DNA from: a virus
Lineage: Duplodnaviria; Caudoviricetes
DNA: 54,445 nucleotides
Direction: 5' to 3' (one strand)
IMG/VR virus record: IMGVR_UViG_3300011116_000620
Span: 1 to 54,445 of that record
Below the pieces are notes generated by a model. That model did not search any database. It saw nothing but the letters and a program-made list of their open reading frames with translations, and was not told the origin of the DNA. Of this stretch, positions 1-54,445 are shown one piece after another (position 1 is the stretch's first letter; the number at the start of each line of letters is the position of its first letter). The position numbers and the translations under genes were made by a program.

Positions 1-127
1 CTAGCCCCTGTTGAAAAAGCCCTTGCCGAGTCCATCATCCAAAACGACAACGCCCTCCTTGAGTCTCAAGATAAAAAGCTCTCTGGGTTTTCCAAGCCCT
101 ACCATATCAAATCGGTTAACCTTCGCC
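1..127. repeat. 127-bp direct repeat (left copy), most likely an assembly circularisation overlap
   Basis: Identical to 54319-54445; lies inside a coding sequence. Confidence 0.95.
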
Positions 128-573
128 GCCTTCAAAATGATAACCCCGAATACAAGCTCCAAGATGGTGAGTATGATTATTCTTACTCTCACTTTGTTAG
201 CATTGAGGAAATCTACGGACGGTTCTGGACTCGCTCTGGAACCAATGCCCTTCCTTTTGGTGGAACTGAATACAAGTTGACCCGCAAAAATGGTATTACT
301 GGCTTGATCGAGCGTGATGCCAAGGCTTATGCCAAGTCTGCATGTGACTCCTTCGCTTGCAAAATTGTGGTCAAGACCGAACAGGAAATCGCCAAACGCA
401 AGTCCTCAGAGAAGATCGTCTCCACCAACTACGAAGGTTCGATCAATCCTTGGGACGGCGGGAAGGTGATCGTGAAGACCGACAAATCCGAGTATGTCTG
501 GAATACCAAAGTTATTCTGAATTTCTCGAAGTACGGAACGCCGTTCAACCAATGGCCGACTCGCTTGGCCTAA
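1..573 (+). CDS. 3' part of a 307-aa hypothetical protein spanning the origin (starts at 53968)
   Basis: Frame 1 is open from base 1 to TAA at 571-573 and continues the ORF from 53968. Confidence 0.85.
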   Translation, partial: LAPVEKALAESIIQNDNALLESQDKKLSGFSKPYHIKSVNLRRLQNDNPEYKLQDGEYDYSYSHFVSIEEIYGRFWTRSGTNALPFGGTEYKLTRKNGITGLIERDAKAYAKSACDSFACKIVVKTEQEIAKRKSSEKIVSTNYEGSINPWDGGKVIVKTDKSEYVWNTKVILNFSKYGTPFNQWPTRLA

Positions 574-708
574 CTGCCCAAGCGGTCATAGGCTCCAGCA
601 CCAAGAATTGAGTCGATAAATTTCTTGGTTTCCTCTGGAGTCTGCTTTAGTGCCTCATTAATCCGATCCATCGATTCGTCATCGGCCTTCTTCCAATCCT
701 TGCCGAGA

Positions 709-3700
709 TCATTCAAAGATTTTTCCATAAGTCTCCTTTACTGGTGCTTCGCCTTTTGTCCTAGATACATTTCCGTCCACTTGATAGCCTATATCAATAA
801 GGTTCTCCTTGGTCAATTTATTCCAAGTATTCCTAGCCTTTTCTGATGCGCCCTTGATATAGCTGTAGGGAACCCAGCGTCCGTTAGGCTTGTTAAACCT
901 TTGCGATGCCCTGCCAAGAGCAGTCTTATCATCCACATCGATATGCACGACTCCGATGGTATATCCAAGTGCTTTCAGATTTTTTGCCATCTCGGATACC
1001 TTGGTTGAGTTCTGCCCAGTGATATCGATAAGCATATTATGGCGTTCCTGTGTGGCTCTTGGCATGATCATCTTTTCTGCGATGATGGCCGATTCATCAT
1101 GGAAAGCACCAGCGTTCCAACCTTGGAATCCGTGAGATTTTGATTTGATCGAATCTGGATCGATAACCGTTACCTGTTGACCGCCTAGAATCTTTTCTGC
1201 AAATGGACGACCAGTCGTTGTCTTTCCGCTGGCTGGAGATCCCATGAGGATAACCGCCACTGGATTGTCGGATTTTGCGTTTGGATTAAGTCCATCCTTG
1301 ACCTGCTGGTTGATCCATTCTTTGTGATGAGGCGTAGGATTCCGCAAGGTTTCAACTATATCCTTGCTCTGTTTATACCGAGAAGGATCACGAAGCGACC
1401 ATCTGGTAACGCTTGCGTCATCAAATGATATGCCCTCACGATCCGCTGTCTGTTGCCGTAGCCTGTGCATATCTGCGATGGCCTTTTTGGCTTTTGGCTC
1501 ATTTTCAAGCCTTTTGACCATTGAATCCACATCTTCGCCATCCTTGGATTCGCTTGTTTCGGAAACTTGTTTTGCCTTGGTTGATGCCTTGGCTGATTTG
1601 ATCCCACCGCCGCCTGACCATCTTCCCTTTTCATCCCTTGGTTGGTTTGGATCGTAAAATTCAATTTTTTCTCCGTTGTACTGAAAAACAAATGATTCAA
1701 TCGCAACCGATTCATCGAATTGGAATCCCTCGGAGCCGTCATCTGGTAGTTGAATCACGATGGGTACATATATCAACTGACTTCCCTCTGCCAACTCTTT
1801 TGTTGCTAGGGGCGATGGTTTGGGGCCATTCTCATAAACATACTTGCGGATTGCATCTACCTCGAAAATTTGCATTTTCTTGATGGCACTTGGGGCAACC
1901 CCGCCGTCCTTGGTAAAAATTTTAGACACAGCCGCCAACCCAGTCTTCCCCATCTTTTGCGCCTTGGTTGTTGGGATATTGTCGGCAACGCTTTTGAATC
2001 CTTCAGCCAAAACGCTGATAATCCCGATAAGCTGTTTGCCTCCGATCTTTGGGGCATTCCCAGAACGCAATACGCCGTACTCCATAGCCAGATCCAAGCT
2101 GTCGGTGCTGTACACCTTGCCACCACCCCAAACCCCGCTTTTAGATGGCTTTAAGCCCTCTTTTCGTATGGTTTTAAGGACATCTGCCGATGTTCCGTGA
2201 TAAAGAGTGGTAGCCTCTCCTGTCTTCTTGCTGGCTTCCGCTGGATTATCTTGCGCCCATCTTGGGGTGGGAGTCGCCCCCTTGGATATCCCTCCGCCAT
2301 CCGTCCATTTCCCAGACTGATCTCGCTTCTGACTAGGATCGTAAAAATTTGTTTCAAATTTTGAAATAGATGATTTTTTTATTACTTTTGCAAGTTTTTC
2401 TGGAAAGAAAATTTTATATACTATATGTCCTGCATCTGGAAGTTTTAATCCGTCAAATCCCCAGCTAATTAACTGATCGGTAACATATTTATCATATTCC
2501 TTCCACCCACCAAGCTTTAGTGAGCTTTCATCAATTATTCTTTCAACAATATCTCCATGTCCACTTGCCCCTACATCCTTCTTAACTATTGCATCTTTAT
2601 TCGTGGTAAGCCACATCCCACCATCAGCAGATTTTTTAACATCATATCCGTGTTTTTCGATTGCTTCTTTTGCTTCTTTTGTCGTTCCGTGATATGCAAC
2701 AACACTAGATCCAGATTCGCTCCACTTGCCAGACTCATCCCTTGGCTGGGATGGGTCATAGAAGTTTATCGCTTGATAGCTCCTGTAATAATTACGCCCT
2801 CGTCCTCGTTGTAGTCCGAGATGAACTCGATTCGGGAAAGATCGCTCGTAGTTGTCGATGACTCCTTTGTAGGCTTTTTTTCCTGCAATTCTTGTGTCTC
2901 CACCGATGAATTCACCGATGCCTCTGACTGCTTCTGATTTTCCATTTATTGCTCCTAGAAATTTGGCAACATTCGCCGTCAACTGCGATCCTTTGTCGAG
3001 GATTGTTACGCTGGTTTTGGCTCTGTCACCCACCATTGTTCTAAAACTGATTCCATTATCCGACAAGATTTTTCTGACTTGATCCATAGGCTTGTCTGCC
3101 GTGATCTTGTGCAGAATGTCGGGACCGTCCTTCTTTTTCTGGAAAGCCACGACTGCCTTCTGGTTCAACATGGCTCCAAGCTTGGATGCCGTATATGCAA
3201 GCTGTTCAAAATCCTTGATGCCTTTTACATCGATCTTTACGGAGTTCTCTGCTCCATCTTCCCAGTCCCCAATGGCAGATTCAATTTTCCCGCTAATTTT
3301 TTGCTTGTCGATCAGATCCTTGGCTATGCTGACTGCTCTGGCTTGCTCTGGAGATTTAAGCATCTTGCTTGCCTCTTCATAATTCATGTTCTCCCTGATA
3401 TTCGGAGACACCATGATTTGCCCGCCTTCCGAAGTCCATTTTCCAGATTGATCTCTGGCTTGTGAAGGATCGTAGGCAAATGTGGCTACCTCAAATATCT
3501 TTTTCCCTTCGATTTCTTCACGAATCGCAACTGCAATATTGTCTGCCAAGTAATCTGCAATATCATTAAAGTCTGGAGCCTTTTCTAAGGCAACCATATT
3601 TCCCTGTGCTGACATCGGCTGAATACCAATACTTTTTCTTACGATATTTGATATCTGCCTACCGCCATCAACCTTGTTGTATTCGGAAACTGCTCCACGA

Positions 3701-5010
3701 ATAAATCCTTTTAGTGCAGACCGCCCAGCGATAATGGCTCCCAATTCTGGATTAAACAACGATCCAATAAGAATTTTATACCTGTCACCATGAGCAGATT
3801 TTATAGCCTCAATCGTTCCCTTCGATCCTATGCTTACAATCCTTGCTACTCCATGAAGGAATTTCTGCCCATCGTCACTGGATAACCAATTTTTGATCTG
3901 ATAGGCCTTGGAAGCCCCATATTGACCCGCAACCCTAGCTCCACTGGCAATAGCAGTAATCCCCTTTATAGCCCCCTTTACGCTCGATTTTGCCATATCT
4001 AGGGCTGAGTTTTCTTTTTGAGCCTTCTCTATTAACTTGCTTTTGAAGTCACCGCCTTGGCTAGTCCACTTTCCAGACTCATCTCTAGCCTGTGAAGGAT
4101 CGTAAAGAAGTGTGGCTCCTTGTTCCTTTAGTGACAAAAGATCAGCTTTTAGCTGTTCCAAATTGGTCTTGTCGGTGATCGGGCCACCCACAATCCAAGC
4201 ATCGCAGGTTCTTAGCGAGGCACATTTGAAATCGAAGATTTCGCAGTAGCCAAGATCGCCAGCTTGTTCAACTTCCTGTGCGTCAGATCCAATTCCCTTG
4301 CTGATGCAGTCTGTGAGTTTGGTTGTCTGATTGAATCCAGCGCAGTTCCCGCAACGCATCGTCTTGGCTTCTTTGACCGATCCTCCGAAGATTTTTGCTT
4401 TCGCAGTCCAGTATTCTTCATTCGGCTCCTTGGGATTGGCTGGGCCGTAATGTGCTACATCAATAGCTTTTTGCCTGTTTGCTAGATTGGTTTTGATGTC
4501 CTGTGTTGCGAGTGGACACTTGTTTGAATCAAAATTTATTTTATTTTCTTTACTAGAATATTCCGTGATTTGATCTGGGCTAAATGCTATATATGAATCT
4601 CCTTCTCCTTCAAATTTGTTATTATAAACAACCCCATCGTATCCAGCATTTTGAATTGCGTTTCTTATTGCACTTGTAGATGCCGAGGCATGAAGCTTTG
4701 ACCCAATGGCCTTATTGACTTGCTCTACCACCTTTTCCCCATACCATGCACCCATATCTTTAAGTCTTAATGGTTTTTCTATTTTTACTTTATAAGCTTT
4801 TATTGTTCCTCCGTCTCCCACTCTCCAATCTGCCTGCTCTTTTGTTCCAAAATGAAATCCAATATCATTCCCAAGAAAAGCTGTACTAAATTTATCAAAA
4901 ATAGCTTTTGTTCCATGATACAAAATAGATGGAATAGATTCTTTTGAAGATGCACAAGTATTGCCCTCTTTAAATCCACCAGCCCCAGTTCCGCAGTCTT
5001 CAAGATTCAT
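709..5010 (-). CDS. Polyvalent head-module polyprotein: 3 ADP-ribosyltransferase-like modules, Cys-rich module, 2 unknown modules, C-terminal zeta-toxin-like P-loop kinase
   Basis: LYHGT..GFHFG..GYDGV; AYHGTT..GFDGL; LYHGTS..IRKEGLKP..VYST; MGSPASGKTT/IDPDSIK/IDITG; five YDPxQxRDxxGKW repeats; ATG at 5010 after extended -10 TGCTACAAT. Confidence 0.8.
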   Translation of the reverse strand: MNLEDCGTGAGGFKEGNTCASSKESIPSILYHGTKAIFDKFSTAFLGNDIGFHFGTKEQADWRVGDGGTIKAYKVKIEKPLRLKDMGAWYGEKVVEQVNKAIGSKLHASASTSAIRNAIQNAGYDGVVYNNKFEGEGDSYIAFSPDQITEYSSKENKINFDSNKCPLATQDIKTNLANRQKAIDVAHYGPANPKEPNEEYWTAKAKIFGGSVKEAKTMRCGNCAGFNQTTKLTDCISKGIGSDAQEVEQAGDLGYCEIFDFKCASLRTCDAWIVGGPITDKTNLEQLKADLLSLKEQGATLLYDPSQARDESGKWTSQGGDFKSKLIEKAQKENSALDMAKSSVKGAIKGITAIASGARVAGQYGASKAYQIKNWLSSDDGQKFLHGVARIVSIGSKGTIEAIKSAHGDRYKILIGSLFNPELGAIIAGRSALKGFIRGAVSEYNKVDGGRQISNIVRKSIGIQPMSAQGNMVALEKAPDFNDIADYLADNIAVAIREEIEGKKIFEVATFAYDPSQARDQSGKWTSEGGQIMVSPNIRENMNYEEASKMLKSPEQARAVSIAKDLIDKQKISGKIESAIGDWEDGAENSVKIDVKGIKDFEQLAYTASKLGAMLNQKAVVAFQKKKDGPDILHKITADKPMDQVRKILSDNGISFRTMVGDRAKTSVTILDKGSQLTANVAKFLGAINGKSEAVRGIGEFIGGDTRIAGKKAYKGVIDNYERSFPNRVHLGLQRGRGRNYYRSYQAINFYDPSQPRDESGKWSESGSSVVAYHGTTKEAKEAIEKHGYDVKKSADGGMWLTTNKDAIVKKDVGASGHGDIVERIIDESSLKLGGWKEYDKYVTDQLISWGFDGLKLPDAGHIVYKIFFPEKLAKVIKKSSISKFETNFYDPSQKRDQSGKWTDGGGISKGATPTPRWAQDNPAEASKKTGEATTLYHGTSADVLKTIRKEGLKPSKSGVWGGGKVYSTDSLDLAMEYGVLRSGNAPKIGGKQLIGIISVLAEGFKSVADNIPTTKAQKMGKTGLAAVSKIFTKDGGVAPSAIKKMQIFEVDAIRKYVYENGPKPSPLATKELAEGSQLIYVPIVIQLPDDGSEGFQFDESVAIESFVFQYNGEKIEFYDPNQPRDEKGRWSGGGGIKSAKASTKAKQVSETSESKDGEDVDSMVKRLENEPKAKKAIADMHRLRQQTADREGISFDDASVTRWSLRDPSRYKQSKDIVETLRNPTPHHKEWINQQVKDGLNPNAKSDNPVAVILMGSPASGKTTTGRPFAEKILGGQQVTVIDPDSIKSKSHGFQGWNAGAFHDESAIIAEKMIMPRATQERHNMLIDITGQNSTKVSEMAKNLKALGYTIGVVHIDVDDKTALGRASQRFNKPNGRWVPYSYIKGASEKARNTWNKLTKENLIDIGYQVDGNVSRTKGEAPVKETYGKIFE
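1615..1656 (-). repeat. Peptide repeat 5 YDPNQPRDEKGRWS
   Basis: Translated sequence. Confidence 0.95.
2302..2343 (-). repeat. Peptide repeat 4 YDPSQKRDQSGKWT
   Basis: Translated sequence. Confidence 0.95.
2719..2760 (-). repeat. Peptide repeat 3 YDPSQPRDESGKWS
   Basis: Translated sequence. Confidence 0.95.
3433..3474 (-). repeat. Peptide repeat 2 YDPSQARDQSGKWT
   Basis: Translated sequence; DNA nearly identical to repeat 1. Confidence 0.95.
4063..4104 (-). repeat. Peptide repeat 1 YDPSQARDESGKWT
   Basis: Translated sequence. Confidence 0.95.
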
Positions 5011-5043
5011 GCGCTTTGAATTGTAGCAAAGCGGATTCACTTG

Positions 5044-7038
5044 TTATTTGCTCCGCAATTTGTCTAGTTGTCCGACAATCTTTCTAGCTCTTGCAAGCCC
5101 CGCATCGCCACCCCACCCCATATAGGCTTGCCATCCTTTGCCATGCTCGCTCCATGTCGAACCCTTCTTGTCCACCTCATGTCGTGATAGGAAGCTGTAG
5201 ATACGCCTCCAAGTGCGGGGAGAAAGCCGTTTGCGTCCGATAATATCTCTAGCCCTAGCGATTCCTACCTGTGTCATTCCACGCTCGCTTGCTGGTTTTT
5301 CGGCACGAACCCGCAAGGCCGCTTTCGCCGCTTGTACCATTCCATCCGAGGGAGTCAAATCAATGTCATCAATCGACTGCATTTCAATGGCATCAAGAAT
5401 CATCTCCGCATCTTGCGTGGTAAAAGTCTTTGAGTTGGTCGTGCGTCTGGCTCTTGGAATAAAATCGTCATCCAGATATTGAGGAGCCGTTTTCACTTCC
5501 TCTTGCTTAGGTTGTTCCGCTGGGGGTTGTTCTGCTTCTGGTGCTGGTGCTGGCATCGGGAAGGATGGCTGACCAGTCTTGAAAGCCTCAGAAATAGATT
5601 CGATTGGAACATCCATTTCTTTCGACAATTCCTTTGCAAACTTGACCTCGTAAGCCCTTTGACGAAGTGCTTCTTCATAGTCCTCGCCCTTGGCTCCGTA
5701 CACCTCTGCCGCCGTTTTCAGACCTGCCTTAAACTCGCTGATATTGGCGTTTGAATCACGCCCAACATCAATGGTGGAATCGGAGGGATAAATCCATTTC
5801 CCATTTGTAAAATTCTTGATTGGCGGGATTTTTCCTCTAGCGATTCCGTCAGCCAGCACAACATTCTTAACCCTGTCGAAGAATCGATCTTCAAAAATAG
5901 TCTGCCATCTCTTGAAAGTCCGTGAAGCAAGAGCCATCTCTAGGCGAACAGTAGGGCCGCCAAGTTTTGAAAGATCGTAGCAGAATCCAAAGGGCAAATT
6001 AAATGCAAGGGCAATCATGTGAACGATAAGATCAACATATCCTTGAAAGGCAGAGGATGGACGATTGCTTTCGAACATCTTCATTTCAGATCCAGTAGGG
6101 ATATAATTGATTTGCCCCTTTTGCATATTTTCCAGATTGATTGTATTTCCGTAAGAATCAGTCTGGGCTTGATTGAAATACGAGGCGGGATCATCCGAAG
6201 ATCCAGTGGCGTTTGAGATTGTCATAATGCGGAACGCCGCATTCTTAACGGCAAGGTTTTCCGCATCCATAGTTTCGGCAAGATCCTTGCAATAGTTCAC
6301 AACCGAAGCCAGATGACTACGGCCACGAACCTCATCCAGCCGAAGGGGATCATAAATCAATAGGAAGCTCTGGGCGGGAATATCCTGTGCGTCAGTATAG
6401 AAATTGCCTTGTGTGCGCCGATAAACCTTGTAGGCAACGGAACGACCATATTCGTCAAACTTAATTCCAGCAATATATTCTTGTGACGATGTGGGGTTGT
6501 CAAAACTTCCACCGATACGATCTGCCTCCACTGCCTGTAGCCGAATGTCGCTGTTAGGGTCAACTTGTCCGTCAATCGAGCGTTCTCTGGTGATGACAAA
6601 TCCAACATCTCCGTCACGAAGAACCGACCTCAAGGCCAGATGGGACAAGGCTTGGAAGCTGTGTCTCCCAAAGAAGTCACAACGCTTGCACCAAGCATTC
6701 CAGTAATCTTCATAGGCTTGATCGATTTTCCTGTCTCCAGTGCGTGACATATAGCGGAAATTTCCAAGCGCATACTGGGAGAATTTAAGCAGAATAGAAC
6801 GAACAATAGGATTGTTGTCCTCAAGATCACGACCAGCCTTTAAAAGTTCCAGCCGTTCATAGGTTGCAGAATAGCCTTCGCCACCAGAAAGAGGGCGGGA
6901 AGGAAGTCTGTCCCGAAGAGGATATGCTCCAGCAAATCGAGAAAATTCGATTAGCTTGCATTTGTCGGCAAGACGCTTGACCCCAAAATTAGGGTTGATC
7001 GCCGTGATTGCCTTCTCAAATAAGTTAAGCTTGGGCAT
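5044..7038 (-). CDS. Portal protein, lambda family, with C-terminal extra domain
   Basis: RDLEDNNP, RDGDVGF, LQAVEADRI, GIKFDEYGR, EVRGRS motifs; located downstream of terL and gpW-like gene. Confidence 0.9.
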   Translation of the reverse strand: MPKLNLFEKAITAINPNFGVKRLADKCKLIEFSRFAGAYPLRDRLPSRPLSGGEGYSATYERLELLKAGRDLEDNNPIVRSILLKFSQYALGNFRYMSRTGDRKIDQAYEDYWNAWCKRCDFFGRHSFQALSHLALRSVLRDGDVGFVITRERSIDGQVDPNSDIRLQAVEADRIGGSFDNPTSSQEYIAGIKFDEYGRSVAYKVYRRTQGNFYTDAQDIPAQSFLLIYDPLRLDEVRGRSHLASVVNYCKDLAETMDAENLAVKNAAFRIMTISNATGSSDDPASYFNQAQTDSYGNTINLENMQKGQINYIPTGSEMKMFESNRPSSAFQGYVDLIVHMIALAFNLPFGFCYDLSKLGGPTVRLEMALASRTFKRWQTIFEDRFFDRVKNVVLADGIARGKIPPIKNFTNGKWIYPSDSTIDVGRDSNANISEFKAGLKTAAEVYGAKGEDYEEALRQRAYEVKFAKELSKEMDVPIESISEAFKTGQPSFPMPAPAPEAEQPPAEQPKQEEVKTAPQYLDDDFIPRARRTTNSKTFTTQDAEMILDAIEMQSIDDIDLTPSDGMVQAAKAALRVRAEKPASERGMTQVGIARARDIIGRKRLSPRTWRRIYSFLSRHEVDKKGSTWSEHGKGWQAYMGWGGDAGLARARKIVGQLDKLRSK

Positions 7039-7041
7039 AAA

Positions 7042-7470
7042 TTATTTCTTTTCGCAACTTCCCTTTGCATATGGAGCAACGCCTTCGACTGGCTTGTAGC
7101 CTTCCCAGCATCGCCCCTCTTTGGCTCCCATATCTTCCGTAGCATTGTCCTTTCTGCGAGGTAAATCGATATTGAATCCAAGCTTGTCGATGTACTGCAA
7201 GGCATCATCATAATAATGAGCAACAATATTTTTATCTGTGGTTGGAGGAATTTTTGTATTCACTTGGTAGGCTTTGGCAATAGCGTACTTGGATTCCTTC
7301 AGCAATTCCTCTTTTACCTTGTAAAATTCAGCTTTGGCTTCTCCGTTTGTTGGATGCTCTGGATGCGTAATTTCATGAGATAGCTTCATCAGTCGAGCAA
7401 ACATGGAAATTGCCCTGTTTGCGTCTTCGAGCATGAATAAGGCTTGATCAATAAGTTCTAGGATTTTCAT
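7042..7470 (-). CDS. Hypothetical protein with C-terminal CWEGY...GSC motif
   Basis: 142-aa ORF packed between neighbours. Confidence 0.6.
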   Translation of the reverse strand: MKILELIDQALFMLEDANRAISMFARLMKLSHEITHPEHPTNGEAKAEFYKVKEELLKESKYAIAKAYQVNTKIPPTTDKNIVAHYYDDALQYIDKLGFNIDLPRRKDNATEDMGAKEGRCWEGYKPVEGVAPYAKGSCEKK

Positions 7471-7471
7471 A

Positions 7472-7945
7472 TTAGGATAGGCTGATTAGGTACTTGAACC
7501 TGTTTAGTTCTCCAACAATTCCGTCTCGAAGGTTCAATAAATCGGTATCGGATTGTTTAATGCTTCTTGTGAAGTCGTTCATCATAAAGTCGATTGCTTG
7601 ATTGGCAAGGGTAACGCCAGCCCCATCGACCAAATTATACAGCGAAATATTAAAGTTGGCGGTTGCTTGCGCCCTTCCGTACTTGCCAAAATAAGTTTCA
7701 AGAAGTTCGTCAATAAGCTCGTCTAGCTTCTCATAGATGTTGCCAAAAGTCTTATGATTTGCATAGCTTTTAGTTTGCCAGTGATAAATGCGGAACTGAT
7801 TCTGCACATAAAGCAGTTTGGTTACAATGATATCCCCATTATTTTTGGGGGCGATCTCTGTAAGAACTTCAACTGGAGCCTTCTGAATCTCTAGGTCTGT
7901 TTGCATCTTATCGACCTTTTCAAGCATCTTATCGATATAATTCAT
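7472..7945 (-). CDS. Dps/ferritin-like protein (DUF5856-like)
   Basis: HWQTKSYANHKTFGNIYE..D.LLETY.GKYGR; DLLNLRD..KYL. Confidence 0.75.
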   Translation of the reverse strand: MNYIDKMLEKVDKMQTDLEIQKAPVEVLTEIAPKNNGDIIVTKLLYVQNQFRIYHWQTKSYANHKTFGNIYEKLDELIDELLETYFGKYGRAQATANFNISLYNLVDGAGVTLANQAIDFMMNDFTRSIKQSDTDLLNLRDGIVGELNRFKYLISLS

Positions 7946-7971
7946 AAATATCGCTATTTATATCAACCTTA

Positions 7972-8229
7972 TTAAGTCCTACCGCCATTGGAATAGTCGG
8001 GGAAAGTGCGATTGATCCTAGCCCTTGAGCCAGCCAAACGATTGATTGCCGCCGTGCATTCCATGACCGTATTCTGCAACTCCTGTAAGTTTGCCCTTGT
8101 AAGTTGCCTTCCACCAATACTATATGAGGCACCAGTTTTTAGGATAGCTTCAATAGCTGTGATGGCTTCAGTTCGAATATTTGTTACTGTGGCTAGATCG
8201 AGTCCGTAATATACGCCTTGGATAGCCAT
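7972..8229 (-). CDS. Head-completion protein, gpW-like
   Basis: SYSIGGRQLTRANLQEL; located between terL and portal. Confidence 0.75.
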   Translation of the reverse strand: MAIQGVYYGLDLATVTNIRTEAITAIEAILKTGASYSIGGRQLTRANLQELQNTVMECTAAINRLAGSRARINRTFPDYSNGGRT

Positions 8230-8431
8230 GCTTTTGTGTAGCTGTCAACTTTTGCCTATATTTACTGCGTTTTTTAGCATACTTCCAGATAACGCCATTT
8301 TTATCAAGATCACAAGATGCCAGCATAAGCTCCCGATAGAGCCAGTAGCCCCATCCTGTGCTTAACATGAAAAAGCTGTATAAATGCCCTATTTGATACA
8401 AAAGCCACGATAAACCCAGTTTAAGACTCAT
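8168..8431 (-). CDS. Hypothetical membrane protein
   Basis: ATGA overlap with the terL stop; hydrophobic N-terminus. Confidence 0.45.
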   Translation of the reverse strand: MSLKLGLSWLLYQIGHLYSFFMLSTGWGYWLYRELMLASCDLDKNGVIWKYAKKRSKYRQKLTATQKHGYPRRILRTRSSHSNKYSN

Positions 8432-10218
8432 TTTTCGGCATCCTCATCGATCTTTTCAGTTTGCGGGGTTGGCATACACCCAGAAAGCATCGCTCCCACT
8501 AGGTTCATGGCTTCAGCGTCAAACAAGTGATTATCCTTGCGAATCCTTATCCATACCATCTTAGTCCTACCAGAAAGGGGATTAAACTTCGCCCTTTTCA
8601 CTTCTGCGTTCATATGATTGTGCCAGTCTTCGGGGCAATCGTCTGGAATCTCCCATTTGCTCATCTTGCCGTTCTTTAACATTGAAAGCATATCTTTAAC
8701 GGCTGGATTCGACCATCGAATCACTGGACACTTTGTTTTCATCAGACCTTCGCTTTGTGCCGATCTGCCTGTTCCAGAAAGCGGATCACCCCAATTTATT
8801 GGGCTATATGGGCGAATGGTCTTTCCAGATGATGTCATATGCAAGAACTGGGCATTATCCGATCCTAGCAAACAAGTCCACCCCCATCTGCAAGCTTGAT
8901 AATAAACCTCCCTCGTATTGGCTCCGCTATCGCAGAAAACCATTTTGTCATCAACCTTCCAGTCCAACTGAGTTGCTCTTAAGGCATCCCAAGACTCCAG
9001 CCTCCCACACCATTCAAGCTTTGATTCTCCCTTTGCGTTCCACCCTCGAACAACGACCCACATATGGAAGCCCTTGGCTTCTTGAATGTCCGCAGTGATG
9101 ATTCTCTTGGTTGCCTCCTCCCATTTCTGACCCATGCGATATCCAGATCCAGTAACCCTAATTTCCTCTTCTTGTTCATTTTCTACCCAAGGTTGCGCCA
9201 AGACTGAATTGACGAAATTCTGCAATCCCATTACGCTTTTTTTGTCGTTTAGGAATTGAACAGCCAGCTTTCCGAAAGTCTCCCAAGGCGAGTAGATTCC
9301 AGACAAATGATAGGATTTTACCTGTGGCTCTGGATTTAAATTGGTTGGCTTCCACTTTCCCTGTCGAAGCATTTTAGTTTTGTGACCATCCGTGATTTTA
9401 CCCTTGCAAGCAACGCACTCATAGTAGGCACTGACTTTCACCTTTTCATTGTCCCATTCACCGTCTGCTCCCCTAGCGTTCTCATCCCATTTCACATTAG
9501 GCCAGCTAAGAACCTGTTCCTCATTACAAAATGGGCAGGGAACATGATAGTACCTCTGATCTCCTCGCTTGAATGCTTGCCAGATGTGGCCGTGTTCGGT
9601 TGTCGGAGTAGAAGTCTGAACAGTCAAGGAAAGCGGATAGGTCTTGGTTCGCACCTCTGCCAAAGCTAGGGAGTTTGCCTCCTTGGATGTTGCCTCTGCC
9701 ATCTTGTCAGTTTCATCGCAAATTAGTAAGCCTACGCTACGAGATGCAAGATTGGCCGGTGAGTTGCTTCCAAAAAACCAAACCGACATTTTATCAAAGT
9801 GCTGTTCCATCAGTTTGTACTTGTCCAGATTCTTTGGCTTGTGCCTCGCCAGTGCCTCGCAGTCGTCCACCATTGGCAACCAACGATATTCGGAAAATGA
9901 CCTAGCCAAGTTCTCATTAGGCATCACCCACATTGTAGGAATAGGCTTCATATCAAGCCTGTACGCCATGCCAGCCAAGATTGAGGTGGTTTTAGCCGTT
10001 TGTGCCCCCCAACAAAGAATCAACACTCTTGTTTTTTCATCCCGAAAATTCTCCATTGGCTCCCGAACATAAGGGGTAAGAAGGGTGGAATATGGGCCAG
10101 CAGTCGAAGAAACTCGCTCAGAAAGATACAGATTCGATTCTGCCCATTCCGTCACAGAAAGATCACGCCTTGGCAACCAGAATCCATGCGCCAGCACTTC
10201 AAGCTCTTCTGCTGTCAT
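8428..10218 (-). CDS. terL: Terminase large subunit, lambda GpA type
   Basis: WGAQTAKT Walker A variant, LLICDETD Walker B, STPT, GDQRYYHVPCPFC, FCDSG, DNHLFD; ATG at 10218 overlaps the upstream stop. Confidence 0.95.
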   Translation of the reverse strand: MTAEELEVLAHGFWLPRRDLSVTEWAESNLYLSERVSSTAGPYSTLLTPYVREPMENFRDEKTRVLILCWGAQTAKTTSILAGMAYRLDMKPIPTMWVMPNENLARSFSEYRWLPMVDDCEALARHKPKNLDKYKLMEQHFDKMSVWFFGSNSPANLASRSVGLLICDETDKMAEATSKEANSLALAEVRTKTYPLSLTVQTSTPTTEHGHIWQAFKRGDQRYYHVPCPFCNEEQVLSWPNVKWDENARGADGEWDNEKVKVSAYYECVACKGKITDGHKTKMLRQGKWKPTNLNPEPQVKSYHLSGIYSPWETFGKLAVQFLNDKKSVMGLQNFVNSVLAQPWVENEQEEEIRVTGSGYRMGQKWEEATKRIITADIQEAKGFHMWVVVRGWNAKGESKLEWCGRLESWDALRATQLDWKVDDKMVFCDSGANTREVYYQACRWGWTCLLGSDNAQFLHMTSSGKTIRPYSPINWGDPLSGTGRSAQSEGLMKTKCPVIRWSNPAVKDMLSMLKNGKMSKWEIPDDCPEDWHNHMNAEVKRAKFNPLSGRTKMVWIRIRKDNHLFDAEAMNLVGAMLSGCMPTPQTEKIDEDAEK

Positions 10219-10742
10219 TTGAATTGCTCCGAAGCACTCATCACATTTGTTCCTATGGGATACAAAATTTTTTCCGAGTTGGTTTGGCAAATCACCTGCA
10301 TTGTGTGTTTGAGATCGTCAAAAGCCCAATTCATCAGCACATCATCCATCGCCATGTCTGTAAAAATGATGTCTCTTGCTGGACGCATCTTCCACAAGAA
10401 CTGGATTCCTGTGCGTATGACCGAGTACGACTCTGGAACCTGTGGAGCAATCCCGACCCACGACCTTATTCTGAATCTGGAAAGCTTGTAGATGATTTCC
10501 AACCCTGCCTGTTGACTCGATCCGCAGAACCATACTGGATGACCACGCTCGTTTAAAAACTTTTTATTCTGCTTTTCCTTGGCTGTATGGGGAGAGAAGA
10601 AAAACAGATGAGGATAAATCATGTGTTGAAAGCAATCCTCTGCCATAAAAGTTGCCGACCATGCGTGTCGGCTGGTTGGCTCCCCGCAACAGACTATCGC
10701 TACTTCGTCTGTTTTTCTCTTGGTTTTAGCCCAAAGACCCAT
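10215..10742 (-). CDS. Hypothetical protein
   Basis: 175-aa ORF overlapping both neighbours. Confidence 0.6.
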   Translation of the reverse strand: MGLWAKTKRKTDEVAIVCCGEPTSRHAWSATFMAEDCFQHMIYPHLFFFSPHTAKEKQNKKFLNERGHPVWFCGSSQQAGLEIIYKLSRFRIRSWVGIAPQVPESYSVIRTGIQFLWKMRPARDIIFTDMAMDDVLMNWAFDDLKHTMQVICQTNSEKILYPIGTNVMSASEQFK

Positions 10743-11331
10743 AGGTGCGATCCACGCAGTCCTTAATGATCTCGGCTGTTCCCTCCACTTTGTTGTATTC
10801 GCCTATCTTTTTGATTTTTCCGAGAAAGTCCTTTAGATTCTTTTTCTCAATATAAAGAGGGATCATTTCAATATCCACAAGGTCAGATTCCCCCTTTCCT
10901 CCGATTTCCTCTTCTGGCGGGGTTGCCAGCATCATCTTTTCTATCTCCTCATTTGAGAAGCCTGTAAGCTGAAGATCGATGTCTGTTTGATCTATTTCTT
11001 CGAGGAGGTCTTTGAGGGCTTGATTGTCGAATTCACCCGCAAGATTGTTGAGGGCGAGGTTGGCGACCTTCTCCTTTTCCTCTGGGAGATCGACTGCCCA
11101 CACATCGATTTCGTCCCGCCCCATAGCTTGATAAATCTTAAACCTTTGATGACCCCCGATGATCCTGTTTCCAGTCCGAACATTGATCGTGATGGGTTGG
11201 AGATCCCCCAAATCTGCAAGGCTTTTCGTGAGACGACCCATCGCCTCTGAAGTAATTTTTCTAGGATTGTAGCCAGCCCCTTGTATCTCACTTAACTTCA
11301 GCCTCAACAGCTTGGGGTATTGCGTCTTCAT
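10726..11331 (-). CDS. ParB/Srx N-terminal domain protein
   Basis: YNPRKI..LTKSL..G.LQPI..N..IIGGHQR..LALNN. Confidence 0.85.
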   Translation of the reverse strand: MKTQYPKLLRLKLSEIQGAGYNPRKITSEAMGRLTKSLADLGDLQPITINVRTGNRIIGGHQRFKIYQAMGRDEIDVWAVDLPEEKEKVANLALNNLAGEFDNQALKDLLEEIDQTDIDLQLTGFSNEEIEKMMLATPPEEEIGGKGESDLVDIEMIPLYIEKKNLKDFLGKIKKIGEYNKVEGTAEIIKDCVDRTYGSLG

Positions 11332-11992
11332 TTTTGGCTAAAGTGGGTTCATTTGTCTCAGTGTCAATACCTTTTGCATCTTCAGTAAATAACCCGCCTT
11401 TCGTCTTTTCAATTACTGATATGATTTGCCTAACGCCATCTGCGATTGCTTCCTTCGCCAATTCTGGATCTGATGGGTTCGCCCTTCTGCAAACGCTCGC
11501 TCCAAGTCCTTCCATCAAATTTCGAATCGTCATCATGTATCTGGAAAATATCGCCCTAGCCACGTCAGCATCAATCTTTGACCCCATAGCAGTCTGCAAG
11601 GTTTCGACCTTGATCTCTGCCTCCATTCTGCTTTTGACTGCCTCCCGATGTGCCTTAACTAGATTTGGCAATCGACCAGATTCTCTATTCACCTGTGCTT
11701 GGTGAAGGATGGCATATGCGACCTTCTCAGTCTGCCTTGCCCTAGCCAAGCAACCATAGATGTCGTCCCTCATTAAGTCGCTGGGATTGATTGGACTCCC
11801 TGTGTCTGGCGGGATCTCGATTCCCCCAGATATGCTCCCAGTCTTGATAACCCTGCTCGACCTCTCCCTGTTAGCCTCCCTCCAAGCAGTAGCGTTTTCG
11901 ATGGTATCAGTAGGCATTCCCATCTTTTTTAGCTTTGAAATGTAAGGCTGGGAACAGCCCCAAGCATCAGCTATTTCTTGGTGAGTTGCCAT
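11288..11992 (-). CDS. terS: Terminase small subunit (Nu1-like HTH)
   Basis: N-terminal HTH QEIADAWGCSQPYISKLKKMGMP; upstream of terL. Confidence 0.75.
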   Translation of the reverse strand: MATHQEIADAWGCSQPYISKLKKMGMPTDTIENATAWREANRERSSRVIKTGSISGGIEIPPDTGSPINPSDLMRDDIYGCLARARQTEKVAYAILHQAQVNRESGRLPNLVKAHREAVKSRMEAEIKVETLQTAMGSKIDADVARAIFSRYMMTIRNLMEGLGASVCRRANPSDPELAKEAIADGVRQIISVIEKTKGGLFTEDAKGIDTETNEPTLAKNEDAIPQAVEAEVK

Positions 11993-12163
11993 TTGTTTTT
12001 TATAGGCTTACTTTGTTTGAGAACAAGGTTTATTTGTATTAACTTAAACTTCAGTGAGTTATAGATCAGAGAATTTCATCGGGGCTTCGCCAACCTGCAA
12101 ACATTATAAAATCTAAAAGTTATCTACATTTTTGGTTTAATGTGTCTCCTGTTGCCTCGCTCA

Positions 12164-12622
12164 TTAAATGCCCTGTAATCGCTCTCTATTGGCCTTTAAA
12201 CGCATCTTGGCAAGCCTTTGGCCTAGTCTTGTGGCAGTCAGCCTAGAGTTTGGTTTTTTAGCCCCCGCCAGTATCAGGTGATAGTGAATGCTGTTGTGAT
12301 CCTTGTGTAACACTCTGGATATCTGGTTGGGTGTAAGTCCTCGCTTGTATAGCTCCACGACTACCTGCCTTCTCATTTGTGTGAGGTTGTCGTGACGCTT
12401 GCTACTCTTTAGTTGGGCTATCTCTTCTGGGGTGAATGTGGCCTTTAGGTATCCCTCACCCTGTACCTCTCCACTTGCGAACTTATCTCTCTCCCCCCTT
12501 ATCCCTAATGTATCTACTATGTTCTGCATTCTCTCAAGTAGCTTCTTATGTCTGGCTAGTTCTAGCTCCACTATGGCAAGCCTATTGGTCAGGATATTTG
12601 TGGAGTTGGTTATAGTGATCAT
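12164..12622 (-). CDS. HTH DNA-binding protein (resembles DnaA C-terminal HTH)
   Basis: GLTPNQISRVLHKDHNSIHYHL; ATGA overlap with the upstream gene. Confidence 0.55.
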   Translation of the reverse strand: MITITNSTNILTNRLAIVELELARHKKLLERMQNIVDTLGIRGERDKFASGEVQGEGYLKATFTPEEIAQLKSSKRHDNLTQMRRQVVVELYKRGLTPNQISRVLHKDHNSIHYHLILAGAKKPNSRLTATRLGQRLAKMRLKANRERLQGI

Positions 12623-13128
12623 TCTGCCTCCTTCTGGCATAGTTCTTTGAATGCTATTTGTATATCATTTGGTGCTGGTAGCCTTAGAATTGCACTGCCA
12701 TATAGATAAGTTTTCCCCAGAAAATGTGAGGGGAATAATGTCCCCTTGACACTTGCAACATCCACTTCTTTTAGGTCTGCCTTTTCCAATTCCAGTATTT
12801 TGTCATTGAATGAGGCATCCCCAAGTCCCGCATAATATATGCACTGCTCTTGCTCTAGTGTGCCAGCCCTAGTTATGTTTTCATCCCAAAATTCGAATTG
12901 CTTTAGCTGTGGGCAAAGGGCGATGAACTTTTTCCAGTTCTTCCCCTTGTCAGTCATATAGTAGTAATCACCAGATGTTTCATCTGTAAATACTGCACAC
13001 TCACCATCTCTTTTGTTTTTTGTGCGTATGCCCCAGATGCCAGAGAAGGACAGGTATCCACCATCGCTGAGTGTTGCCCCAACCAAAATAAACTCATTCT
13101 CTGAAGCCCTCCAGACTTGGCAGTTCAA
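12619..13128 (-). CDS. Hypothetical protein
   Basis: 169-aa ORF coupled to both neighbours. Confidence 0.6.
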   Translation of the reverse strand: MNCQVWRASENEFILVGATLSDGGYLSFSGIWGIRTKNKRDGECAVFTDETSGDYYYMTDKGKNWKKFIALCPQLKQFEFWDENITRAGTLEQEQCIYYAGLGDASFNDKILELEKADLKEVDVASVKGTLFPSHFLGKTYLYGSAILRLPAPNDIQIAFKELCQKEAE

Positions 13129-13394
13129 GGCATTTCCTCAAGCAGACTGACAAAGCTTTTTTCAAGACTCCTGTTGGTTGCCTTTAGAAAATCATCCAGC
13201 CTCTTGAAACACCCCCTCAGAATTTTCTTTTCGTATCTCCCATAAAAATTATATTTCTGAAGCAGGCCAGACTTGCACAACTGCCTTACGAATTGCATCT
13301 GCTCTGAGGTGGGAAAGATAATGCTCGCCTTCTTTGGCGTGATAATTTTCTTTTTTTTCTGCTGACTATTTAGTGCCATGCCTTTGCATCCCAT
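13125..13394 (-). CDS. Hypothetical protein
   Basis: AGGAGG Shine-Dalgarno before ATG. Confidence 0.55.
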   Translation of the reverse strand: MGCKGMALNSQQKKKKIITPKKASIIFPTSEQMQFVRQLCKSGLLQKYNFYGRYEKKILRGCFKRLDDFLKATNRSLEKSFVSLLEEMP

Positions 13395-13406
13395 GTGTGT
13401 TCCTCC

Positions 13407-13577
13407 TTATTTTCGTTTATGAAAGTGACTATAAACTGATACTTCATAGGTTTGATCCACCAGCAAAACCTCCAAATATTTATTCATATCCATGCCATGA
13501 AGCTCTGCCAACTTCTTCCACATTTCGTAGGCTTCTGGCTTCATGTCGTGGGTGACGATGGCTTTTGTTATTGGCAT
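13407..13577 (-). CDS. Small ribbon-helix-helix-like protein (56 aa, not in ORF track)
   Basis: MPITKAIVTHDMKPEAYEMWKKLAELHGMDMNKYLEVLL: strand-helix-G-helix pattern. Confidence 0.5.
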   Translation of the reverse strand: MPITKAIVTHDMKPEAYEMWKKLAELHGMDMNKYLEVLLVDQTYEVSVYSHFHKRK

Positions 13578-13675
13578 AATTTAGTCCACCAAAGCCAACA
13601 CCAGTGCCAGTGGATACATCCACCAAGGCATATTGAATTCGTGAATCAAGACACATGCGATCATCAATTTCAGCA

Positions 13676-14326
13676 TTATTGTTTCTCCATGATATATCCA
13701 GCAAACTCTCCCATTCTGAAAAACTCCACTGCATTAGGGAATAATTCGCTTTGATCAACTGCCCTCTGCACCCCGCATAGGGATAGTTCTTTGTTGATTA
13801 TTTCTTCTGGGGTTACGCCATTCTCAAGCTTGTTGTTCATTGTCATTTTCCTTATGACTGAGCCAGCGTTTCCTCCTGTTGTCTGAATTTTTTCAAGCAT
13901 CACAATAGCCCCGCCATGCTTGCACTTCGCCATCAATGAGTCAAGAAAATTCACCCTAATTGATCTTTCGATAAACATGAAACTCAAAAAGAAAATCGCC
14001 AAGTCGAATGGTGCATAATCAATTTTTGTTGCGTCATCAATAATTAGCCTTCCAAACCCTCCATAATTTTTTGCAATCTCTTGGCTTTCCTCGATTGCTA
14101 TAAAGTTTATATTTCGTTCTGCGATAAGGCTTGTGATCGACTTTGATATATTTCCTGTGGATGCCCCTATGTCGTAAATGATCCCATTTTTAGGCACATA
14201 ATTTCTGCATATAAAGGCGACTGCCCTAGTTGCCATATCATACCAAGGCAGTTGCTCCCTTACATGAGCATCAAAGTTTTTAGCTATATCCTCGCTCTTA
14301 AATGACCATGACTCAATACCATTCAT
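13676..14326 (-). CDS. cmoA: CmoA-like carboxy-S-adenosylmethionine synthase
   Basis: WSF...IAKNFDAHVREQLPWYD, IYDIGASTG, FMFI..R, EK; SD AAGGAG; overlaps the MTase 3' end. Confidence 0.8.
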   Translation of the reverse strand: MNGIESWSFKSEDIAKNFDAHVREQLPWYDMATRAVAFICRNYVPKNGIIYDIGASTGNISKSITSLIAERNINFIAIEESQEIAKNYGGFGRLIIDDATKIDYAPFDLAIFFLSFMFIERSIRVNFLDSLMAKCKHGGAIVMLEKIQTTGGNAGSVIRKMTMNNKLENGVTPEEIINKELSLCGVQRAVDQSELFPNAVEFFRMGEFAGYIMEKQ

Positions 14327-15389
14327 GCCCAAATCTCCTTCCTATTGCCTCAATCACTGGAATCGTGACAGTTCTGCCACATCGCTCGTATCTTTCCGAA
14401 TCTGGGGCAATCGATCCATCTTCGTAATACTTGGTGAAATTATCTGGCAGTCCTTGAAGCCTTTCGCATTCCAATGGAGTAAGCTTTCTTATTTTGAATC
14501 CATCCAGTGATACTCCCATTTTGTTTTGTGGCGTTGCGTCCAGCCCCCAGATGTAATCTGATTCCCTGTTCCTGTCGATCATGTTGGATTTTGTGTGTGC
14601 CATATAGTGAATAAAAACAGCCCCCCTGCCTTGATTATTTTGAATCCCCTTCCAATAGTGTCCATCAATGGTTGGAAACACATCGACTGCCTTGGGATCT
14701 CTTCCTGTTACGAATGGAACATTGTTCCCACCAGTACCCATATGGGCTAGAAGAGTTGGGGATATTCCGTCTGAGAATGTTCTGAACTCGTTTTCTCGTC
14801 TGATGAACTGCAGGAATTTTCTTCCCTCGGTTTCTTGGACAACATTTTTTTCGCCTGTTTGTCCGATAGGAAATACTTTGGGTCTGGGTTTTCCTCTAAG
14901 ATTTGCGATAAGGAATACCCTTTCCCTGTGTTGCGGGACTCCGAAATTTTGGCTGTCAAGAAGTTCCCATTGAGAGTCATACCCCATCCCATCCAAGACT
15001 TCGAGTATGATTCCGAAGGTTCTTCCATTGTCGTGATTGAGGAGTCCTTTAACATTCTCAAAAAATATGTATGGTATTCCTTTATCCCTAGCCAGTCGAA
15101 ACATTTCAAAAGCGAGTGTGCCTCTGGTGTCTTCCAAAGAGAATCCCGCCCTTTTCCCTGCAATCGAAAAAGTGGCGCAAGGAAATCCTCCGCAAATGAA
15201 ATCTGCTTCTGGTAGGTCTTCGGCTCGAATAGTTCTAATGTCTCTTGAGTCTGGTTGTTCTCCGAAGTTTCTTGCATATATCCTCCTTGGTTTTTCAAGC
15301 CATTCATTAGCCCATACGCACTGATGACCAGTTAGTTCCAGCCCCAGCCGAAATCCTCCAATTCCAGCAAAAAGCTCAATAAACTTCAC
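14313..15389 (-). CDS. dcm: C5 cytosine DNA methyltransferase family, predicted carboxymethyltransferase variant
   Basis: FAGIGG (I), GGFPC (IV), ENV (VI), QHRER (VIII), RKLTPLECERLQG (IX), motif X reads CGRTV. Confidence 0.9.
   Translation of the reverse strand: MKFIELFAGIGGFRLGLELTGHQCVWANEWLEKPRRIYARNFGEQPDSRDIRTIRAEDLPEADFICGGFPCATFSIAGKRAGFSLEDTRGTLAFEMFRLARDKGIPYIFFENVKGLLNHDNGRTFGIILEVLDGMGYDSQWELLDSQNFGVPQHRERVFLIANLRGKPRPKVFPIGQTGEKNVVQETEGRKFLQFIRRENEFRTFSDGISPTLLAHMGTGGNNVPFVTGRDPKAVDVFPTIDGHYWKGIQNNQGRGAVFIHYMAHTKSNMIDRNRESDYIWGLDATPQNKMGVSLDGFKIRKLTPLECERLQGLPDNFTKYYEDGSIAPDSERYERCGRTVTIPVIEAIGRRFGHEWY
14747..15277 (-). CDS. Nested out-of-frame MTase partner polypeptide (beta-subunit-like), 176 aa
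   Basis: Own SD AAGGAGG at 15282-15288; WMGWGMTLNG..YSLSQILEENPDPKYFLS. Confidence 0.65.
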   Translation of the reverse strand: MQETSENNQTQETLELFEPKTYQKQISFAEDFLAPLFRLQGKGRDSLWKTPEAHSLLKCFDWLGIKEYHTYFLRMLKDSSITTMEEPSESYSKSWMGWGMTLNGNFLTAKISESRNTGKGYSLSQILEENPDPKYFLSDKQAKKMLSKKPREENSCSSSDEKTSSEHSQTEYPQLF

Positions 15390-15629
15390 TTATAAAATCT
15401 CTGATTCTTTTTCAATCAATACCGTAAGTTCCACCCTGCCACTGGTTCCCCTAATGTTCATTACGAATGGTAGCATTTCATATAGGAATTTATGGTTCCT
15501 GTTGGCGGTTATTCTTGCCTGTTCAACAACTGCCTTTCGAAGTTCTTCTGGAAGTTCGCCTATGCGTTTGACTGGGTGCTCTGCATTCATGCAGATATCA
15601 ACAAAATCTTTCCTACTGATTTTTTTCAT
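15390..15629 (-). CDS. Hypothetical protein
   Basis: ATGA-coupled ORF. Confidence 0.6.
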   Translation of the reverse strand: MKKISRKDFVDICMNAEHPVKRIGELPEELRKAVVEQARITANRNHKFLYEMLPFVMNIRGTSGRVELTVLIEKESEIL

Positions 15630-15916
15630 ACAGACAATTCCTCCTCGATTTCTTCCTCGACTTCGACTGCTGGCTCTAACTCTCTGAATCGCTCGATCTT
15701 AAATCCTCGCTCACGATGCGGATACTTTTCCGAAACTGGATTGATCAACTCAACCAGCGTGACTGCAATCTCTCCAGCCTGTCCATCAATTCCGACTCCC
15801 ACTTCAACATCTCGAATTGTATAAACTCGATCCTTCAGCGGTAGATTCGTGTAGTAGTTAAGAATAGATGCGGGAAACAGATCGTCCACGCATACCACTT
15901 TAGTCCCGCTGGTCAT
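15626..15916 (-). CDS. Hypothetical protein (G.KVVCVDD, SH3-like small phage protein)
   Basis: 96-aa ORF. Confidence 0.65.
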   Translation of the reverse strand: MTSGTKVVCVDDLFPASILNYYTNLPLKDRVYTIRDVEVGVGIDGQAGEIAVTLVELINPVSEKYPHRERGFKIERFRELEPAVEVEEEIEEELSV

Positions 15917-15944
15917 TGTCTGGTAGGAATCTCAGTGTTGTAAG

Positions 15945-16292
15945 TTATTCTCTACTAAGTGCGTCCAGAGCCATCTGACCCACTTTGGAATCAACTTCCG
16001 CTAGGACTTTAAGCTGTTCTTTCAGCCTTTTGTTGGATGCCTCTAGGTGCATCACTCTGAAATACAACTGCTCATTTTTTTCACGCATCTGCTCCAGCCC
16101 TGTGCGAAGAACCGACACAACTGCTGGCTCGTTTTCTTGGGGATTTTCCAAGACATTGATGACGCTTTGGGTTACGCTCATGCGAAACAAATTAGCATCC
16201 CCATAATAATCTTGGCAAGGCAATTCCTTTGCCTTTTCCGTCCAAACCCTGTCCACGAACTCGATAATTGCTGGTGCGTCCAATATGACCAT
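15945..16292 (-). CDS. Hypothetical coiled-coil protein
   Basis: AGGAGG SD. Confidence 0.65.
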   Translation of the reverse strand: MVILDAPAIIEFVDRVWTEKAKELPCQDYYGDANLFRMSVTQSVINVLENPQENEPAVVSVLRTGLEQMREKNEQLYFRVMHLEASNKRLKEQLKVLAEVDSKVGQMALDALSRE

Positions 16293-16412
16293 GACTGACC
16301 TCCTTTTTGTTTATTTTTGTTTGCGGGTTGGTCATCATGTCAAAGCGATTGCCAGCGTCCATAAAAATCTTTTTTGTTATTCACAAAGGTTGATTTGAAT
16401 AGCAGTCTGTTG

Positions 16413-16760
16413 TTAATAGGTTTTCGTATCTGGCGACTTTGCAAGTTCCTCGACCAAGAAAGAAAGCAGACTCCATTCGCCGTCTGCGAATCCATCCTGA
16501 TATTCTTTGCTGAATGTATTTTCTGGATCGTACTTCTTTTTCTCTGCCTTGTCCCGAAGCTCCACCAAAAGATCAAAAAAGTCTTGCTTCGTATTGCATG
16601 ACTGGCTGAACTTCCGTTTTTTCTTTTCGGGGATAATCGTCACAAGGCTTTGAGGCAGTTTATCCAGTCCAAACTCCTTGGCGATCTCTTCAGTGCAATA
16701 GGCGTGAGGTGATGCTGTGTTCACTTTTTTTCCTCCTTGGTTGATTGTTGCTTCATTCAT
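16413..16760 (-). CDS. Hypothetical early protein
   Basis: Directly behind a repeated promoter. Confidence 0.7.
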   Translation of the reverse strand: MNEATINQGGKKVNTASPHAYCTEEIAKEFGLDKLPQSLVTIIPEKKKRKFSQSCNTKQDFFDLLVELRDKAEKKKYDPENTFSKEYQDGFADGEWSLLSFLVEELAKSPDTKTY

Positions 16761-17064
16761 TACTAGAATACTCTACATTATTCGAAGCGGTTTGGCAAGG
16801 ATTATTTTTGGCTGGAACCCATTCCCCATAAGTCTTGGAAAGCCCAAGTAACTGCTCTTTCTTGATCAAGGATGCTTGAATAATCCTTTTGGTTCCAATC
16901 CACGCTCCATCCCTGTCGGTCTGATGATAAACTTTTACGGGAACACCAAGAAGCGTGGAATTGGTGGGTGGTTTGGAAAAGAATGAAAACTTTCTGCCAT
17001 TGGCATCCTTGGCTGTAACTTTTACCAGCCCTCCTATCTGAATCAGGTCTTTCTGGTCATTCAT
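16753..17064 (-). CDS. Hypothetical early protein
   Basis: Directly behind a repeated promoter. Confidence 0.65.
   Translation of the reverse strand: MNDQKDLIQIGGLVKVTAKDANGRKFSFFSKPPTNSTLLGVPVKVYHQTDRDGAWIGTKRIIQASLIKKEQLLGLSKTYGEWVPAKNNPCQTASNNVEYSSNE
16770..16798 (-). promoter_or_regulatory. Repeated sigma70-type promoter TTGCCA-N17-TAGAGT
   Basis: Exact 17-bp spacer; A-rich UP element. Confidence 0.85.
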
Positions 17065-17074
17065 TACGCTAAGG

Positions 17075-17103
17075 AGTCTATACTATTCGAACCAGCTTGG
17101 CAA
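17075..17103 (-). promoter_or_regulatory. Repeated promoter TTGCCA-N17-TAGACT
   Basis: 17-bp spacer containing TTCGAAT. Confidence 0.85.
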
Positions 17104-17112
17104 GCATTATTT

Positions 17113-17304
17113 TTAACTTTTTTTAACTTTCTTTTTAGGAACTTCTTCGAGCAGTTTTCGGTACTGGTAGGAGTCCAGCCCCTTATAGGCTATCTTGCGG
17201 ATCTCCACCAGAGCTGGGGTTGGATCTTTGGCTTTTAGTGCCTCCTCTGCCTTGGATACGATTAGAAGCAGTGTCTTGAAGTAGCTTTTTTGTGACTTGC
17301 TCAT
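17113..17304 (-). CDS. Hypothetical protein
   Basis: AGGAGG SD. Confidence 0.6.
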   Translation of the reverse strand: MSKSQKSYFKTLLLIVSKAEEALKAKDPTPALVEIRKIAYKGLDSYQYRKLLEEVPKKKVKKS

Positions 17305-17344
17305 TATGTCCTCCTATTTCGCTTTTAAATGCCCCTAGAACGCA

Positions 17345-17584
17345 TCAAGGCAGTACATACCGCCGTCCCAGCGTTCCAGCCTCGGTAGCGATAAGAAAGG
17401 GCAATAAACGCCGAAACGCTGTGAACTTGAACCGCTTGTCCTTCTTGCCGTCCTTGTCGTATAACCGAGTCTTGAACTTCTGGCCTCCATCGGTATAAGT
17501 CTCGATGCAAGACTTGAAGTATCCTCCCGCCGATAGGATTGCCAATGCGTCCTGTAACTTTGATGGTGCGATTGCTGTGTTCAT
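17345..17584 (-). CDS. Hypothetical protein
   Basis: AGGAGG SD. Confidence 0.65.
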   Translation of the reverse strand: MNTAIAPSKLQDALAILSAGGYFKSCIETYTDGGQKFKTRLYDKDGKKDKRFKFTAFRRLLPFLIATEAGTLGRRYVLP

Positions 17585-17595
17585 GTGTCCTCCTT

Positions 17596-17667
17596 TTATT
17601 TGTTAAGTGTGATTCCGAAAACGAACAGGTTGGTCAAAACGATTGCGATAAGAATCAATAAGATCAT
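17596..17667 (-). CDS. 23-aa hydrophobic peptide
   Basis: AAGGAGG SD; MILLILIAIVLTNLFVFGITLNK exactly fills the gap. Confidence 0.5.
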   Translation of the reverse strand: MILLILIAIVLTNLFVFGITLNK

Positions 17668-17679
17668 GGTTCCTCCTTT

Positions 17680-18045
17680 CTACCAGAATTTCCTACCAAG
17701 TAGGGCTTCGTAGTCGTTGTTAATCCCGATGGGCAAGTAGTCGTCCTCTGGCCGTTTGGCTTCAATATCCTTTAGTTCTGCCGAGGTGAATTGTGCGCTG
17801 AGTGGGATAGTCGCCACCAACTCGCCCTCTTTATAGCTTGTCGTGATGGTGCTGTACTCGCTGGTTTTTAGCTCCACCCCGACATATGCCTTCCCGCCCT
17901 CTTGCCAGTTAGTCTTAACCGTCTCGCCACGATAGGTGATATTTACCACCTTGGAGAGCCGACCATAAGGATTGAGTGCCAGATCCCCTACCTTGAGATT
18001 CTCGACATACTGCCGACTTGGTTTGAATCGTAGTGCGTAGTTCAT
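17680..18045 (-). CDS. Hypothetical protein
   Basis: ATGA-coupled 121-aa ORF. Confidence 0.65.
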   Translation of the reverse strand: MNYALRFKPSRQYVENLKVGDLALNPYGRLSKVVNITYRGETVKTNWQEGGKAYVGVELKTSEYSTITTSYKEGELVATIPLSAQFTSAELKDIEAKRPEDDYLPIGINNDYEALLGRKFW

Positions 18046-18242
18046 TTTTTTATTCCTTTCTGATGGATTTCTAAATCAATTCTTAATTGCTCTGTTTTGG
18101 CATAGATTTCGAAAGCTATGTCCTTGAATTTTTTTGGAATGCGTGACCTTTCCAGAGAGCTATATGCTCCATGTAAATCAGACTCCGCATTCTGAAGGGA
18201 ATAAAGTCCGTTTATTAAAGACTGGCTTTTTTTGCTGTTCAT
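18042..18242 (-). CDS. Hypothetical protein
   Basis: GGAGG SD. Confidence 0.6.
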   Translation of the reverse strand: MNSKKSQSLINGLYSLQNAESDLHGAYSSLERSRIPKKFKDIAFEIYAKTEQLRIDLEIHQKGIKK

Positions 18243-18593
18243 TTATATCACCTCCGAATAGTTGCCGAACTCGTAACTCCGAAATGCGTGAGCTTGATAG
18301 GCCACACTACCGACCTCAATGCAGTACACATCGCTTACCTCGCCCTTGATGCTGACCTTGCCAGCCCGACTGAATACCCGCCGAACAGTGTAGGTATCGT
18401 TTCCAGCGAGATCCACAGTCACCGAGTAGCCATTACTGACAGGCAGGGTGATTCCAGTCTCACGGCGAATAATCCGACCACCAGAGATGGCAAGGATGTT
18501 TCCAAGCCCGATCTGCTGAACGAGCGTTTGAGCGTCACAAGGCACGAATTGATCATTCACTTTGCTACCTCCGTTGTTGGTTGTTTCATTCAT
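18243..18593 (-). CDS. Hypothetical early protein (ILAISGGR)
   Basis: Behind a repeated promoter; alternative GTG start after an internal SD. Confidence 0.7.
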   Translation of the reverse strand: MNETTNNGGSKVNDQFVPCDAQTLVQQIGLGNILAISGGRIIRRETGITLPVSNGYSVTVDLAGNDTYTVRRVFSRAGKVSIKGEVSDVYCIEVGSVAYQAHAFRSYEFGNYSEVI

Positions 18594-18853
18594 TACGCTG
18601 ACCACTCTACAGGATTCGAACCTGCTTGGCAAGCTTTATTTTCATTTAATTTTGCCTCAAGCCGAATTAGGATGTGATCCCGCACCTGCTGGAAAGCGTG
18701 GGGAATATGACCCAGCTTATTGTGAAGGGACTCGATTGCTTGAGCGATAATCAAGTCCTCGCTGGTTCCAAAATGCTTGGCAAGGAGAACTGCGTTCTCG
18801 GTATGCAAGTTGTCATTTTCGTTTTGTTTGTATTTTGCATAGATGTTGTTCAT
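18593..18853 (-). CDS. Hypothetical early protein
   Basis: GAGG SD, ATG at 18853. Confidence 0.65.
   Translation of the reverse strand: MNNIYAKYKQNENDNLHTENAVLLAKHFGTSEDLIIAQAIESLHNKLGHIPHAFQQVRDHILIRLEAKLNENKACQAGSNPVEWSA
18604..18632 (-). promoter_or_regulatory. Repeated promoter TTGCCA-N17-TAGAGT
   Basis: 17-bp spacer AGCAGGTTCGAATCCTG. Confidence 0.85.
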
Positions 18854-18878
18854 GTTGGTTCCTCGCTTTCTTGGTTGT

Positions 18879-18907
18879 ACTCTATCAGATGCTAAACTGA
18901 TTGGCAA
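18879..18907 (-). promoter_or_regulatory. Repeated promoter TTGCCA-N17-TAGAGT
   Basis: 17-bp spacer containing GCATCTG. Confidence 0.85.
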
Positions 18908-19131
18908 GCTTTATAATGGTTTTCAATAGCACATGAATTAAGTTTGAATAAATTTTGTGTCACATGAAAACGAATAAGTCCTTTTTTTGCTAAAGCACTA
19001 AGAGGTTTTGTTTCGCTTGCGATTATCCGATACGGATGCCAAGCAAGCGGTTTTTTCGATGCCAAATCAATTATTCTTTGTTCCTCGTTACTCAATTTAA
19101 TCTCTCCTTGGTTGATTGTTTGGTCATTCAT
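18892..19131 (-). CDS. Hypothetical early protein
   Basis: Behind a repeated promoter. Confidence 0.6.
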   Translation of the reverse strand: MNDQTINQGEIKLSNEEQRIIDLASKKPLAWHPYRIIASETKPLSALAKKGLIRFHVTQNLFKLNSCAIENHYKACQSV

Positions 19132-19140
19132 TACGCTGTG

Positions 19141-19169
19141 ACTCTACCAGATGCCTACCCGCTTGGCAA
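19141..19169 (-). promoter_or_regulatory. Repeated promoter TTGCCA-N17-TAGAGT
   Basis: 17-bp spacer containing GCATCTG. Confidence 0.85.
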
Positions 19170-19213
19170 GAACTATTTTTATCTTTTTTTAGGGGGCTGT
19201 TTTCAGAGGGGAA

Positions 19214-19639
19214 TCAGTCTTTAACCACCCACACCGAAGCGTATTTGTGGGAGTCTGCGAAACGATCTGCCGAGGATTTTTTGACGAAAAAAACATCAAT
19301 CACTGGAAGCTTTCCCCTCGATGCGGTTCTTTCGATCACCGCCGTTCCTGTGTCGTGAACCTGTCTAATTCCCACCCCTTCGATCATTATTTTTGTGCCG
19401 TAGTCGAATATCCGAGGATCACAGGCAACGCTGATTCCCTCCTTGAGAGTGTATCCAGATGACGATTGCAACCTCCGTGTCCAGTAGTCTTCGCCTCGAT
19501 GGTAGGTTGTGAGCCGTACCTTGATTTTTTTTGGTTCAGCCGTTTTTGATTGTCCAGTCGAAGTCGAAGGAATCCCAAGGTTTCCGAAACTCGTCACGAC
19601 CAGTGTATTCACTAGAAGTGCAATTAAGCACTTCCGCAT
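19214..19639 (-). CDS. 3D-domain (MltA-like lytic transglycosylase) protein with signal peptide
   Basis: VACDPRIFDYGTKI..HDTGTAV..IDVFF; hydrophobic N-terminus. Confidence 0.8.
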   Translation of the reverse strand: MRKCLIALLVNTLVVTSFGNLGIPSTSTGQSKTAEPKKIKVRLTTYHRGEDYWTRRLQSSSGYTLKEGISVACDPRIFDYGTKIMIEGVGIRQVHDTGTAVIERTASRGKLPVIDVFFVKKSSADRFADSHKYASVWVVKD

Positions 19640-19955
19640 AGTTGCCCCATAAAGCCGTGAAGCCATGCCAGAGATGGGGCGGGATGGTAAGGGTTTGTTT
19701 TTTGTGTTCACTTAAAATATACGACCAGCTTAGATTGCGGTCTGGGCAGTGAATGCCAACTAAAATCGTGCCTTTTATACAACAAAACCTGTCAACTTGG
19801 AACTTGTGCAGATGCCATGCCTTGATGATATTCGGAGCTACCCCAGTTACATAAACCTGTTTGATTTCACCGTCTTGCGACTTCCGTGCTATTTCGTATA
19901 GCATTCCCCTTCCGTCTAGGTTCAGCTTTTTTTCCTCAAAATAAGGATCGCTCAT
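19536..19955 (-). CDS. rmlC: dTDP-4-dehydrorhamnose 3,5-epimerase family cupin
   Basis: DGRG.LYE, KAWHLH, IPP.LWHGF. Confidence 0.75.
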   Translation of the reverse strand: MSDPYFEEKKLNLDGRGMLYEIARKSQDGEIKQVYVTGVAPNIIKAWHLHKFQVDRFCCIKGTILVGIHCPDRNLSWSYILSEHKKQTLTIPPHLWHGFTALWGNYAEVLNCTSSEYTGRDEFRKPWDSFDFDWTIKNG

Positions 19956-20260
19956 TTCTTTGCCTTTTTACAATACTTGATGCCGTATTCAATCCCCTTC
20001 ACGAATGCCCAGTTCAAAAGTGCTTTTTCGTCTTTTAGGATATCCCGACTAGCCATCTTTAACAGTGCTTGCTTTACTTGTTCTGGAATATCAACATCCA
20101 GTTCGATCATTTTGACTTCTCGTTCTGCGAGTATCTTGATAGTCGGGAGACTTTGTTTAGAAGTCTTTTTGACGGATGCTGTACCCCAAGCTTTCCCGCC
20201 CATTTTGACTCGTTTGATTGCTCTTTTGATTTCTTCTTTTTTTTGCTCACTCTTCTTCAC
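19952..20260 (-). CDS. Hypothetical protein
   Basis: Coupled ORF. Confidence 0.55.
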   Translation of the reverse strand: MKKSEQKKEEIKRAIKRVKMGGKAWGTASVKKTSKQSLPTIKILAEREVKMIELDVDIPEQVKQALLKMASRDILKDEKALLNWAFVKGIEYGIKYCKKAKK

Positions 20261-20465
20261 CTTCTGTGTCCTCCTGTGGTTCTGGGATGTATCCCCACTT
20301 GTTTATGCGCTTATTGGCCTTTATAGCCGTTTCCTCGATGAATGATGGGTCAACTGCTTGACCTTCCTCAGTCTTCGCTTCTAGCACCCTTGTGGCTCCA
20401 TTTTGACAGGCTAATTTGGCAAAGTACCGCTTGCCAGACTGCGTGAACCAAATATTTGTGGTCAT
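20247..20465 (-). CDS. Hypothetical protein
   Basis: ATGA-coupled ORF. Confidence 0.55.
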   Translation of the reverse strand: MTTNIWFTQSGKRYFAKLACQNGATRVLEAKTEEGQAVDPSFIEETAIKANKRINKWGYIPEPQEDTEGEEE

Positions 20466-20767
20466 CGGCTGATCATGTATCCGTTCTCATATGCCCACTT
20501 TGGATTCTGATGGATTTTGTGATGGCATTCAAAGCATACCGACAAGAAGTATTCGTCTTGCGTAAGTCTGTCTCCGAATCTCCCAATCCGATGATGCACT
20601 TGGCTTGCCATCTTTGATTTGCAAACTTGGCATACTGGATTATTTCCAAGAAACTTTTCACGAACCTTTTTATAGTTTGCATTCTGCTTTGATCTTTTCT
20701 TTGAGACTGGGCGAAGCCGTCCCCCTCGTTTTAGTGGGGTTTTCCTTTTGAGTGGTGTACGTTTCAT
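20462..20767 (-). CDS. HNH endonuclease
   Basis: MKRTPLKRK, CQVC..HH..CFECHHKIH. Confidence 0.8.
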   Translation of the reverse strand: MKRTPLKRKTPLKRGGRLRPVSKKRSKQNANYKKVREKFLGNNPVCQVCKSKMASQVHHRIGRFGDRLTQDEYFLSVCFECHHKIHQNPKWAYENGYMISR

Positions 20768-20916
20768 TTCCTGCAAATTAACCCATAAAAAATCAAGAAT
20801 GTTGCACCTATCCAACCCAAGGGTTTCTCATTAAAACAAGAAACTATAACCACAAAACCAAAGCAAAGATTACAAATAAATCTCCATACTAAATCTAGGC
20901 TATATTTTCGATTCAT
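20764..20916 (-). CDS. Small membrane protein (50 aa)
   Basis: ATGA overlaps at both ends; two hydrophobic segments. Confidence 0.5.
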   Translation of the reverse strand: MNRKYSLDLVWRFICNLCFGFVVIVSCFNEKPLGWIGATFLIFYGLICRK

Positions 20917-20990
20917 TGTTTGTCGATAAACGAAAGAATGAAATAAAGAACCGTAAATCCAAGCAAAATTATCAAGAAGCATTCGTTCAT
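20913..20990 (-). CDS. 25-aa hydrophobic peptide
   Basis: ATGA overlaps at both ends; MNECFLIILLGFTVLYFILSFIDKQ. Confidence 0.45.
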   Translation of the reverse strand: MNECFLIILLGFTVLYFILSFIDKQ

Positions 20991-21220
20991 TTTCGTCTTT
21001 TGGATACCTCCTTAAAGTAATCCTCCCAAGCCTTGCAAGCCTTGAGTCCTTCTGCCTTGTCGGTGAATTCCCATTTAAATTCTGGAGGTGTGCCACCAAA
21101 GGCGAACCTTGGCCCCATAGGGCTGATGGTTGATCCAGTATCCACCACAAGGTTCCAGCACCCTTCGTCCTGCTCCAAAAACACCTTATAGTTTGTTATA
21201 AATTTCGACAATAGGCTCAA
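20987..21220 (-). CDS. Hypothetical protein
   Basis: 77-aa coupled ORF. Confidence 0.55.
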   Translation of the reverse strand: MSLLSKFITNYKVFLEQDEGCWNLVVDTGSTISPMGPRFAFGGTPPEFKWEFTDKAEGLKACKAWEDYFKEVSKRRK

Positions 21221-21809
21221 GGTCTTTTTTGATCAGTTGCTTCCGTTCATCCGACCATTTATCCAAGGGCATCTTTCTGGATTCTTGCTTTAGCCAGCGG
21301 ATACCCTCTTGGCTCCATGCCACCAGATTAAACGCACTGGAAACATTCTCATCCTCGATCTCGTTATATTCAGCAAGACTTTTCCGCATATTGATGCGAA
21401 GCTCGGAAACAGTCCACTCGTTGTCATTTGCCTTTTGTAGCCATTCCTTTTGTTCGTCAACGTCCAAGGCCGCAACCTCACGATGATGCGACCATGAAAG
21501 CGTTTGGAATCGGTTTTGCGCTGGAACTTTTGAAGAAACAAAATTACAGGCTTTTAGGTAGTCTTGGCGGTGCTTGGTAACTGCCTCTGCTTGGCTGTAT
21601 TTCTGGCCGTAAGTATGCTCTCCGAACACCAGCCAGTCCCCGATCCACCAGTTAAGCGATGACTCCATTCCAGTAAGCACTTTCCCGACATCGAGCCATT
21701 TTTCGATTGTATGCTTTCCCTCGATGACCAGTTCCATCGGCTTGAATTGAAAGCCGTCCAGAGCCAGCCCCATCGGTTGAGTGATTGTGATTTCGTTGTT
21801 ATTTTTCAT
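21186..21809 (-). CDS. LmbU-like DNA-binding protein
   Basis: WWIGDWL..GE..YG.KY; LSWSHHREVA; WTV.ELR. Confidence 0.7.
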   Translation of the reverse strand: MKNNNEITITQPMGLALDGFQFKPMELVIEGKHTIEKWLDVGKVLTGMESSLNWWIGDWLVFGEHTYGQKYSQAEAVTKHRQDYLKACNFVSSKVPAQNRFQTLSWSHHREVAALDVDEQKEWLQKANDNEWTVSELRINMRKSLAEYNEIEDENVSSAFNLVAWSQEGIRWLKQESRKMPLDKWSDERKQLIKKDLEPIVEIYNKL

Positions 21810-22323
21810 TTTTTATTTTCCTATGGTTAGCGAGTCGATATGATTCCCTTGATAATTGAGATTTCATAAGTCTCGGCGGTGGTAAGTCAAGCTTTTCGCA
21901 AAGCTGAACTAGCTGTTTGTCCAAAGCCTGTTTAGAAACTCCATACTTTTTAGCCAGATCCGTAAGAGTAATTCCCTGCCGTAATCGCAAGCCAGTAGCA
22001 CAGGCATATAGATCGGCTGTTTTTCTTGGGTTGGATGAGTCCACAATGTTACTGATGACTTGGGCAATCGTTTCCCAGATTCTTTCCGATAGTTGATTTT
22101 CGACATATTGCTGTAGGGCTTCTTGAACGGATGTAGTCGTATTGGTGTTAAGTATTGCTGACAGGTAGATTTTCTCCACAACCCTACGAAACTCTCCAAT
22201 GGTTGTCGGTAAAGGTTGGTTGAAACTAGCAATCGCTTCACGGATCAAGTCCTCGAAAGTATCAATATCCCTTGATGGATCGTCATAGTAGCTTGCAGAC
22301 GGAGAATCCGCTGGGTCATCCAT
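21799..22323 (-). CDS. HTH transcription regulator (sigma region 4-like)
   Basis: GITLTDLAKKYGVSKQALDKQL. Confidence 0.6.
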   Translation of the reverse strand: MDDPADSPSASYYDDPSRDIDTFEDLIREAIASFNQPLPTTIGEFRRVVEKIYLSAILNTNTTTSVQEALQQYVENQLSERIWETIAQVISNIVDSSNPRKTADLYACATGLRLRQGITLTDLAKKYGVSKQALDKQLVQLCEKLDLPPPRLMKSQLSRESYRLANHRKIKNEK

Positions 22324-22371
22324 AGGGCTAGTTGATATACAACCCCTAGTACGACTTGTCCATATATTTTG

Positions 22372-23103
22372 TTATTCATAAGGACAGCCAGCATCGTTCC
22401 AAGCATATCGATCCTTGAAGCCCAACCGCTTCCATGCTGGATCACTTGCATTTGCCGATTTTACTTCAGCTTTTTTAGCTGTAGGCAAAACCAAATTTCC
22501 CTCGCATTTGTTCAGCCAGTTTGTGATGAATCTTAGCGTCATGCGTCTGTTTGGCTTGGTTGCCAGCCATGCCCTCATTTTGCGTAGCTCATCATCAACT
22601 TTTACGCCTCGCTTCTTATGCTCATCAAGAACTAGCTGAAGCTTGTCTTGATCAGTCTTAGGTGGTTCTATATGCTTATTATTGTTATTACTAATACTAT
22701 TGCTATTGCTACATACATCGTTTGGACAGTAGCTAGACACTAGCTCTTCTAAACGACTGTCAGCCTTGGCTTTACGCCAATCGGCCTTTTTTGACTCTTC
22801 TCTAATCATTCGTCTTGAGAATACAATTCCGTCTTGTGTCCTTCCATAAACACCAGCTTCGACTAACTCTCGGTCAAGTGCCGTAACCTCATCCGTAGTC
22901 AGATGGAGCTTGCGCTGGATCTGTTCCCTAGAGATGGGGCTAGAGTCTGCGTTGAGCAAGTAGCCTCGCCGTGGGCTGTTGTGCATGATCAGTAGAAGCT
23001 CAAACCAAAATCCCCTAGCCGATATGGACAAGTGATGTGTGTCACTTGCCCAATCGGAGGGAAAGAATTTTAGATAAGGCAGTTTCAACCGATGTGAGGC
23101 CAA
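22372..23103 (-). CDS. Replication initiator (DUF1376/YdaU-like)
   Basis: YLKFFPSDW..DT..LS...RG...ELL; C-terminal FITNWL. Confidence 0.75.
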   Translation of the reverse strand: MASHRLKLPYLKFFPSDWASDTHHLSISARGFWFELLLIMHNSPRRGYLLNADSSPISREQIQRKLHLTTDEVTALDRELVEAGVYGRTQDGIVFSRRMIREESKKADWRKAKADSRLEELVSSYCPNDVCSNSNSISNNNNKHIEPPKTDQDKLQLVLDEHKKRGVKVDDELRKMRAWLATKPNRRMTLRFITNWLNKCEGNLVLPTAKKAEVKSANASDPAWKRLGFKDRYAWNDAGCPYE

Positions 23104-23876
23104 TATTTATTAGCCCACTGCCAGTATGCCAGAATTCCCAAGAATGCTGGTTTTGCCTTTTCCAACTCCGATTCCTCCCACTTGTGGAACTTGATTTGCA
23201 AGTCCTCGGTGGAGCTGAACAGAAGATTTCCACATGAGACATTCTCGCCCAGAGCCAGCCTGTAGGCTGAAAGCTGTAGGCAATAACTATCCCAAGGCTT
23301 TAACTCTTTGCCCTTGGGATCAGAAGTTTTCAAATCCAACAGGCAACGTTCTCCTGTCTTGGTTCCATCCTTCAGAACGCACAGGGTATCAAATCGTCCA
23401 GCGAAGCCATACTCCTTGCAAAGTACGACTGATTCAGACTTTTCGATTGATAGAATATTTTCCGACTTCCACTCCAGAAGCATCTCGATCCGTTTTTTGT
23501 CCAGATCATCACGCTCCTCAAGCTTGATGGTATCAAGATCCTCCCATAGCGAGTGGATATGTGTACCCTTTTCCATCGCAAGTCGGCTTTTCTCGTTTGC
23601 GTCCTCATCGACCCTTCCAATGAATTGATCATCGGTTTCGCCCCTAGCTCTTGGAAGAGTCAGAAGAGCAAGGGCAAATTGCCCCCGCTTGTAGTTTTCC
23701 AAGCCGTAATTTTTGGATGCAGACATAGCCGTTGTGACTGATGGGAATGCCTTGCACGGTCTAGCCATCCGTAGCCCTCCCTCTACTGCATTTCCGTACT
23801 CATCGTAGAAGTGACCAAACCCCTGATGTTTTTGTGTTGGTATAATCGTAGCCATTTTAGAATGCCTCCTGTTCAC
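23085..23876 (-). CDS. PD-(D/E)xK exonuclease (recombination partner of ERF)
   Basis: PSVTT, GTHIH, FAGRFD, LDLKTS, QLSAY. Confidence 0.85.
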   Translation of the reverse strand: MNRRHSKMATIIPTQKHQGFGHFYDEYGNAVEGGLRMARPCKAFPSVTTAMSASKNYGLENYKRGQFALALLTLPRARGETDDQFIGRVDEDANEKSRLAMEKGTHIHSLWEDLDTIKLEERDDLDKKRIEMLLEWKSENILSIEKSESVVLCKEYGFAGRFDTLCVLKDGTKTGERCLLDLKTSDPKGKELKPWDSYCLQLSAYRLALGENVSCGNLLFSSTEDLQIKFHKWEESELEKAKPAFLGILAYWQWANKYWPHIG

Positions 23877-24591
23877 TTATGTCTTGAACATCGCCCATAG
23901 CCATATCAAGTGCGTCCCGAAGTTGCTGTGAAGCATCATCGATTTTACCCTTGTAAGGCTGGGGATTCCATTCCTTGATCCACCAATTTAGGCTTTTTGG
24001 AGCCAAATCGCCCAAGGCAGTGCCTTTGTTCTTCCCGAAGTGTATGACCACCTTTCGCCAGTCTTGAACGTTTCCAGAGCCATTCTGGAGCGATTTTTCG
24101 GCATTTCCTGTGGTAGTGTGATTATGATCTGGCTGTTCAAGCTCGATCTTGGGTGCTGGCTTGGCCTTTACTATTGGCTGTGTCTGTCCCCTGCCCATCG
24201 CCATTTCGCCGTCATCATCCTCCTCTGCCACCAAACCGACAATAGATGCCAGTGCATACCGCCGAGCGTAAGTGATGGCTGACCCGATTGCTTGCGGATC
24301 ATTCTTAATGGGATTGACTGGATATAGCCCCCGAACCCATTGTCCCGAACTATGAAGAAGCGTAGTGACCAACGCCGTCTGTCCGTTGATGATCGTAGTG
24401 GGTTGAGTCACCACAAGATCATTTGCCAAAAGAGCAGATTTACAGGCATCCACCACCGAGCCAAAGTCTGCGTACTTCGACTTGAAGAATGGATTGTCAT
24501 TCTGCTTTTTCGCCGTCTTCATCTTATCCCAAGCACCGATCAGTGCCTTGGAGATCAGATCCGTCTTTTCCGACTGTAACTGCATTTCCAT
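23857..24591 (-). CDS. erf: ERF-family single-strand annealing protein
   Basis: NPFFKSKYAD, HSSGQW, GSAITYARRYAL, EDDDG; C-terminal HFGKNKG domain. Confidence 0.92.
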   Translation of the reverse strand: MEMQLQSEKTDLISKALIGAWDKMKTAKKQNDNPFFKSKYADFGSVVDACKSALLANDLVVTQPTTIINGQTALVTTLLHSSGQWVRGLYPVNPIKNDPQAIGSAITYARRYALASIVGLVAEEDDDGEMAMGRGQTQPIVKAKPAPKIELEQPDHNHTTTGNAEKSLQNGSGNVQDWRKVVIHFGKNKGTALGDLAPKSLNWWIKEWNPQPYKGKIDDASQQLRDALDMAMGDVQDISEQEAF

Positions 24592-24601
24592 ATTTTCTCC
24601 T

Positions 24602-24910
24602 TTATTTTATTGCCTTCAATATTCTTTGCTTACGACCAGATTTTCCGACCTTCCTTTCGCCAGTATCCACAATGTAGCCTTTCCTGATAAGTGCCGAGAA
24701 TCTTGGAGTGACGCTGTTCCATCTCATTCCAAGTGCTTCTACAACCTCATCAGCAGTGCAACCACTAGGGAATCGAGCGATGGCATCAAGAACAATCTTT
24801 TCCATGCTCTGCGTATCGACAGCATAGGCAGAGTCCTTGGAGGTATCTGGATCAAATCTCCGATGAAGCTTTTTGGCTTCAGTGCCGAAGTCCAGTTCAA
24901 GATTAACCAT
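24602..24910 (-). CDS. Winged-helix DNA-binding protein
   Basis: DPDTS..A; GCTADEV; PRFSAL.RKG; SGRKQR. Confidence 0.65.
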   Translation of the reverse strand: MVNLELDFGTEAKKLHRRFDPDTSKDSAYAVDTQSMEKIVLDAIARFPSGCTADEVVEALGMRWNSVTPRFSALIRKGYIVDTGERKVGKSGRKQRILKAIK

Positions 24911-25052
24911 TTGCTTTCTGTGCCTCGAAGTAACGCTTCCAGCGTAGCCGTGCGTTTAGCCTGTTGGCCTTGGTTTTTGCATCTGACTTTTTGCTTCCAC
25001 CCTTTTTACCGATGGAAGACATATATTTTCTGATGAGTGTGGTTGGTTCCAT
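24903..25052 (-). CDS. Small basic KGG-motif protein (49 aa)
   Basis: AAGGAGG SD; YMSSIGKKGGSKKS. Confidence 0.6.
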   Translation of the reverse strand: MEPTTLIRKYMSSIGKKGGSKKSDAKTKANRLNARLRWKRYFEAQKANG

Positions 25053-25061
25053 ATTGCCTCC

Positions 25062-25268
25062 TTATGCCGAGCCGTTTCTAGCTTGGCAAGCGTTTAATTT
25101 ATCAATCTCAGCCGTTGCATTCGACACGACCTTGCAGAGAAGATCCTCTCCTTCGTGAATGGCTCTGGCGACATTAACGAATTGCTCCCGAAGGATTTTG
25201 TTCTCCTGTTTCAGCCGATGGTTTTCTTCCTGTAGATTCAACTCAAACTGCTCTGCCTCGAATCTCAT
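25062..25268 (-). CDS. Hypothetical coiled-coil protein
   Basis: AGGAGG SD; ATGA overlap. Confidence 0.6.
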   Translation of the reverse strand: MRFEAEQFELNLQEENHRLKQENKILREQFVNVARAIHEGEDLLCKVVSNATAEIDKLNACQARNGSA

Positions 25269-25552
25269 ATGTTCCTCCTATGTTTAATGGTTGTGCATTT
25301 GACCTCATCCAAGAGATCAAAAAGATGATTCCAACTGGCATCAGTGACAGGCATTCTCTCGAATGACTCCATCGCAGAAAACCAGCAAGCCTCAATACCC
25401 CATAAAAGACCCTCCATGATCTTCTCTCCTTTTGGGGTAGGGATTGCCGACTCTTTCCCTAGCATGGTAAGATCCGAAATCATACCCTGCGTAATAGGCG
25501 AGCGAGTCTTTTTCTTTGATTTGTTCTTCTGTTTTGTCGAGTTCATATTCAA
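25265..25552 (-). CDS. Hypothetical protein
   Basis: Coupled ORF; upstream GGAGG. Confidence 0.55.
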   Translation of the reverse strand: MNMNSTKQKNKSKKKTRSPITQGMISDLTMLGKESAIPTPKGEKIMEGLLWGIEACWFSAMESFERMPVTDASWNHLFDLLDEVKCTTIKHRRNI

Positions 25553-25665
25553 GATCCCAACACCTCCTTCCTATGTAGTAACCGAGGCCAAAAGCCTGTC
25601 TTTCATCCTCGGTTGATTTAAGTGATCCAAAGCCTTCTCCAACTGGGCATGGTTTGTACGGATGT

Positions 25666-25986
25666 TTATTCGCATCGTTCTTCTGCTGTTTCATGCGTCT
25701 TTTCGTAGATGGCTTCATGGGCAGATTCAACCATTTTATCTGGAGGGTTTTCTATCTCGTTACCATCCTCATCGTAGATCGACATATCGATTTCCATTTC
25801 GGATGATTCGGATAGCCAAGCCTCACGATGATCGTGACAGCGTTGACCCCAATATTCGTATGCTCCTATGCCGACTCCCTCAAGATAAACTTGATGGGTT
25901 GCGGTTCCTGTTGCGCTGTATTTTCTGCCGTCATAGTGAAACTTGATATCGTCAAATTCCACTTCTTGTGTATATGGTTCAGACAT
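25666..25986 (-). CDS. Acidic hypothetical protein
   Basis: AAGGAGG SD; behind a degenerate TTGCCA promoter (26032-26037). Confidence 0.65.
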   Translation of the reverse strand: MSEPYTQEVEFDDIKFHYDGRKYSATGTATHQVYLEGVGIGAYEYWGQRCHDHREAWLSESSEMEIDMSIYDEDGNEIENPPDKMVESAHEAIYEKTHETAEERCE

Positions 25987-26047
25987 TGTTTCCTCCTTGG
26001 TTGAGATGCCTTATGGCTCTACGATGCAGATTGGCAAGTAGAATTTT

Positions 26048-26278
26048 TTAGATTACTCCCGCAACCTTTAGAATCTTTTTCCCAAGCCTTCCGTCTGTGT
26101 TGATTTTAATATAACGATCTACAAATTGAGCCAAGGGATGATTGCTTGTAAGATCAAATTGTGGTCTTATCCCAATAATTCTTAAATACCCTCCACACTT
26201 GTCTCGCTTAACCGTATAATTCCTTCCGTTAAATGTAACATCAATCTCTAGGCTTTTGTCGGTTTGATCGTTGTTCAT
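26048..26278 (-). CDS. Hypothetical early protein
   Basis: GAGG SD; behind a repeated promoter. Confidence 0.6.
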   Translation of the reverse strand: MNNDQTDKSLEIDVTFNGRNYTVKRDKCGGYLRIIGIRPQFDLTSNHPLAQFVDRYIKINTDGRLGKKILKVAGVI

Positions 26279-26303
26279 CGTGGTTTCCTCTCTTTCTGTA
26301 ATA

Positions 26304-26332
26304 ATACTAGCAGATGCTAGGCGGGTTGGCAA
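26304..26332 (-). promoter_or_regulatory. Repeated promoter TTGCCA-N17-TAGTAT
   Basis: 17-bp spacer containing GCATCTG. Confidence 0.85.
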
Positions 26333-26496
26333 GTGCTATTTTCACACTGCCTTGGACTCCAGATTTTGTCTCCCTTCCGATGCCCCTCCAGAAGTAGGTA
26401 TTCGTAAAATAAACCTCCGTATATCACCTCTGACTTTCCTGTATATTCAGCCAGATCGCCCTTCCAATAGATTTGATTGTCTTTTAAGTTGTTCAT
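26317..26496 (-). CDS. Hypothetical protein (59 aa, not in ORF track)
   Basis: AGGAGG SD; TAATG overlap with the upstream stop. Confidence 0.55.
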   Translation of the reverse strand: MNNLKDNQIYWKGDLAEYTGKSEVIYGGLFYEYLLLEGHRKGDKIWSPRQCENSTCQPA

Positions 26497-27305
26497 TAGG
26501 CTGTCACCTCCTTTTTGGCAAATAGATGGCCGTAGGTTGCCCGAAGGTCATCAACTTGAACATGACGAGCCTCGGTATTTTTCTTTGTTTTCGCACTGGC
26601 GATATAATTGAAAAGAGCATCGACCTGCCGTTCCGAAAGGTCTTCACCCCAAATAAGCTTATGGTGCAGTGACTCTGCAAATCCATCTTTACCATATCCA
26701 ACACCCAAAAGCCAATCTTTTCCAAGCTCAAGAATCTGATTAAACAGCTCTGGATCTTTGCGAACAAACCCATGATAAGTGCTCTGAGCCTTCTTTTCAA
26801 GGCTGTGGTAATAATAGGCAACGGCAGACAATTCTTGAATAAGGGGAATGCGATCTTGAACCTTGTTCTGAAAATCATTTGCAGTTTTTTCCCGATCATC
26901 GGAGCGAGCTTTCAGTTCGTCAGCAATCAAAGCCTTGGCAAGCTCAATCGTCTTTTTATATTTTGACCACCGACCAAGATTCTCACAGGCAAAAATAAAG
27001 TATCCCCTGTCCAGTTCCAGCACTTCTTGAATCGATTTGCCAGCGTATTTACCGTGTTGAAAGATCGACCAATCAATATTCTCGCCTCTGGTGATTTTAT
27101 CCAGATCAAAATCAATGGACAATTCAGCCGAATCGCCAACGATTGACTTGGCTTTGGCAATCGAGGTTTCCCTGTCGGCGGTGAGAGTGGCTACATGCTG
27201 GTCACGATCAACAGCATTATTGATGCCCACAACCTCGGTAAAAGAATGGCGAAGGGTGTAGAGCTTGTTGAGGCCTCCAGAACTGATGTAATATTTATTT
27301 TTCAT
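26496..27305 (-). CDS. Hypothetical early protein with F.HGKY.G motif
   Basis: FQHGKYAGKSIQEV..DRGY; apparently leaderless. Confidence 0.7.
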   Translation of the reverse strand: MKNKYYISSGGLNKLYTLRHSFTEVVGINNAVDRDQHVATLTADRETSIAKAKSIVGDSAELSIDFDLDKITRGENIDWSIFQHGKYAGKSIQEVLELDRGYFIFACENLGRWSKYKKTIELAKALIADELKARSDDREKTANDFQNKVQDRIPLIQELSAVAYYYHSLEKKAQSTYHGFVRKDPELFNQILELGKDWLLGVGYGKDGFAESLHHKLIWGEDLSERQVDALFNYIASAKTKKNTEARHVQVDDLRATYGHLFAKKEVTA

Positions 27306-27311
27306 GGTGCT

Positions 27312-27340
27312 ATCCTACTACATTCGAAGCTGGTTGGCAA
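27312..27340 (-). promoter_or_regulatory. Repeated promoter TTGCCA-N17-TAGGAT, ATG 6 nt downstream (leaderless)
   Basis: 17-bp spacer containing TTCGAAT. Confidence 0.85.
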
Positions 27341-27390
27341 GCATTATTTTAAGGCTTGCGTAAGGCATTGATGACACCATCCTTATCGGT

Positions 27391-27741
27391 ATGGGATCAA
27401 AGCTTGAGGCAAAGTTTCTGCTTTACTGGAGGGCATCCAACGGCACTTCCTTGGAGACGGAATATCGATTTTGCCCAGAGCGTAAATGGAGGGCTGACTT
27501 TGCCGATGTGAATGCCAAGTGCTTGTTTGAAATCGAGGGAGGTCAATGGATCATGGGTAGGCATCAGCGGGGATCTGGCTTTGCCAAGGATGCCGAAAAG
27601 TACAATGTGGCAAGCTATCTTGGGTGGAAAGTATTCCGTATCACGCCATCGATGCTGACCCTCGATTATGTGGAGGATTTGATTAGGATTTGCCGAGGGC
27701 TGGCCGTATCGAACAGGTTTATTTCTGGGAAGAAGATTTAA
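27391..27741 (+). CDS. Vsr/DUF559-like endonuclease
   Basis: EYRF.PERKWRADFA, EIEGG.W..GRH.RG.GF.KD.EKYN, GWKVFR. Confidence 0.8.
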   Translation: MGSKLEAKFLLYWRASNGTSLETEYRFCPERKWRADFADVNAKCLFEIEGGQWIMGRHQRGSGFAKDAEKYNVASYLGWKVFRITPSMLTLDYVEDLIRICRGLAVSNRFISGKKI

Positions 27742-27994
27742 GAAGCCGATAATGATCGATATATTTAATAAGCCCAGTTTTGCCAGAACTTTTGACTTTA
27801 AATTTTGCAACCTCAATCATTTTTGCTCTTTTCAGTCTTGTGATTGTTTTACTGGCTTGGTTTGGGCTAACTCCCATACTTCTTGCAATTTGATCTCTTG
27901 TTAAAAAGCCTTCTGGAACTTCGTCAATTTCAGTTGTCATTAGCTTTTTTAAAGCAATAACCCACTCGCTTTTATTGTCTCTTTTTATACTCAT
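27719..27994 (-). CDS. Small HTH protein
   Basis: VPEGFLTRDQIARSMGVS. Confidence 0.6.
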   Translation of the reverse strand: MSIKRDNKSEWVIALKKLMTTEIDEVPEGFLTRDQIARSMGVSPNQASKTITRLKRAKMIEVAKFKVKSSGKTGLIKYIDHYRLLKSSSQK

Positions 27995-28725
27995 ATGGTT
28001 CTAAAGTCTGTGCTGACTATCCATTCGCCAGATACTTTTCTGGCTTGATGGACGATGAATCCTCCGTTGTTCAGCAATAACCCATAGACAAATCCGTTTT
28101 CTTGGGCAAGCGAAGAAATTGTCGCCCGATTGTATTCGTAGTCCAGACGGCAAAGGCATCCAGCGATCCATCCCTGCCGAGGGGTCAAGCCCTCCACGGT
28201 TGCCTGTTGAATGGTGTGACAATGACCCATAATCACATTCTCTCCGTATCCCTGCAAGGTTTTGCGAATTGCCATAGCTCCGTGGGCATAGCCGTGAAGA
28301 AACAGCAATCTTCCCTCTCTATGAATTCCTTTTCGCTTGTCGTAGGGATACATGATAGTTCCCTGTCTTTTGCAAAGTTCTTCCAAGTCCTCCACGCCTT
28401 TTTGAGCCGCATCACGCTTCAACCCATCTTCTGCATCATTCCTTGCCAAGTCCCATAAACGCTCACAGTGATTTCCACGAAGCCATACATTAGGTTTCCA
28501 TTTTTTTAGAAACTCGGTTCCCATCGCCACATCGTCTGCGATGCTTTCAGCCTTTTCCGCATTACCAGCCTTTTTCCGCAAGCAACGAAAATCAAATAAG
28601 TCACCTCCAAAGATTTTTAAGTCTGGCTTAAAAAATTTGGTGAATTCGTGTAGTTTGGCAACAACCGCTTGGTCTGCCATGTCTCCGTGAAGATCAAACG
28701 AAGCGATGAATTTTCTATGCTTCAA
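27991..28725 (-). CDS. Calcineurin-like metallophosphoesterase
   Basis: DLHG, GGDLFD, GNH, HG, GHCH. Confidence 0.85.
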   Translation of the reverse strand: MKHRKFIASFDLHGDMADQAVVAKLHEFTKFFKPDLKIFGGDLFDFRCLRKKAGNAEKAESIADDVAMGTEFLKKWKPNVWLRGNHCERLWDLARNDAEDGLKRDAAQKGVEDLEELCKRQGTIMYPYDKRKGIHREGRLLFLHGYAHGAMAIRKTLQGYGENVIMGHCHTIQQATVEGLTPRQGWIAGCLCRLDYEYNRATISSLAQENGFVYGLLLNNGGFIVHQARKVSGEWIVSTDFRTI

Positions 28726-28741
28726 GCGTTTGAATCTCTTT

Positions 28742-29011
28742 TTATGTCAACAACTTTAGTATCTGCTTCCGTAAGTGGGTTGCGCTTTTGTTTGCTTTGG
28801 CATCTTGAACAAGCTTCATGGCTCTCTCGTAAAAAGTAAGGTAATAATTTGATAAGTCGAGTATTTCCTGCATGATCTCGCCCATCAAAGGCTTCTCCTC
28901 AATCTTTGTTTGATACTTGGTATAGCCCTTTATGTACTTGTCATACATTAACTTCTGCATTGTTTTAGACAATTTTTGACCGTGAACAATGCGATCCTTG
29001 GGTATTCTCAT
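28742..29011 (-). CDS. Hypothetical protein, possibly all-alpha NTP pyrophosphatase-like
   Basis: KY.KG..KY..EI.QEILDL.NY. Confidence 0.45.
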   Translation of the reverse strand: MRIPKDRIVHGQKLSKTMQKLMYDKYIKGYTKYQTKIEEKPLMGEIMQEILDLSNYYLTFYERAMKLVQDAKANKSATHLRKQILKLLT

Positions 29012-29499
29012 CGAAGTCCTCTCCCGCCAACACCTCTTCCAGTGGCCTTTTTTGGCTCTACAATAGGGCTAGAAAGCGTCTTTGGTGCGTTCTGAGGGAA
29101 AGCCCCTGCAAGCTCATGCCAGTCCGCATAATTGGCATCCTCAAGATGGGGTAGCTCCCAAGATATAGCACGGAGTCCAAACTCCTTGGCAATTTTTTGA
29201 GCCTTCAAATATGTCGCCGTATCGTCCCACGCCGTATTGCCGTCTCTGACTGGAACAAAATCTATTGCCCTTGCGTAATTATGAAAGCTTTGACCTCCCC
29301 TTGCATTTGTGACGATCTTTTTTCCATCACCCCTGCCGATGGCATAAAGGTTGTTTTGATCTTCATTTGACCGATACCCGCAATAAACAAGTAACTTTAA
29401 TCCTTCTGACTTACACTCCTCGTACCAGCGAATAACTCTTTCCCGAAAATCTGGCTGAAGTCCCTCGAAGGTTTTGTAACTTCGCTCTTCGTGACTCAT
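29008..29499 (-). CDS. Endolysin, M15 L-Ala-D-Glu peptidase
   Basis: GYRS..DQ..LY..GR, VTNARGGQSFHNY..AID, WELPHLE. Confidence 0.9.
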   Translation of the reverse strand: MSHEERSYKTFEGLQPDFRERVIRWYEECKSEGLKLLVYCGYRSNEDQNNLYAIGRGDGKKIVTNARGGQSFHNYARAIDFVPVRDGNTAWDDTATYLKAQKIAKEFGLRAISWELPHLEDANYADWHELAGAFPQNAPKTLSSPIVEPKKATGRGVGGRGLR

Positions 29500-29756
29500 T
29501 TATTGCGTTCTAGGTTTAATTGATACTCAAGTTCGTTGATGGTTTTAAGGGCATCTTTCGCCCATCCACGCACCTCATCGTTACTGTTCATCACGGCTTT
29601 GAAGCGATAGTCGGTTGTATAATACCCGACTATATCATTTGGAACAAATTCGGTGCTGGTACTAGCGCATCCACCAAGGATTGCCATCACGACCAGAGAA
29701 CAGGCGGTCAATCCGAGCATTGTTTTCATCACGCCTTTTTCTGATCTCGGAGTCAT
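29496..29756 (-). CDS. Lipoprotein, probable o-spanin
   Basis: Lipobox LGGC; overlaps the upstream membrane-anchored ORF. Confidence 0.65.
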   Translation of the reverse strand: MTPRSEKGVMKTMLGLTACSLVVMAILGGCASTSTEFVPNDIVGYYTTDYRFKAVMNSNDEVRGWAKDALKTINELEYQLNLERNK

Positions 29757-29823
29757 TTTGATCTTTCTTTGTCGGGATTAGCCGAAGAAGCAGATCAATT
29801 AAAGCTCCGATAAGACGAATCAC
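29662..29823 (-). CDS. Probable i-spanin (53 aa, GTG start)
   Basis: GTGA overlap with the holin stop; MIRLIGALIDLLLRLIP then a charged helix. Confidence 0.5.
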   Translation of the reverse strand: MIRLIGALIDLLLRLIPTKKDQNDSEIRKRRDENNARIDRLFSGRDGNPWWMR

Positions 29824-29999
29824 TTGTCGCCAATATGCAAGCCAAGCGTTTTTAGGACAGACACAATCTTTTCCAAGAAGCTGTCATCCGCAGGACTGGG
29901 GGTCAATTTCACGATTACCCTAGCCAGCATGACCACGGCTCCAGCCACAGCAACGATAGAGGCAAAATTAGCAGTTACCCAAGATATAATGTTATTCAT
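29820..29999 (-). CDS. Holin-like membrane protein (59 aa)
   Basis: TM helix followed by LTPSPADD; first gene of the lysis cassette. Confidence 0.65.
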   Translation of the reverse strand: MNNIISWVTANFASIVAVAGAVVMLARVIVKLTPSPADDSFLEKIVSVLKTLGLHIGDK

Positions 30000-30041
30000 A
30001 TAGCTGTTTATAGTGTCAATAATTGAAGAAACAAGATATTT

Positions 30042-31076
30042 TTATTCGTTGAAGTTTATATACTTCCGTGGAGTCCATCTAATATGACCAGCGCATTCTC
30101 CCCCAAGCTCATGCTGGGCATGATGAATTTCAATGCTGTCCGTTCTGAACCCTTTTTCATCAACCTTTCTTTTTACATGATGACATAAAACATGGGGGGT
30201 TACGCACATTTTTAACCCTGCTGGATTCCATCTGTGCCAACAAAGAAATAAATCTTGAGTTCCCTTTAGCTCGTATCCCTCGAAAGTAGCCAAAGATAAA
30301 GCCCTTTTGTTCATCATGGTGCATCCAAGCCCAACCCAATCCGTAGGAAGAATTGCACCACGACCAATAGCGGGGTAGGCCGACTCCATCCATCCACGCC
30401 TTTTCCAGCCTTTTGACTGAAGTTCAAATATGTTTCCCTTGGGTGGGCATTTTTTTATTTCCTTGTCCAAATCACCCCATTTTTTCATTTGCTCTTCAGA
30501 TGCCTTTTCTTTGTTGTCTTTTAATTTTTCAATCTCTTTCAGCCTTTCCTTTACTCTTTTCTTTAGATCGTCCGTAAGCTCTCTTTCGTCCTCGGTTGCA
30601 TCTTCGCATATTGGATGCTGGGGAGTTCCCCTTCCTCCCAAAAACTGCCCATTCGGGTAGGTAATCATGGCAATATCATAGTATGACTCATCAAAATCAA
30701 GACACTGCAAAAGGAGTTTTAACGAGGATGGAGGAACCAAAACATCGCTTTCAATAGACCAAAAATAGTCAGATCCAATATCCCTAGCCATTGAAAATGC
30801 TTTTTGCTGTATTTTGGCTATGATTAACTGAGCATCATCTTTGTATGCCTCTTGGTTGTCTTTAACATTGTCCGTCACCACACTCAAGCACTCCCATCCC
30901 CTACGCTCAACCCTTTGTTTGATCGCCAAAACCTTGTCGGAGCATTCTTGAGAGGAATCCGTGCTGACTATAAGGGAACCAGAAAAACCGTCAATCGATG
31001 CCAAAAAATGCTCCAACCAAGAGTCAATCGAGTAGCACCAGCCCTTTGTGAAAAATGTGGATGCAGTTATTTTCAT
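30042..31076 (-). CDS. Glycosyltransferase (GT-A fold)
   Basis: YFWSIESDV, DWVGLGCTMM, QDLF, CHH; sigma70 promoter TTGACT-N16-TATAAA 6 nt before ATG. Confidence 0.7.
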   Translation of the reverse strand: MKITASTFFTKGWCYSIDSWLEHFLASIDGFSGSLIVSTDSSQECSDKVLAIKQRVERRGWECLSVVTDNVKDNQEAYKDDAQLIIAKIQQKAFSMARDIGSDYFWSIESDVLVPPSSLKLLLQCLDFDESYYDIAMITYPNGQFLGGRGTPQHPICEDATEDERELTDDLKKRVKERLKEIEKLKDNKEKASEEQMKKWGDLDKEIKKCPPKGNIFELQSKGWKRRGWMESAYPAIGRGAILPTDWVGLGCTMMNKRALSLATFEGYELKGTQDLFLCWHRWNPAGLKMCVTPHVLCHHVKRKVDEKGFRTDSIEIHHAQHELGGECAGHIRWTPRKYINFNE

Positions 31077-31110
31077 TTTGCCTTTATACAAAGGCCGAAA
31101 ATTAAGTCAA

Positions 31111-33111
31111 TTAAATTTGGAAAATTGATCCAAAGTCTTGAATGTAAATTTCCCTAGTAAAAATATAATTGCTATTTCCGTAGCTGTCAAAAACATCATA
31201 TTGACCATCCCAAGAGCTGTATGCTCGACTGTTTCTTACTGCAAATGTTTTTATTGACGAGTCCTTGATATATGTGGATCCTAGAGATGTGTAGGCATTT
31301 ATAAGCTTTCCGCTTAAATTGTAGTTTGCGGTAGTAAATAAACCATTTGAATAATATACCTCAGAAGCATTTATGGGATGCTGTGGCTGATATGGAACAT
31401 AGTAAATACCGAGCGTGAGAGAGGTGTTTGCAACGTATGATGGCAAAAAATATGCTGGTATATAGTTATCCACGAAAGTTCTTGCGGTAAGCATTACGGA
31501 AGATGCTTGTCCTGTAAAAGAAATTGCACAGCTTCTTGTAATGAAATCCCTTGTAGTTGTAGATGTGGTAAATGGGTGAGTTCCTATAAATGAGGTTGTT
31601 GTATAACTTACGCTTTGATATGCGTTTGTTGTTCCAATCGCTCCACTTGTGCTTTGATTTATTGTAACACTTGTTATTGATGAAATTTGCCTATCTTGGC
31701 TGGATGTTACCGTGCCAATAAATACGGACATATAAAGGGGACAGGCATTGTTTCCAGAAACCGTATCTTCTGATGGGCCGTAAAGATTTGCCGCCATTGA
31801 TTCTTTTGCTTGAACCACTGCAACAATAATATTTGACACTGCATCTGGCGAATAATTATTATAAACGATTGAAAATGGAACTGAATTTACAAAATTTCCA
31901 TAAGTTGCTTCTTCTGTATAAAATGTTTGCCTTGTTGGAATTTCTGCTCGATTGATTCCCTTTTGGTAATAAATTGGATAGCTTAAATCACCGCTTTGAG
32001 TTATAAAATTAAACACTGAATAGTATGAATCAGAAGTAAGGGTAGTTGTCATCACTGATAAGGATGAAACAACAAAGCTTTCGCTTGGATGAAAAGCCTC
32101 GTAATAATACTCCATAGACGACACTGTTGTTATATACTGTCTAAAAGACGTGGAAGAGCTTGATGCTCCAGCCAAAGATGTTGCATAACTATTGCCAAGA
32201 GCAGAGGTGTATTCACCAGTTGTTTCGTATGCGTATGAAGAACTATATTCTGCCGTAATTGTCGATGAGGTGAGATAGCCATATAGAAATTTGTTGCTCT
32301 CAAATGCTGAAACCAAATCCAAATAAAAAGAAGTCCAAGTTGAAGTGGATAATAAATATGAAATAGAGTCGTAAGTAAGCGTATATGTGACTGGTTGCTC
32401 TCCAGAATAAGACCCAGCATCCAGTGTCGCAAGAATATCACTGGTGGAAAAGGAAAAAAATCCATCCTGCATTAAAAGCACATCATAATCCGAGTAATAT
32501 ATGTTTGCATGAGTCTGCGTGGTTATTGCAAGCAATAATTGAGAATTATCTGTTCCAATGCATTCTATATTGTAAGTATAAGACGCATTATTTCCCGTTC
32601 TTTTATATAAAAATGAAGATGTTGTTTTTATGTTGGAATATGTATCAAGCTCTGTTGTTGAATATATATATCCGTAGGTTAAAGTGCTATTGGAAAATGG
32701 AATATATGTTGTATATGTTGCTCCATCGGAAGATGTTTCCGAGTAAGTTACGGTTGATGTAATCTCAGAAGAGGATGTTGTTCTTTTCTCGTATTCTAGT
32801 GTTGTGTATGTTTGAGCTTTAAGAACATAGGAGGGACGAGATTCTGTGTATGTGTACGAGGTTTGCGCCGCTGGATATGTTGTCCGAGATATTGTAATTG
32901 GATCTCCACCAGATGCGTTAGTTGCCTCTGTATATGAACTCCATGCCGTTGTTGTGGATGTTCCAGTTGAAACTGCAACTGTTCCCAATGTTGATCCCAT
33001 AGAAGAGTAGTATCCACTTCTATTTGTGTAGCTTGAACCGCCAGTTATCGAAAATAATTCATCCGTATAATAGCTTGGTTCTACATCAGCAAGATAGGAA
33101 ACATATGGCAT
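31111..33111 (-). CDS. Ser/Thr/Tyr-rich tail protein (666 aa), possible receptor-binding or fibre protein
   Basis: Very S/T/Y-rich; last gene of the tail operon; ATG 2 nt after the upstream stop. Confidence 0.6.
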   Translation of the reverse strand: MPYVSYLADVEPSYYTDELFSITGGSSYTNRSGYYSSMGSTLGTVAVSTGTSTTTAWSSYTEATNASGGDPITISRTTYPAAQTSYTYTESRPSYVLKAQTYTTLEYEKRTTSSSEITSTVTYSETSSDGATYTTYIPFSNSTLTYGYIYSTTELDTYSNIKTTSSFLYKRTGNNASYTYNIECIGTDNSQLLLAITTQTHANIYYSDYDVLLMQDGFFSFSTSDILATLDAGSYSGEQPVTYTLTYDSISYLLSTSTWTSFYLDLVSAFESNKFLYGYLTSSTITAEYSSSYAYETTGEYTSALGNSYATSLAGASSSSTSFRQYITTVSSMEYYYEAFHPSESFVVSSLSVMTTTLTSDSYYSVFNFITQSGDLSYPIYYQKGINRAEIPTRQTFYTEEATYGNFVNSVPFSIVYNNYSPDAVSNIIVAVVQAKESMAANLYGPSEDTVSGNNACPLYMSVFIGTVTSSQDRQISSITSVTINQSTSGAIGTTNAYQSVSYTTTSFIGTHPFTTSTTTRDFITRSCAISFTGQASSVMLTARTFVDNYIPAYFLPSYVANTSLTLGIYYVPYQPQHPINASEVYYSNGLFTTANYNLSGKLINAYTSLGSTYIKDSSIKTFAVRNSRAYSSWDGQYDVFDSYGNSNYIFTREIYIQDFGSIFQI

Positions 33112-33112
33112 T

Positions 33113-33727
33113 TTAAAAGTACCAGTTGTACCATTGGGTATAGTTTCTTTCGCCAGCCACATAGGCTGGAGAATCTTCCTGTATTGATGGAACAATTCTT
33201 GCCTGTATATTTCCGCATGGAAGTGTTCGTGTTGCAACTCCAGCGGTAGTTACAAATGCTATTAAAATATTAAAGAGTGTTGGAGCCGCATCCTGAGTTG
33301 CCTGTTGTGGTTGCCTCGGAGTTGTATCGCTTTCAATTTCTGCCGTTGTTATTACCTTGCCGTCCGTTGTGCATTTTAAATAAAAATAATGCGGAGATGA
33401 GGTTGGAACATTTATTGTAGAAAGCATATTTGATGGAATTGCTCCATTGATTGTGCCAATTCTAAAGGAGACATCAAAACTATTTCCTGTTACAGTTACC
33501 ACTGGATCAAATGGACACGTTTGAGCAGATGCCGTTGTTGCTGTTTGTTGTGTGTTTCGGGAGTCGATTGAAATTGTCGTTCCACCCGGACCTCTTTTAA
33601 ATGTTGCAGATGTTCCACCAGATCCAACCACGGCATTGATTTGACACTCACGAATTGTGTCAATAAGACTGTTAAATAATTCAGCCGTGATTGGCTGGCC
33701 TTTTTGAACTTTGCTTAGAATTGGCAT
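33113..33727 (-). CDS. Tail-tip protein
   Basis: GQPITAELFN, GPGGTTI, CPF, GTING; position after tape measure. Confidence 0.6.
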   Translation of the reverse strand: MPILSKVQKGQPITAELFNSLIDTIRECQINAVVGSGGTSATFKRGPGGTTISIDSRNTQQTATTASAQTCPFDPVVTVTGNSFDVSFRIGTINGAIPSNMLSTINVPTSSPHYFYLKCTTDGKVITTAEIESDTTPRQPQQATQDAAPTLFNILIAFVTTAGVATRTLPCGNIQARIVPSIQEDSPAYVAGERNYTQWYNWYF

Positions 33728-33731
33728 AAAA

Positions 33732-34472
33732 TTATGAAATTGGAGGTGCGGCTACACCACCGCCATAAATATAGGTATTCCACCCATTTCTTCCAGATGC
33801 ACGAAATTCGTGTGTAACATCATATACTGATCCTCTTTTTTGATAAGTAATACCAAGACACAACCAAGTTGCGCCAGACAGCACGGCAGGAAAGTCAGCG
33901 GTTGGAGACACAATTCTTCCAACGGCAGAAAGGGATGGCTTTGTTGAGGTTGTGAACGATCTTCGATAAACCAGATTTGGATTTAAATATGATGTCACAC
34001 CAAACAAATTATATTTTGCATCTTTTCTAAAGTACAAAAATCCACCGTCTGAATCAAACAGAGCACCGCCTGTTCCGACAACAACTCCGTCAAGACCAAG
34101 GGTTGCCCTTCCTCCAGATAATTGTACAATGCTTGGACTAGCGTCTTGTGATACATTGAAATTTCTATTGGATGCTATTGGTTCCTCGCCAGTCGAATTG
34201 GAGCCATCTTGTTGAAGTGTGCTTGTTCCTCCGTCTCCTTGATAGGTTACAACAAATTCAGAAAATCCATTGTTTGTTTTTGTTGCATTTACGGCAACAG
34301 CTCTCAAGGTTCGACCATTTAGACCTATTGTATCTCCCAAACTTGGAGTTGTGACAGTTACGCTTAATGGAAATATTGATTTTACAGTATAATTTACCAG
34401 ACCAAACTTATCCTGCTCATAAGACGTTTCTGTTGTAAATTGAGCCTCCAGCCCGATGTATGTGGTTCCCAT
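33732..34472 (-). CDS. Tail-tip protein, paralogue B
   Basis: EEPIAS, GGA.FD..GGFL.F, FGV.S.L.P..YRR, GWN..IY shared with 34473-35222. Confidence 0.65.
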   Translation of the reverse strand: MGTTYIGLEAQFTTETSYEQDKFGLVNYTVKSIFPLSVTVTTPSLGDTIGLNGRTLRAVAVNATKTNNGFSEFVVTYQGDGGTSTLQQDGSNSTGEEPIASNRNFNVSQDASPSIVQLSGGRATLGLDGVVVGTGGALFDSDGGFLYFRKDAKYNLFGVTSYLNPNLVYRRSFTTSTKPSLSAVGRIVSPTADFPAVLSGATWLCLGITYQKRGSVYDVTHEFRASGRNGWNTYIYGGGVAAPPIS

Positions 34473-35222
34473 TTAATTAGATGTATAGTAAATGGCATTA
34501 TTCCAGCCTTTGGGGCCACTTGACTTGTACTCCTCCGTTATTTCATATTGTCCAACAGCATTTTTTTGATTGCCATTGTTTTTCCAATTTACAGATGCTA
34601 AAATCCAGTTTCTTCCAGACGGTATAACTGGAGGATCTCCAGCGGGAGATGAAAATATTGTTCCAACGGCTTGCGTAAGACCTGCACTTGGAGCACTTCC
34701 AGCGGAATAAATTCTTCGATATGAAACCTGTGGAGAAAGAAAACTTTGCACTCCAAAAAAATTGTTTGTAGCGTTATTGTTGAATCTCAAGAAACCTCCA
34801 GACTCATCAAATACAGCACCCCCGCCAGTAGCGGCAGTAGTGCTTCCACTTGTAACAGCACCACCAGCCGCAGACACAATAGAGGTTGAATAAATTCCAA
34901 ACCCTCCAGCCGTAAATGCTGGATGAGATGCAATCGGCTCCTCCGATACGCTTGCAACAACTTCATATACTTCTGGGGCAGACGAGTCTCCAGCCGTGTA
35001 GGTATGGGTAACTTCAGCTAGTGCATTTTTTTGACTTATTGATATGTTTGTCAGGGCAAACAATTTTCCAGCATATGAGAGTGTTCCCCCAACGGTTCCT
35101 GTTGTTACATTGTCTGCACGATAAACATTTGTGACAATGTATTCAATTTTACCCTTGTCAAAATATCTTGTTTCTTCCCTTATTTTTACTGGGAAAGAGC
35201 CTTTGAATTGAGGAGTAGGCAT
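34473..35222 (-). CDS. Tail-tip protein, paralogue A
   Basis: Follows tape measure; motifs shared with the next gene. Confidence 0.65.
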   Translation of the reverse strand: MPTPQFKGSFPVKIREETRYFDKGKIEYIVTNVYRADNVTTGTVGGTLSYAGKLFALTNISISQKNALAEVTHTYTAGDSSAPEVYEVVASVSEEPIASHPAFTAGGFGIYSTSIVSAAGGAVTSGSTTAATGGGAVFDESGGFLRFNNNATNNFFGVQSFLSPQVSYRRIYSAGSAPSAGLTQAVGTIFSSPAGDPPVIPSGRNWILASVNWKNNGNQKNAVGQYEITEEYKSSGPKGWNNAIYYTSN

Positions 35223-35225
35223 ACA

Positions 35226-37391
35226 TTATCTTCCGCCAAATACAGCCACATTTCCGTATTGATCCGTGGCTGTAACATATCCAGAAGGATTTTTTACTAA
35301 CTGACGAAGAAGATTTGTCTGTTGCTTTGATTCAAAAAGCTGATCTTGACTTGCCTTTAATAGCGGATCCCCACCGCCAAATGCAACTCCACCGCCTCCA
35401 ATTCTTTGAAGAGATGATACGGCAACATCCTTCATGGCTCTACCTATACCCTTGCCCTTAGCTCCAAGCTCCATTTCTCCAGTTGTATCTGCTATGGCTT
35501 TTTCCGCTGGCTTACCTGCTACTGCGGTTGCCTCAAGAACTCCTCTTAAATTTGCAAATGTATCTAAAACATTTTGCGCTGGTTTGTCTAGAACAACATT
35601 TGCAAAAATTAATGACTCTACTGCTTTTTTACCTGCGTCAAATGCCTTTTTTGCTCCTGCCCCAATTTGATCTATTCCCTCGTTTGCACTTCTTGAATTT
35701 ACTTGAAATTCTCCAATCCCAAAATTAACTCCGCTTTCAAGTCTATCCTTTAAGAGTTTTTGAAATTGATCTTTGTCGGGCAAGCTTTTGTCGCTTAAAA
35801 GAATTTTAGTTGCGGATAACGCTCCACCCAAAGCTCCACCCCTAGAAAACCCTTCTCCTATTTTTGCAAAATTTGAAAATAATGAATTAAAAGCATTTTG
35901 AGCGTATAATACTGCAAACTCTATTCCTGTCTGAAAATATGCTATTGGAGCTTCAAAAGCCCTTAAAAGCATGGAGCCGACTATTTTTGCAAATCCAGTA
36001 AAAATATCAATCAATCCAGATGATATTCCCTCAAGTGCGTCTGTTGATAAAACTGCATTTAAATATTGTCCAATAAACTTTGAAACTCTTTGAAATAAAT
36101 CTTTAAAATATGTTATAGATGCTTCAAATGATAATTTTAATACACTAAATAAGGTTCCAGTTTTAAATGCTCCTATTAAAGCATCTGCACCAAGCTTTAT
36201 TTGTGCACCAATTTTTGCCCCAAATCCAGAAAGCATATCTCCACCTTGAAGCATTTTGAATAATTCAAGTATTTCTGGTGCAACTGCACCAGCCATCTCA
36301 ATGAAAAATCCACGAAATGCCGATCCAGAATCACGAAGCTGAGTTGATATTCTGGAAAAATTTTCTGCATTCTTTTGAAGGGTTTGTCCAGTAGAACTAA
36401 TGCCTCTAGCTAATTTGGCAAATGCCTCATCTTTGAATACGGCAAGCATGGATGCGCCAGCTTTCCCAAAAAGCTCGGTTGCGGCTCTTGTCTGCTCTGC
36501 TGGACTTTTAAGGTCTAAAATAGCATTCCCAAGCGTTACAATGGCTTTTTCTGGTGCTGTGTCGCGTAGTTCGTCAATATTAAGCTTTAGTCTTCTAAAT
36601 ATATCAGATGTTGGTTGACCAAGCTCATTTACACCAGTCAATGCTCTTTGCATGTGACCGATTGCTGTGCCAGCATAAGAGCTGCTTACTCCATTATTTT
36701 GAAGTACTTTTCCAAGATCATATAAAAATCCAACAGATGCCCCAGTTCGCTTGCTAAGAGTATTGTATTCGTCTCCTAATTCTATTGCGCTAGTAATTCC
36801 AATCTTAAAAAAACGATCTAATGCTCCAAGAGCAAGACTAATTCCACCAATGGATACACCAGCAAGTTTGGCAACTGGTATTAGTGCGCTAAACGCCCCA
36901 GATAAAACATTACCAGCTCCAGACAATCCAGTCTTACTAAGACTTACAAGCCTTGATGTAATAGAGCCTATTGTATTTATTGCACCTTTTCCTATAGATG
37001 AAACTAAAGATAGGGATTTATATATTGCAAAGATTCCAACCCCAGCGGAAATTCCAGCAACTCCAATAGCCTTAAATGAGGCTGGAAGTTTTGATATTAT
37101 TCCACCTACCTGAGATGCGACAATTTTTATATTATTAAATGCACCAGCAACTCTTCCAGCAATACTTGGCAGTGCGTTAAATATAGCCTGCAAATCTCTT
37201 CCTCCTTCAGCAATATCGCTGATTTTTTTCGACACCCCAGCAATAGCATCAAAAGCCCTCCAAGACATTTTGGCCGCATTCCCAACTGATCCCAATAAAG
37301 ATGAAAATGCTTGAAGCTTTCCTTTGGCCTCATCCAATGGCCCGACAAATTTAGATACATCAACCGAAATAGATCCTTGTGCTGTTTTCAT
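35226..37391 (-). CDS. Tape measure protein
   Basis: A/G/S-rich helical, LFGKAG motif, SSLQRIGGGG C-terminus. Confidence 0.85.
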   Translation of the reverse strand: MKTAQGSISVDVSKFVGPLDEAKGKLQAFSSLLGSVGNAAKMSWRAFDAIAGVSKKISDIAEGGRDLQAIFNALPSIAGRVAGAFNNIKIVASQVGGIISKLPASFKAIGVAGISAGVGIFAIYKSLSLVSSIGKGAINTIGSITSRLVSLSKTGLSGAGNVLSGAFSALIPVAKLAGVSIGGISLALGALDRFFKIGITSAIELGDEYNTLSKRTGASVGFLYDLGKVLQNNGVSSSYAGTAIGHMQRALTGVNELGQPTSDIFRRLKLNIDELRDTAPEKAIVTLGNAILDLKSPAEQTRAATELFGKAGASMLAVFKDEAFAKLARGISSTGQTLQKNAENFSRISTQLRDSGSAFRGFFIEMAGAVAPEILELFKMLQGGDMLSGFGAKIGAQIKLGADALIGAFKTGTLFSVLKLSFEASITYFKDLFQRVSKFIGQYLNAVLSTDALEGISSGLIDIFTGFAKIVGSMLLRAFEAPIAYFQTGIEFAVLYAQNAFNSLFSNFAKIGEGFSRGGALGGALSATKILLSDKSLPDKDQFQKLLKDRLESGVNFGIGEFQVNSRSANEGIDQIGAGAKKAFDAGKKAVESLIFANVVLDKPAQNVLDTFANLRGVLEATAVAGKPAEKAIADTTGEMELGAKGKGIGRAMKDVAVSSLQRIGGGGVAFGGGDPLLKASQDQLFESKQQTNLLRQLVKNPSGYVTATDQYGNVAVFGGR

Positions 37392-37760
37392 TTAAAACCT
37401 AGAAAATGCCTCCTCCAAGGCTTTATCAAGCTCTTCTTGCTTCTTCTGCCCCAATACCCTTGCCATATCGCTAGAAGCCTGTTTGCGCTTGTTTTTAACG
37501 AAATTACGGCCAGCCCATACAACATTTGGTGTGTGCCATTCATTAGTAATATACCATTTTTTCTTGTTAAAGCTGAACCATTCCTTGCCGTTTCTACCCT
37601 TGCTAAGAACGGCCTCGGTTCCAACGGCTTTTCGCCATGCCTTTTTGCCTTCAGAATCAAGCCTATTTGAAGACCCAGAAAGGCTTTTTTGCACATCGCT
37701 CTTTAGTGCATCAAGTCCGTATAGCAATTCTTTGTCATTCCATGTAATCGTTACACTCAT
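37392..37760 (-). CDS. Hypothetical tail-associated protein
   Basis: ATGA overlap; abuts the tape measure start. Confidence 0.55.
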   Translation of the reverse strand: MSVTITWNDKELLYGLDALKSDVQKSLSGSSNRLDSEGKKAWRKAVGTEAVLSKGRNGKEWFSFNKKKWYITNEWHTPNVVWAGRNFVKNKRKQASSDMARVLGQKKQEELDKALEEAFSRF

Positions 37761-37966
37761 AATCCTATCTGTCTCATTATGTCAGCTTTCCGCTTGGACT
37801 GATCCGAACTCCACTCCGTTGAAATGCCGTTCATTCTCCAAACGCAGTGCTGATACTGAAACCCTCTCGATAGGGGTAACTCGTTCAAGATAAAGTCCTC
37901 CGTCCATCCTGTTTGAGATGCCAGAGTGATCACATATGAAGCGATCCACTCTGGCTCGGCTAGTTT
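37757..37966 (-). CDS. Tail assembly chaperone, frameshifted extension (gpT-like)
   Basis: -1 frame reads KLAEPEWIASYVITLASQTGWTEDFILNELPL...; ends overlapping the next ATG. Confidence 0.7.
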   Translation of the reverse strand, partial: KLAEPEWIASYVITLASQTGWTEDFILNELPLSRGFQYQHCVWRMNGISTEWSSDQSKRKADIMRQIGL

Positions 37967-38376
37967 GGGGAGTCGTTGCTCGAAGATTTGCCGTCATCTT
38001 TGGGGGATGCAATAGCCAGACCAGACTCCGTGATAATGTTCTCGATCATCTTTCCAGCTTCCTCAAGATCGGTGATTTTAAGTTTGTCTGCCCACTCAAG
38101 AACAGCGTTCCAAAACTTTTCCTTGCTGTAAGAGTTGGAGCGAACCTCAATGTTTGGAGCCGCATGAATATAAATAAAAGACAGAATATCAAATTCTGGA
38201 TTATCGCTTTCTCCACCAGTAATCAATTTATTCCCAACCTTTTTGCAGATAAGCAAAGATCCAGCCGTGAATGGGCGAAGCTTAATCCCCTTTAGGCTGT
38301 TTTCCTTTTGAATAAAAGCATCAGATCTTTTTTGTCCTTGATTTATAATTTCCTCTTCTGTCATTAGATCATTCAT
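37960..38376 (-). CDS. Tail assembly chaperone (gpG-like)
   Basis: LRPFT; position upstream of tape measure; slippery 3' end. Confidence 0.75.
   Translation of the reverse strand: MNDLMTEEEIINQGQKRSDAFIQKENSLKGIKLRPFTAGSLLICKKVGNKLITGGESDNPEFDILSFIYIHAAPNIEVRSNSYSKEKFWNAVLEWADKLKITDLEEAGKMIENIITESGLAIASPKDDGKSSSNDSPN
37963..37969 (-). other. Programmed -1 frameshift slippery site C-CCA-AAC
   Basis: X XXY YYZ heptamer immediately before the TAG of the chaperone gene. Confidence 0.75.
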
Positions 38377-38750
38377 AGTTTGCTCATTATCCTTTTCTTT
38401 TGTTCCGCTGTTGCATTTTTTGGGTAAAGCAAAATCTTTGATCCGTAACGGACTCTCACCATTGGAACAGATTGCTTGATGACATCCAATAGCCTGTCAC
38501 GATTATGGGCATACGCCCATAGATAAGCCAGCGGTTCTTCTTTCTCCATCTTTTCCAGACCGCCCTTCCACTTTTGAGCGTCTTTGCTAACATCACCGTT
38601 TGGATTATCAAAGATAAAATTAACCTCTGTTTTCCCATCTTCCTCAATACAGCAAGACTCATCATCCTTGAGCTTGTGGCCCATCGTAAGCAAGGCACAG
38701 GCCAGCTTGATATTATTTGTGATATAAAGGAAATCGCCAGTTTGAATCAT
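38373..38750 (-). CDS. Hypothetical protein
   Basis: TNNIKLACALLTMG; ATGA-coupled. Confidence 0.6.
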   Translation of the reverse strand: MIQTGDFLYITNNIKLACALLTMGHKLKDDESCCIEEDGKTEVNFIFDNPNGDVSKDAQKWKGGLEKMEKEEPLAYLWAYAHNRDRLLDVIKQSVPMVRVRYGSKILLYPKNATAEQKKRIMSKL

Positions 38751-38782
38751 GGGAATCTGTGGGGGGAATCTGATTGGCTAGA

Positions 38783-39139
38783 TCAACTTAAACTATCTCT
38801 TTGAACCACCTTATATTTGATTTTTGCAAAATCTTCCGATGACTTTGTAAGGGTTACTTCCTCAACAACATATGCTCCAGACAAGCCGCCAAAACCAGTT
38901 AAATTTGTGGGGGAAAAAGTCCCGCCAATAGTTGTTGAAACTGCACCGCTAATATAGCCCTCAAGATTATATTCAGTTTTTTTGCCTGTAAAAGCGACAC
39001 AGGCAGTTCCTCCGCTGATGTTTTTTGCCTCAACCTTATTCGAGGAGGCATTGGCAGAAAGATTTGTGGCGATCATGGATGAAACTCCAGATCCAATTCC
39101 AAAGCTTACTCCGCTTCCTTTTACTGTTGGGGCTGGCAT
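38783..39139 (-). CDS. Tail tube protein, paralogue B
   Basis: Small beta-rich protein; FG..; TKSSEDFAKI. Confidence 0.6.
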   Translation of the reverse strand: MPAPTVKGSGVSFGIGSGVSSMIATNLSANASSNKVEAKNISGGTACVAFTGKKTEYNLEGYISGAVSTTIGGTFSPTNLTGFGGLSGAYVVEEVTLTKSSEDFAKIKYKVVQRDSLS

Positions 39140-39142
39140 AAA

Positions 39143-39496
39143 TTAGCTCGCTTGTCCAAGGTTTAGATATCCAACGGCAGAGATTTGAACCTCGGCAAAT
39201 CCATCGTTTGTTAGTGTTTTTGTTGCGCTTTCAATATAAAGATCATCAACATCAAGCACACCATTTGCAACATATCCAAACCCAGCACCAACACCTGCTG
39301 TTACCGAGGAAGAGACAAGAGTGATCGATGCAGAGCTATTTGGATTTGCAAATGCAACAGCCTTGAAAGTTCCGCTTCCATCGGCAAGCTCAACAGGATC
39401 ACACTTCAATGATTCTTCGTAGCTTTTAACTACAACAGAAGATTCTTGGGTAGTTCCAAAGGTAAGATTACTCAAGCCGATAGTCGTAAGTGCCAT
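39143..39496 (-). CDS. Tail tube protein, paralogue A
   Basis: LTFG..; TLTNDGFAEV; same length and pattern as its neighbour. Confidence 0.6.
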   Translation of the reverse strand: MALTTIGLSNLTFGTTQESSVVVKSYEESLKCDPVELADGSGTFKAVAFANPNSSASITLVSSSVTAGVGAGFGYVANGVLDVDDLYIESATKTLTNDGFAEVQISAVGYLNLGQAS

Positions 39497-39512
39497 TGAA
39501 TTACTATTTGTG

Positions 39513-39749
39513 TCAACCTTTGCGGAACAAGGTTTCTTTGATTATTTCCCAAGTCATAGTCATAATCCCTCCAATTACAGCTATCATGCCCAAAGCCTTA
39601 TGTTTCAACGCCTCTAAAGAGGTTACTCTGGTGGATAAACTTTCAAAATTTGAGAGGGAATGTTCAACCATTGTGTATAGTTGAACTTGCCGTTCCTCCA
39701 TTCTTGCTAAACGCTCCTTAATTTCAGATATGGCTTTTGTTCCACTCAT
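39513..39749 (-). CDS. Coiled-coil plus C-terminal TM protein (XhlA/holin-like)
   Basis: IKERLARMEERQ..RVTSLE..ALGMIAVIGG. Confidence 0.55.
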   Translation of the reverse strand: MSGTKAISEIKERLARMEERQVQLYTMVEHSLSNFESLSTRVTSLEALKHKALGMIAVIGGIMTMTWEIIKETLFRKG

Positions 39750-39886
39750 ATTTTGGCATTCTCGGCTCCATCTGCAATTCTTACGCATTCTTGCCCATTT
39801 TCGTCAAAAAAACGCTCTATATAGCCTTCTGCCTCAAGGTATTTAAGACTTGCAATAAAATCTCCGTATGTGTAAGACTCTCTCAT
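39746..39886 (-). CDS. Hypothetical protein (46 aa)
   Basis: MRESYTYGDFIASLKYLEAEGYIERFFDENG; ATGA overlap. Confidence 0.5.
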   Translation of the reverse strand: MRESYTYGDFIASLKYLEAEGYIERFFDENGQECVRIADGAENAKI

Positions 39887-39965
39887 TTTAATAAATTGCA
39901 TATTTTGTATTCATTTCGCCAATATATGCGCACATTTCTGCTTGGGTAAATTCCTTCCAAGCCAT

Positions 39966-40238
39966 CTATTGAGGCCATAACGGAACTTCTGGAGCCACAA
40001 ACTGCACCGCATCGGCCTCGTCATTGGTAGTTGCGGCTAGGATCAATCCCTTGCACCGCAGATACTCATTGCGACAGGCGGCAATGTAGTTCTTGATGGC
40101 TTCGCAACGCTCTGGTGAGTAAATGCCAAGGGCGGCGTTTTGCTGGGTAAGCTGATTAATTCCTTGGCAAAGAATTGCGTTAGAAGCGGATTCCCTTAAG
40201 AAATCAATGCAACGCTCAATATAATTTTGATCTCTCAT
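39966..40238 (-). CDS. Tail fibre assembly/chaperone-like protein
   Basis: Follows the fibre gene; ILAATTNDEADAV..WP. Confidence 0.5.
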   Translation of the reverse strand: MRDQNYIERCIDFLRESASNAILCQGINQLTQQNAALGIYSPERCEAIKNYIAACRNEYLRCKGLILAATTNDEADAVQFVAPEVPLWPQ

Positions 40239-41071
40239 AGCACCCCAATCGCCGATGACCATTCCTTCTGAAATAACATCCATCCAGTTCTCATTCTTAT
40301 ATTAGCCGCAACATTAGATGATGCCGCCCTTTTGGCAGAGTACGGGACAAAAATTCCGCCTTGATCTGTGGTTAGAGTGCCTGAGTGCGTATTAACCAAA
40401 ACATTATCAATATAAAATTTTGATGTTTTGGATGTGTCGGTAACAATTTTGAATGTGTGGGTCGATGTGTCGGCGGCTATTCCTGAGTCATTGTCTGATT
40501 CAGTTGTTGATGCGTGTACACACCTCCAATTTGCACTGGCATTGGTCAGCTTGAAATATGCTCCGTGGGTCGGAAGTGTTGCCGAGTTTGAGTTTTGAAA
40601 CCCGACATATATCTTAACATCATTATCAGCAGATGGAAGCGCATCCAGCTTGAGAAACATGGCAAATGTATTGGTGGATGGGCCAGCAACCCATATTCCG
40701 TTAGATGAATACCATTGAATTGAAATGTATCCACTTGCGCCAGTCCCACAGTCAAAGAATTGATGGCTCTGAAGGACTGAACTTAATGATGTGCTTATTG
40801 AAGTTCCAGATTGCGCCCCTGTACCGGATGCAATATTAGATAAATCAAAGGCTGTGTTTTGATCGCCTCCAACACGATTATGGTGAAAATAAAACATCCT
40901 TGCATATCTTTTAAGAGATGAATCGTAGTTAAAATCAAAGGTTCCATCTCCTCTTAATTGTTTATCCTGATCCCCCGCCGCTGGAGCAGGGACATACCCA
41001 GCCGTACCTGCAACGCTGGCCGTGGCTCCGACCATTGTTGCTGTTGCGCCGCCGCCGAAAAAGCCTCCCAT
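40235..41071 (-). CDS. Tail fibre/receptor-binding protein
   Basis: GAT...GTAG.VPAPAAG...LRGDG; C-terminal lectin-like beta domain (KFYID). Confidence 0.65.
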   Translation of the reverse strand: MGGFFGGGATATMVGATASVAGTAGYVPAPAAGDQDKQLRGDGTFDFNYDSSLKRYARMFYFHHNRVGGDQNTAFDLSNIASGTGAQSGTSISTSLSSVLQSHQFFDCGTGASGYISIQWYSSNGIWVAGPSTNTFAMFLKLDALPSADNDVKIYVGFQNSNSATLPTHGAYFKLTNASANWRCVHASTTESDNDSGIAADTSTHTFKIVTDTSKTSKFYIDNVLVNTHSGTLTTDQGGIFVPYSAKRAASSNVAANIRMRTGWMLFQKEWSSAIGVL

Positions 41072-41074
41072 GTT

Positions 41075-42487
41075 TTACCCTTCCAAAATGGTGAAATTTG
41101 CGCCAGTAGTTGCGCCAAGCCACCAGACGGCACCAGTCGGGCAGAACGAATCAAAACTGATTCCACCGCCTGCGGAAAGTTGAATGCCTTGCGTTGTCGT
41201 TGGCGAGAAGCCGATTCCTATGGTGACGGTTCCCGCCGAGATGTTTTGGGCGAGCAGATATTTGCGGGAACTATTCGTCACGCATGAGGTTAATTGGCTC
41301 GTATTGGCCGTAGTGACTGAGCCAAAGCGGGTGGTGAGTGCGCCGTTTGGCAAGGCCGAGACGGTGACGGTGGTGCTGGCGATACTAACTGATCCAGTTA
41401 CAACCGTGCGCCCAGATGTATCTACGCTAATCGCTCTAAGATTTGTCCCATCCGACCCACCGTAAAGATTGGCATAGCTGGGAGCTGTCCCGCCGACCGT
41501 AGTGGCTGAGGAAAGCGTTACATTAAGTCTAGCTGTTCCTCCGATGGTGGTAGTGGATAGTTGAACAGGGAGAGAGCCGATGGTGACGGAGTTGCCGACC
41601 GTTATCGTGCCTGATATGGGGAGGGGATTTTGGAAAAGCGCAGAACCGCCATCTGGCGAGAATACTTGAACAGGCAATGATTGGCCTGTGTTATTTACAA
41701 CTATTTGTTCTCCAATTTCATCTCTATATGCAACTACAAGATTTGTGCTTGTCGGAACACTTGCCGTCACCGTGCCGGAGATGGGGAGAGGGCTGGCTTC
41801 TCCAACAATAGCAGTTCCTTCTACAAGTCGTCCAAAGGCAATAGACATTCCGCTTTCAGGATTGCTGTCCCCTACCGCAGATATCGGAGGAGTATAATTT
41901 CCCCACGGATTCGCCGTCACCGTGCCTGTTATTGGAGGAAGCACAGAAACTTCATTCACATTCGCATTGATAGTCGTTTCTATGCTTTGAACCACGATTG
42001 CGCCGTCATTCAAAACTTCGGTTAAATTTGTGTATCCGCCCCCAATAAAGTCTGGTGTATTTCCTATGTTTGCAGTCACCGTGCCGCTTACCGACTGCAC
42101 TCCATTGTTATCAACCGCAATCGGATAAAGCTTGTTGTCTGCTAGATTATACCCACCAATTTGAACAGCCTCGGCTGGTGCATTTCCCCCAAGTACAACT
42201 TGAGCTTCTGCTAGATAAACACCCCCACCAATCGTTACAGCAGAAGCCCGAAGCTGTGCATTTGTAAGTCCGCCAGTAATTGTGACTTGACCCATCGTTA
42301 CCGTGATATTTTCTAGGGCATTTAATGTGTTTGGCCCCAGCTCAACGCCAGAAACAGCCGTTGCTATATCTGTAATAGCTTGTGTGCCAAGCGATGTAAC
42401 CGTGTGGGCTGGCACATGAGCGTTGCTTATGATAATAGTTGAGAGCGTTGTCGGAGACTGATTGCCGTCTAAAATAGGAAGTGCCAT
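41075..42487 (-). CDS. Virion fibre/appendage protein with LPISGTVT repeats
   Basis: Repeated (L)P(I/V)SGT(V/I)T motifs; C-terminal RKYLLAQN domain. Confidence 0.6.
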   Translation of the reverse strand: MALPILDGNQSPTTLSTIIISNAHVPAHTVTSLGTQAITDIATAVSGVELGPNTLNALENITVTMGQVTITGGLTNAQLRASAVTIGGGVYLAEAQVVLGGNAPAEAVQIGGYNLADNKLYPIAVDNNGVQSVSGTVTANIGNTPDFIGGGYTNLTEVLNDGAIVVQSIETTINANVNEVSVLPPITGTVTANPWGNYTPPISAVGDSNPESGMSIAFGRLVEGTAIVGEASPLPISGTVTASVPTSTNLVVAYRDEIGEQIVVNNTGQSLPVQVFSPDGGSALFQNPLPISGTITVGNSVTIGSLPVQLSTTTIGGTARLNVTLSSATTVGGTAPSYANLYGGSDGTNLRAISVDTSGRTVVTGSVSIASTTVTVSALPNGALTTRFGSVTTANTSQLTSCVTNSSRKYLLAQNISAGTVTIGIGFSPTTTQGIQLSAGGGISFDSFCPTGAVWWLGATTGANFTILEG

Positions 42488-42503
42488 ATAGCTATCCTGT
42501 GTG

Positions 42504-42998
42504 TCAAATTAAGGCAAGATATTGAGAGTTCAAGTAGTCGCTGAAATCCAAGCTTCTTAGGCCAATATTTGTGGATGGTGTGCAGATTGCGCTAATTACA
42601 AGTCCTCTTTTCCAAGCCCTCTTTGCTACCTGTATAGTAGGAGTTTGAGAGGAAATCCTTGCCATGTAGGTTTTTAGATTTACAGAGTGAAATTCAATTT
42701 GATCTACAAGAGTTGTTGAATTGTCATAAAGGTGCGAAAATATATTTAGATATTCTGAGTCAAAATCTTCTTTGGTTGTTAAAACCGAGCTATCCGAATA
42801 ATCAACCGTTACCTCCATTTCAAAAACACCGCTATACGGAGTTACAAGCTGACGAACTGGCCTTGCCGATATGGCTACATAAGGGAATAGCTTTGCTCCA
42901 GTTCTGTTTGATCCATACACATTTGCAGTTGTTGAGTCGTTGATAAGCGAGGAAACAGCATGCTCCAACTGATATTCTGGAGATTGAAAAATGCTCAT
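42504..42998 (-). CDS. Tail terminator/completion protein, paralogue B
   Basis: P(Y/F)V.I.A..PYSGVFE shared with 42995-43420. Confidence 0.55.
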   Translation of the reverse strand: MSIFQSPEYQLEHAVSSLINDSTTANVYGSNRTGAKLFPYVAISARPVRQLVTPYSGVFEMEVTVDYSDSSVLTTKEDFDSEYLNIFSHLYDNSTTLVDQIEFHSVNLKTYMARISSQTPTIQVAKRAWKRGLVISAICTPSTNIGLRSLDFSDYLNSQYLALI

Positions 42999-43420
42999 TT
43001 GACTGTTACCTTTACATCCATAAATATATCCTTTGCCCAAGTTCTTGAAGTGGAAATTATTCTTTGACCAACTTTTGTTATGTCGGCAACAAAAAATTCC
43101 AGATCGGCAGAGGCCGTTGTCATTTGAGATGCTAAGTTTGGATCTGTATAAAAAGCCTGTAAAATGCTGGCAAATTTATTGTCGTAAGATTGATCGTTTG
43201 CCGTATCTGCCCTAGCAACATAGGTAATTGTTGCATTCAGATCAAATACGCCTGTAAATGGGGCTATCTCCTCTGATTTAATTGAGGCTACAATCGAGAC
43301 AAAAGGAAGAAGCCGTCCAGATATACGCTCCGAAGTATAAATATTAACGCCTGTAACGCCAGCCGTGGTCAAGGCATCGGCAATAGCGTTCTCAACATCT
43401 CTTTCAATGCTTGCCGTCAT
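42995..43420 (-). CDS. Tail terminator/completion protein, paralogue A
   Basis: LPFVSIVA..APFTGVFD; neck-gene position. Confidence 0.55.
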   Translation of the reverse strand: MTASIERDVENAIADALTTAGVTGVNIYTSERISGRLLPFVSIVASIKSEEIAPFTGVFDLNATITYVARADTANDQSYDNKFASILQAFYTDPNLASQMTTASADLEFFVADITKVGQRIISTSRTWAKDIFMDVKVTVK

Positions 43421-43740
43421 CCTGTGGTGATGTCTGCAACATCAATGTTGTAGCTTACGCCATCGGCTGAAATCGTCCATCTTGCAACCATTCTTTCGGT
43501 ATCTCCAACCGTGCAAAGAGATCCGATTGTTGGAGGAGCCGAAATAGCATTTGCCTGTACTATAAGAGTTTGTGTAATCGTATAGACTTCGCCACCTACT
43601 TCAAGTTCAGATGCAAAGGAAAGGTCTGTAACTGAGGCAGATACGGCATTTGTGGCAAGCCCTGTTACTGAAGTGTAGAGGTCAGAAATCATCTCCGAGA
43701 GATCGGAATTAAAGACAGATGTATCCAGACGGCCAGCCAT
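43417..43740 (-). CDS. Head-tail joining protein (FII-like)
   Basis: Size and position; PTIGSLCTV..DGVSY. Confidence 0.55.
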   Translation of the reverse strand: MAGRLDTSVFNSDLSEMISDLYTSVTGLATNAVSASVTDLSFASELEVGGEVYTITQTLIVQANAISAPPTIGSLCTVGDTERMVARWTISADGVSYNIDVADITTG

Positions 43741-43835
43741 ATTACACATATAGCTATGTCAATTTTAACCCTACAACCCCCCTATGAGGCTATAAAGACG
43801 ATTTCTAGGGCTGTTTTTGAGCGATTTTAGGCCAT

Positions 43836-44498
43836 TTAAAGCCTTATTATGTTTGCCCCTAGCGTATAGTCATCTTGATAATTGCCTGTTGGAATAAGAT
43901 CGTAAGACTCACGAACAGCCGAGGCGATTGCCGAGGGAGATGAATTTATGCCCAAAAAATTCCTAGCTCTTTGAATCAAAAACGGCATATAGGCAACAGA
44001 ACTGCAACTTATGGTTTTCAGTCCGTTGATATCAAGCTCTGGAGGACATAGAACAACCAGACAATCCTTCCCATACATTTCAACCGCCTTTTTTATCACC
44101 GCCATCGGGTCATGTCGAACAATCTGACTTATCCCAAAAGGCGCAACCAGATCGTACAATCCCATGTCTGGAGCCAGCCAAATATTATCAAGAACGATTT
44201 GTTGATCTACCGCATCTTGAAATTCCTTGCCAAAAACAAATTCTTCCCATCGTTTCCCGCTTGCCCTGTACTCTTCATACAGCAGAGGCCAAACCTCCCG
44301 ATTGAAAACAAAATCAAATGCCTCGTATGGATCTTCAATCTTTTTATGCTTAACATAGGTTGTGCATTTCAAAATATCCGCATATTCTTCCTTGCACTCA
44401 AACCAAACATCGTCTCCCCTGTCTGCCAAAAGCTTTGCGACTGGCAACATTCTTACCACATCTCCAAGCCTTTGATGATATTGAATTAAAACCTTCAC
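43836..44498 (-). CDS. Glycosyltransferase, GT9/heptosyltransferase-like
   Basis: RLGDVVRMLP; FLGINSSPSAIASA. Confidence 0.7.
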   Translation of the reverse strand: MKVLIQYHQRLGDVVRMLPVAKLLADRGDDVWFECKEEYADILKCTTYVKHKKIEDPYEAFDFVFNREVWPLLYEEYRASGKRWEEFVFGKEFQDAVDQQIVLDNIWLAPDMGLYDLVAPFGISQIVRHDPMAVIKKAVEMYGKDCLVVLCPPELDINGLKTISCSSVAYMPFLIQRARNFLGINSSPSAIASAVRESYDLIPTGNYQDDYTLGANIIRL

Positions 44499-46345
44499 CC
44501 AGCAAAGTATTCTGTCACTTTATGCTCCAAAGCTTTTTCTGTTTCGAGCAACTTAATTTTTCTGCCTTTTGTCTGTGACTTAACGGCAAGATCAGCGTTG
44601 CTTTTTGTGTAGGTGTCTGTTTCCTCATTGTCCATGCTTCCACGAAGTCTTGCTGGAACTCCACAACCTGTGCAAAAATGCTTGATTTGACCGCTGAAAT
44701 CCTTGATTGGTTTTTTCCACCATCCATCCACAACTGGATATCCGTTGTCGGTTCCCCTAGCCAAATCAAACGATGCGGCCACTTCGCAAAAATATGCCCG
44801 AAGCTCGCCCTTGTTTTGCACTATGGATGCCGACCATTCCCTGTTCACATCGCAACCAGCTATTTTTTCCCACATCTCTTTTTCTGGGTATAAGTCTTTT
44901 ACGGCAGTCAAAAGCGGGGCATGATGAGAATTTCCAACATAAAATCCTCCGTTAAAACCTCTTTTATTTACCATTACATCGTGAAGATCCTTCAGCTTGT
45001 CGTTTGCCCTTTCTTCATTATGAGGGTTAAGATTCAACGCTCCAAATGTCTTTTCGATTACTTCACGATGCTTGAAGTAATTGTTTGTCCACAATCCACG
45101 CTGAAATTGATTTGGTATTTCTTCCCTAAAAATCTGGCATAGCTCCTCAAACTTTGTATGAACACATGGATTTCCACCAATCATGGCGATGATGCCCTTG
45201 TAATCCTTTAGGCTTTTTAATGCCAACCTAAAGTTTTCTGGGGTCATTTCCCAAAGTGCGTCTTGGTTCTTCAGCAATCTTGTGCAGTTTGAACAAGCCA
45301 GATCGCATTTATTTGTCACGTCCACGCAAATAATGTGCATATTTTCTGGCCCACGCATTTTCCCAATCGCAATATCGGCATAAGACTGGCTCTCAAGATT
45401 CTCTGCTACTTTTTCCATAATGAAATCCTTTTCAAATATATGTCTGTCTTTTATTATGTTTTTCTGCTTTTCTGATATTTCATCAATGGATAGACGATGG
45501 ATGAAGTCAGTCAAGCCAAACAAATGCCTCTCCTCGGCAACATAACAATACTTATTCCAGTCAATTTTATTTCCAAATGGAAGCACATAATCATCGGAAA
45601 GCAATATGGGTATTGATCCGTTCAGCAGTGCCTCAACAAATCGGAAAGACCACCTTCCATATCCAGCAGGACACAGGGTGAATACCGATCTAGCCATAAG
45701 ATCGTGATAGGTGATTTCACCAAGCTTTTCCCTGACTTCATGCGGAGATCCAACAACAATTTTATCTCCTTCAAATCTGTTTTTGAACTCCAGCAGTCTG
45801 CCTCCACGGATATGCTCCTGTGGAAGATGAAGCTGAGTCATGCTTCCCATAAATGACAGCAGAATGTCTCTGTCGGCATTTTGTTTTTTTAATGGCTGAA
45901 CTTGATATGGAAGAATTGCTATGTCCTGACTGTGCAGGGTGGGCAAAGACTCAAGTGCTATCAGGATAAATCTGTCATCAAGCCATTTGTATTTTTTATC
46001 ATAAGCCCGAAACGGATTTGCCTCATGCGTCATTTCATGCTTTGATTCTGCCCTTTGACCAACATCACCAGTGGAAACTAAAATATGATTGCCCTTGTGC
46101 AGATAGGCACAATGATTTATGGCAAGCTCTGGATCTACATTTGCAAACTGTAACCCAGCCATAAAAAGAGGAACAAAAAAGAAGTTTGCCTCCTCTGGAT
46201 TTTGGGTTTCGTATTTTTTGAAAAAATTATAAAAATCAATCAAATATTGAAGATGCGGATGGAGTCTATTTAACTCGGCATAAAAAAGGTTTTTTTGCCA
46301 TATTTCATTCGACAATATAAGATCATGATAGATAAAAATTTTCAT
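44495..46345 (-). CDS. Exostosin (GT47) glycosyltransferase fused to a radical SAM domain
   Basis: PEEANFFFVP, SVFTLCPAG.G.WS.RFVEAL..GSIP..LSD..LPF..IDW; then VTNKCDLACSNC, GGNP, late CEVA and CTGC. Confidence 0.8.
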   Translation of the reverse strand: MKIFIYHDLILSNEIWQKNLFYAELNRLHPHLQYLIDFYNFFKKYETQNPEEANFFFVPLFMAGLQFANVDPELAINHCAYLHKGNHILVSTGDVGQRAESKHEMTHEANPFRAYDKKYKWLDDRFILIALESLPTLHSQDIAILPYQVQPLKKQNADRDILLSFMGSMTQLHLPQEHIRGGRLLEFKNRFEGDKIVVGSPHEVREKLGEITYHDLMARSVFTLCPAGYGRWSFRFVEALLNGSIPILLSDDYVLPFGNKIDWNKYCYVAEERHLFGLTDFIHRLSIDEISEKQKNIIKDRHIFEKDFIMEKVAENLESQSYADIAIGKMRGPENMHIICVDVTNKCDLACSNCTRLLKNQDALWEMTPENFRLALKSLKDYKGIIAMIGGNPCVHTKFEELCQIFREEIPNQFQRGLWTNNYFKHREVIEKTFGALNLNPHNEERANDKLKDLHDVMVNKRGFNGGFYVGNSHHAPLLTAVKDLYPEKEMWEKIAGCDVNREWSASIVQNKGELRAYFCEVAASFDLARGTDNGYPVVDGWWKKPIKDFSGQIKHFCTGCGVPARLRGSMDNEETDTYTKSNADLAVKSQTKGRKIKLLETEKALEHKVTEYFAG

Positions 46346-46890
46346 TTAATCTTTAGCCAGCAGTCTCTAATAATTTTGGGTGAAATAATAAGTTCATCCA
46401 CGGCTTGAATTACCCCATCGTGCATAGGAATGTAATCATGCCCAGCCAATATTCCCCCATGCTTTACTTTTGGCATCCAAGCAAGAATATCTGCTTTGAC
46501 GGATTCATACCTATGATCTGCGTCTATAAACACTGCATCCAAAGACTCGTTTTTATACATCTTTGAAGCTGAAACGCTGTCCGTTCTGATGGGATTTATC
46601 AAATTTATCAATGGCCGAAGATTATCTATAAATGTTCCAAAAAGAGAATTTTCCAATATATCGCTCATACCCTTGTGTTCCTCGGAGCCAGCCCAAGTAT
46701 CGACCACATCAATTCTCATTTTTTTGTGTTGTGCCTCCACGGCAAGATAGGATGTGCTTGCTCCCTTCCACGCCCCAACCTCAACAATATGACCGCCTTC
46801 TGGAATATGATCGATTATTTGTTGATACACATTTTGGTAATTAAACCATTTTTCGCCAAATTTTTCATTTCTCCAGAAGTGTTGTATCAC
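46342..46890 (-). CDS. Class I SAM methyltransferase (Methyltransf_24-like)
   Basis: VEVGAWKGAST, VDTW.GS, FIDADH.Y..V..D, GGILAGHDY. Confidence 0.85.
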   Translation of the reverse strand: MIQHFWRNEKFGEKWFNYQNVYQQIIDHIPEGGHIVEVGAWKGASTSYLAVEAQHKKMRIDVVDTWAGSEEHKGMSDILENSLFGTFIDNLRPLINLINPIRTDSVSASKMYKNESLDAVFIDADHRYESVKADILAWMPKVKHGGILAGHDYIPMHDGVIQAVDELIISPKIIRDCWLKIK

Positions 46891-48563
46891 TTATTGCGTT
46901 CCTCAAAAATCTTTTTTCCAGTCTCGTAGTTTGCCATTGAATTGTGAGTTCTAAAGACGGCATCTTTTTCTGCTCCAGTGAAAAAGGGATTTTGATGATT
47001 AAAAATCAGATCCTTTGCCTGTATTTGAATATCCTTTGTTCTAAGGGTAAATTCGTTGTCTCCGTAGATACCAGAAGATTGGGCATATTCTGGTGCGTAA
47101 AAGTGTCCCCCAAGATATTCGAGGGTTGGTTTGGTCATTATGCCAATGCAAAGCAGGTCATCCACCCTATGCCCATCCGAGACGGCAAGAACCGCTGGCT
47201 TGGTTGGATCTGGAAGTCTTTTGCGAATTTCATTGTCCCAGCCAACAGGAGGAACAAAATCATCTGATAGCTGAACAAGATACTTACCCTTTGCCTGCCT
47301 CATTGTTTCATTCCAAGCCCCAACGCATTTTCCATTTGGAACTATTACTTTTTCATATCCCCTGTATTTGTCATCATCAACATCGACCCCAAGAAGATGT
47401 TGAATTTTGTTTGGCTGGCTTGCCATTGAATACCATGCCCATCTTGCTTGCCAGAATTTTTCTGGACGTGCCGTGGCATGGCATAAGGTGATATCAATTT
47501 CACCAAAGTTTTTTAACTTATCCTGCTCAAGAAATTTCACCAGATCATTCATGCCCAATGCTCTGGCACACCGCATATAAAGGTCTGGAGCCTCAAAATC
47601 ATAGATGTGCTTTTTGGTAGTCCAATAAGTGACTTGTGGAAATGGAATCGAACAGGCCGATCTGGCAATAGACAATGCCTCGACATAATGTTTTCGGTTA
47701 AAATAATCCTCCGCAATATAAAACAAAGCCTCTATCCTTTGTGGCTGTAGGGCATATGCCTTAAAAAGCTCTTCCCTTTTTGCAACTGGGTCTTCAAGGC
47801 ATCTTCCGATAATTGTATGACATTGAACCCTTAAAATAATATCCAGCTTTGGATCGGCGATTGCCATTTTCGCCCAAGTAATCGCCTCGTTGTACTTTCC
47901 TGACAAAAAGTATTCTTCTGCCTTGTAAAATTCGTAAAGCCAAGATTCATTTGTTGCTTGATCCAGTATCATGTGATTGCGTTCAACACTTGATTTTTTA
48001 TGCCCGATTGGGGCATGAACAATCAGACCTCCGTGGGTTCCGATTGCCTTTGCATCTCCGTGAATAGGCTTTAGCTGTTCGTGAACCGCATACTTCCATT
48101 TGAATTTTCCCTTGCGGGTTATTCTTTCACGAACTGGACATAGGCCAGCCGCAGGAACTTCGTATCCAGCAAATATGCAATCGTGATCCGTGATCTTTGC
48201 CCCAATCTCAAAAAACACCCTTTCGGCTCCTTCAACCAAAAGGTCATCTGCATCAAACCACATGGCAAACTCGCTTGTACAGGCATTTAAAGCGCAATTT
48301 CGGGCATTTGCAAAGCTATCCAAATAATCCCACCCTAATGCCTCGTCAGCATTCCTATAGACAACAACCTTCGCTCCATGCTTTTTGGCTATTTCCTCAA
48401 GAATCGGCAGTCCTTCGTCCGTATGCTTTCCCATGGCCGAACAAAGCACAATTTCGTCTGGCTTCAGTTTTTTAAATGATTCCAAAGCCCTAGCAATATA
48501 TTTTGAGGCGCACTCTCTGGAAACAATGGCGTAAAGTGAAAAGGTGAAGGGGAATCTGTCCAT
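46887..48563 (-). CDS. Double glycosyltransferase (GT2-TPR-GT2)
   Basis: SFANARN..WFDADD..W...VHE; TPR-like middle; LSDDF..P..WD..GDNEFT. Confidence 0.8.
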   Translation of the reverse strand: MDRFPFTFSLYAIVSRECASKYIARALESFKKLKPDEIVLCSAMGKHTDEGLPILEEIAKKHGAKVVVYRNADEALGWDYLDSFANARNCALNACTSEFAMWFDADDLLVEGAERVFFEIGAKITDHDCIFAGYEVPAAGLCPVRERITRKGKFKWKYAVHEQLKPIHGDAKAIGTHGGLIVHAPIGHKKSSVERNHMILDQATNESWLYEFYKAEEYFLSGKYNEAITWAKMAIADPKLDIILRVQCHTIIGRCLEDPVAKREELFKAYALQPQRIEALFYIAEDYFNRKHYVEALSIARSACSIPFPQVTYWTTKKHIYDFEAPDLYMRCARALGMNDLVKFLEQDKLKNFGEIDITLCHATARPEKFWQARWAWYSMASQPNKIQHLLGVDVDDDKYRGYEKVIVPNGKCVGAWNETMRQAKGKYLVQLSDDFVPPVGWDNEIRKRLPDPTKPAVLAVSDGHRVDDLLCIGIMTKPTLEYLGGHFYAPEYAQSSGIYGDNEFTLRTKDIQIQAKDLIFNHQNPFFTGAEKDAVFRTHNSMANYETGKKIFEERNK

Positions 48564-48605
48564 TTATTTAAACTGGGAATCTGCTTTTATTTTGCAAGCA
48601 TTATT

Positions 48606-48752
48606 TCAATATTCCATCATCTCCCAAGCCCCCATCGTTGGTTTGTCCTCATATTTGCTTGGTATTGTATAGGGATCTTGCTTTTCTTGTTCAGAGCACG
48701 AGGAAATAATAATCACTATGAATAAAAAGAAAAGGGGGGACAAGACTTTCAT
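48606..48752 (-). CDS. Small lipoprotein
   Basis: Signal peptide ending in ISSC. Confidence 0.45.
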   Translation of the reverse strand: MKVLSPLFFLFIVIIISSCSEQEKQDPYTIPSKYEDKPTMGAWEMMEY

Positions 48753-48765
48753 CTTATCCCCCCTT
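48725..48765 (-). terminator. Intrinsic terminator after the major capsid gene
   Basis: AAGGGGGGA..TCCCCCCTT hairpin followed by a U-tract on the minus strand. Confidence 0.7.
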
Positions 48766-48794
48766 CTCCAGAGGAACACAGAACCAACCAAGAA

Positions 48795-49757
48795 TTACGA
48801 AGCGGAGTAGTTAGTCGTGATCAATTCAACAGCCGTGCTGTCGATGACCTTAACCACACGATTCGAGCGAACACGCAGGATGTTGCTACGCCGTCCTTCG
48901 TCCCGATAGCTTTCGGCAACGAAGGGAGCAGAAGCATCCTCGCTCCACACAATCGTGCGACCCACGCCACCAGAGGCAAAATCGCCACCAGCAACATATC
49001 CAACCGCCACATAAGTCGTGGGGAGGATGAACGCACCGCTGAAGGTCTGACCTTTAGCCGCACTGTTCTTAGCCGCTTTACCAACAAGAACCTTCTCAAC
49101 GCCAGCCGCTTGAGCAATCTCGACTTCCGACAACAGACGGCGGGAGTCAGTCGCAACCACACCAAAGAACTGATTCTGGGTGAGGGGGCTACGGCGAACA
49201 AGGTCAAACACCTCTTGGTTCATGATCACGCAGTTGGCGATCACGCCCTTTTTGAGCAACCGCTGTTTAGCGGCGGCCACGTCAGCCACGAAGTTCAGCG
49301 TGGAGAGGGAGCTAACGGTGTAATTAACCAGAGGGTTAGTGGCAGTGAAGGTGCTGGAATCGAACAAAGTCGCAGCAACTTCAGCCTCATGACCGATCTG
49401 AATGTTGCGGAGAAGGATCTTCGCAGTCTCAGTCTCCAATCCGAAGAAACGAGACACATCAGAGGCCAAGGCATCCGGCACAACTTCCTCAAGCCCGAAC
49501 TCAACGCAAGTGAAATTATCATTATCAAATGCTCTGGACGAGCGTGGATACGCAGAACCGGGGGCTACCTTCGAAGCATCGCTGTTCAGAAGTTCAGCGT
49601 TGCCAAGCTGGAGCTTGAGGTACTGCCCCGCACGAACAGGGCTGTTGTAGATGGGGAACACATCGGTTCCGATGAATCCTTGATCCATCTGTGCCCCTTG
49701 GATGAGGGCGGTGGTGATATCGCCACGCAGAGTGGCGTTGCTAGTTAGGTAAGACAT
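48795..49757 (-). CDS. Major capsid protein (lambda gpE-like)
   Basis: 320 aa after the decoration gene; FIG..VFP, RNI..GHE; GC-richer codon usage. Confidence 0.85.
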   Translation of the reverse strand: MSYLTSNATLRGDITTALIQGAQMDQGFIGTDVFPIYNSPVRAGQYLKLQLGNAELLNSDASKVAPGSAYPRSSRAFDNDNFTCVEFGLEEVVPDALASDVSRFFGLETETAKILLRNIQIGHEAEVAATLFDSSTFTATNPLVNYTVSSLSTLNFVADVAAAKQRLLKKGVIANCVIMNQEVFDLVRRSPLTQNQFFGVVATDSRRLLSEVEIAQAAGVEKVLVGKAAKNSAAKGQTFSGAFILPTTYVAVGYVAGGDFASGGVGRTIVWSEDASAPFVAESYRDEGRRSNILRVRSNRVVKVIDSTAVELITTNYSAS

Positions 49758-49775
49758 TTTTTTATTTTCCTTTCT

Positions 49776-50123
49776 TTATCGGTTGATGAACACTTCGATG
49801 ACATCACCAGTAACGCCTTGGTTACGAGCGACACCAAGAACAACCGTGCCAGCAGTGCTGGAACGGCCATTTGCACCGACATAAAGAGTGTCGGAAGCCG
49901 AAACAGTGGTTCCACCAAAAATGGTGAAGTTGGAGGGGTTCCAGAGCTTAACCAAGCCCACCGAACCGCTAACCACGTCCTGTTGCAGAACGCCGATAGA
50001 TTTTCCAGCAGTGGCGCAAGCCTGTGCCGTATTATCGGTTGAAGTCATGCTGACGATGCTATTCGCCGTCACCGTGGAGGCGAAAAGCAACGAAGCAAAT
50101 CCAGAATCTAATTGAGTTGCCAT
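49776..50123 (-). CDS. Capsid decoration/cement protein
   Basis: IGV.QQD..G; LY.GANG; GVA..G..GDVIEV. Confidence 0.75.
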   Translation of the reverse strand: MATQLDSGFASLLFASTVTANSIVSMTSTDNTAQACATAGKSIGVLQQDVVSGSVGLVKLWNPSNFTIFGGTTVSASDTLYVGANGRSSTAGTVVLGVARNQGVTGDVIEVFINR

Positions 50124-50141
50124 AGTTTGTTACCTTTCTAT

Positions 50142-50603
50142 TTAGAAGCTTTTGAAGCCACCAGCGGAAAGCTCTTTCCGATATTGTTCAGTGTATTTAC
50201 CAATGCAAAGACGAAGAGCTTCGCCCTTGGAGATGTTATTTTGTTTCATCTCAAAATTTACCAGTTCCGCAAAAGTCTGTGGCTTTTTCTCTTCAACAGC
50301 GGGAGCCGAAGGAGCAATAGGAGCCGAAACCATTTTGGAAAGTTCCGTCTTGATTTCATTCAAAACGCCAGAAAGCTCGGTCTTGGATTCATCGTTAGCC
50401 GACATTTCCTTGGCGGGAATGGTTGGCTTGGACTCATCCTTGGCGGCGATGTTTTCTGGAGTGTTTTCGACCACATCAACAGGAGTCAGTTTAGCTTCCA
50501 AAGCCGAAAGGCGGGTAGCGAACTCTGCCATCTGTTTGCCGAGGTCTTCCATGTTATAAGAAGGAGTTTCCTTCTTGTCGGCAGTATCAGCAGTATTTTC
50601 CAT
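50142..50603 (-). CDS. Probable nested in-frame scaffold protein (MENTADTAD...)
   Basis: TTGACA-N17-ATG motif at an internal Met just after the protease domain. Confidence 0.6.
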   Translation of the reverse strand: MENTADTADKKETPSYNMEDLGKQMAEFATRLSALEAKLTPVDVVENTPENIAAKDESKPTIPAKEMSANDESKTELSGVLNEIKTELSKMVSAPIAPSAPAVEEKKPQTFAELVNFEMKQNNISKGEALRLCIGKYTEQYRKELSAGGFKSF

Positions 50604-51587
50604 ATTACACAAATTAGTCTTGTCAACTACTACACAACCAGAATCGGCAGAAAAAAGCCCTTGGGGATTCGCCGCTGGATGCTGAACCAGATCGGCAGAA
50701 TACAATTCTGCACACCTAGCAAGATCAAAATTTGATCCGTTTATCTCTGAATCACCGCTGAATGAAATCGAAATCCCAAACGCATCTGGGATCTCGGAGG
50801 CAAGATCCATGTAATATTTTGCACGATCTTGGCGACTCTTGAGAAAAGTAAGATCAGCTAACAGCTTGTTCCCGCTTTCATCAATTCTGAAGTTGGTGAG
50901 TTTGCCGATAATATCAGCAATACCAGCACCATGATTTTCATTCACCTTAACACCACCCTTGAATTGCTCGGCGCATTTCTTAACCTGCTCAAGCGTGGTT
51001 TTATCAATTTCAAGGCGATGGCCTTTAGCCATGCCAGTAGTAAGAACCGAAACACCTTTAATAGTCATATCACCGCCTTCTTCATAGTTGTATTTCTTTT
51101 TTCCCTGACCTTGAATCACGGCCTCTGGGATACTGCCTCTTGGCGCACCGCCAGTTCCAGCTTCACCCCCGCCAGTCGCATAAGCCATTTCCTCTTCATC
51201 TTCAGAGGTGGATTCACCGATTGCTGGCTCGATATCCGTTGAATCACTGCCAGATTCGGAAACGCTGTCCATTTCCTCATTGTCGTAAATTTCAGAAGCA
51301 ATCTCGGCACGATCAGAAGCCTCTGGGAACAATTCCATCATGGCTTCATCAGCCACAAACCTACCCAGAAATTCAGCAAAAGTTTCGTCTGGGTTAGGAG
51401 TCAGAATGCCAGAATCGGACTCAAGATTAGACTTTTTTTGCTTCTTTTTGGTATCACGAAAGATACTAGCCCCGACTGCATAACGCTGTTTATTGTCTTT
51501 GTAATCCTTTACAGCGGTAGGGTTTCCCATGAACTTTTTCATAAAATCGGCAAGTTTCTCGCCTTTTTTGGGTGTAGGTAGGGGCAT
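50142..51587 (-). CDS. Prohead protease-scaffold fusion
   Basis: GVSVLT.G.AKGH, NH..G..IIG, FGISISF, SADLV.HPAANP; coiled-coil C-terminus. Confidence 0.85.
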   Translation of the reverse strand: MPLPTPKKGEKLADFMKKFMGNPTAVKDYKDNKQRYAVGASIFRDTKKKQKKSNLESDSGILTPNPDETFAEFLGRFVADEAMMELFPEASDRAEIASEIYDNEEMDSVSESGSDSTDIEPAIGESTSEDEEEMAYATGGGEAGTGGAPRGSIPEAVIQGQGKKKYNYEEGGDMTIKGVSVLTTGMAKGHRLEIDKTTLEQVKKCAEQFKGGVKVNENHGAGIADIIGKLTNFRIDESGNKLLADLTFLKSRQDRAKYYMDLASEIPDAFGISISFSGDSEINGSNFDLARCAELYSADLVQHPAANPQGLFSADSGCVVVDKTNLCNMENTADTADKKETPSYNMEDLGKQMAEFATRLSALEAKLTPVDVVENTPENIAAKDESKPTIPAKEMSANDESKTELSGVLNEIKTELSKMVSAPIAPSAPAVEEKKPQTFAELVNFEMKQNNISKGEALRLCIGKYTEQYRKELSAGGFKSF

Positions 51588-51601
51588 ACCCAATTTAAAA
51601 G

Positions 51602-51632
51602 TGTCAACTACTATATGTGTAGTATCTTGACA
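51602..51632. promoter_or_regulatory. Back-to-back TTGACA motifs, each 14 nt before an ATG
   Basis: TGTCAA at 51602-51607 and TTGACA at 51627-51632. Confidence 0.65.
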
Positions 51633-51646
51633 GGTTGCGGTTTATG

Positions 51647-52393
51647 ATGCCTCTTTCAATTAATCACCTGCTTTCCTTGGATTGGAAGTCATGGTCAGCT
51701 AGGAATACGCCAGTTGATGCAATTCCTGTAAGTATCTTTGCTTATTCGGATTCAGTCACAACTGTTAATCGCACCCTATGGGATGGGCTACCAAGTACAT
51801 TTACTCTGCCGTCAACAGGAACCACAATGTCGATTGGAACAACGGCTGTTACGGCTGATAGTGGAGCAAAAGTTCAAATAAGCGGATTGGACGATAACTG
51901 GAACGCAATTACTGAAATTGTAACTTTGGATGGTTTGACTCCAGTAGTGACTACAAATTCATTTATTCGAATAAACGGCATGGCGATGACTGCCCCAGCA
52001 ACAGGGCATACTTCAAATGTTGGCATTATTACTGCAAAACATAATTCTTCAACATTATCGCAAATCAATCCATCTGTCGGAAGAACACAGGCTGGTATCT
52101 ATACGGTTCCAAGCGGATATACTTTGTTTGTTTATTCGGTTGATGCCTACAGCGGAGATGCCGCCGCAAACTCAAAGTACACTACTTTTAATGTTAGAGT
52201 AACTCCAAACGCATCTTCAACCCCAGTAACATTTGATCTTCTTCAAACCACATTCCTAGATCGTTTTAGCGTTCAAAGGCTTGTTCCGCAGATTCAACTG
52301 CAAAAAACAGATATTCAATGGCAGTTTGCAGTAAGCCAAGGAACGCAGTCATGTTCCCTTATTGTACAAGGAATGCTTTTGGCAAATCCCTAG
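51647..52393 (+). CDS. Beta-rich protein, probably virion-associated
   Basis: GAKVQISGLD.NW..I.E..TL.G; FIRIN; YTVP.GY. Confidence 0.6.
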   Translation: MPLSINHLLSLDWKSWSARNTPVDAIPVSIFAYSDSVTTVNRTLWDGLPSTFTLPSTGTTMSIGTTAVTADSGAKVQISGLDDNWNAITEIVTLDGLTPVVTTNSFIRINGMAMTAPATGHTSNVGIITAKHNSSTLSQINPSVGRTQAGIYTVPSGYTLFVYSVDAYSGDAAANSKYTTFNVRVTPNASSTPVTFDLLQTTFLDRFSVQRLVPQIQLQKTDIQWQFAVSQGTQSCSLIVQGMLLANP

Positions 52394-52481
52394 ATCAGTT
52401 TGAATATAAAGTGGAATACCAGCATATAAAAAAAGCTGGCTAGAATCCACCCAATGCAGATGTGTTTCAAATCTCGATAGT

Positions 52482-52700
52482 TCATTTTGCCTCCTCTGCT
52501 AACTGGATAAGCTTGTTCTCGATTCTGCTTTTTACTTGAATGATAGCACCATACTCCGTGTTCGACTCGACCCGATGAGGCCAGACTTGGCTCCCATCAC
52601 GACCAAGCAAAACCCAGATATCGTCATCCACTTCAACTGCCCTATCACACTTTAGGACAGCCTTGATGTCGTCTGGCAGGTTTATGGTGATCGTGTTCAT
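52482..52700 (-). CDS. Hypothetical protein
   Basis: ATGA-coupled ORF. Confidence 0.6.
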   Translation of the reverse strand: MNTITINLPDDIKAVLKCDRAVEVDDDIWVLLGRDGSQVWPHRVESNTEYGAIIQVKSRIENKLIQLAEEAK

Positions 52701-52873
52701 TTAAGTGTTTTCCCTTTTGACGGATGTTGATGGATGCGTGACTCGATTGCGTGAATCACATATCCGTTAATGGCATCGAAGAACTCCTTGGATACCCTAG
52801 TGAACTTTCCGTTCCTACGCTCCTTACTGATGGCAAGGGCATATTTTCGCACTCTGCTTTTATTGATTATCAG
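52697..52873 (-). CDS. Putative minimal histone-fold-like protein (58 aa, CTG start)
   Basis: AAGGAGG 6 nt before CTG; ATGA overlap at its stop; RVSKEFFDAIN and GKTLK motifs. Confidence 0.55.
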   Translation of the reverse strand: MIINKSRVRKYALAISKERRNGKFTRVSKEFFDAINGYVIHAIESRIHQHPSKGKTLK

Positions 52874-52893
52874 TGTGTACCTCCTTGTATAAT

Positions 52894-53115
52894 TTAACCG
52901 ATCTGTTGGTTTAAATCAGTGTTGTCCTGAAGATCCTTCAGAAAACAAATAAAATTGCGAATCAAAGATTTTTTAGCATAGATTTCGGATTGAATTTCAT
53001 TCGTCCAATTATTGTTTTTTTTGAATGCTCTTTCTTCGTGACAGAGCCGAAGATAAGCTCCACGATACCCGCTTAATCTTAAACTTACTTGTATGCTGGC
53101 ACTTTTTTTGTTCAT
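52894..53115 (-). CDS. Hypothetical protein
   Basis: AAGGA SD before ATG at 53115. Confidence 0.55.
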   Translation of the reverse strand: MNKKSASIQVSLRLSGYRGAYLRLCHEERAFKKNNNWTNEIQSEIYAKKSLIRNFICFLKDLQDNTDLNQQIG

Positions 53116-53134
53116 GGTTTGCGTCCTTTCTGGG

Positions 53135-53305
53135 TTACTGGGTTTCCTGTTCGAGCCATTCCAGTCTCTCCCGTTGCCAAGGCTCAAGCGTACTCTTGAA
53201 ACTGGAGATGATTGTGCGGAGTCGGATGATTTGGTCATTCGCCCGCTTCAAGTCTCCGAGGACTTGGATGTGGGGGTCTTTTTCTGGGTCGTATTGGTTG
53301 TTCAT
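53135..53305 (-). CDS. Hypothetical protein (56 aa, not in ORF track)
   Basis: AAGGA SD; behind a repeated promoter. Confidence 0.6.
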   Translation of the reverse strand: MNNQYDPEKDPHIQVLGDLKRANDQIIRLRTIISSFKSTLEPWQRERLEWLEQETQ

Positions 53306-53330
53306 TTCTTGGTTCCTTTCTTTGTTGGCC

Positions 53331-53846
53331 TTACTCTACTATATCCGAAGTGGCTTGGCAAGCATTATTTTCAGTCTTGGGAATAAATTCCCAAGCATCC
53401 GTGATTCGCTGGCGGGGAGTGTTGCGTACATTGTCTAGGATAATTCCATCAACTACCGCAAAGGCATGACCGCTACGGCGACAATAGAATTTTCCAGTCG
53501 GATGATTTTTTATAAATTCTTCAATCGTGGTTGGTTGAAATGTTCTGACTCCGTCACCATGCCTGTCGATTATTTTGAAAAAGTTGATATCGCTTTTTTT
53601 GGCCTCTTCAAGCAGTCTTTCTGGATAAAACCCGCAACGCTTTTTACGACCAGCATCTCGCCCGATTTTGTGGGCAGTCGCATATTCGATTCCAGCCGAT
53701 AGTGCCAATGCTCGAATCGTGCAATCACGATATTCCTTAAATCGTGTCTTGCCCAACCCGCCGTCAGTCTTGACTTGCGGGATGCCATGCTTGTGACCCA
53801 CTGGATAGCTTTTTCCGTCAATTTGGATTCTGGTTTGTTCGCTCAT
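53331..53846 (-). CDS. Putative papain-like (Cys-His-Asp) protein
   Basis: DCTIRALA..GHAFAVVDG..LD. Confidence 0.5.
   Translation of the reverse strand: MSEQTRIQIDGKSYPVGHKHGIPQVKTDGGLGKTRFKEYRDCTIRALALSAGIEYATAHKIGRDAGRKKRCGFYPERLLEEAKKSDINFFKIIDRHGDGVRTFQPTTIEEFIKNHPTGKFYCRRSGHAFAVVDGIILDNVRNTPRQRITDAWEFIPKTENNACQATSDIVE
53333..53361 (-). promoter_or_regulatory. Repeated promoter TTGCCA-N17-TAGAGT
   Basis: 17-bp spacer containing TTCGGAT. Confidence 0.85.
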
Positions 53847-53855
53847 CGTGGTTGT

Positions 53856-53884
53856 ATATTACATCATCCCAACCCGCTTGGCAA
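53856..53884 (-). promoter_or_regulatory. Repeated promoter TTGCCA-N17-TAATAT
   Basis: 17-bp spacer; A-rich UP element. Confidence 0.85.
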
Positions 53885-53932
53885 GGATTATTTTTAACTT
53901 TTTTACCCCCCTAAAATTATTTTATTTTTCTA

Positions 53933-53961
53933 TTGACTGCAAAGCCGTTTCGCAGTACACT
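53933..53961 (+). promoter_or_regulatory. Sigma70 promoter TTGACT-N17-TACACT, leaderless start
   Basis: ATG 6 nt after the -10 box; divergent from the 53856-53884 promoter. Confidence 0.8.
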
Positions 53962-53967
53962 CTGCCC

Positions 53968-54445
53968 ATGATCAAAAACATCAAAGACCTCTCCGAGCAA
54001 GAAGTCCGAGAAATCGTTGCGAAGCTTGATGTCCAACTGGACGAAGTTCGCAAGGCTCTCAAGGCCGAGGGTGATCGGATCAATGCTGAATATGCCCCCA
54101 AGCTCAAGGCTGGCGAGCGTGTTCATTTGCAGTCGATTGAAAGCTACTCCCTGCTTTCTCGAAAATTCAACTCGATCTATTCCAGTCGTGATCCTTATGC
54201 TCGCAAGCTGGAAAAGTTCGACAAGATCAATCGCAAGAATGCTCGTGAATCCAAAAAGAATGCCAAAGAAATTGAGCAGAATCGGATCGAGGGTCTTGCT
54301 TCAAATCTCCGCAAGCTCCTAGCCCCTGTTGAAAAAGCCCTTGCCGAGTCCATCATCCAAAACGACAACGCCCTCCTTGAGTCTCAAGATAAAAAGCTCT
54401 CTGGGTTTTCCAAGCCCTACCATATCAAATCGGTTAACCTTCGCC
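53968..54445 (+). CDS. 5' part of the origin-spanning hypothetical protein (MIKNIKDLSEQEVRE...)
   Basis: Open to the window end; continues in frame at base 1. Confidence 0.85.
   Translation, partial: MIKNIKDLSEQEVREIVAKLDVQLDEVRKALKAEGDRINAEYAPKLKAGERVHLQSIESYSLLSRKFNSIYSSRDPYARKLEKFDKINRKNARESKKNAKEIEQNRIEGLASNLRKLLAPVEKALAESIIQNDNALLESQDKKLSGFSKPYHIKSVNLR
54319..54445. repeat. 127-bp direct repeat (right copy)
   Basis: Identical to 1-127. Confidence 0.95.

Follow-up and report, generated by a model that had tools for sequence, protein, structure and literature searches.

The gene directly downstream of the portal gene in this phage genome encodes a chain of predicted effector modules in which one short peptide recurs five times, and the question it raises is what such a peptide does in a protein encoded among head genes. 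The window, the whole stretch of 54,445 nucleotides that was analysed, is a complete genome of 54.4 kb with a 127-bp terminal repeat. The upstream gene (5044..7038, minus strand) was correctly recognised as the portal gene by a previous sequence-only reading of this DNA, and its product belongs to the lambda family (Phage_portal_2, PF05136, E 7.3e-50; phrog_21). Also on the minus strand lie genes for a gpA-type terminase large subunit (8428..10290; PF05876, E 3e-60), a scaffold-like protein (49776..50123) and the major capsid protein (48795..49757), the scaffold and capsid pair being identified by PHROG matches (phrog_673 and phrog_1005). The modular effector near head genes described by the same reading is borne out by domain matches and by its head-module position in a complete genome: the product of ORF 709..5040 (minus strand) is a phage-type polyvalent protein.

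The start of this gene had been placed at ATG 5010, which would give an ORF of 1433 aa. Because the leader LCYNSKRM, encoded 5' of 5010, is conserved in relatives, the start more likely lies upstream, and GTG 5040, giving 1443 aa, is the most likely codon; one relative has an ATG at the equivalent position. The GTG lies four bases past the portal stop. All 29 portal relatives with a readable portal stop have the next frame within 1-5 nt, and in all 27 with enough downstream sequence that frame is the effector gene. Residue numbers given below refer to P0001, the 1433-aa product from ATG 5010.

Five copies of YDPxQxRDxxG[KR]W, each with a Gly/Ser linker after it, were found in ORF 709..5040. 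They lie on the minus strand where they had been reported before: tag 1 (YDPSQARDESGKW, then TSQGG) at 4066..4104, from P0001 residue 303; tag 2 (YDPSQARDQSGKW, then TSEGG) at 3436..3474, residue 513; tag 3 (YDPSQPRDESGKW, then SESGS) at 2722..2760, residue 751; tag 4 (YDPSQKRDQSGKW, then TDGGG) at 2305..2343, residue 890; and tag 5 (YDPNQPRDEKGRW, then SGGGG) at 1618..1656, residue 1119. The residues reported ahead of them, TLL, TFA, INF, TNF and IEF, were also read in P0001. The tag 5 stretch matches positions 3-39 of the phrog_12708 profile. Scanning all six frames of the window by regex detected no tag motif outside this ORF, and a degenerate DNA pattern of the tag gave 5 reverse-strand matches against 0 for the backwards-read control. 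In a direct-repeat search the tags formed one five-copy family with a DNA identity of 65-80%. The copies differ in synonymous codons at invariant residues (Arg AGG/CGA/AGA, Gly GGA/GGG/GGC, Pro CCA/CCT), indicating that the tag is conserved as a peptide and not as DNA. In an AF2 model tag 3 had low pLDDT beside a well-folded module, and low confidence in the tags is what a linear motif would show.

The cargo had been listed as three YHGT ADP-ribosyltransferase-like (ART) domains, two unknown domains, a Cys-rich domain and a zeta-like kinase, and the first ART and the kinase both exceeded their Pfam cut-offs. Module 1a (4561..4932, minus strand; P0001 27-150) is an ART-PolyVal ADP-ribosyltransferase (PF18760, E 7.6e-17, 62.8 bits against a cut-off of 31.2), and module 6 (712..1617, minus strand; P0001 1132-1433) is a zeta-toxin-like P-loop kinase with the Walker A motif GSPASGKTT (PF06414, Zeta_toxin, match at 796-1287, E 1e-18, 67.9 bits against 22.3). 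The second ART-like domain, module 4 (2344..2721, minus strand; P0001 764-889), is small, contains AYHGT and was upheld by profile-profile comparison with module 1a (hhalign probability 97.4%, E 1.1e-11), while its Pfam ART-PolyVal match (E 0.0041) was under the cut-off. It is a singleton module family (K), present only in this phage among the close relatives compared. The case for the third, module 5 (1657..2304, minus strand; P0001 903-1118; LYHGT), is weaker: judged from its sequence it is probably an ART/PARP/Tpt1-like domain, with hhalign probabilities of 85% against module 1a and 93.9% against module 4, a Pfam PARP match under the cut-off (E 0.0026) and a local NCBIfam RNA 2'-phosphotransferase match that has an E of 9.6e-7 but is far under its cut-off.

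Of the remaining modules, module 1b (4165..4518, minus strand; P0001 165-282) is a Cys-rich domain with 8 Cys and no Pfam match. It showed 52% identity by tblastn (E 7e-33) to a phage ORF labelled "high potential iron-sulfur protein" by its depositors, and in many relatives the gene opens directly with this domain. Module 2 (3475..4065, minus strand; P0001 316-512), rich in Gly, Ala and Ser, had neither a Pfam nor a PHROG match and an Atlas score of only 0.75; no module family is retained more often among relatives than its own (A), which occurs in 16 of 24 compared polyprotein ORF segments. Module 3 (2761..3435, minus strand; P0001 526-750) has a predicted tandem ferredoxin-like alpha/beta fold (AF2 model pTM 0.71) and the motifs VSPN, GAWxDGAENS, QKAV and FHT; other tagged proteins contain homologues of it with 25-34% identity. 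Foldseek retrieved ferredoxin-fold and ACT proteins for it, with the phage SAM lyase 6ZNB at rank 9 (E 5.7e-4). A SAM lyase identity was not supported, the hhalign probability against T3 SAMase being only 0.17%.

The first module opens, as had been noted, with DCGTGAGGFKEGNTCA (4951..4998, minus strand) instead of a YDP tag, at the position where relatives have one. This motif belongs to a second tag class, DCGTGAGGFxxGNxC (also given as DCGTGAGGFKxGNTC), that is interchangeable with the YDP class. Viral contigs contain the CGTGAGGF pattern in at least 147 stretches, which are N-terminal or between modules and have Gly-rich linkers after them. Neither the YDP tag nor the DCGTGAGGF motif was found in the searchable literature.

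The YDP tag is widely distributed. Searching with a tag profile at E<=1e-3 gave 2244 representative proteins, of which 402 remained at E<=1e-10; a single protein had as many as 9 matched stretches. The strict DNA pattern was found at 57 loci in 41 viral contigs, and the consensus variant at 62 loci in bacterial genomes, mostly Alphaproteobacteria, with others in Amycolatopsis, Bacillota, Bacteroidota and Planctomycetota. The general form is [FY][DNS]PxQPRD[ED]xG[RK]W[TS]xGGG. Tags stand strictly between domains or at the N-terminus: none of 91 tags in 30 proteins with 41 Pfam domain stretches lay within a Pfam domain, and among the best 150 proteins the tag was in the first 40 residues in 43 and in the last 40 in 1. 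This N-terminal bias fits the view that tags begin modules.

A link of tags to phage heads in other phages, which the sequence-only reading had expected, was found. In 138 tag-bearing proteins or ORFs the tag stood directly after a portal domain in 13, after MuF in 7 and after Peptidase_S78 in 1, and a Blastochloris prophage has the gene order portal, tagged toxin, small ORF, S78 prohead protease. The tag is at residue 3 of a basic head-module protein in cluster H mycobacteriophages, and a basic head-module protein of Nocardia phage P3.1 opens with it. By contrast, a PF04860 portal was directly beside the tagged ORF in only 1 of 5 alphaproteobacterial genomes checked, so that a head context of the many small tagged ORFs is no more than possible. 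The present phage also encodes a prohead protease by predicted fold (P0002, 483 aa; 50142..51593, minus strand), in agreement with what had been proposed for that ORF. P0002 had no sequence match in Pfam, PHROG, NCBIfam or PDB; the best Foldseek match of its AF2 model was T4 gp21 (5JBL, E 4.9e-4), followed by herpesvirus assemblins. It consists of an N-terminal helical domain, a protease domain at approximately 175-305 and C-terminal helices, with His192, His221 and Ser275 invariant.

Since the tag marks head-associated effectors in many phages, it may be a signal for loading or releasing injected proteins. We favour, at about even chances, the explanation that tags are module-initial recognition peptides for head packaging which also mark module boundaries. 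A chain of host-directed enzymes (three ART-like domains, a zeta-type kinase, a Cys-rich domain and two modules of unknown chemistry) would be made late, together with the head proteins, packed in the capsid and delivered with the DNA. Each module would be headed by a short, intrinsically disordered peptide of one of two classes on a flexible Gly-rich tether, and a conserved component located at the portal vertex of the assembling head, or close to it, would recognise the tag in order to load each effector. The tag would also mark a boundary at which modules can separate. Encapsidation and injection are proposed by analogy with T4 Alt and other polyvalent proteins. Phage-type polyvalent proteins were predicted to be packaged and injected (Iyer, Burroughs, Anand, de Souza, Aravind 2017, J Bacteriol, PMC5512222), and a large polyvalent protein was reported in phi24B virions by proteomics (bioRxiv 10.64898/2026.04.10.717836). 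Tag-bearing phages differ greatly in their portals, capsid proteins and proteases, so that a head surface as conserved as the tag is hard to name, which speaks against an address.

Since a single address per polyprotein should suffice, the repetition of the tag suggests that the modules end up apart. The tag is also retained in portal and MuF fusions, whose packaging the fusion should itself ensure, and this fits a release site better than an address. In the model of the sequence-only reading, which is compatible with an address, the precursor is cut in the procapsid by P0002 or a different peptidase, at each tag or just beside it, and the effectors are thereby freed from one another and from their anchor (portal, MuF, protease or helical leader). 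We regard tags as processing sites as possible, if rather unlikely. The head module also encodes a predicted protease with the gp21/assemblin fold; the tags lie in disordered, accessible linkers by AF2 and are retained immediately after a portal, MuF or S78 domain, a place in which release is plainly needed; and just one of the best 150 proteins ends in a tag. In T4, gp21 cleaves Alt and the internal proteins once they have been targeted. Pre-toxin domains of polymorphic toxins were suggested as possible processing sites (Zhang et al. 2012, PMC3482391). However, the motif occurs in no other protein of the phage, including the capsid, scaffold and portal proteins and the protease itself, and is thus not a general site of the prohead protease. 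The residue before the tag varies widely (K 142, A 97, E 42, F 40, N 26 and G 26 of 414), and leaders are no longer than 11 residues in at least 12 of 43 N-terminal tags, some being just 2-11 residues, which leaves nothing useful to cut off. Furthermore, Pfam detected no S78 protease between the portal and capsid genes of the tag-carrying Predator, P3.1 and cluster H mycobacteriophages; in Predator and P3.1 it detected only a Prok-JAB peptidase, which adjoins the tagged gene. Self-cleavage at an Asp-Pro or Asn-Pro bond in the tag is unlikely, since Ser is at that position in 74 of 414 tags.

Tags might instead be mainly demarcation or recombination junctions and flexible spacers, VENN-like and without a specific partner, which let modules swap between phages and fold independently. 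Close relatives do insert, lose and reorder modules exactly at tags (I-A-B-K-C-D in this phage, C-B-D in L089, F-A-E in L077), the 11 residues ahead of the tag move along with it (the leader FxYNSKKIEF equals the ART module end FQYNGEKIEF), and tagged cargo elsewhere includes polymorphic-toxin domains (Ntox50, CdiA-CT RNase A, MafB19-like deaminase) as well as lysozyme. Yet the low DNA identity of the copies and their synonymous codon differences point to selection on the peptide rather than on a recombination sequence; 9 of 13 positions, nearly invariant in 414 tags across phages of Actinobacteria and Proteobacteria, far exceed the needs of a spacer; and tags at the extreme N-terminus are not explained by a junction role only. 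We therefore consider it improbable that junctions are the whole explanation.

There is a similarly small chance that tags act only after injection, by binding a conserved host factor or as targets of a host protease whose action would separate or activate the modules. If the host partner were universal, the conservation of the tag over phages of very different hosts would follow, and processing after injection was considered for polyvalent proteins (PMC5512222). However, the only non-effector domains fused to tags in the 138 proteins scanned are those of head proteins; relaxase and type IV secretion domains were absent from this set, though conjugative polyvalent proteins also enter cells. 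The cargo includes lysozyme and toxins with unrelated targets, for which a common host target is not expected. That the protein is a late cytoplasmic multi-enzyme, never packaged and only incidentally in the head module, is very improbable given the start 1-5 nt past the portal stop in the relatives examined, the tagged effectors of other lineages that are fused directly to a portal, MuF or S78 domain, and the presence of ART-PolyVal and zeta domains, a set that is typical of the phage-type polyvalent proteins for which packaging was predicted (PMC5512222).

Among known systems, T4 has in common with this phage an ADP-ribosyltransferase cargo, here predicted, and a gp21-fold prohead protease in the head module, here by model. 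T4 internal proteins carry a short N-terminal capsid targeting sequence, are packed in the head and then injected; Alt is the ADP-ribosyltransferase among this cargo, and gp21 cuts at L/I-x-E. The tag has no evident resemblance to the T4 targeting sequence or to L/I-x-E. In contrast to the targeting sequence, the tag recurs along one polypeptide chain and has been kept in phages that are only very distantly related, and its roles in targeting or cleavage are putative. Encapsulins fill an HK97-fold shell with diverse enzymes by means of a short conserved peptide that is tethered through a flexible Gly-rich stretch, and cargo fused to a shell component also exists. Such peptides usually stand at the C-terminus and have the shell protein as their binding partner, whereas the tags are N-terminal to their modules and the phage shell also holds DNA and presumably ejects the cargo. 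The polyvalent proteins of Iyer et al. (PMC5512222) likewise have several effector domains per polypeptide, including ART-PolyVal and zeta-toxin domains, are encoded beside portal-terminase packaging genes and have relatives fused to portal or MuF. Unlike them, the present protein matches no LPD domain and is without the zincin-like metallopeptidase proposed there as the processing enzyme. F116 p60 and PSS2 gp030, polyvalent proteins of cultured phages, are without the tag, indicating that it is not required in all such proteins. In the passages of PMC5512222 consulted, neither the word "linker" nor a repeated inter-domain motif appears, and its supplementary files may bear on this point. MuF or phage-head polymorphic toxins (PMC3482391; Jamet et al. 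2017, PMC5576092) similarly have a head-protein anchor followed by variable C-terminal toxins and exchange cargo like cassettes, and some tagged proteins are MuF joined to Ntox50, an RNase or an ART; the present protein has no MuF domain and, in place of a single toxin, carries six modules. Jamet et al. (PMC5576092) use none of the words motif, linker, cleav-, junction and pre-toxin, and the phage-packaging row of the PMC3482391 table gives MuF and papain-like proteases with no pre-toxin motif. As with pre-toxin motifs of the PT-VENN type (PMC3482391), a short conserved element stands before variable toxins as an exchange point and possible processing site, but the tag has another sequence, its delivery would be by the phage head, and it stands before every module rather than once before a C-terminal toxin.

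The 54,445-bp IMG/VR record is a complete phage genome with an identical direct terminal repeat of 127 bp (1-127 and 54319-54445). The head genes lie on the minus strand in the order terminase large subunit TerL (8428..10290), head-tail adaptor-like ORF, DUF5856, 142-aa ORF, lambda-family portal (5044..7038) and polyprotein (709..5040). Past the genome end they continue with P0002, a 483-aa ORF on the minus strand (50142..51593), a scaffold-like ORF (49776..50123) and the major capsid protein (48795..49757). The DUF5856 protein, encoded between the terminase and portal genes (7472-7945, minus strand), bears the PHROG label 'starvation-inducible transcriptional regulator'. Further genes in the regions 10726-15389 and 46342-48563 (-) encode a ParB-like protein adjoining the small terminase, two DNA methyltransferase-like proteins, one tRNA methyltransferase-like protein and, adjoining the capsid gene, a 558-aa glycosyltransferase-like protein. 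A plus-strand ORF spans the genome join, from 53848 onwards to 573, and its sole family match was a weak PHROG of unknown function.

Five YDP tags were found in the polyprotein, namely YDPSQARDESGKW, YDPSQARDQSGKW, YDPSQPRDESGKW, YDPSQKRDQSGKW and YDPNQPRDEKGRW. They lie where the sequence-only reading had placed them (window 4063-4104, 3433-3474, 2719-2760, 2302-2343 and 1615-1656). A Gly/Ser-rich stretch comes after each tag, and TLL, TFA, INF, TNF or IEF before it, as that reading had described. Outside the polyprotein no YDP motif was detected in the six frames of the window, and a backwards-read control pattern gave 0 matches there. The five copies were 65-80% identical in DNA and their invariant residues were coded by differing synonymous codons, indicating that the peptide, not the DNA, is what is conserved.

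To judge from the sequence, the polyprotein most likely starts at GTG 5040 and not at ATG 5010. The GTG lies 4 bases past the portal stop with GGAG upstream, the residues LCYNSKRM ahead of ATG 5010 were conserved in relatives, and one relative had an ATG at the equivalent position. The portal TAA and the polyprotein start share a reading frame, with one codon between them (window 5038-5046, minus strand). Stop-codon read-through from portal into polyprotein was rejected, as the effector gene of relatives was in frame +0 in 2 of 27 cases, the others having it in +1 or +2; since relatives use other frames, the in-frame arrangement is a coincidence.

The cargo was examined on P0001, the 1433-aa form from ATG 5010. 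An ADP-ribosyltransferase (ART) domain, ART-PolyVal (PF18760), was matched at residues 27-150 with 62.8 bits against a gathering threshold of 31.2. Of the three ART-like domains proposed from the sequence alone, this one in module 1 was borne out by Pfam. Module 4 (764-889) stood by profile comparison only, being homologous to the module 1 ART in hhalign (97.4% probability, E 1.1e-11) and reaching 18.3 bits with the ART-PolyVal HMM, under the 31.2 threshold. Module 5 (903-1118) was linked more weakly: its hhalign probabilities were 85% against module 1 and 93.9% against module 4, and its matches to PARP and RNA 2'-phosphotransferase stayed below threshold. The zeta-like kinase of the same proposal held, because Zeta_toxin (PF06414, P-loop kinase) was matched above the Pfam cut-off at residues 1242-1405 (67.9 bits versus 22.3) with the Walker A loop GSPASGKTT. 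Module 6 can be classed by these features as a zeta-toxin-type kinase.

The Cys-rich domain (residues 165-282; window 4165-4518, minus strand) has eight Cys and no Pfam match; it shares 52% identity with a phage ORF that its depositors labelled high-potential iron-sulfur protein, a label without Pfam confirmation. In many relatives the effector gene opens with this domain. No domain identity was found in Pfam for module 2 (316-512). Module 3 (526-750) had homologues with 25-34% identity and invariant motifs in other tagged proteins, and its AF2 model (pTM 0.71) contains two predicted ferredoxin-like alpha/beta units. Foldseek returned ACT-type and designed ferredoxin folds for it, with the phage SAM lyase 6ZNB at rank 9. 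Module 3 was not accepted as a SAM lyase: hhalign against T3 SAMase gave 0.17% probability, there was no Pfam match, to PF23780 or to any other family, the Atlas score was only 0.81 and 6ZNB was one among many generic ferredoxin-fold matches.

By its domains and gene context, the polyprotein is a phage-type polyvalent protein of the kind described by Iyer et al. 2017. It holds more than the two distinct effector domains that define the class (ART-PolyVal, Zeta_toxin, two ART-like domains, the Cys-rich domain and the ferredoxin-like domain), and its gene is in a portal-terminase context, 4 nt past the portal stop and close to the genes for TerL, protease, scaffold and capsid. No MuF domain (PF04233) was matched in P0001 at E<=0.01, so it does not fall among the MuF polymorphic toxins.

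Related portals with 34-95% identity to that of the window were found at 31 viral loci. The portal stop could be read in 29 of these, 27 of which hold a downstream ORF, and in all 27 the effector gene started 1-5 nt past the portal stop. Architectures of relatives differed at the tags. The window phage has the module order I-A-B-K-C-D; many relatives had no N-terminal ART and began with the Cys-rich domain, one locus (L075) had one additional module, another (L089) had the order C-B-D and another clade F-A-E. Among the relatives compared, module 4 was present in the window phage alone.

In one clade the effector gene begins M-x-QFSYNSKKIEF and carries a YDP tag at residue 15. The window phage has the equivalent leader LCYNSKRMNLE, followed by DCGTGAGGFKEGNTCA in place of the YDP tag (window 4951-4998, minus strand). 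This second motif was also found between modules, after the Cys-rich domain, in protein P0071 and at several viral loci. In the form DCGTGAGGF[KQ]xGNxC[AG] it occurred in at least 147 stretches of viral contigs (L100-L179), with up to 3 copies per contig among the matches listed, about 330-425 aa apart. A Gly-rich or acidic linker follows it, and an ART (xYHGT) comes directly after some of the copies. Because it takes the YDP position after the leader and sits between modules, followed by linkers or an ART, the second motif forms, on this positional evidence, another class of tag, one that can take the same places as the YDP tag.

A profile of the tag, suggested by the sequence-only reading as a check, was built from 49 tag stretches and run against 1.84 billion representative proteins, and the tag proved far more general than the window phage. 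At E<=1e-3 the profile matched 2244 proteins, of which 402 reached E<=1e-10 and 25 reached E<=1e-30; matched proteins were up to 3010 residues long and had up to 9 matched stretches apiece. A strict back-translated pattern was found at 57 loci on 41 viral contigs. A regular expression applied to the best 150 proteins collected 414 tags with the consensus [VLTI][AK][KA]-[FY][DNS]PxQPRD[ED]xG[RK]W[TS]xGGGG. Pfam and PHROG hold no family model of the tag, bare 36-aa tag peptides giving only weak chance matches there.

A variant of the consensus was found at 62 bacterial-genome loci, mostly of Alphaproteobacteria and also of Amycolatopsis, Bacillota, Bacteroidota and Planctomycetota. Local tblastn detected portals near 9 of the 62, all of them fused portals, a count limited by the insensitivity of that search, which missed the Blastochloris portal though it was found with PF04860. 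In the head module of this Blastochloris sulfoviridis prophage (L303, 55-3033) the portal comes first, then a tagged protein of 269 aa whose leader is helical, a 129-aa ORF and the start of an HK97-type prohead protease; the 129-aa ORF could be an immunity gene. Many alphaproteobacterial genomes (loci L247-L308) carry small ORFs of about 120-550 aa in which a conserved amphipathic leader (...LKFRRFMLALKAGF) abuts the tag, and their variable C-terminal parts are Ntox50, RNase A-like, lysozyme, hydrolase or without identity. With this leader as query, nothing relevant was found among cultured phages.

Short-peptide tblastn found the tag, among cultured phages, only in cluster H mycobacteriophages and Nocardia phage P3.1. 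Their tagged protein is basic and about 250 aa long with the tag at residue 3 to 6, and its gene lies between the portal and the scaffold/capsid genes and adjoins a Prok-JAB peptidase. In mycobacteriophage Predator, gp14-gp15 (L097, 4995-6203), the basic protein begins MSFNPRQPRDRLGRW and the Prok-JAB peptidase follows; the P3.1 pair is at L096, 4992-6147. The label 'capsid/head maturation protease' of the cluster H tagged protein looks unsupported, Predator gp14 and its P3.1 homologue being without a Pfam domain. The tag was absent from F116 p60 and PSS2 gp030, polyvalent proteins of cultured phages. When whole P0001 was used in tblastn, cultured phages gave single-domain matches only, and a match that would have made Xanthomonas OP2 a tag carrier was spurious.

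The tags alternate with domains: in 30 proteins with 41 domain stretches, 0 of 91 tags fell inside a Pfam domain. They also show polarity, as 43 of the 150 best proteins have a tag in the first 40 residues and 1 of 150 in the last 40, and several N-terminal leaders before the tag are merely 2-11 residues long. The tags flanking module 3 had low AF2 confidence, which fits a linear motif in a predicted disordered linker. Partner domains were surveyed in 138 tag-bearing proteins or ORFs. The cargo comprised several ART families, zeta toxin, topoisomerase IB, GNAT, histidine phosphatase and 2H phosphoesterase, together with zincin (ATLF-like), PI3/PI4-kinase-like, lysozyme, Ntox50, CdiA-CT RNase A and deaminase domains; about half of the tagged proteins (26 of 55 in one subset) had no match. 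The non-effector domains were those of head proteins only, namely portal 13, MuF 7 and Peptidase_S78 1, the 13 portal fusions including some mutual close relatives. No relaxase or type IV secretion domain was found among the 138. The PHROG label 'head maturation protease' (phrog_12708, 595, 16493 and 18402) was not taken as a sign that proteases carry the tag, because the matched parts were the tag itself or MuF-like regions; L280 was the sole tag-bearing protein with a real Peptidase_S78 match.

The neighbouring protein P0002 had been called a protease from the sequence alone, and its predicted fold agrees. The AF2 model contains a confident beta-rich domain at about residues 175-305, for which the best Foldseek matches were three chains of T4 gp21 (5JBL; E 4.9e-4 to 2.3e-3, target TM 0.51-0.55), with herpesvirus assemblins ranking next. 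His192, His221 and Ser275 were invariant in 36 homologues. From the model, P0002 qualifies as a prohead protease of the HK97/T4 gp21/assemblin fold. By sequence it had no match in Pfam, PHROGs, NCBIfam or PDB sequences, hhalign against HK97 gp4 was not significant, and none of 120 homologues among the matches listed (490 found) had a Pfam domain. The protein consists of a confidently modelled helical N-terminal domain (starting MPLPTPKKGE), an acidic disordered stretch, the gp21-like domain and C-terminal helices. Complex prediction of P0002 with the tag alignment scored 0.00 in two runs made without controls, a score that weighs neither for nor against an interaction.

The observation of a repeated tag is real and more general than first noted. 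What is new is the tag system, an undescribed feature of phage-type polyvalent proteins; the polyprotein itself is of a known kind. Neither motif is named in the accessible parts of the literature found, including Zhang 2012, Iyer 2017 and Jamet 2017, and the supplementary files of Iyer et al. may bear on this. Phage-type polyvalent proteins are predicted, in the accessible text of Iyer et al. 2017 (PMC5512222), to be packed in the head and injected, and a large polyvalent protein (gp47) is described in virions of phi24B in the part available of a preprint (bioRxiv 10.64898/2026.04.10.717836). By analogy, the polyprotein may be delivered with the DNA in virions.

Conservation at the peptide level, the place in disordered linkers, the polarity and the restriction to head-linked proteins point to a function of the tag in head packaging or release and not to a plain spacer. 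We put first that the tag is an address peptide for head loading, a judgement about evenly balanced between right and wrong. Three findings favour it: some tags stand at the extreme N-terminus, the cluster H head-module protein has nothing ahead of its tag, and the other head proteins of the window phage lack the motif. That the tag serves solely or mainly as a processing site for the prohead protease would agree with its retention directly after portal, MuF and protease domains and its repetition ahead of every module; we consider this unlikely. The two roles would be compatible by analogy with T4, where the targeting peptide is removed once the protein has been loaded. Self-cleavage at Asp-Pro or Asn-Pro is improbable, as 74 of 414 tags have Ser at this position.

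Extending the address function to both tag classes, we tentatively propose, with more doubt than for the address itself, that they are portable capsid-loading peptides of tailed phages. A conserved site within the procapsid, which may lie around the crown of the 12-fold portal, would recruit any protein that stands behind a tag and Gly tether, and the cargo would be ejected later. To our knowledge, injected proteins and their route into the head are known for a few model phages only (T4, P22, N4, P1 and SPP1). A tag before every effector module, in more than 2000 protein clusters and fused after portal, MuF and protease domains, would be a sequence-readable rule that reveals which effectors and toxins are injected by uncultured phages and prophages. 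If portable loading is true, the tags would define directly from sequence which effectors thousands of phages and prophages inject, and if the tag is an address, it would offer a general handle for loading chosen or foreign proteins into phage heads. The system would also show how module exchange builds up polyvalent proteins. Cluster H mycobacteriophages of Mycolicibacterium smegmatis, with the tag N-terminal on a head-module protein, are a tractable system for its study.

If portable loading holds, the phage tags would correspond to the cargo-loading peptides of encapsulins, and they would be analogous to the capsid targeting sequence of T4 but far more widespread. In internal proteins of the T4 type, the prohead protease cuts off the N-terminal targeting sequence at an L/I-x-E site. 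The window phage, according to the P0002 model, has a gp21-fold protease.

Follow-up and report, generated by a model that had tools for sequence, protein, structure and literature searches.

Organization of the locus

The window, i.e., the whole stretch of 54,445 nucleotides that was analyzed, is the complete genome of an uncultivated phage. Its minus strand carries a gene encoding a C5 DNA methyltransferase (MTase) homolog, directly followed by a gene encoding a CmoA-like protein. The following features were annotated in and around this gene pair:

10726..11331, minus strand: ParB_N-domain protein, flanked by the genes for the small and large terminase subunits (PF02195, E = 4e-6; phrog_620, E = 2.5e-36)
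13676..14326, minus strand: CmoA-like protein, a predicted carboxy-SAM synthase; 216 aa when started at ATG 14326-14324 (218 aa, 13676..14332, if TTG 14332 is used)
14313..15389, minus strand: CmoX-like C5 DNA (carboxy)methyltransferase homolog, 358 aa (PF00145), starting at a GTG codon that directly adjoins the stop codon of the preceding ORF
14334..14340, minus strand: Shine-Dalgarno sequence AAGGAGA of the CmoA-like gene, read directly within the 3' end of the MTase gene
14373..14375, minus strand: AGA codon for the motif X residue Arg339, which corresponds to HhaI Asn304 and SpCmoX Arg350
14747..15277, minus strand: nested +1-frame ORF (phrog_16143) within the part of the MTase gene that encodes the catalytic domain; the conserved ATG 15277-15275 gives 176 aa, and ATG 15307 gives 186 aa
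15174..15185, minus strand: motif IV F-P-C-A (residues 69-72), the catalytic Cys71 being followed by Ala where Gln is usual
15282..15288, minus strand: internal Shine-Dalgarno sequence AAGGAGG, 4 nt before the nested ATG and built from the frame-0 Arg-Arg codons AGG AGG
16770..16798, minus strand: nearest upstream copy of the promoter-like repeat TTGCCA-N17-TAGAGT (6 matches versus 0.29 expected)

The MTase gene ends with a TGA stop codon (14315-14313) and overlaps the CmoA-like gene, as had been noted in a preliminary description of this DNA; the overlap is 14 nt from the ATG start and 20 nt from the TTG start. The 216-aa product is the likelier one, because the strong AAGGAGA lies 7 nt before ATG 14326-14324. 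This arrangement suggests translational coupling from the MTase to the CmoA-like gene, and the element at 16770..16798 is a possible start of the transcript bearing the gene pair. Homologs of the ParB_N-domain protein lie downstream of the gene pair in two related loci (L007 and L012), and in prophages ParB_N-methyltransferase fusions occur beside CmoA. The small neighboring ORFs show no conservation across the related loci except in L012.

The methyltransferase homolog and its motifs

The MTase matches PF00145 over residues 1-353 (E = 3.2e-72), indicating a C5 DNA methyltransferase fold with the catalytic Pro-Cys, and also matches TIGR00675 (E = 1e-74). Its N-terminal 162 residues are related to M.HhaI (E = 6.9e-50) and to SpCmoX, PDB 8yf3 (E = 9.1e-13). 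The canonical 5-methylcytosine signature of G-N-(A/S)-V and P-C-Q is replaced by G-R-T-V and P-C-A. The sequence of motif X is RYERCGRTVTIPV; when aligned to M.HhaI by HMMER, ERYERCGRTVTIPV stands opposite SQAYKQFGNSVVINV, with the Arg opposite the Asn of HhaI G-N-S-V, an Asn numbered Asn304 by Yang et al. (PMC12783734). The motif X Arg codon that had been reported at 14373-14375 is indeed an AGA codon (14375-14373 on the coding strand), and the alignment with M.HhaI that had been proposed as a check places Arg339 at the N304 position, which is also that of SpCmoX Arg350. By this alignment, Arg339 would face the cofactor. Cys71 aligns with SpCmoX Cys98, and the other carboxy-SAM (Cx-SAM) contacts of SpCmoX can be mapped onto the MTase as well, with F25 corresponding to F7, E47 to E29, F48 to W30 (an aromatic residue in place of Phe) and D69 to D50. 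The AlphaFold2 model of the MTase has a core pLDDT above 90, and a pLDDT below 50 in the target-recognition domain (TRD; residues 178-300).

GGFPC and G-R-T occur together in each of the 120 best-matching homologs from the database, which are 58-94% identical to the MTase, so the motif X Arg is no chance substitution. Among 150 representatives clustered at 50%, the motif X residue is Asn in 133, Arg in seven, Met in one and Leu in one, with the position uncovered in eight. PC-Ala is found in 7/7 Arg-type representatives and in 0/133 Asn-type representatives. Three changes in the cofactor pocket, the motif X Arg, PC-Ala and Glu-Arg, are invariant and correlated within the Arg-type clade. The catalytic core is about 55-60% identical to that of ordinary Asn-type phage MTases, and no relative with more than 42% identity was found among 50,697 deposited phage records.

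The CmoA-like protein

The best NCBIfam match of the CmoA-like protein is CmoA (TIGR00740; E about 1.4e-13 to 1.7e-13). Its score of 50.9 bits is far below the equivalog cut-off of 193.3 bits, as is, to a lesser extent, that of the active CmoA of Synechococcus phage S-B43 (SpCmoA; 115.6 bits). It also matches phrog_4752 (E = 8.8e-43), and its best sequence match in PDB is E. coli CmoA (4gek; E = 6.7e-9). The AlphaFold2 model (pLDDT 90.3) is closest in fold to the same structure (TM 0.82-0.84), followed by the methyltransferases CysG and BelI (TM 0.78-0.81). The protein shares only 23% amino acid identity with SpCmoA and belongs to a different subfamily; the two families align by hhalign with 99.9% probability (E = 1.8e-31, 199 columns).

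Like E. coli CmoA, which acts in the tRNA cmo5U pathway, the protein has the SAM-binding D-x-G-x-S and the Tyr of the N-terminal P-x-Y, and it may have the same fold. Unlike the E. coli CmoA/CmoB system, the window has no CmoB, the predicted acceptor is DNA rather than tRNA, and Glu replaces the carboxylate-binding Arg. In the alignment, the Glu of NKELSL (E180) stands opposite an Arg of E. coli CmoA, the one in the K-R pair of SQKRSML. This Arg is presumably R199, which is described as forming a salt bridge to the Cx-SAM carboxylate (PMC3663124). The Glu is invariant in the CmoA-like family (K-E-L-S-L), and SpCmoA shares it (K-E in DKEKEL). A conserved Arg follows 8 residues past the Glu (Q187-R188), or 4 residues past it in the SpCmoA type, and we suggest that it may substitute for R199. 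The preliminary description had aligned NKELSL by eye with the carboxylate-binding region and doubted synthase activity on that ground. The segment was correctly identified, and the doubt is largely removed, since active SpCmoA has the same K-E and the two families are joined at 99.9%. CmoA catalysis is moreover attributed to a hydrophobic pocket rather than to one catalytic residue (review, PMC10491745).

Co-occurrence of the two genes

A total of 33 related loci were retrieved from IMG/VR, of which 31 reach past the MTase gene and two stop at the contig edge. A CmoA-like ORF lies directly downstream of the MTase in all 31 informative loci. In 22 of these the CmoA gene is of the window's type, and the remaining nine are nearer to SpCmoA (29-38% identity), including that of locus L022, which carries the bacterial K-R motif. 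By contrast, no CmoA was found within 3 kb of the MTase genes of Asn-type relatives in 79 control loci, where motif X has Asn in 71/71 covered cases and motif IV has PC-Gln in 73/73. The survey of co-occurrence that had been suggested earlier thus separates the two types completely (31/31 versus 0/79).

Comparison with known systems

Yang et al. (Nat Commun 2025; PMC12783734) describe exactly such a system, which bears out the suspicion in the preliminary description that a natural phage enzyme of this type had been reported. According to their report, SpCmoA makes Cx-SAM, and SpCmoX, which bears Arg350, writes 5-carboxymethylcytosine (5cxmC). They report Cx-SAM as the sole cofactor accepted by SpCmoX, with no use of SAM by the wild type, and the R350N mutant as dead. 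HhaI is reported to be blocked by 5cxmC, ParBc proteins to occur on many CmoX contigs, and the virion DNA of S-B43 to contain the glycine amide only, with no free 5cxmC (PMC12783734). A phage CmoA paired with an Arg-bearing C5 MTase has already been published, so the window opens no new field. The CmoA-CmoX system as such is already known, and what is new is the subtype.

As in the S-B43 system (PDB 8YF3), the phage CmoA adjoins a C5 MTase homolog that carries Arg where HhaI has Asn304, and a ParB_N-domain protein is encoded nearby. The MTase shares with SpCmoX the same cofactor contacts, the E-R-x-G-R motif X and a small residue, not Gln, after the catalytic Cys. However, it shares only 30% identity with SpCmoX, has GFPC-A where SpCmoX has SPPC-S, has a core far closer to M.HhaI, and carries a TRD different from that of SpCmoX, which targets GC. 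The window further differs in gene order (MTase then CmoA, overlapping), in having no CmoY, and in the nested +1 ORF, the longest +1 ORF in the S-B43 MTase gene being 57 codons.

Among cultured phages, Moraxella phage Mcat8 encodes the nearest CmoA-like protein (45% identity). The gene pair there (AKI27362/AKI27361), annotated as 'hypothetical proteins', likewise consists of an MTase followed by an overlapping CmoA and closely precedes the terminase. The Mcat8 MTase, however, is of the SPPC/SpCmoX type and shares 25% identity with that of the window. In engineered M.MpeI N374K, a basic residue at the motif X Asn accepts carboxy-SAM, as predicted for the window (cited in PMC12783734); that enzyme has Lys and is CpG-specific, whereas the Arg of the window MTase is natural. 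M.HhaI and Asn-type phage MTases, such as those of Streptococcus phage MM1 (orf13) and Lactococcus phage 4268 (orf14), are about 55% identical to the window MTase over motifs I-VIII and have GFPC in common with it, but where the window MTase has PC-Ala and E-R-x-G-R they have PC-Gln and K-x-x-G-N, and no CmoA lies near them.

The published census retained 5,615 CmoX sequences, filtered on S-P-P-C in motif IV, and 2,251 ligases (PMC12783734). With GFPC-A in motif IV, the MTase fails this filter. SPPC is a census criterion, not a demonstrated catalytic requirement, and the MTase represents an undescribed branch of CmoX-like enzymes. A CmoX definition by SPPC and R350 leaves out at least one clade of considerable size whose members are likely carboxymethyltransferases; this clade has a HhaI-like core, a different TRD and a three-residue signature (PC-Ala, Glu-Arg and Gly-Arg). 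Carboxymethyl-based DNA labelling and sequencing chemistry would benefit from enzymes of new sequence specificity such as this clade may offer.

Predicted function of the gene pair

Judged from sequence, the two overlapping genes probably constitute the CmoA-CmoX system of this phage. The sequence-level predictions made earlier all hold; the Arg position, the retained Cx-SAM contact residues and the CmoA linkage together favor the reading that the phage supplies its own Cx-SAM and writes 5cxmC. One transcript with coupled translation would probably yield both proteins. By homology, the CmoA-like enzyme would convert host SAM and prephenate into carboxy-SAM. Cys71 of the MTase would attack cytosine C6, and the enzyme, as the SpCmoX crystal structure and the R350N mutant suggest, would bind the Cx-SAM carboxylate and place carboxymethyl on C5 where an ordinary C5 MTase places methyl, leaving 5cxmC in the phage DNA. 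Carboxylate binding would be due to two substitutions, Arg339 for the motif X Asn and Ala72 for the Gln that usually follows the catalytic Cys.

The mark most likely serves as protection from host restriction. Several sites are strongly avoided in the genome, including CGCG (1 seen versus 64 expected), CCGG (6 versus 103) and ACGT (13 versus 98), so the phage, even with the modification, is not indifferent to every restriction at cytosine sites.

No match to PF00733 was found among the 73 ORFs of the window that were scanned, and tblastn with four CmoY-like ligase queries against the complete genome gave a best E value of 0.69. Without CmoY in the genome, the predicted end product is plain 5cxmC, the carboxymethyl group probably not being processed further. 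It is unlikely, though worth weighing, that 5cxmC is only an intermediate whose carboxyl is modified further by a non-CmoY enzyme of the phage or host, the final base being another hypermodification. Such processing would agree with the glycine amide reported for S-B43 virion DNA and with the many window ORFs that have no family assignment. It also has a parallel in the syntenic relative L012, in which an Asn-synthase-family gene (PF00733, E = 1.6e-11; 25% identity to SpCmoY, E = 2e-17) lies directly upstream of the MTase. However, neither Pfam nor tblastn revealed a ligase-like ORF in the complete genome, a ligase occurs within 5 kb in only 1/33 loci of the clade, and the ligases in the census of Yang et al. 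are fewer than the CmoX sequences. Among close relatives, the ligase is a presence/absence module.

Next to this preferred reading of a Cx-SAM synthase with a carboxymethyltransferase, there is a slim chance that the CmoA-like protein makes another cofactor, or acts as a SAM sink or as an ordinary methyltransferase of small molecules, and that the Arg-type MTase transfers another group or binds another acidic SAM analogue. The low TIGR00740 score, the Glu at the carboxylate-binding Arg position and the nearly equal fold similarity to CysG and BelI would fit this, and SAM depletion was raised as a possible side role by Yang et al. (PMC12783734). Against it, the window-type, the SpCmoA-type and one bacterial-type (K-R) CmoA are interchangeable in the same slot beside the same MTase clade, which argues that all supply the same product. 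The hhalign match to the proven SpCmoA family and the reliance of CmoA catalysis on a hydrophobic pocket (PMC10491745) point in the same direction.

It is very improbable that the MTase is just an orphan 5-methylcytosine methyltransferase of the ordinary kind and that its CmoA-like neighbor has no functional meaning. The core identity of the MTase to Asn-type phage MTases and its strong M.HhaI match speak for this, but the exclusive CmoA association, the invariant and correlated pocket changes, and the reported failure of wild-type SpCmoX to use SAM speak against it.

The nested +1-frame ORF

The MTase genes of this clade carry a conserved overlapping reading frame. In the nested ORF the openness and the SD-ATG arrangement are conserved and synonymous change is suppressed, and an AGGAG/GGAG-type purine run precedes the nested ATG in most loci (26 rows, read by eye), the ATG itself being missing in L006, L022 and L033. 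The same +1 nested ORF is present in Asn-type phage MTases, where the MM1 annotation reads 'C5 methyltransferase beta subunit'. These patterns suggest that the nested ORF is probably a real overlapping gene. Its product has no Pfam family above noise, no PDB sequence match with a 41-member profile, and no in-frame similarity among the 390 collected MTase and CmoA proteins. No paper describing an ORF that overlaps a C5 MTase gene came up in full-text literature searches. The possibility that the ORF is an ancestral in-frame target-recognition segment displaced by frameshifts was rejected, because the conserved LSQILEE...KYFLS overlaps the frame-0 F-P motif instead of following it.

Origin of the Arg-type clade

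To place the Arg-type enzymes, a maximum-likelihood tree was built from an alignment of 47 rows and 213 columns, from which the TRD and the trait columns had been excluded. The rows were hand-picked from the collected proteins; besides the query they comprise 10 Arg-type proteins, 30 Asn-type representatives (out of 133) and 6 others. In this tree, the GFPC Arg clade is nested among Asn-type enzymes (support 100/99), and the SPPC pair is placed elsewhere on a branch of length 6.2. In the AU test, a tree holding all Arg-type rows together is not rejected (p = 0.567) and is 2.49 lnL better, so this analysis does not establish an independent origin of the Arg-type clade.

We consider the chances about even for a joint reading, in which the nested ORF of about 530 nt is a translated gene common to HhaI-like Asn- and Arg-type MTases that encodes a partner or regulator, and the Arg-type clade is a second, independent natural invention of DNA carboxymethyltransferase. 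The second invention is proposed because the nested gene and the core identity of about 57% are shared with Asn-type MTases, and neither is shared with SPPC-type CmoX. If translated, the nested ORF would add a new participant to phage DNA modification and would rank among the few long overlapping genes of tailed phages.

Genome organization and the methyltransferase–CmoA gene pair

At 54,445 bp and with direct terminal repeats, the window constitutes a complete viral genome, and almost all of its genes are carried on the minus strand. The gene content includes genes encoding a major head protein, tape measure, endolysin, Erf recombinase, small terminase, ParB_N protein, gpA-type large terminase, lambda-type portal, and a 1,443-aa polyvalent protein. 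A C5 DNA methyltransferase (MTase) gene and a CmoA-like gene are located at the end of the early/middle region, directly upstream of the packaging genes:

14313-15389, minus strand: C5 DNA MTase homolog, 358 aa (PF00145, E 3.2e-72; TIGR00675, E 1e-74)
13676-14326, minus strand: CmoA-like gene, 216 aa from the ATG at 14326 (a TTG at 14332 is the start called by the ORF finder)
14747-15307, minus strand: nested +1-frame ORF inside the MTase gene (phrog_16143)

The ATG at 14326 was taken as the start of the CmoA-like gene because AAGGAGA (14340-14334) precedes it by 7 nt; the MTase stop would thereby be overlapped by 14 nt. The preliminary description of overlapping genes agrees with the ORFs and the sequence, and its motif X Arg codon is found as AGA at 14375-14373, with motif X reading RYERCGRTVTIPV.

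Relationship to the CmoA–CmoX system of phage S-B43

In Synechococcus phage S-B43, CmoA (SpCmoA) makes carboxy-SAM (Cx-SAM) from SAM and prephenate, and CmoX (SpCmoX) accepts Cx-SAM only, giving 5-carboxymethylcytosine (5cxmC) at GC sites. The 1.9 A structure (8YF3) shows Arg350 in contact with the carboxymethyl group, the R350N mutant is without activity, and CmoY ligates glycine onto the carboxyl group (Yang et al., Nat Commun 2025; PMC12783734). The authors also pointed out the parallel with the engineered M.MpeI N374K. Their census, based on an SPPC motif plus R350, contains 5,615 candidate CmoX, accompanied by 4,257 CmoA, 2,251 ligase, and 1,660 ParBc proteins (PMC12783734). The natural phage enzyme mentioned in the preliminary description is the one in this system, and the mechanism proposed there, a phage Cx-SAM synthase serving an Arg-type MTase that writes 5cxmC, is thus the published one in view of the S-B43 results.

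HMMER places ERYERCGRTVTIPV of the window enzyme opposite SQAYKQFGNSVVINV of M.HhaI. This sets the window Arg against the motif X Asn (Asn304 in the numbering of Yang et al., PMC12783734), the position anticipated for it. When the window enzyme was aligned with SpCmoX (L002) and the MTase of Moraxella phage Mcat8 (L001), R339 shared a column with SpCmoX R350. The structure-defined Cx-SAM contacts F25, E47, F48, D69, and C98 of SpCmoX correspond to F7, E29, W30, D50, and C71. The window enzyme shares only 30% amino acid identity with SpCmoX and 25% with the Mcat8 MTase. Among PDB sequences it matches M.HhaI with an E value of 6.9e-50 and SpCmoX (8yf3) with 9.1e-13, and its motif IV reads GFPC-A in contrast to SPPC-S in SpCmoX. 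Judged from sequence, the window pair appears to be a real CmoA–CmoX carboxymethylcytosine system, a sequence variant of the kind published in December 2025, and we consider it likely that it writes 5cxmC with self-made Cx-SAM. The parts that merit follow-up are the GFPC-A/R clade, not described before, the ligase polymorphism, and, most of all, the overlapping frame, which is conserved.

The CmoA-like protein as a predicted carboxy-SAM synthase

The best NCBIfam match of the CmoA-like protein is CmoA (TIGR00740), at 50.9 bits against a cut-off of 193.3. This cut-off is no test of activity, since the proven SpCmoA also falls below it (115.6 bits). The AF2 model is confident (pLDDT 90.3), and its closest solved fold is E. 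coli CmoA (TM 0.82-0.84), with the CysG and BelI methyltransferases nearly equal (0.78-0.81). Profile-profile comparison of the two phage CmoA families gave 99.9% probability (E 1.8e-31).

The Cx-SAM carboxylate is bound in E. coli CmoA through a salt bridge from Arg199 (PMC3663124), and CmoA catalysis has been described as relying on a hydrophobic pocket that keeps prephenate beside the SAM methyl group (reviewed in PMC10491745). The alignment sets the Glu of K-E-L-S-L opposite the Arg of the E. coli K-R pair, which we take to be R199, and this Glu is invariant or nearly so among 50 family members. The NKELSL segment had been raised as a caveat to synthase activity. The Glu does lie opposite the E. 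coli Arg, but this does not argue against activity because SpCmoA has the same K-E, within DKEKEL. A conserved Arg follows the Glu, 4 residues on in the SpCmoA type and 8 residues on (Q187-R188) in the window type, and may take over the role of Arg199.

A GFPC-A/R clade associated with CmoA

GGFPCATF-type motif IV together with G-R-T is present in all of the best 120 of 7,993 database matches (58-94% identity); the window enzyme belongs to a clade and is not a one-off. Among the best 150 representatives from a 1.84-billion-protein library, the residue after the catalytic Cys is Ala in all seven with motif X Arg and never Ala in the 133 with Asn. It is Gln in the single Met representative, Pro in the single Leu representative, and Ala in three of the eight in which motif X is not covered. 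Both Arg lineages have a small residue in place of Gln after the catalytic Cys and share E-R-x-G-R, where Asn-type enzymes have K-x-x-G-N. No enzyme more than 42% identical to that of the window was found among the 50,697 deposited phage records searched. Going by the SPPC criterion stated in PMC12783734, the clade would fall outside that census.

Relatives of the window enzyme are encoded in 33 IMG/VR loci, two of which (L032 and L034) reach the contig edge at the MTase gene and were left out of the association count. In all 31 loci extending beyond the MTase gene, a CmoA-like ORF begins no more than a few bases away from the stop codon of the MTase. This CmoA is of the window type in 22/31 loci (36-61% identity) and nearer to SpCmoA in nine (29-38%). 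One of the nine, in L022, carries the bacterial K-R motif and, at 126 bits, ranks first on TIGR00740 of all phage CmoAs scored. That three CmoA subtypes share this slot speaks for a common product. The control set comprised 79 loci encoding relatives of a nearby Asn-type representative, P0255; motif X is Asn in 71/71 and motif IV is PC-Gln in 73/73 of those covered, and none of the 79 has a CmoA-like gene within 3 kb. The co-occurrence suggested earlier is thus borne out at 31/31 Arg-type against 0/79 Asn-type loci, and in the samples examined the three-residue signature and CmoA presence therefore coincide fully.

In a maximum-likelihood tree of the conserved core (47 rows, 213 columns, trait columns taken out), the GFPC Arg clade forms a 100/99-supported group nested among Asn-type enzymes, and the SPPC pair sits elsewhere on a very long branch. 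A single Arg-type group was not rejected by the AU test (p 0.567). The library representative P0249 lies inside the Arg-type clade, yet has motif X Met and PC-Gln; it may be a reversion from the carboxymethyl signature with PC-Gln restored.

Variable presence of a ligase

Among 73 window ORFs scanned with Pfam, none matched an Asn-synthase, ATP-grasp, or AMP-ligase family, and the best tblastn E value in the window was 0.69 when SpCmoY and three further CmoY-like sequences served as queries. The closest syntenic relative, L012, shares 72% (MTase), 61% (CmoA), 74% (ParB), and 75% (small terminase) identity. It carries an extra Asn-synthase-family gene (L012:3785-4633, 282 aa; PF00733, E 1.6e-11), the product of which is 25% identical to SpCmoY (E 2e-17). 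This gene is directly flanked by the MTase gene on one side and, on the other, by the counterpart of the ORF upstream of the MTase in the window. From these gene contents, the ligase appears to be a presence/absence module, present in this relative and absent from the window, and the end product in the window phage is predicted to be plain 5cxmC. A cytidylyltransferase-like ORF (L012:3036-3548) is located just before the ligase-like gene.

A conserved frame nested in the MTase gene

In 26/26 clade genes the +1 frame stays open over 174-229 codons. When synonymous codons were shuffled 500 times in each of 20 genes, the observed ORF length was attained 0-22 times per gene. The +2 frame is interrupted there by 10.3 stops per gene. 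For the MTase frame, the ratio of synonymous divergence to saturation is as follows:

Codons 1-19: 0.96
Codons 20-213: 0.60
Codons 161-180 (minimum): 0.14
Codons 214-358: 0.96

The limits of the reduced divergence match the nested ORF boundaries, and the minimum falls on the best-conserved +1 peptide, YSLSQILEE.PDPKYFLS. A Shine-Dalgarno sequence, AAGGAGG, lies 4 nt ahead of the conserved +1 ATG (15277-15275); it is formed by two codons, AGG AGG, that the MTase frame reads as Arg. A purine run precedes this ATG in most of the 26 rows, as judged by eye, and the ATG is absent in three.

The product matches phrog_16143 (E 1.5e-20), and by tblastn the nested ORF is present in 212 phage records, in each beneath a gene annotated as a C5 MTase. 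The record of Streptococcus phage MM1 1998 names it 'C5 methyltransferase beta subunit' and places it inside the 'alpha subunit'. In an independent set, the 26 Asn-type genes tested have an open +1 frame of 127-276 codons, and across 41 distinct Asn-type genes the synonymous ratio is likewise low, 0.16, at codons 161-180 and only mildly reduced (0.73-0.93) at codons 21-160. The nested ORF is common to Asn-type and Arg-type HhaI-like phage MTases and is absent from the SPPC-type CmoX genes and staphylococcal MTases tested (longest +1 ORF 38-73 codons). No known family, solved structure, or paper explaining its product was found in family, PDB, and full-text searches. The nested frame is very likely a functional overlapping element, and translation into a protein is the likelier case.

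CmoA neighbourhoods elsewhere and other features

Window-type CmoA also occurs in 80 loci of bacterial MAGs/genomes (L043-L122, for example L110:598-2765, L106:2529-4654, L095:1981-4642, L047:2033-4654, and L053:2031-3533) from Verrucomicrobiota, Alphaproteobacteria, Desulfovibrionaceae, and others. An SPPC-type Arg MTase is upstream in 44 of them; the fetched flanks of the other 36 gave no C5 MTase match. In five of these 36 that were examined, CmoA follows a ~500-aa ORF and adjoins a gpA terminase; the ORF has ParB_N in 4/5 and a Methyltransf_23-like domain in 3/5. These ORFs are candidates for a second class of Cx-SAM-using transferase, a class which Yang et al. state they did not find (PMC12783734). 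Gordonia phage Evaa gp2/gp5 has the same look.

In Staphylococcus phages vB-SscS-F1 (L037:5491-6498) and an SPbeta-like phage (L038:4684-5682), C5 MTases adjoining cmoA have motif IV GSPC-Q and motif X V-V-G-G-V-I, and the key position is therefore Gly, neither Arg nor Asn. A PP-loop ligase-like gene lies between MTase and cmoA in vB-SscS-F1. In Erwinia jumbo phage pEa_SNUABM_18 (L039:3965-6664), an uncharacterized ORF of 348 aa and a PP-loop (CmoY-like) one come after a CmoA-like gene, and a C5 MTase is not adjacent.

Further features of the window are:

16770-16798, 17075-17103, 18604-18632, 18879-18907, 19141-19169, 53333-53361, all minus strand: promoter-like repeat TTGCCAA..C.G.T.(C/G).AT....TAGAGT
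44495-48563, minus strand: three-ORF cluster between head and tail genes, encoding a GT47 exostosin-like domain fused to a radical-SAM domain (616 aa), a Methyltransf_24 protein (182 aa), and a GT2 glycosyltransferase with TPR (558 aa)
709-5040, minus strand: polyvalent protein (1,443 aa) adjoining the portal gene, with an ART-PolyVal ADP-ribosyltransferase domain at its N-terminus and, at its C-terminus, a kinase-like domain of the Zeta-toxin/AAA_33 kind

The repeat has six matches against 0.29 expected, five of them clustered upstream of small early ORFs and the MTase–CmoA pair. Some CpG palindromes are extremely avoided in the window (CGCG 1 vs 64 expected, CCGG 6 vs 103, ACGT 13 vs 98); the observed/expected ratio is 0.41 for GGCC and 0.48 for GCGC, and TCGA, GATC, and AGCT are near expectation.
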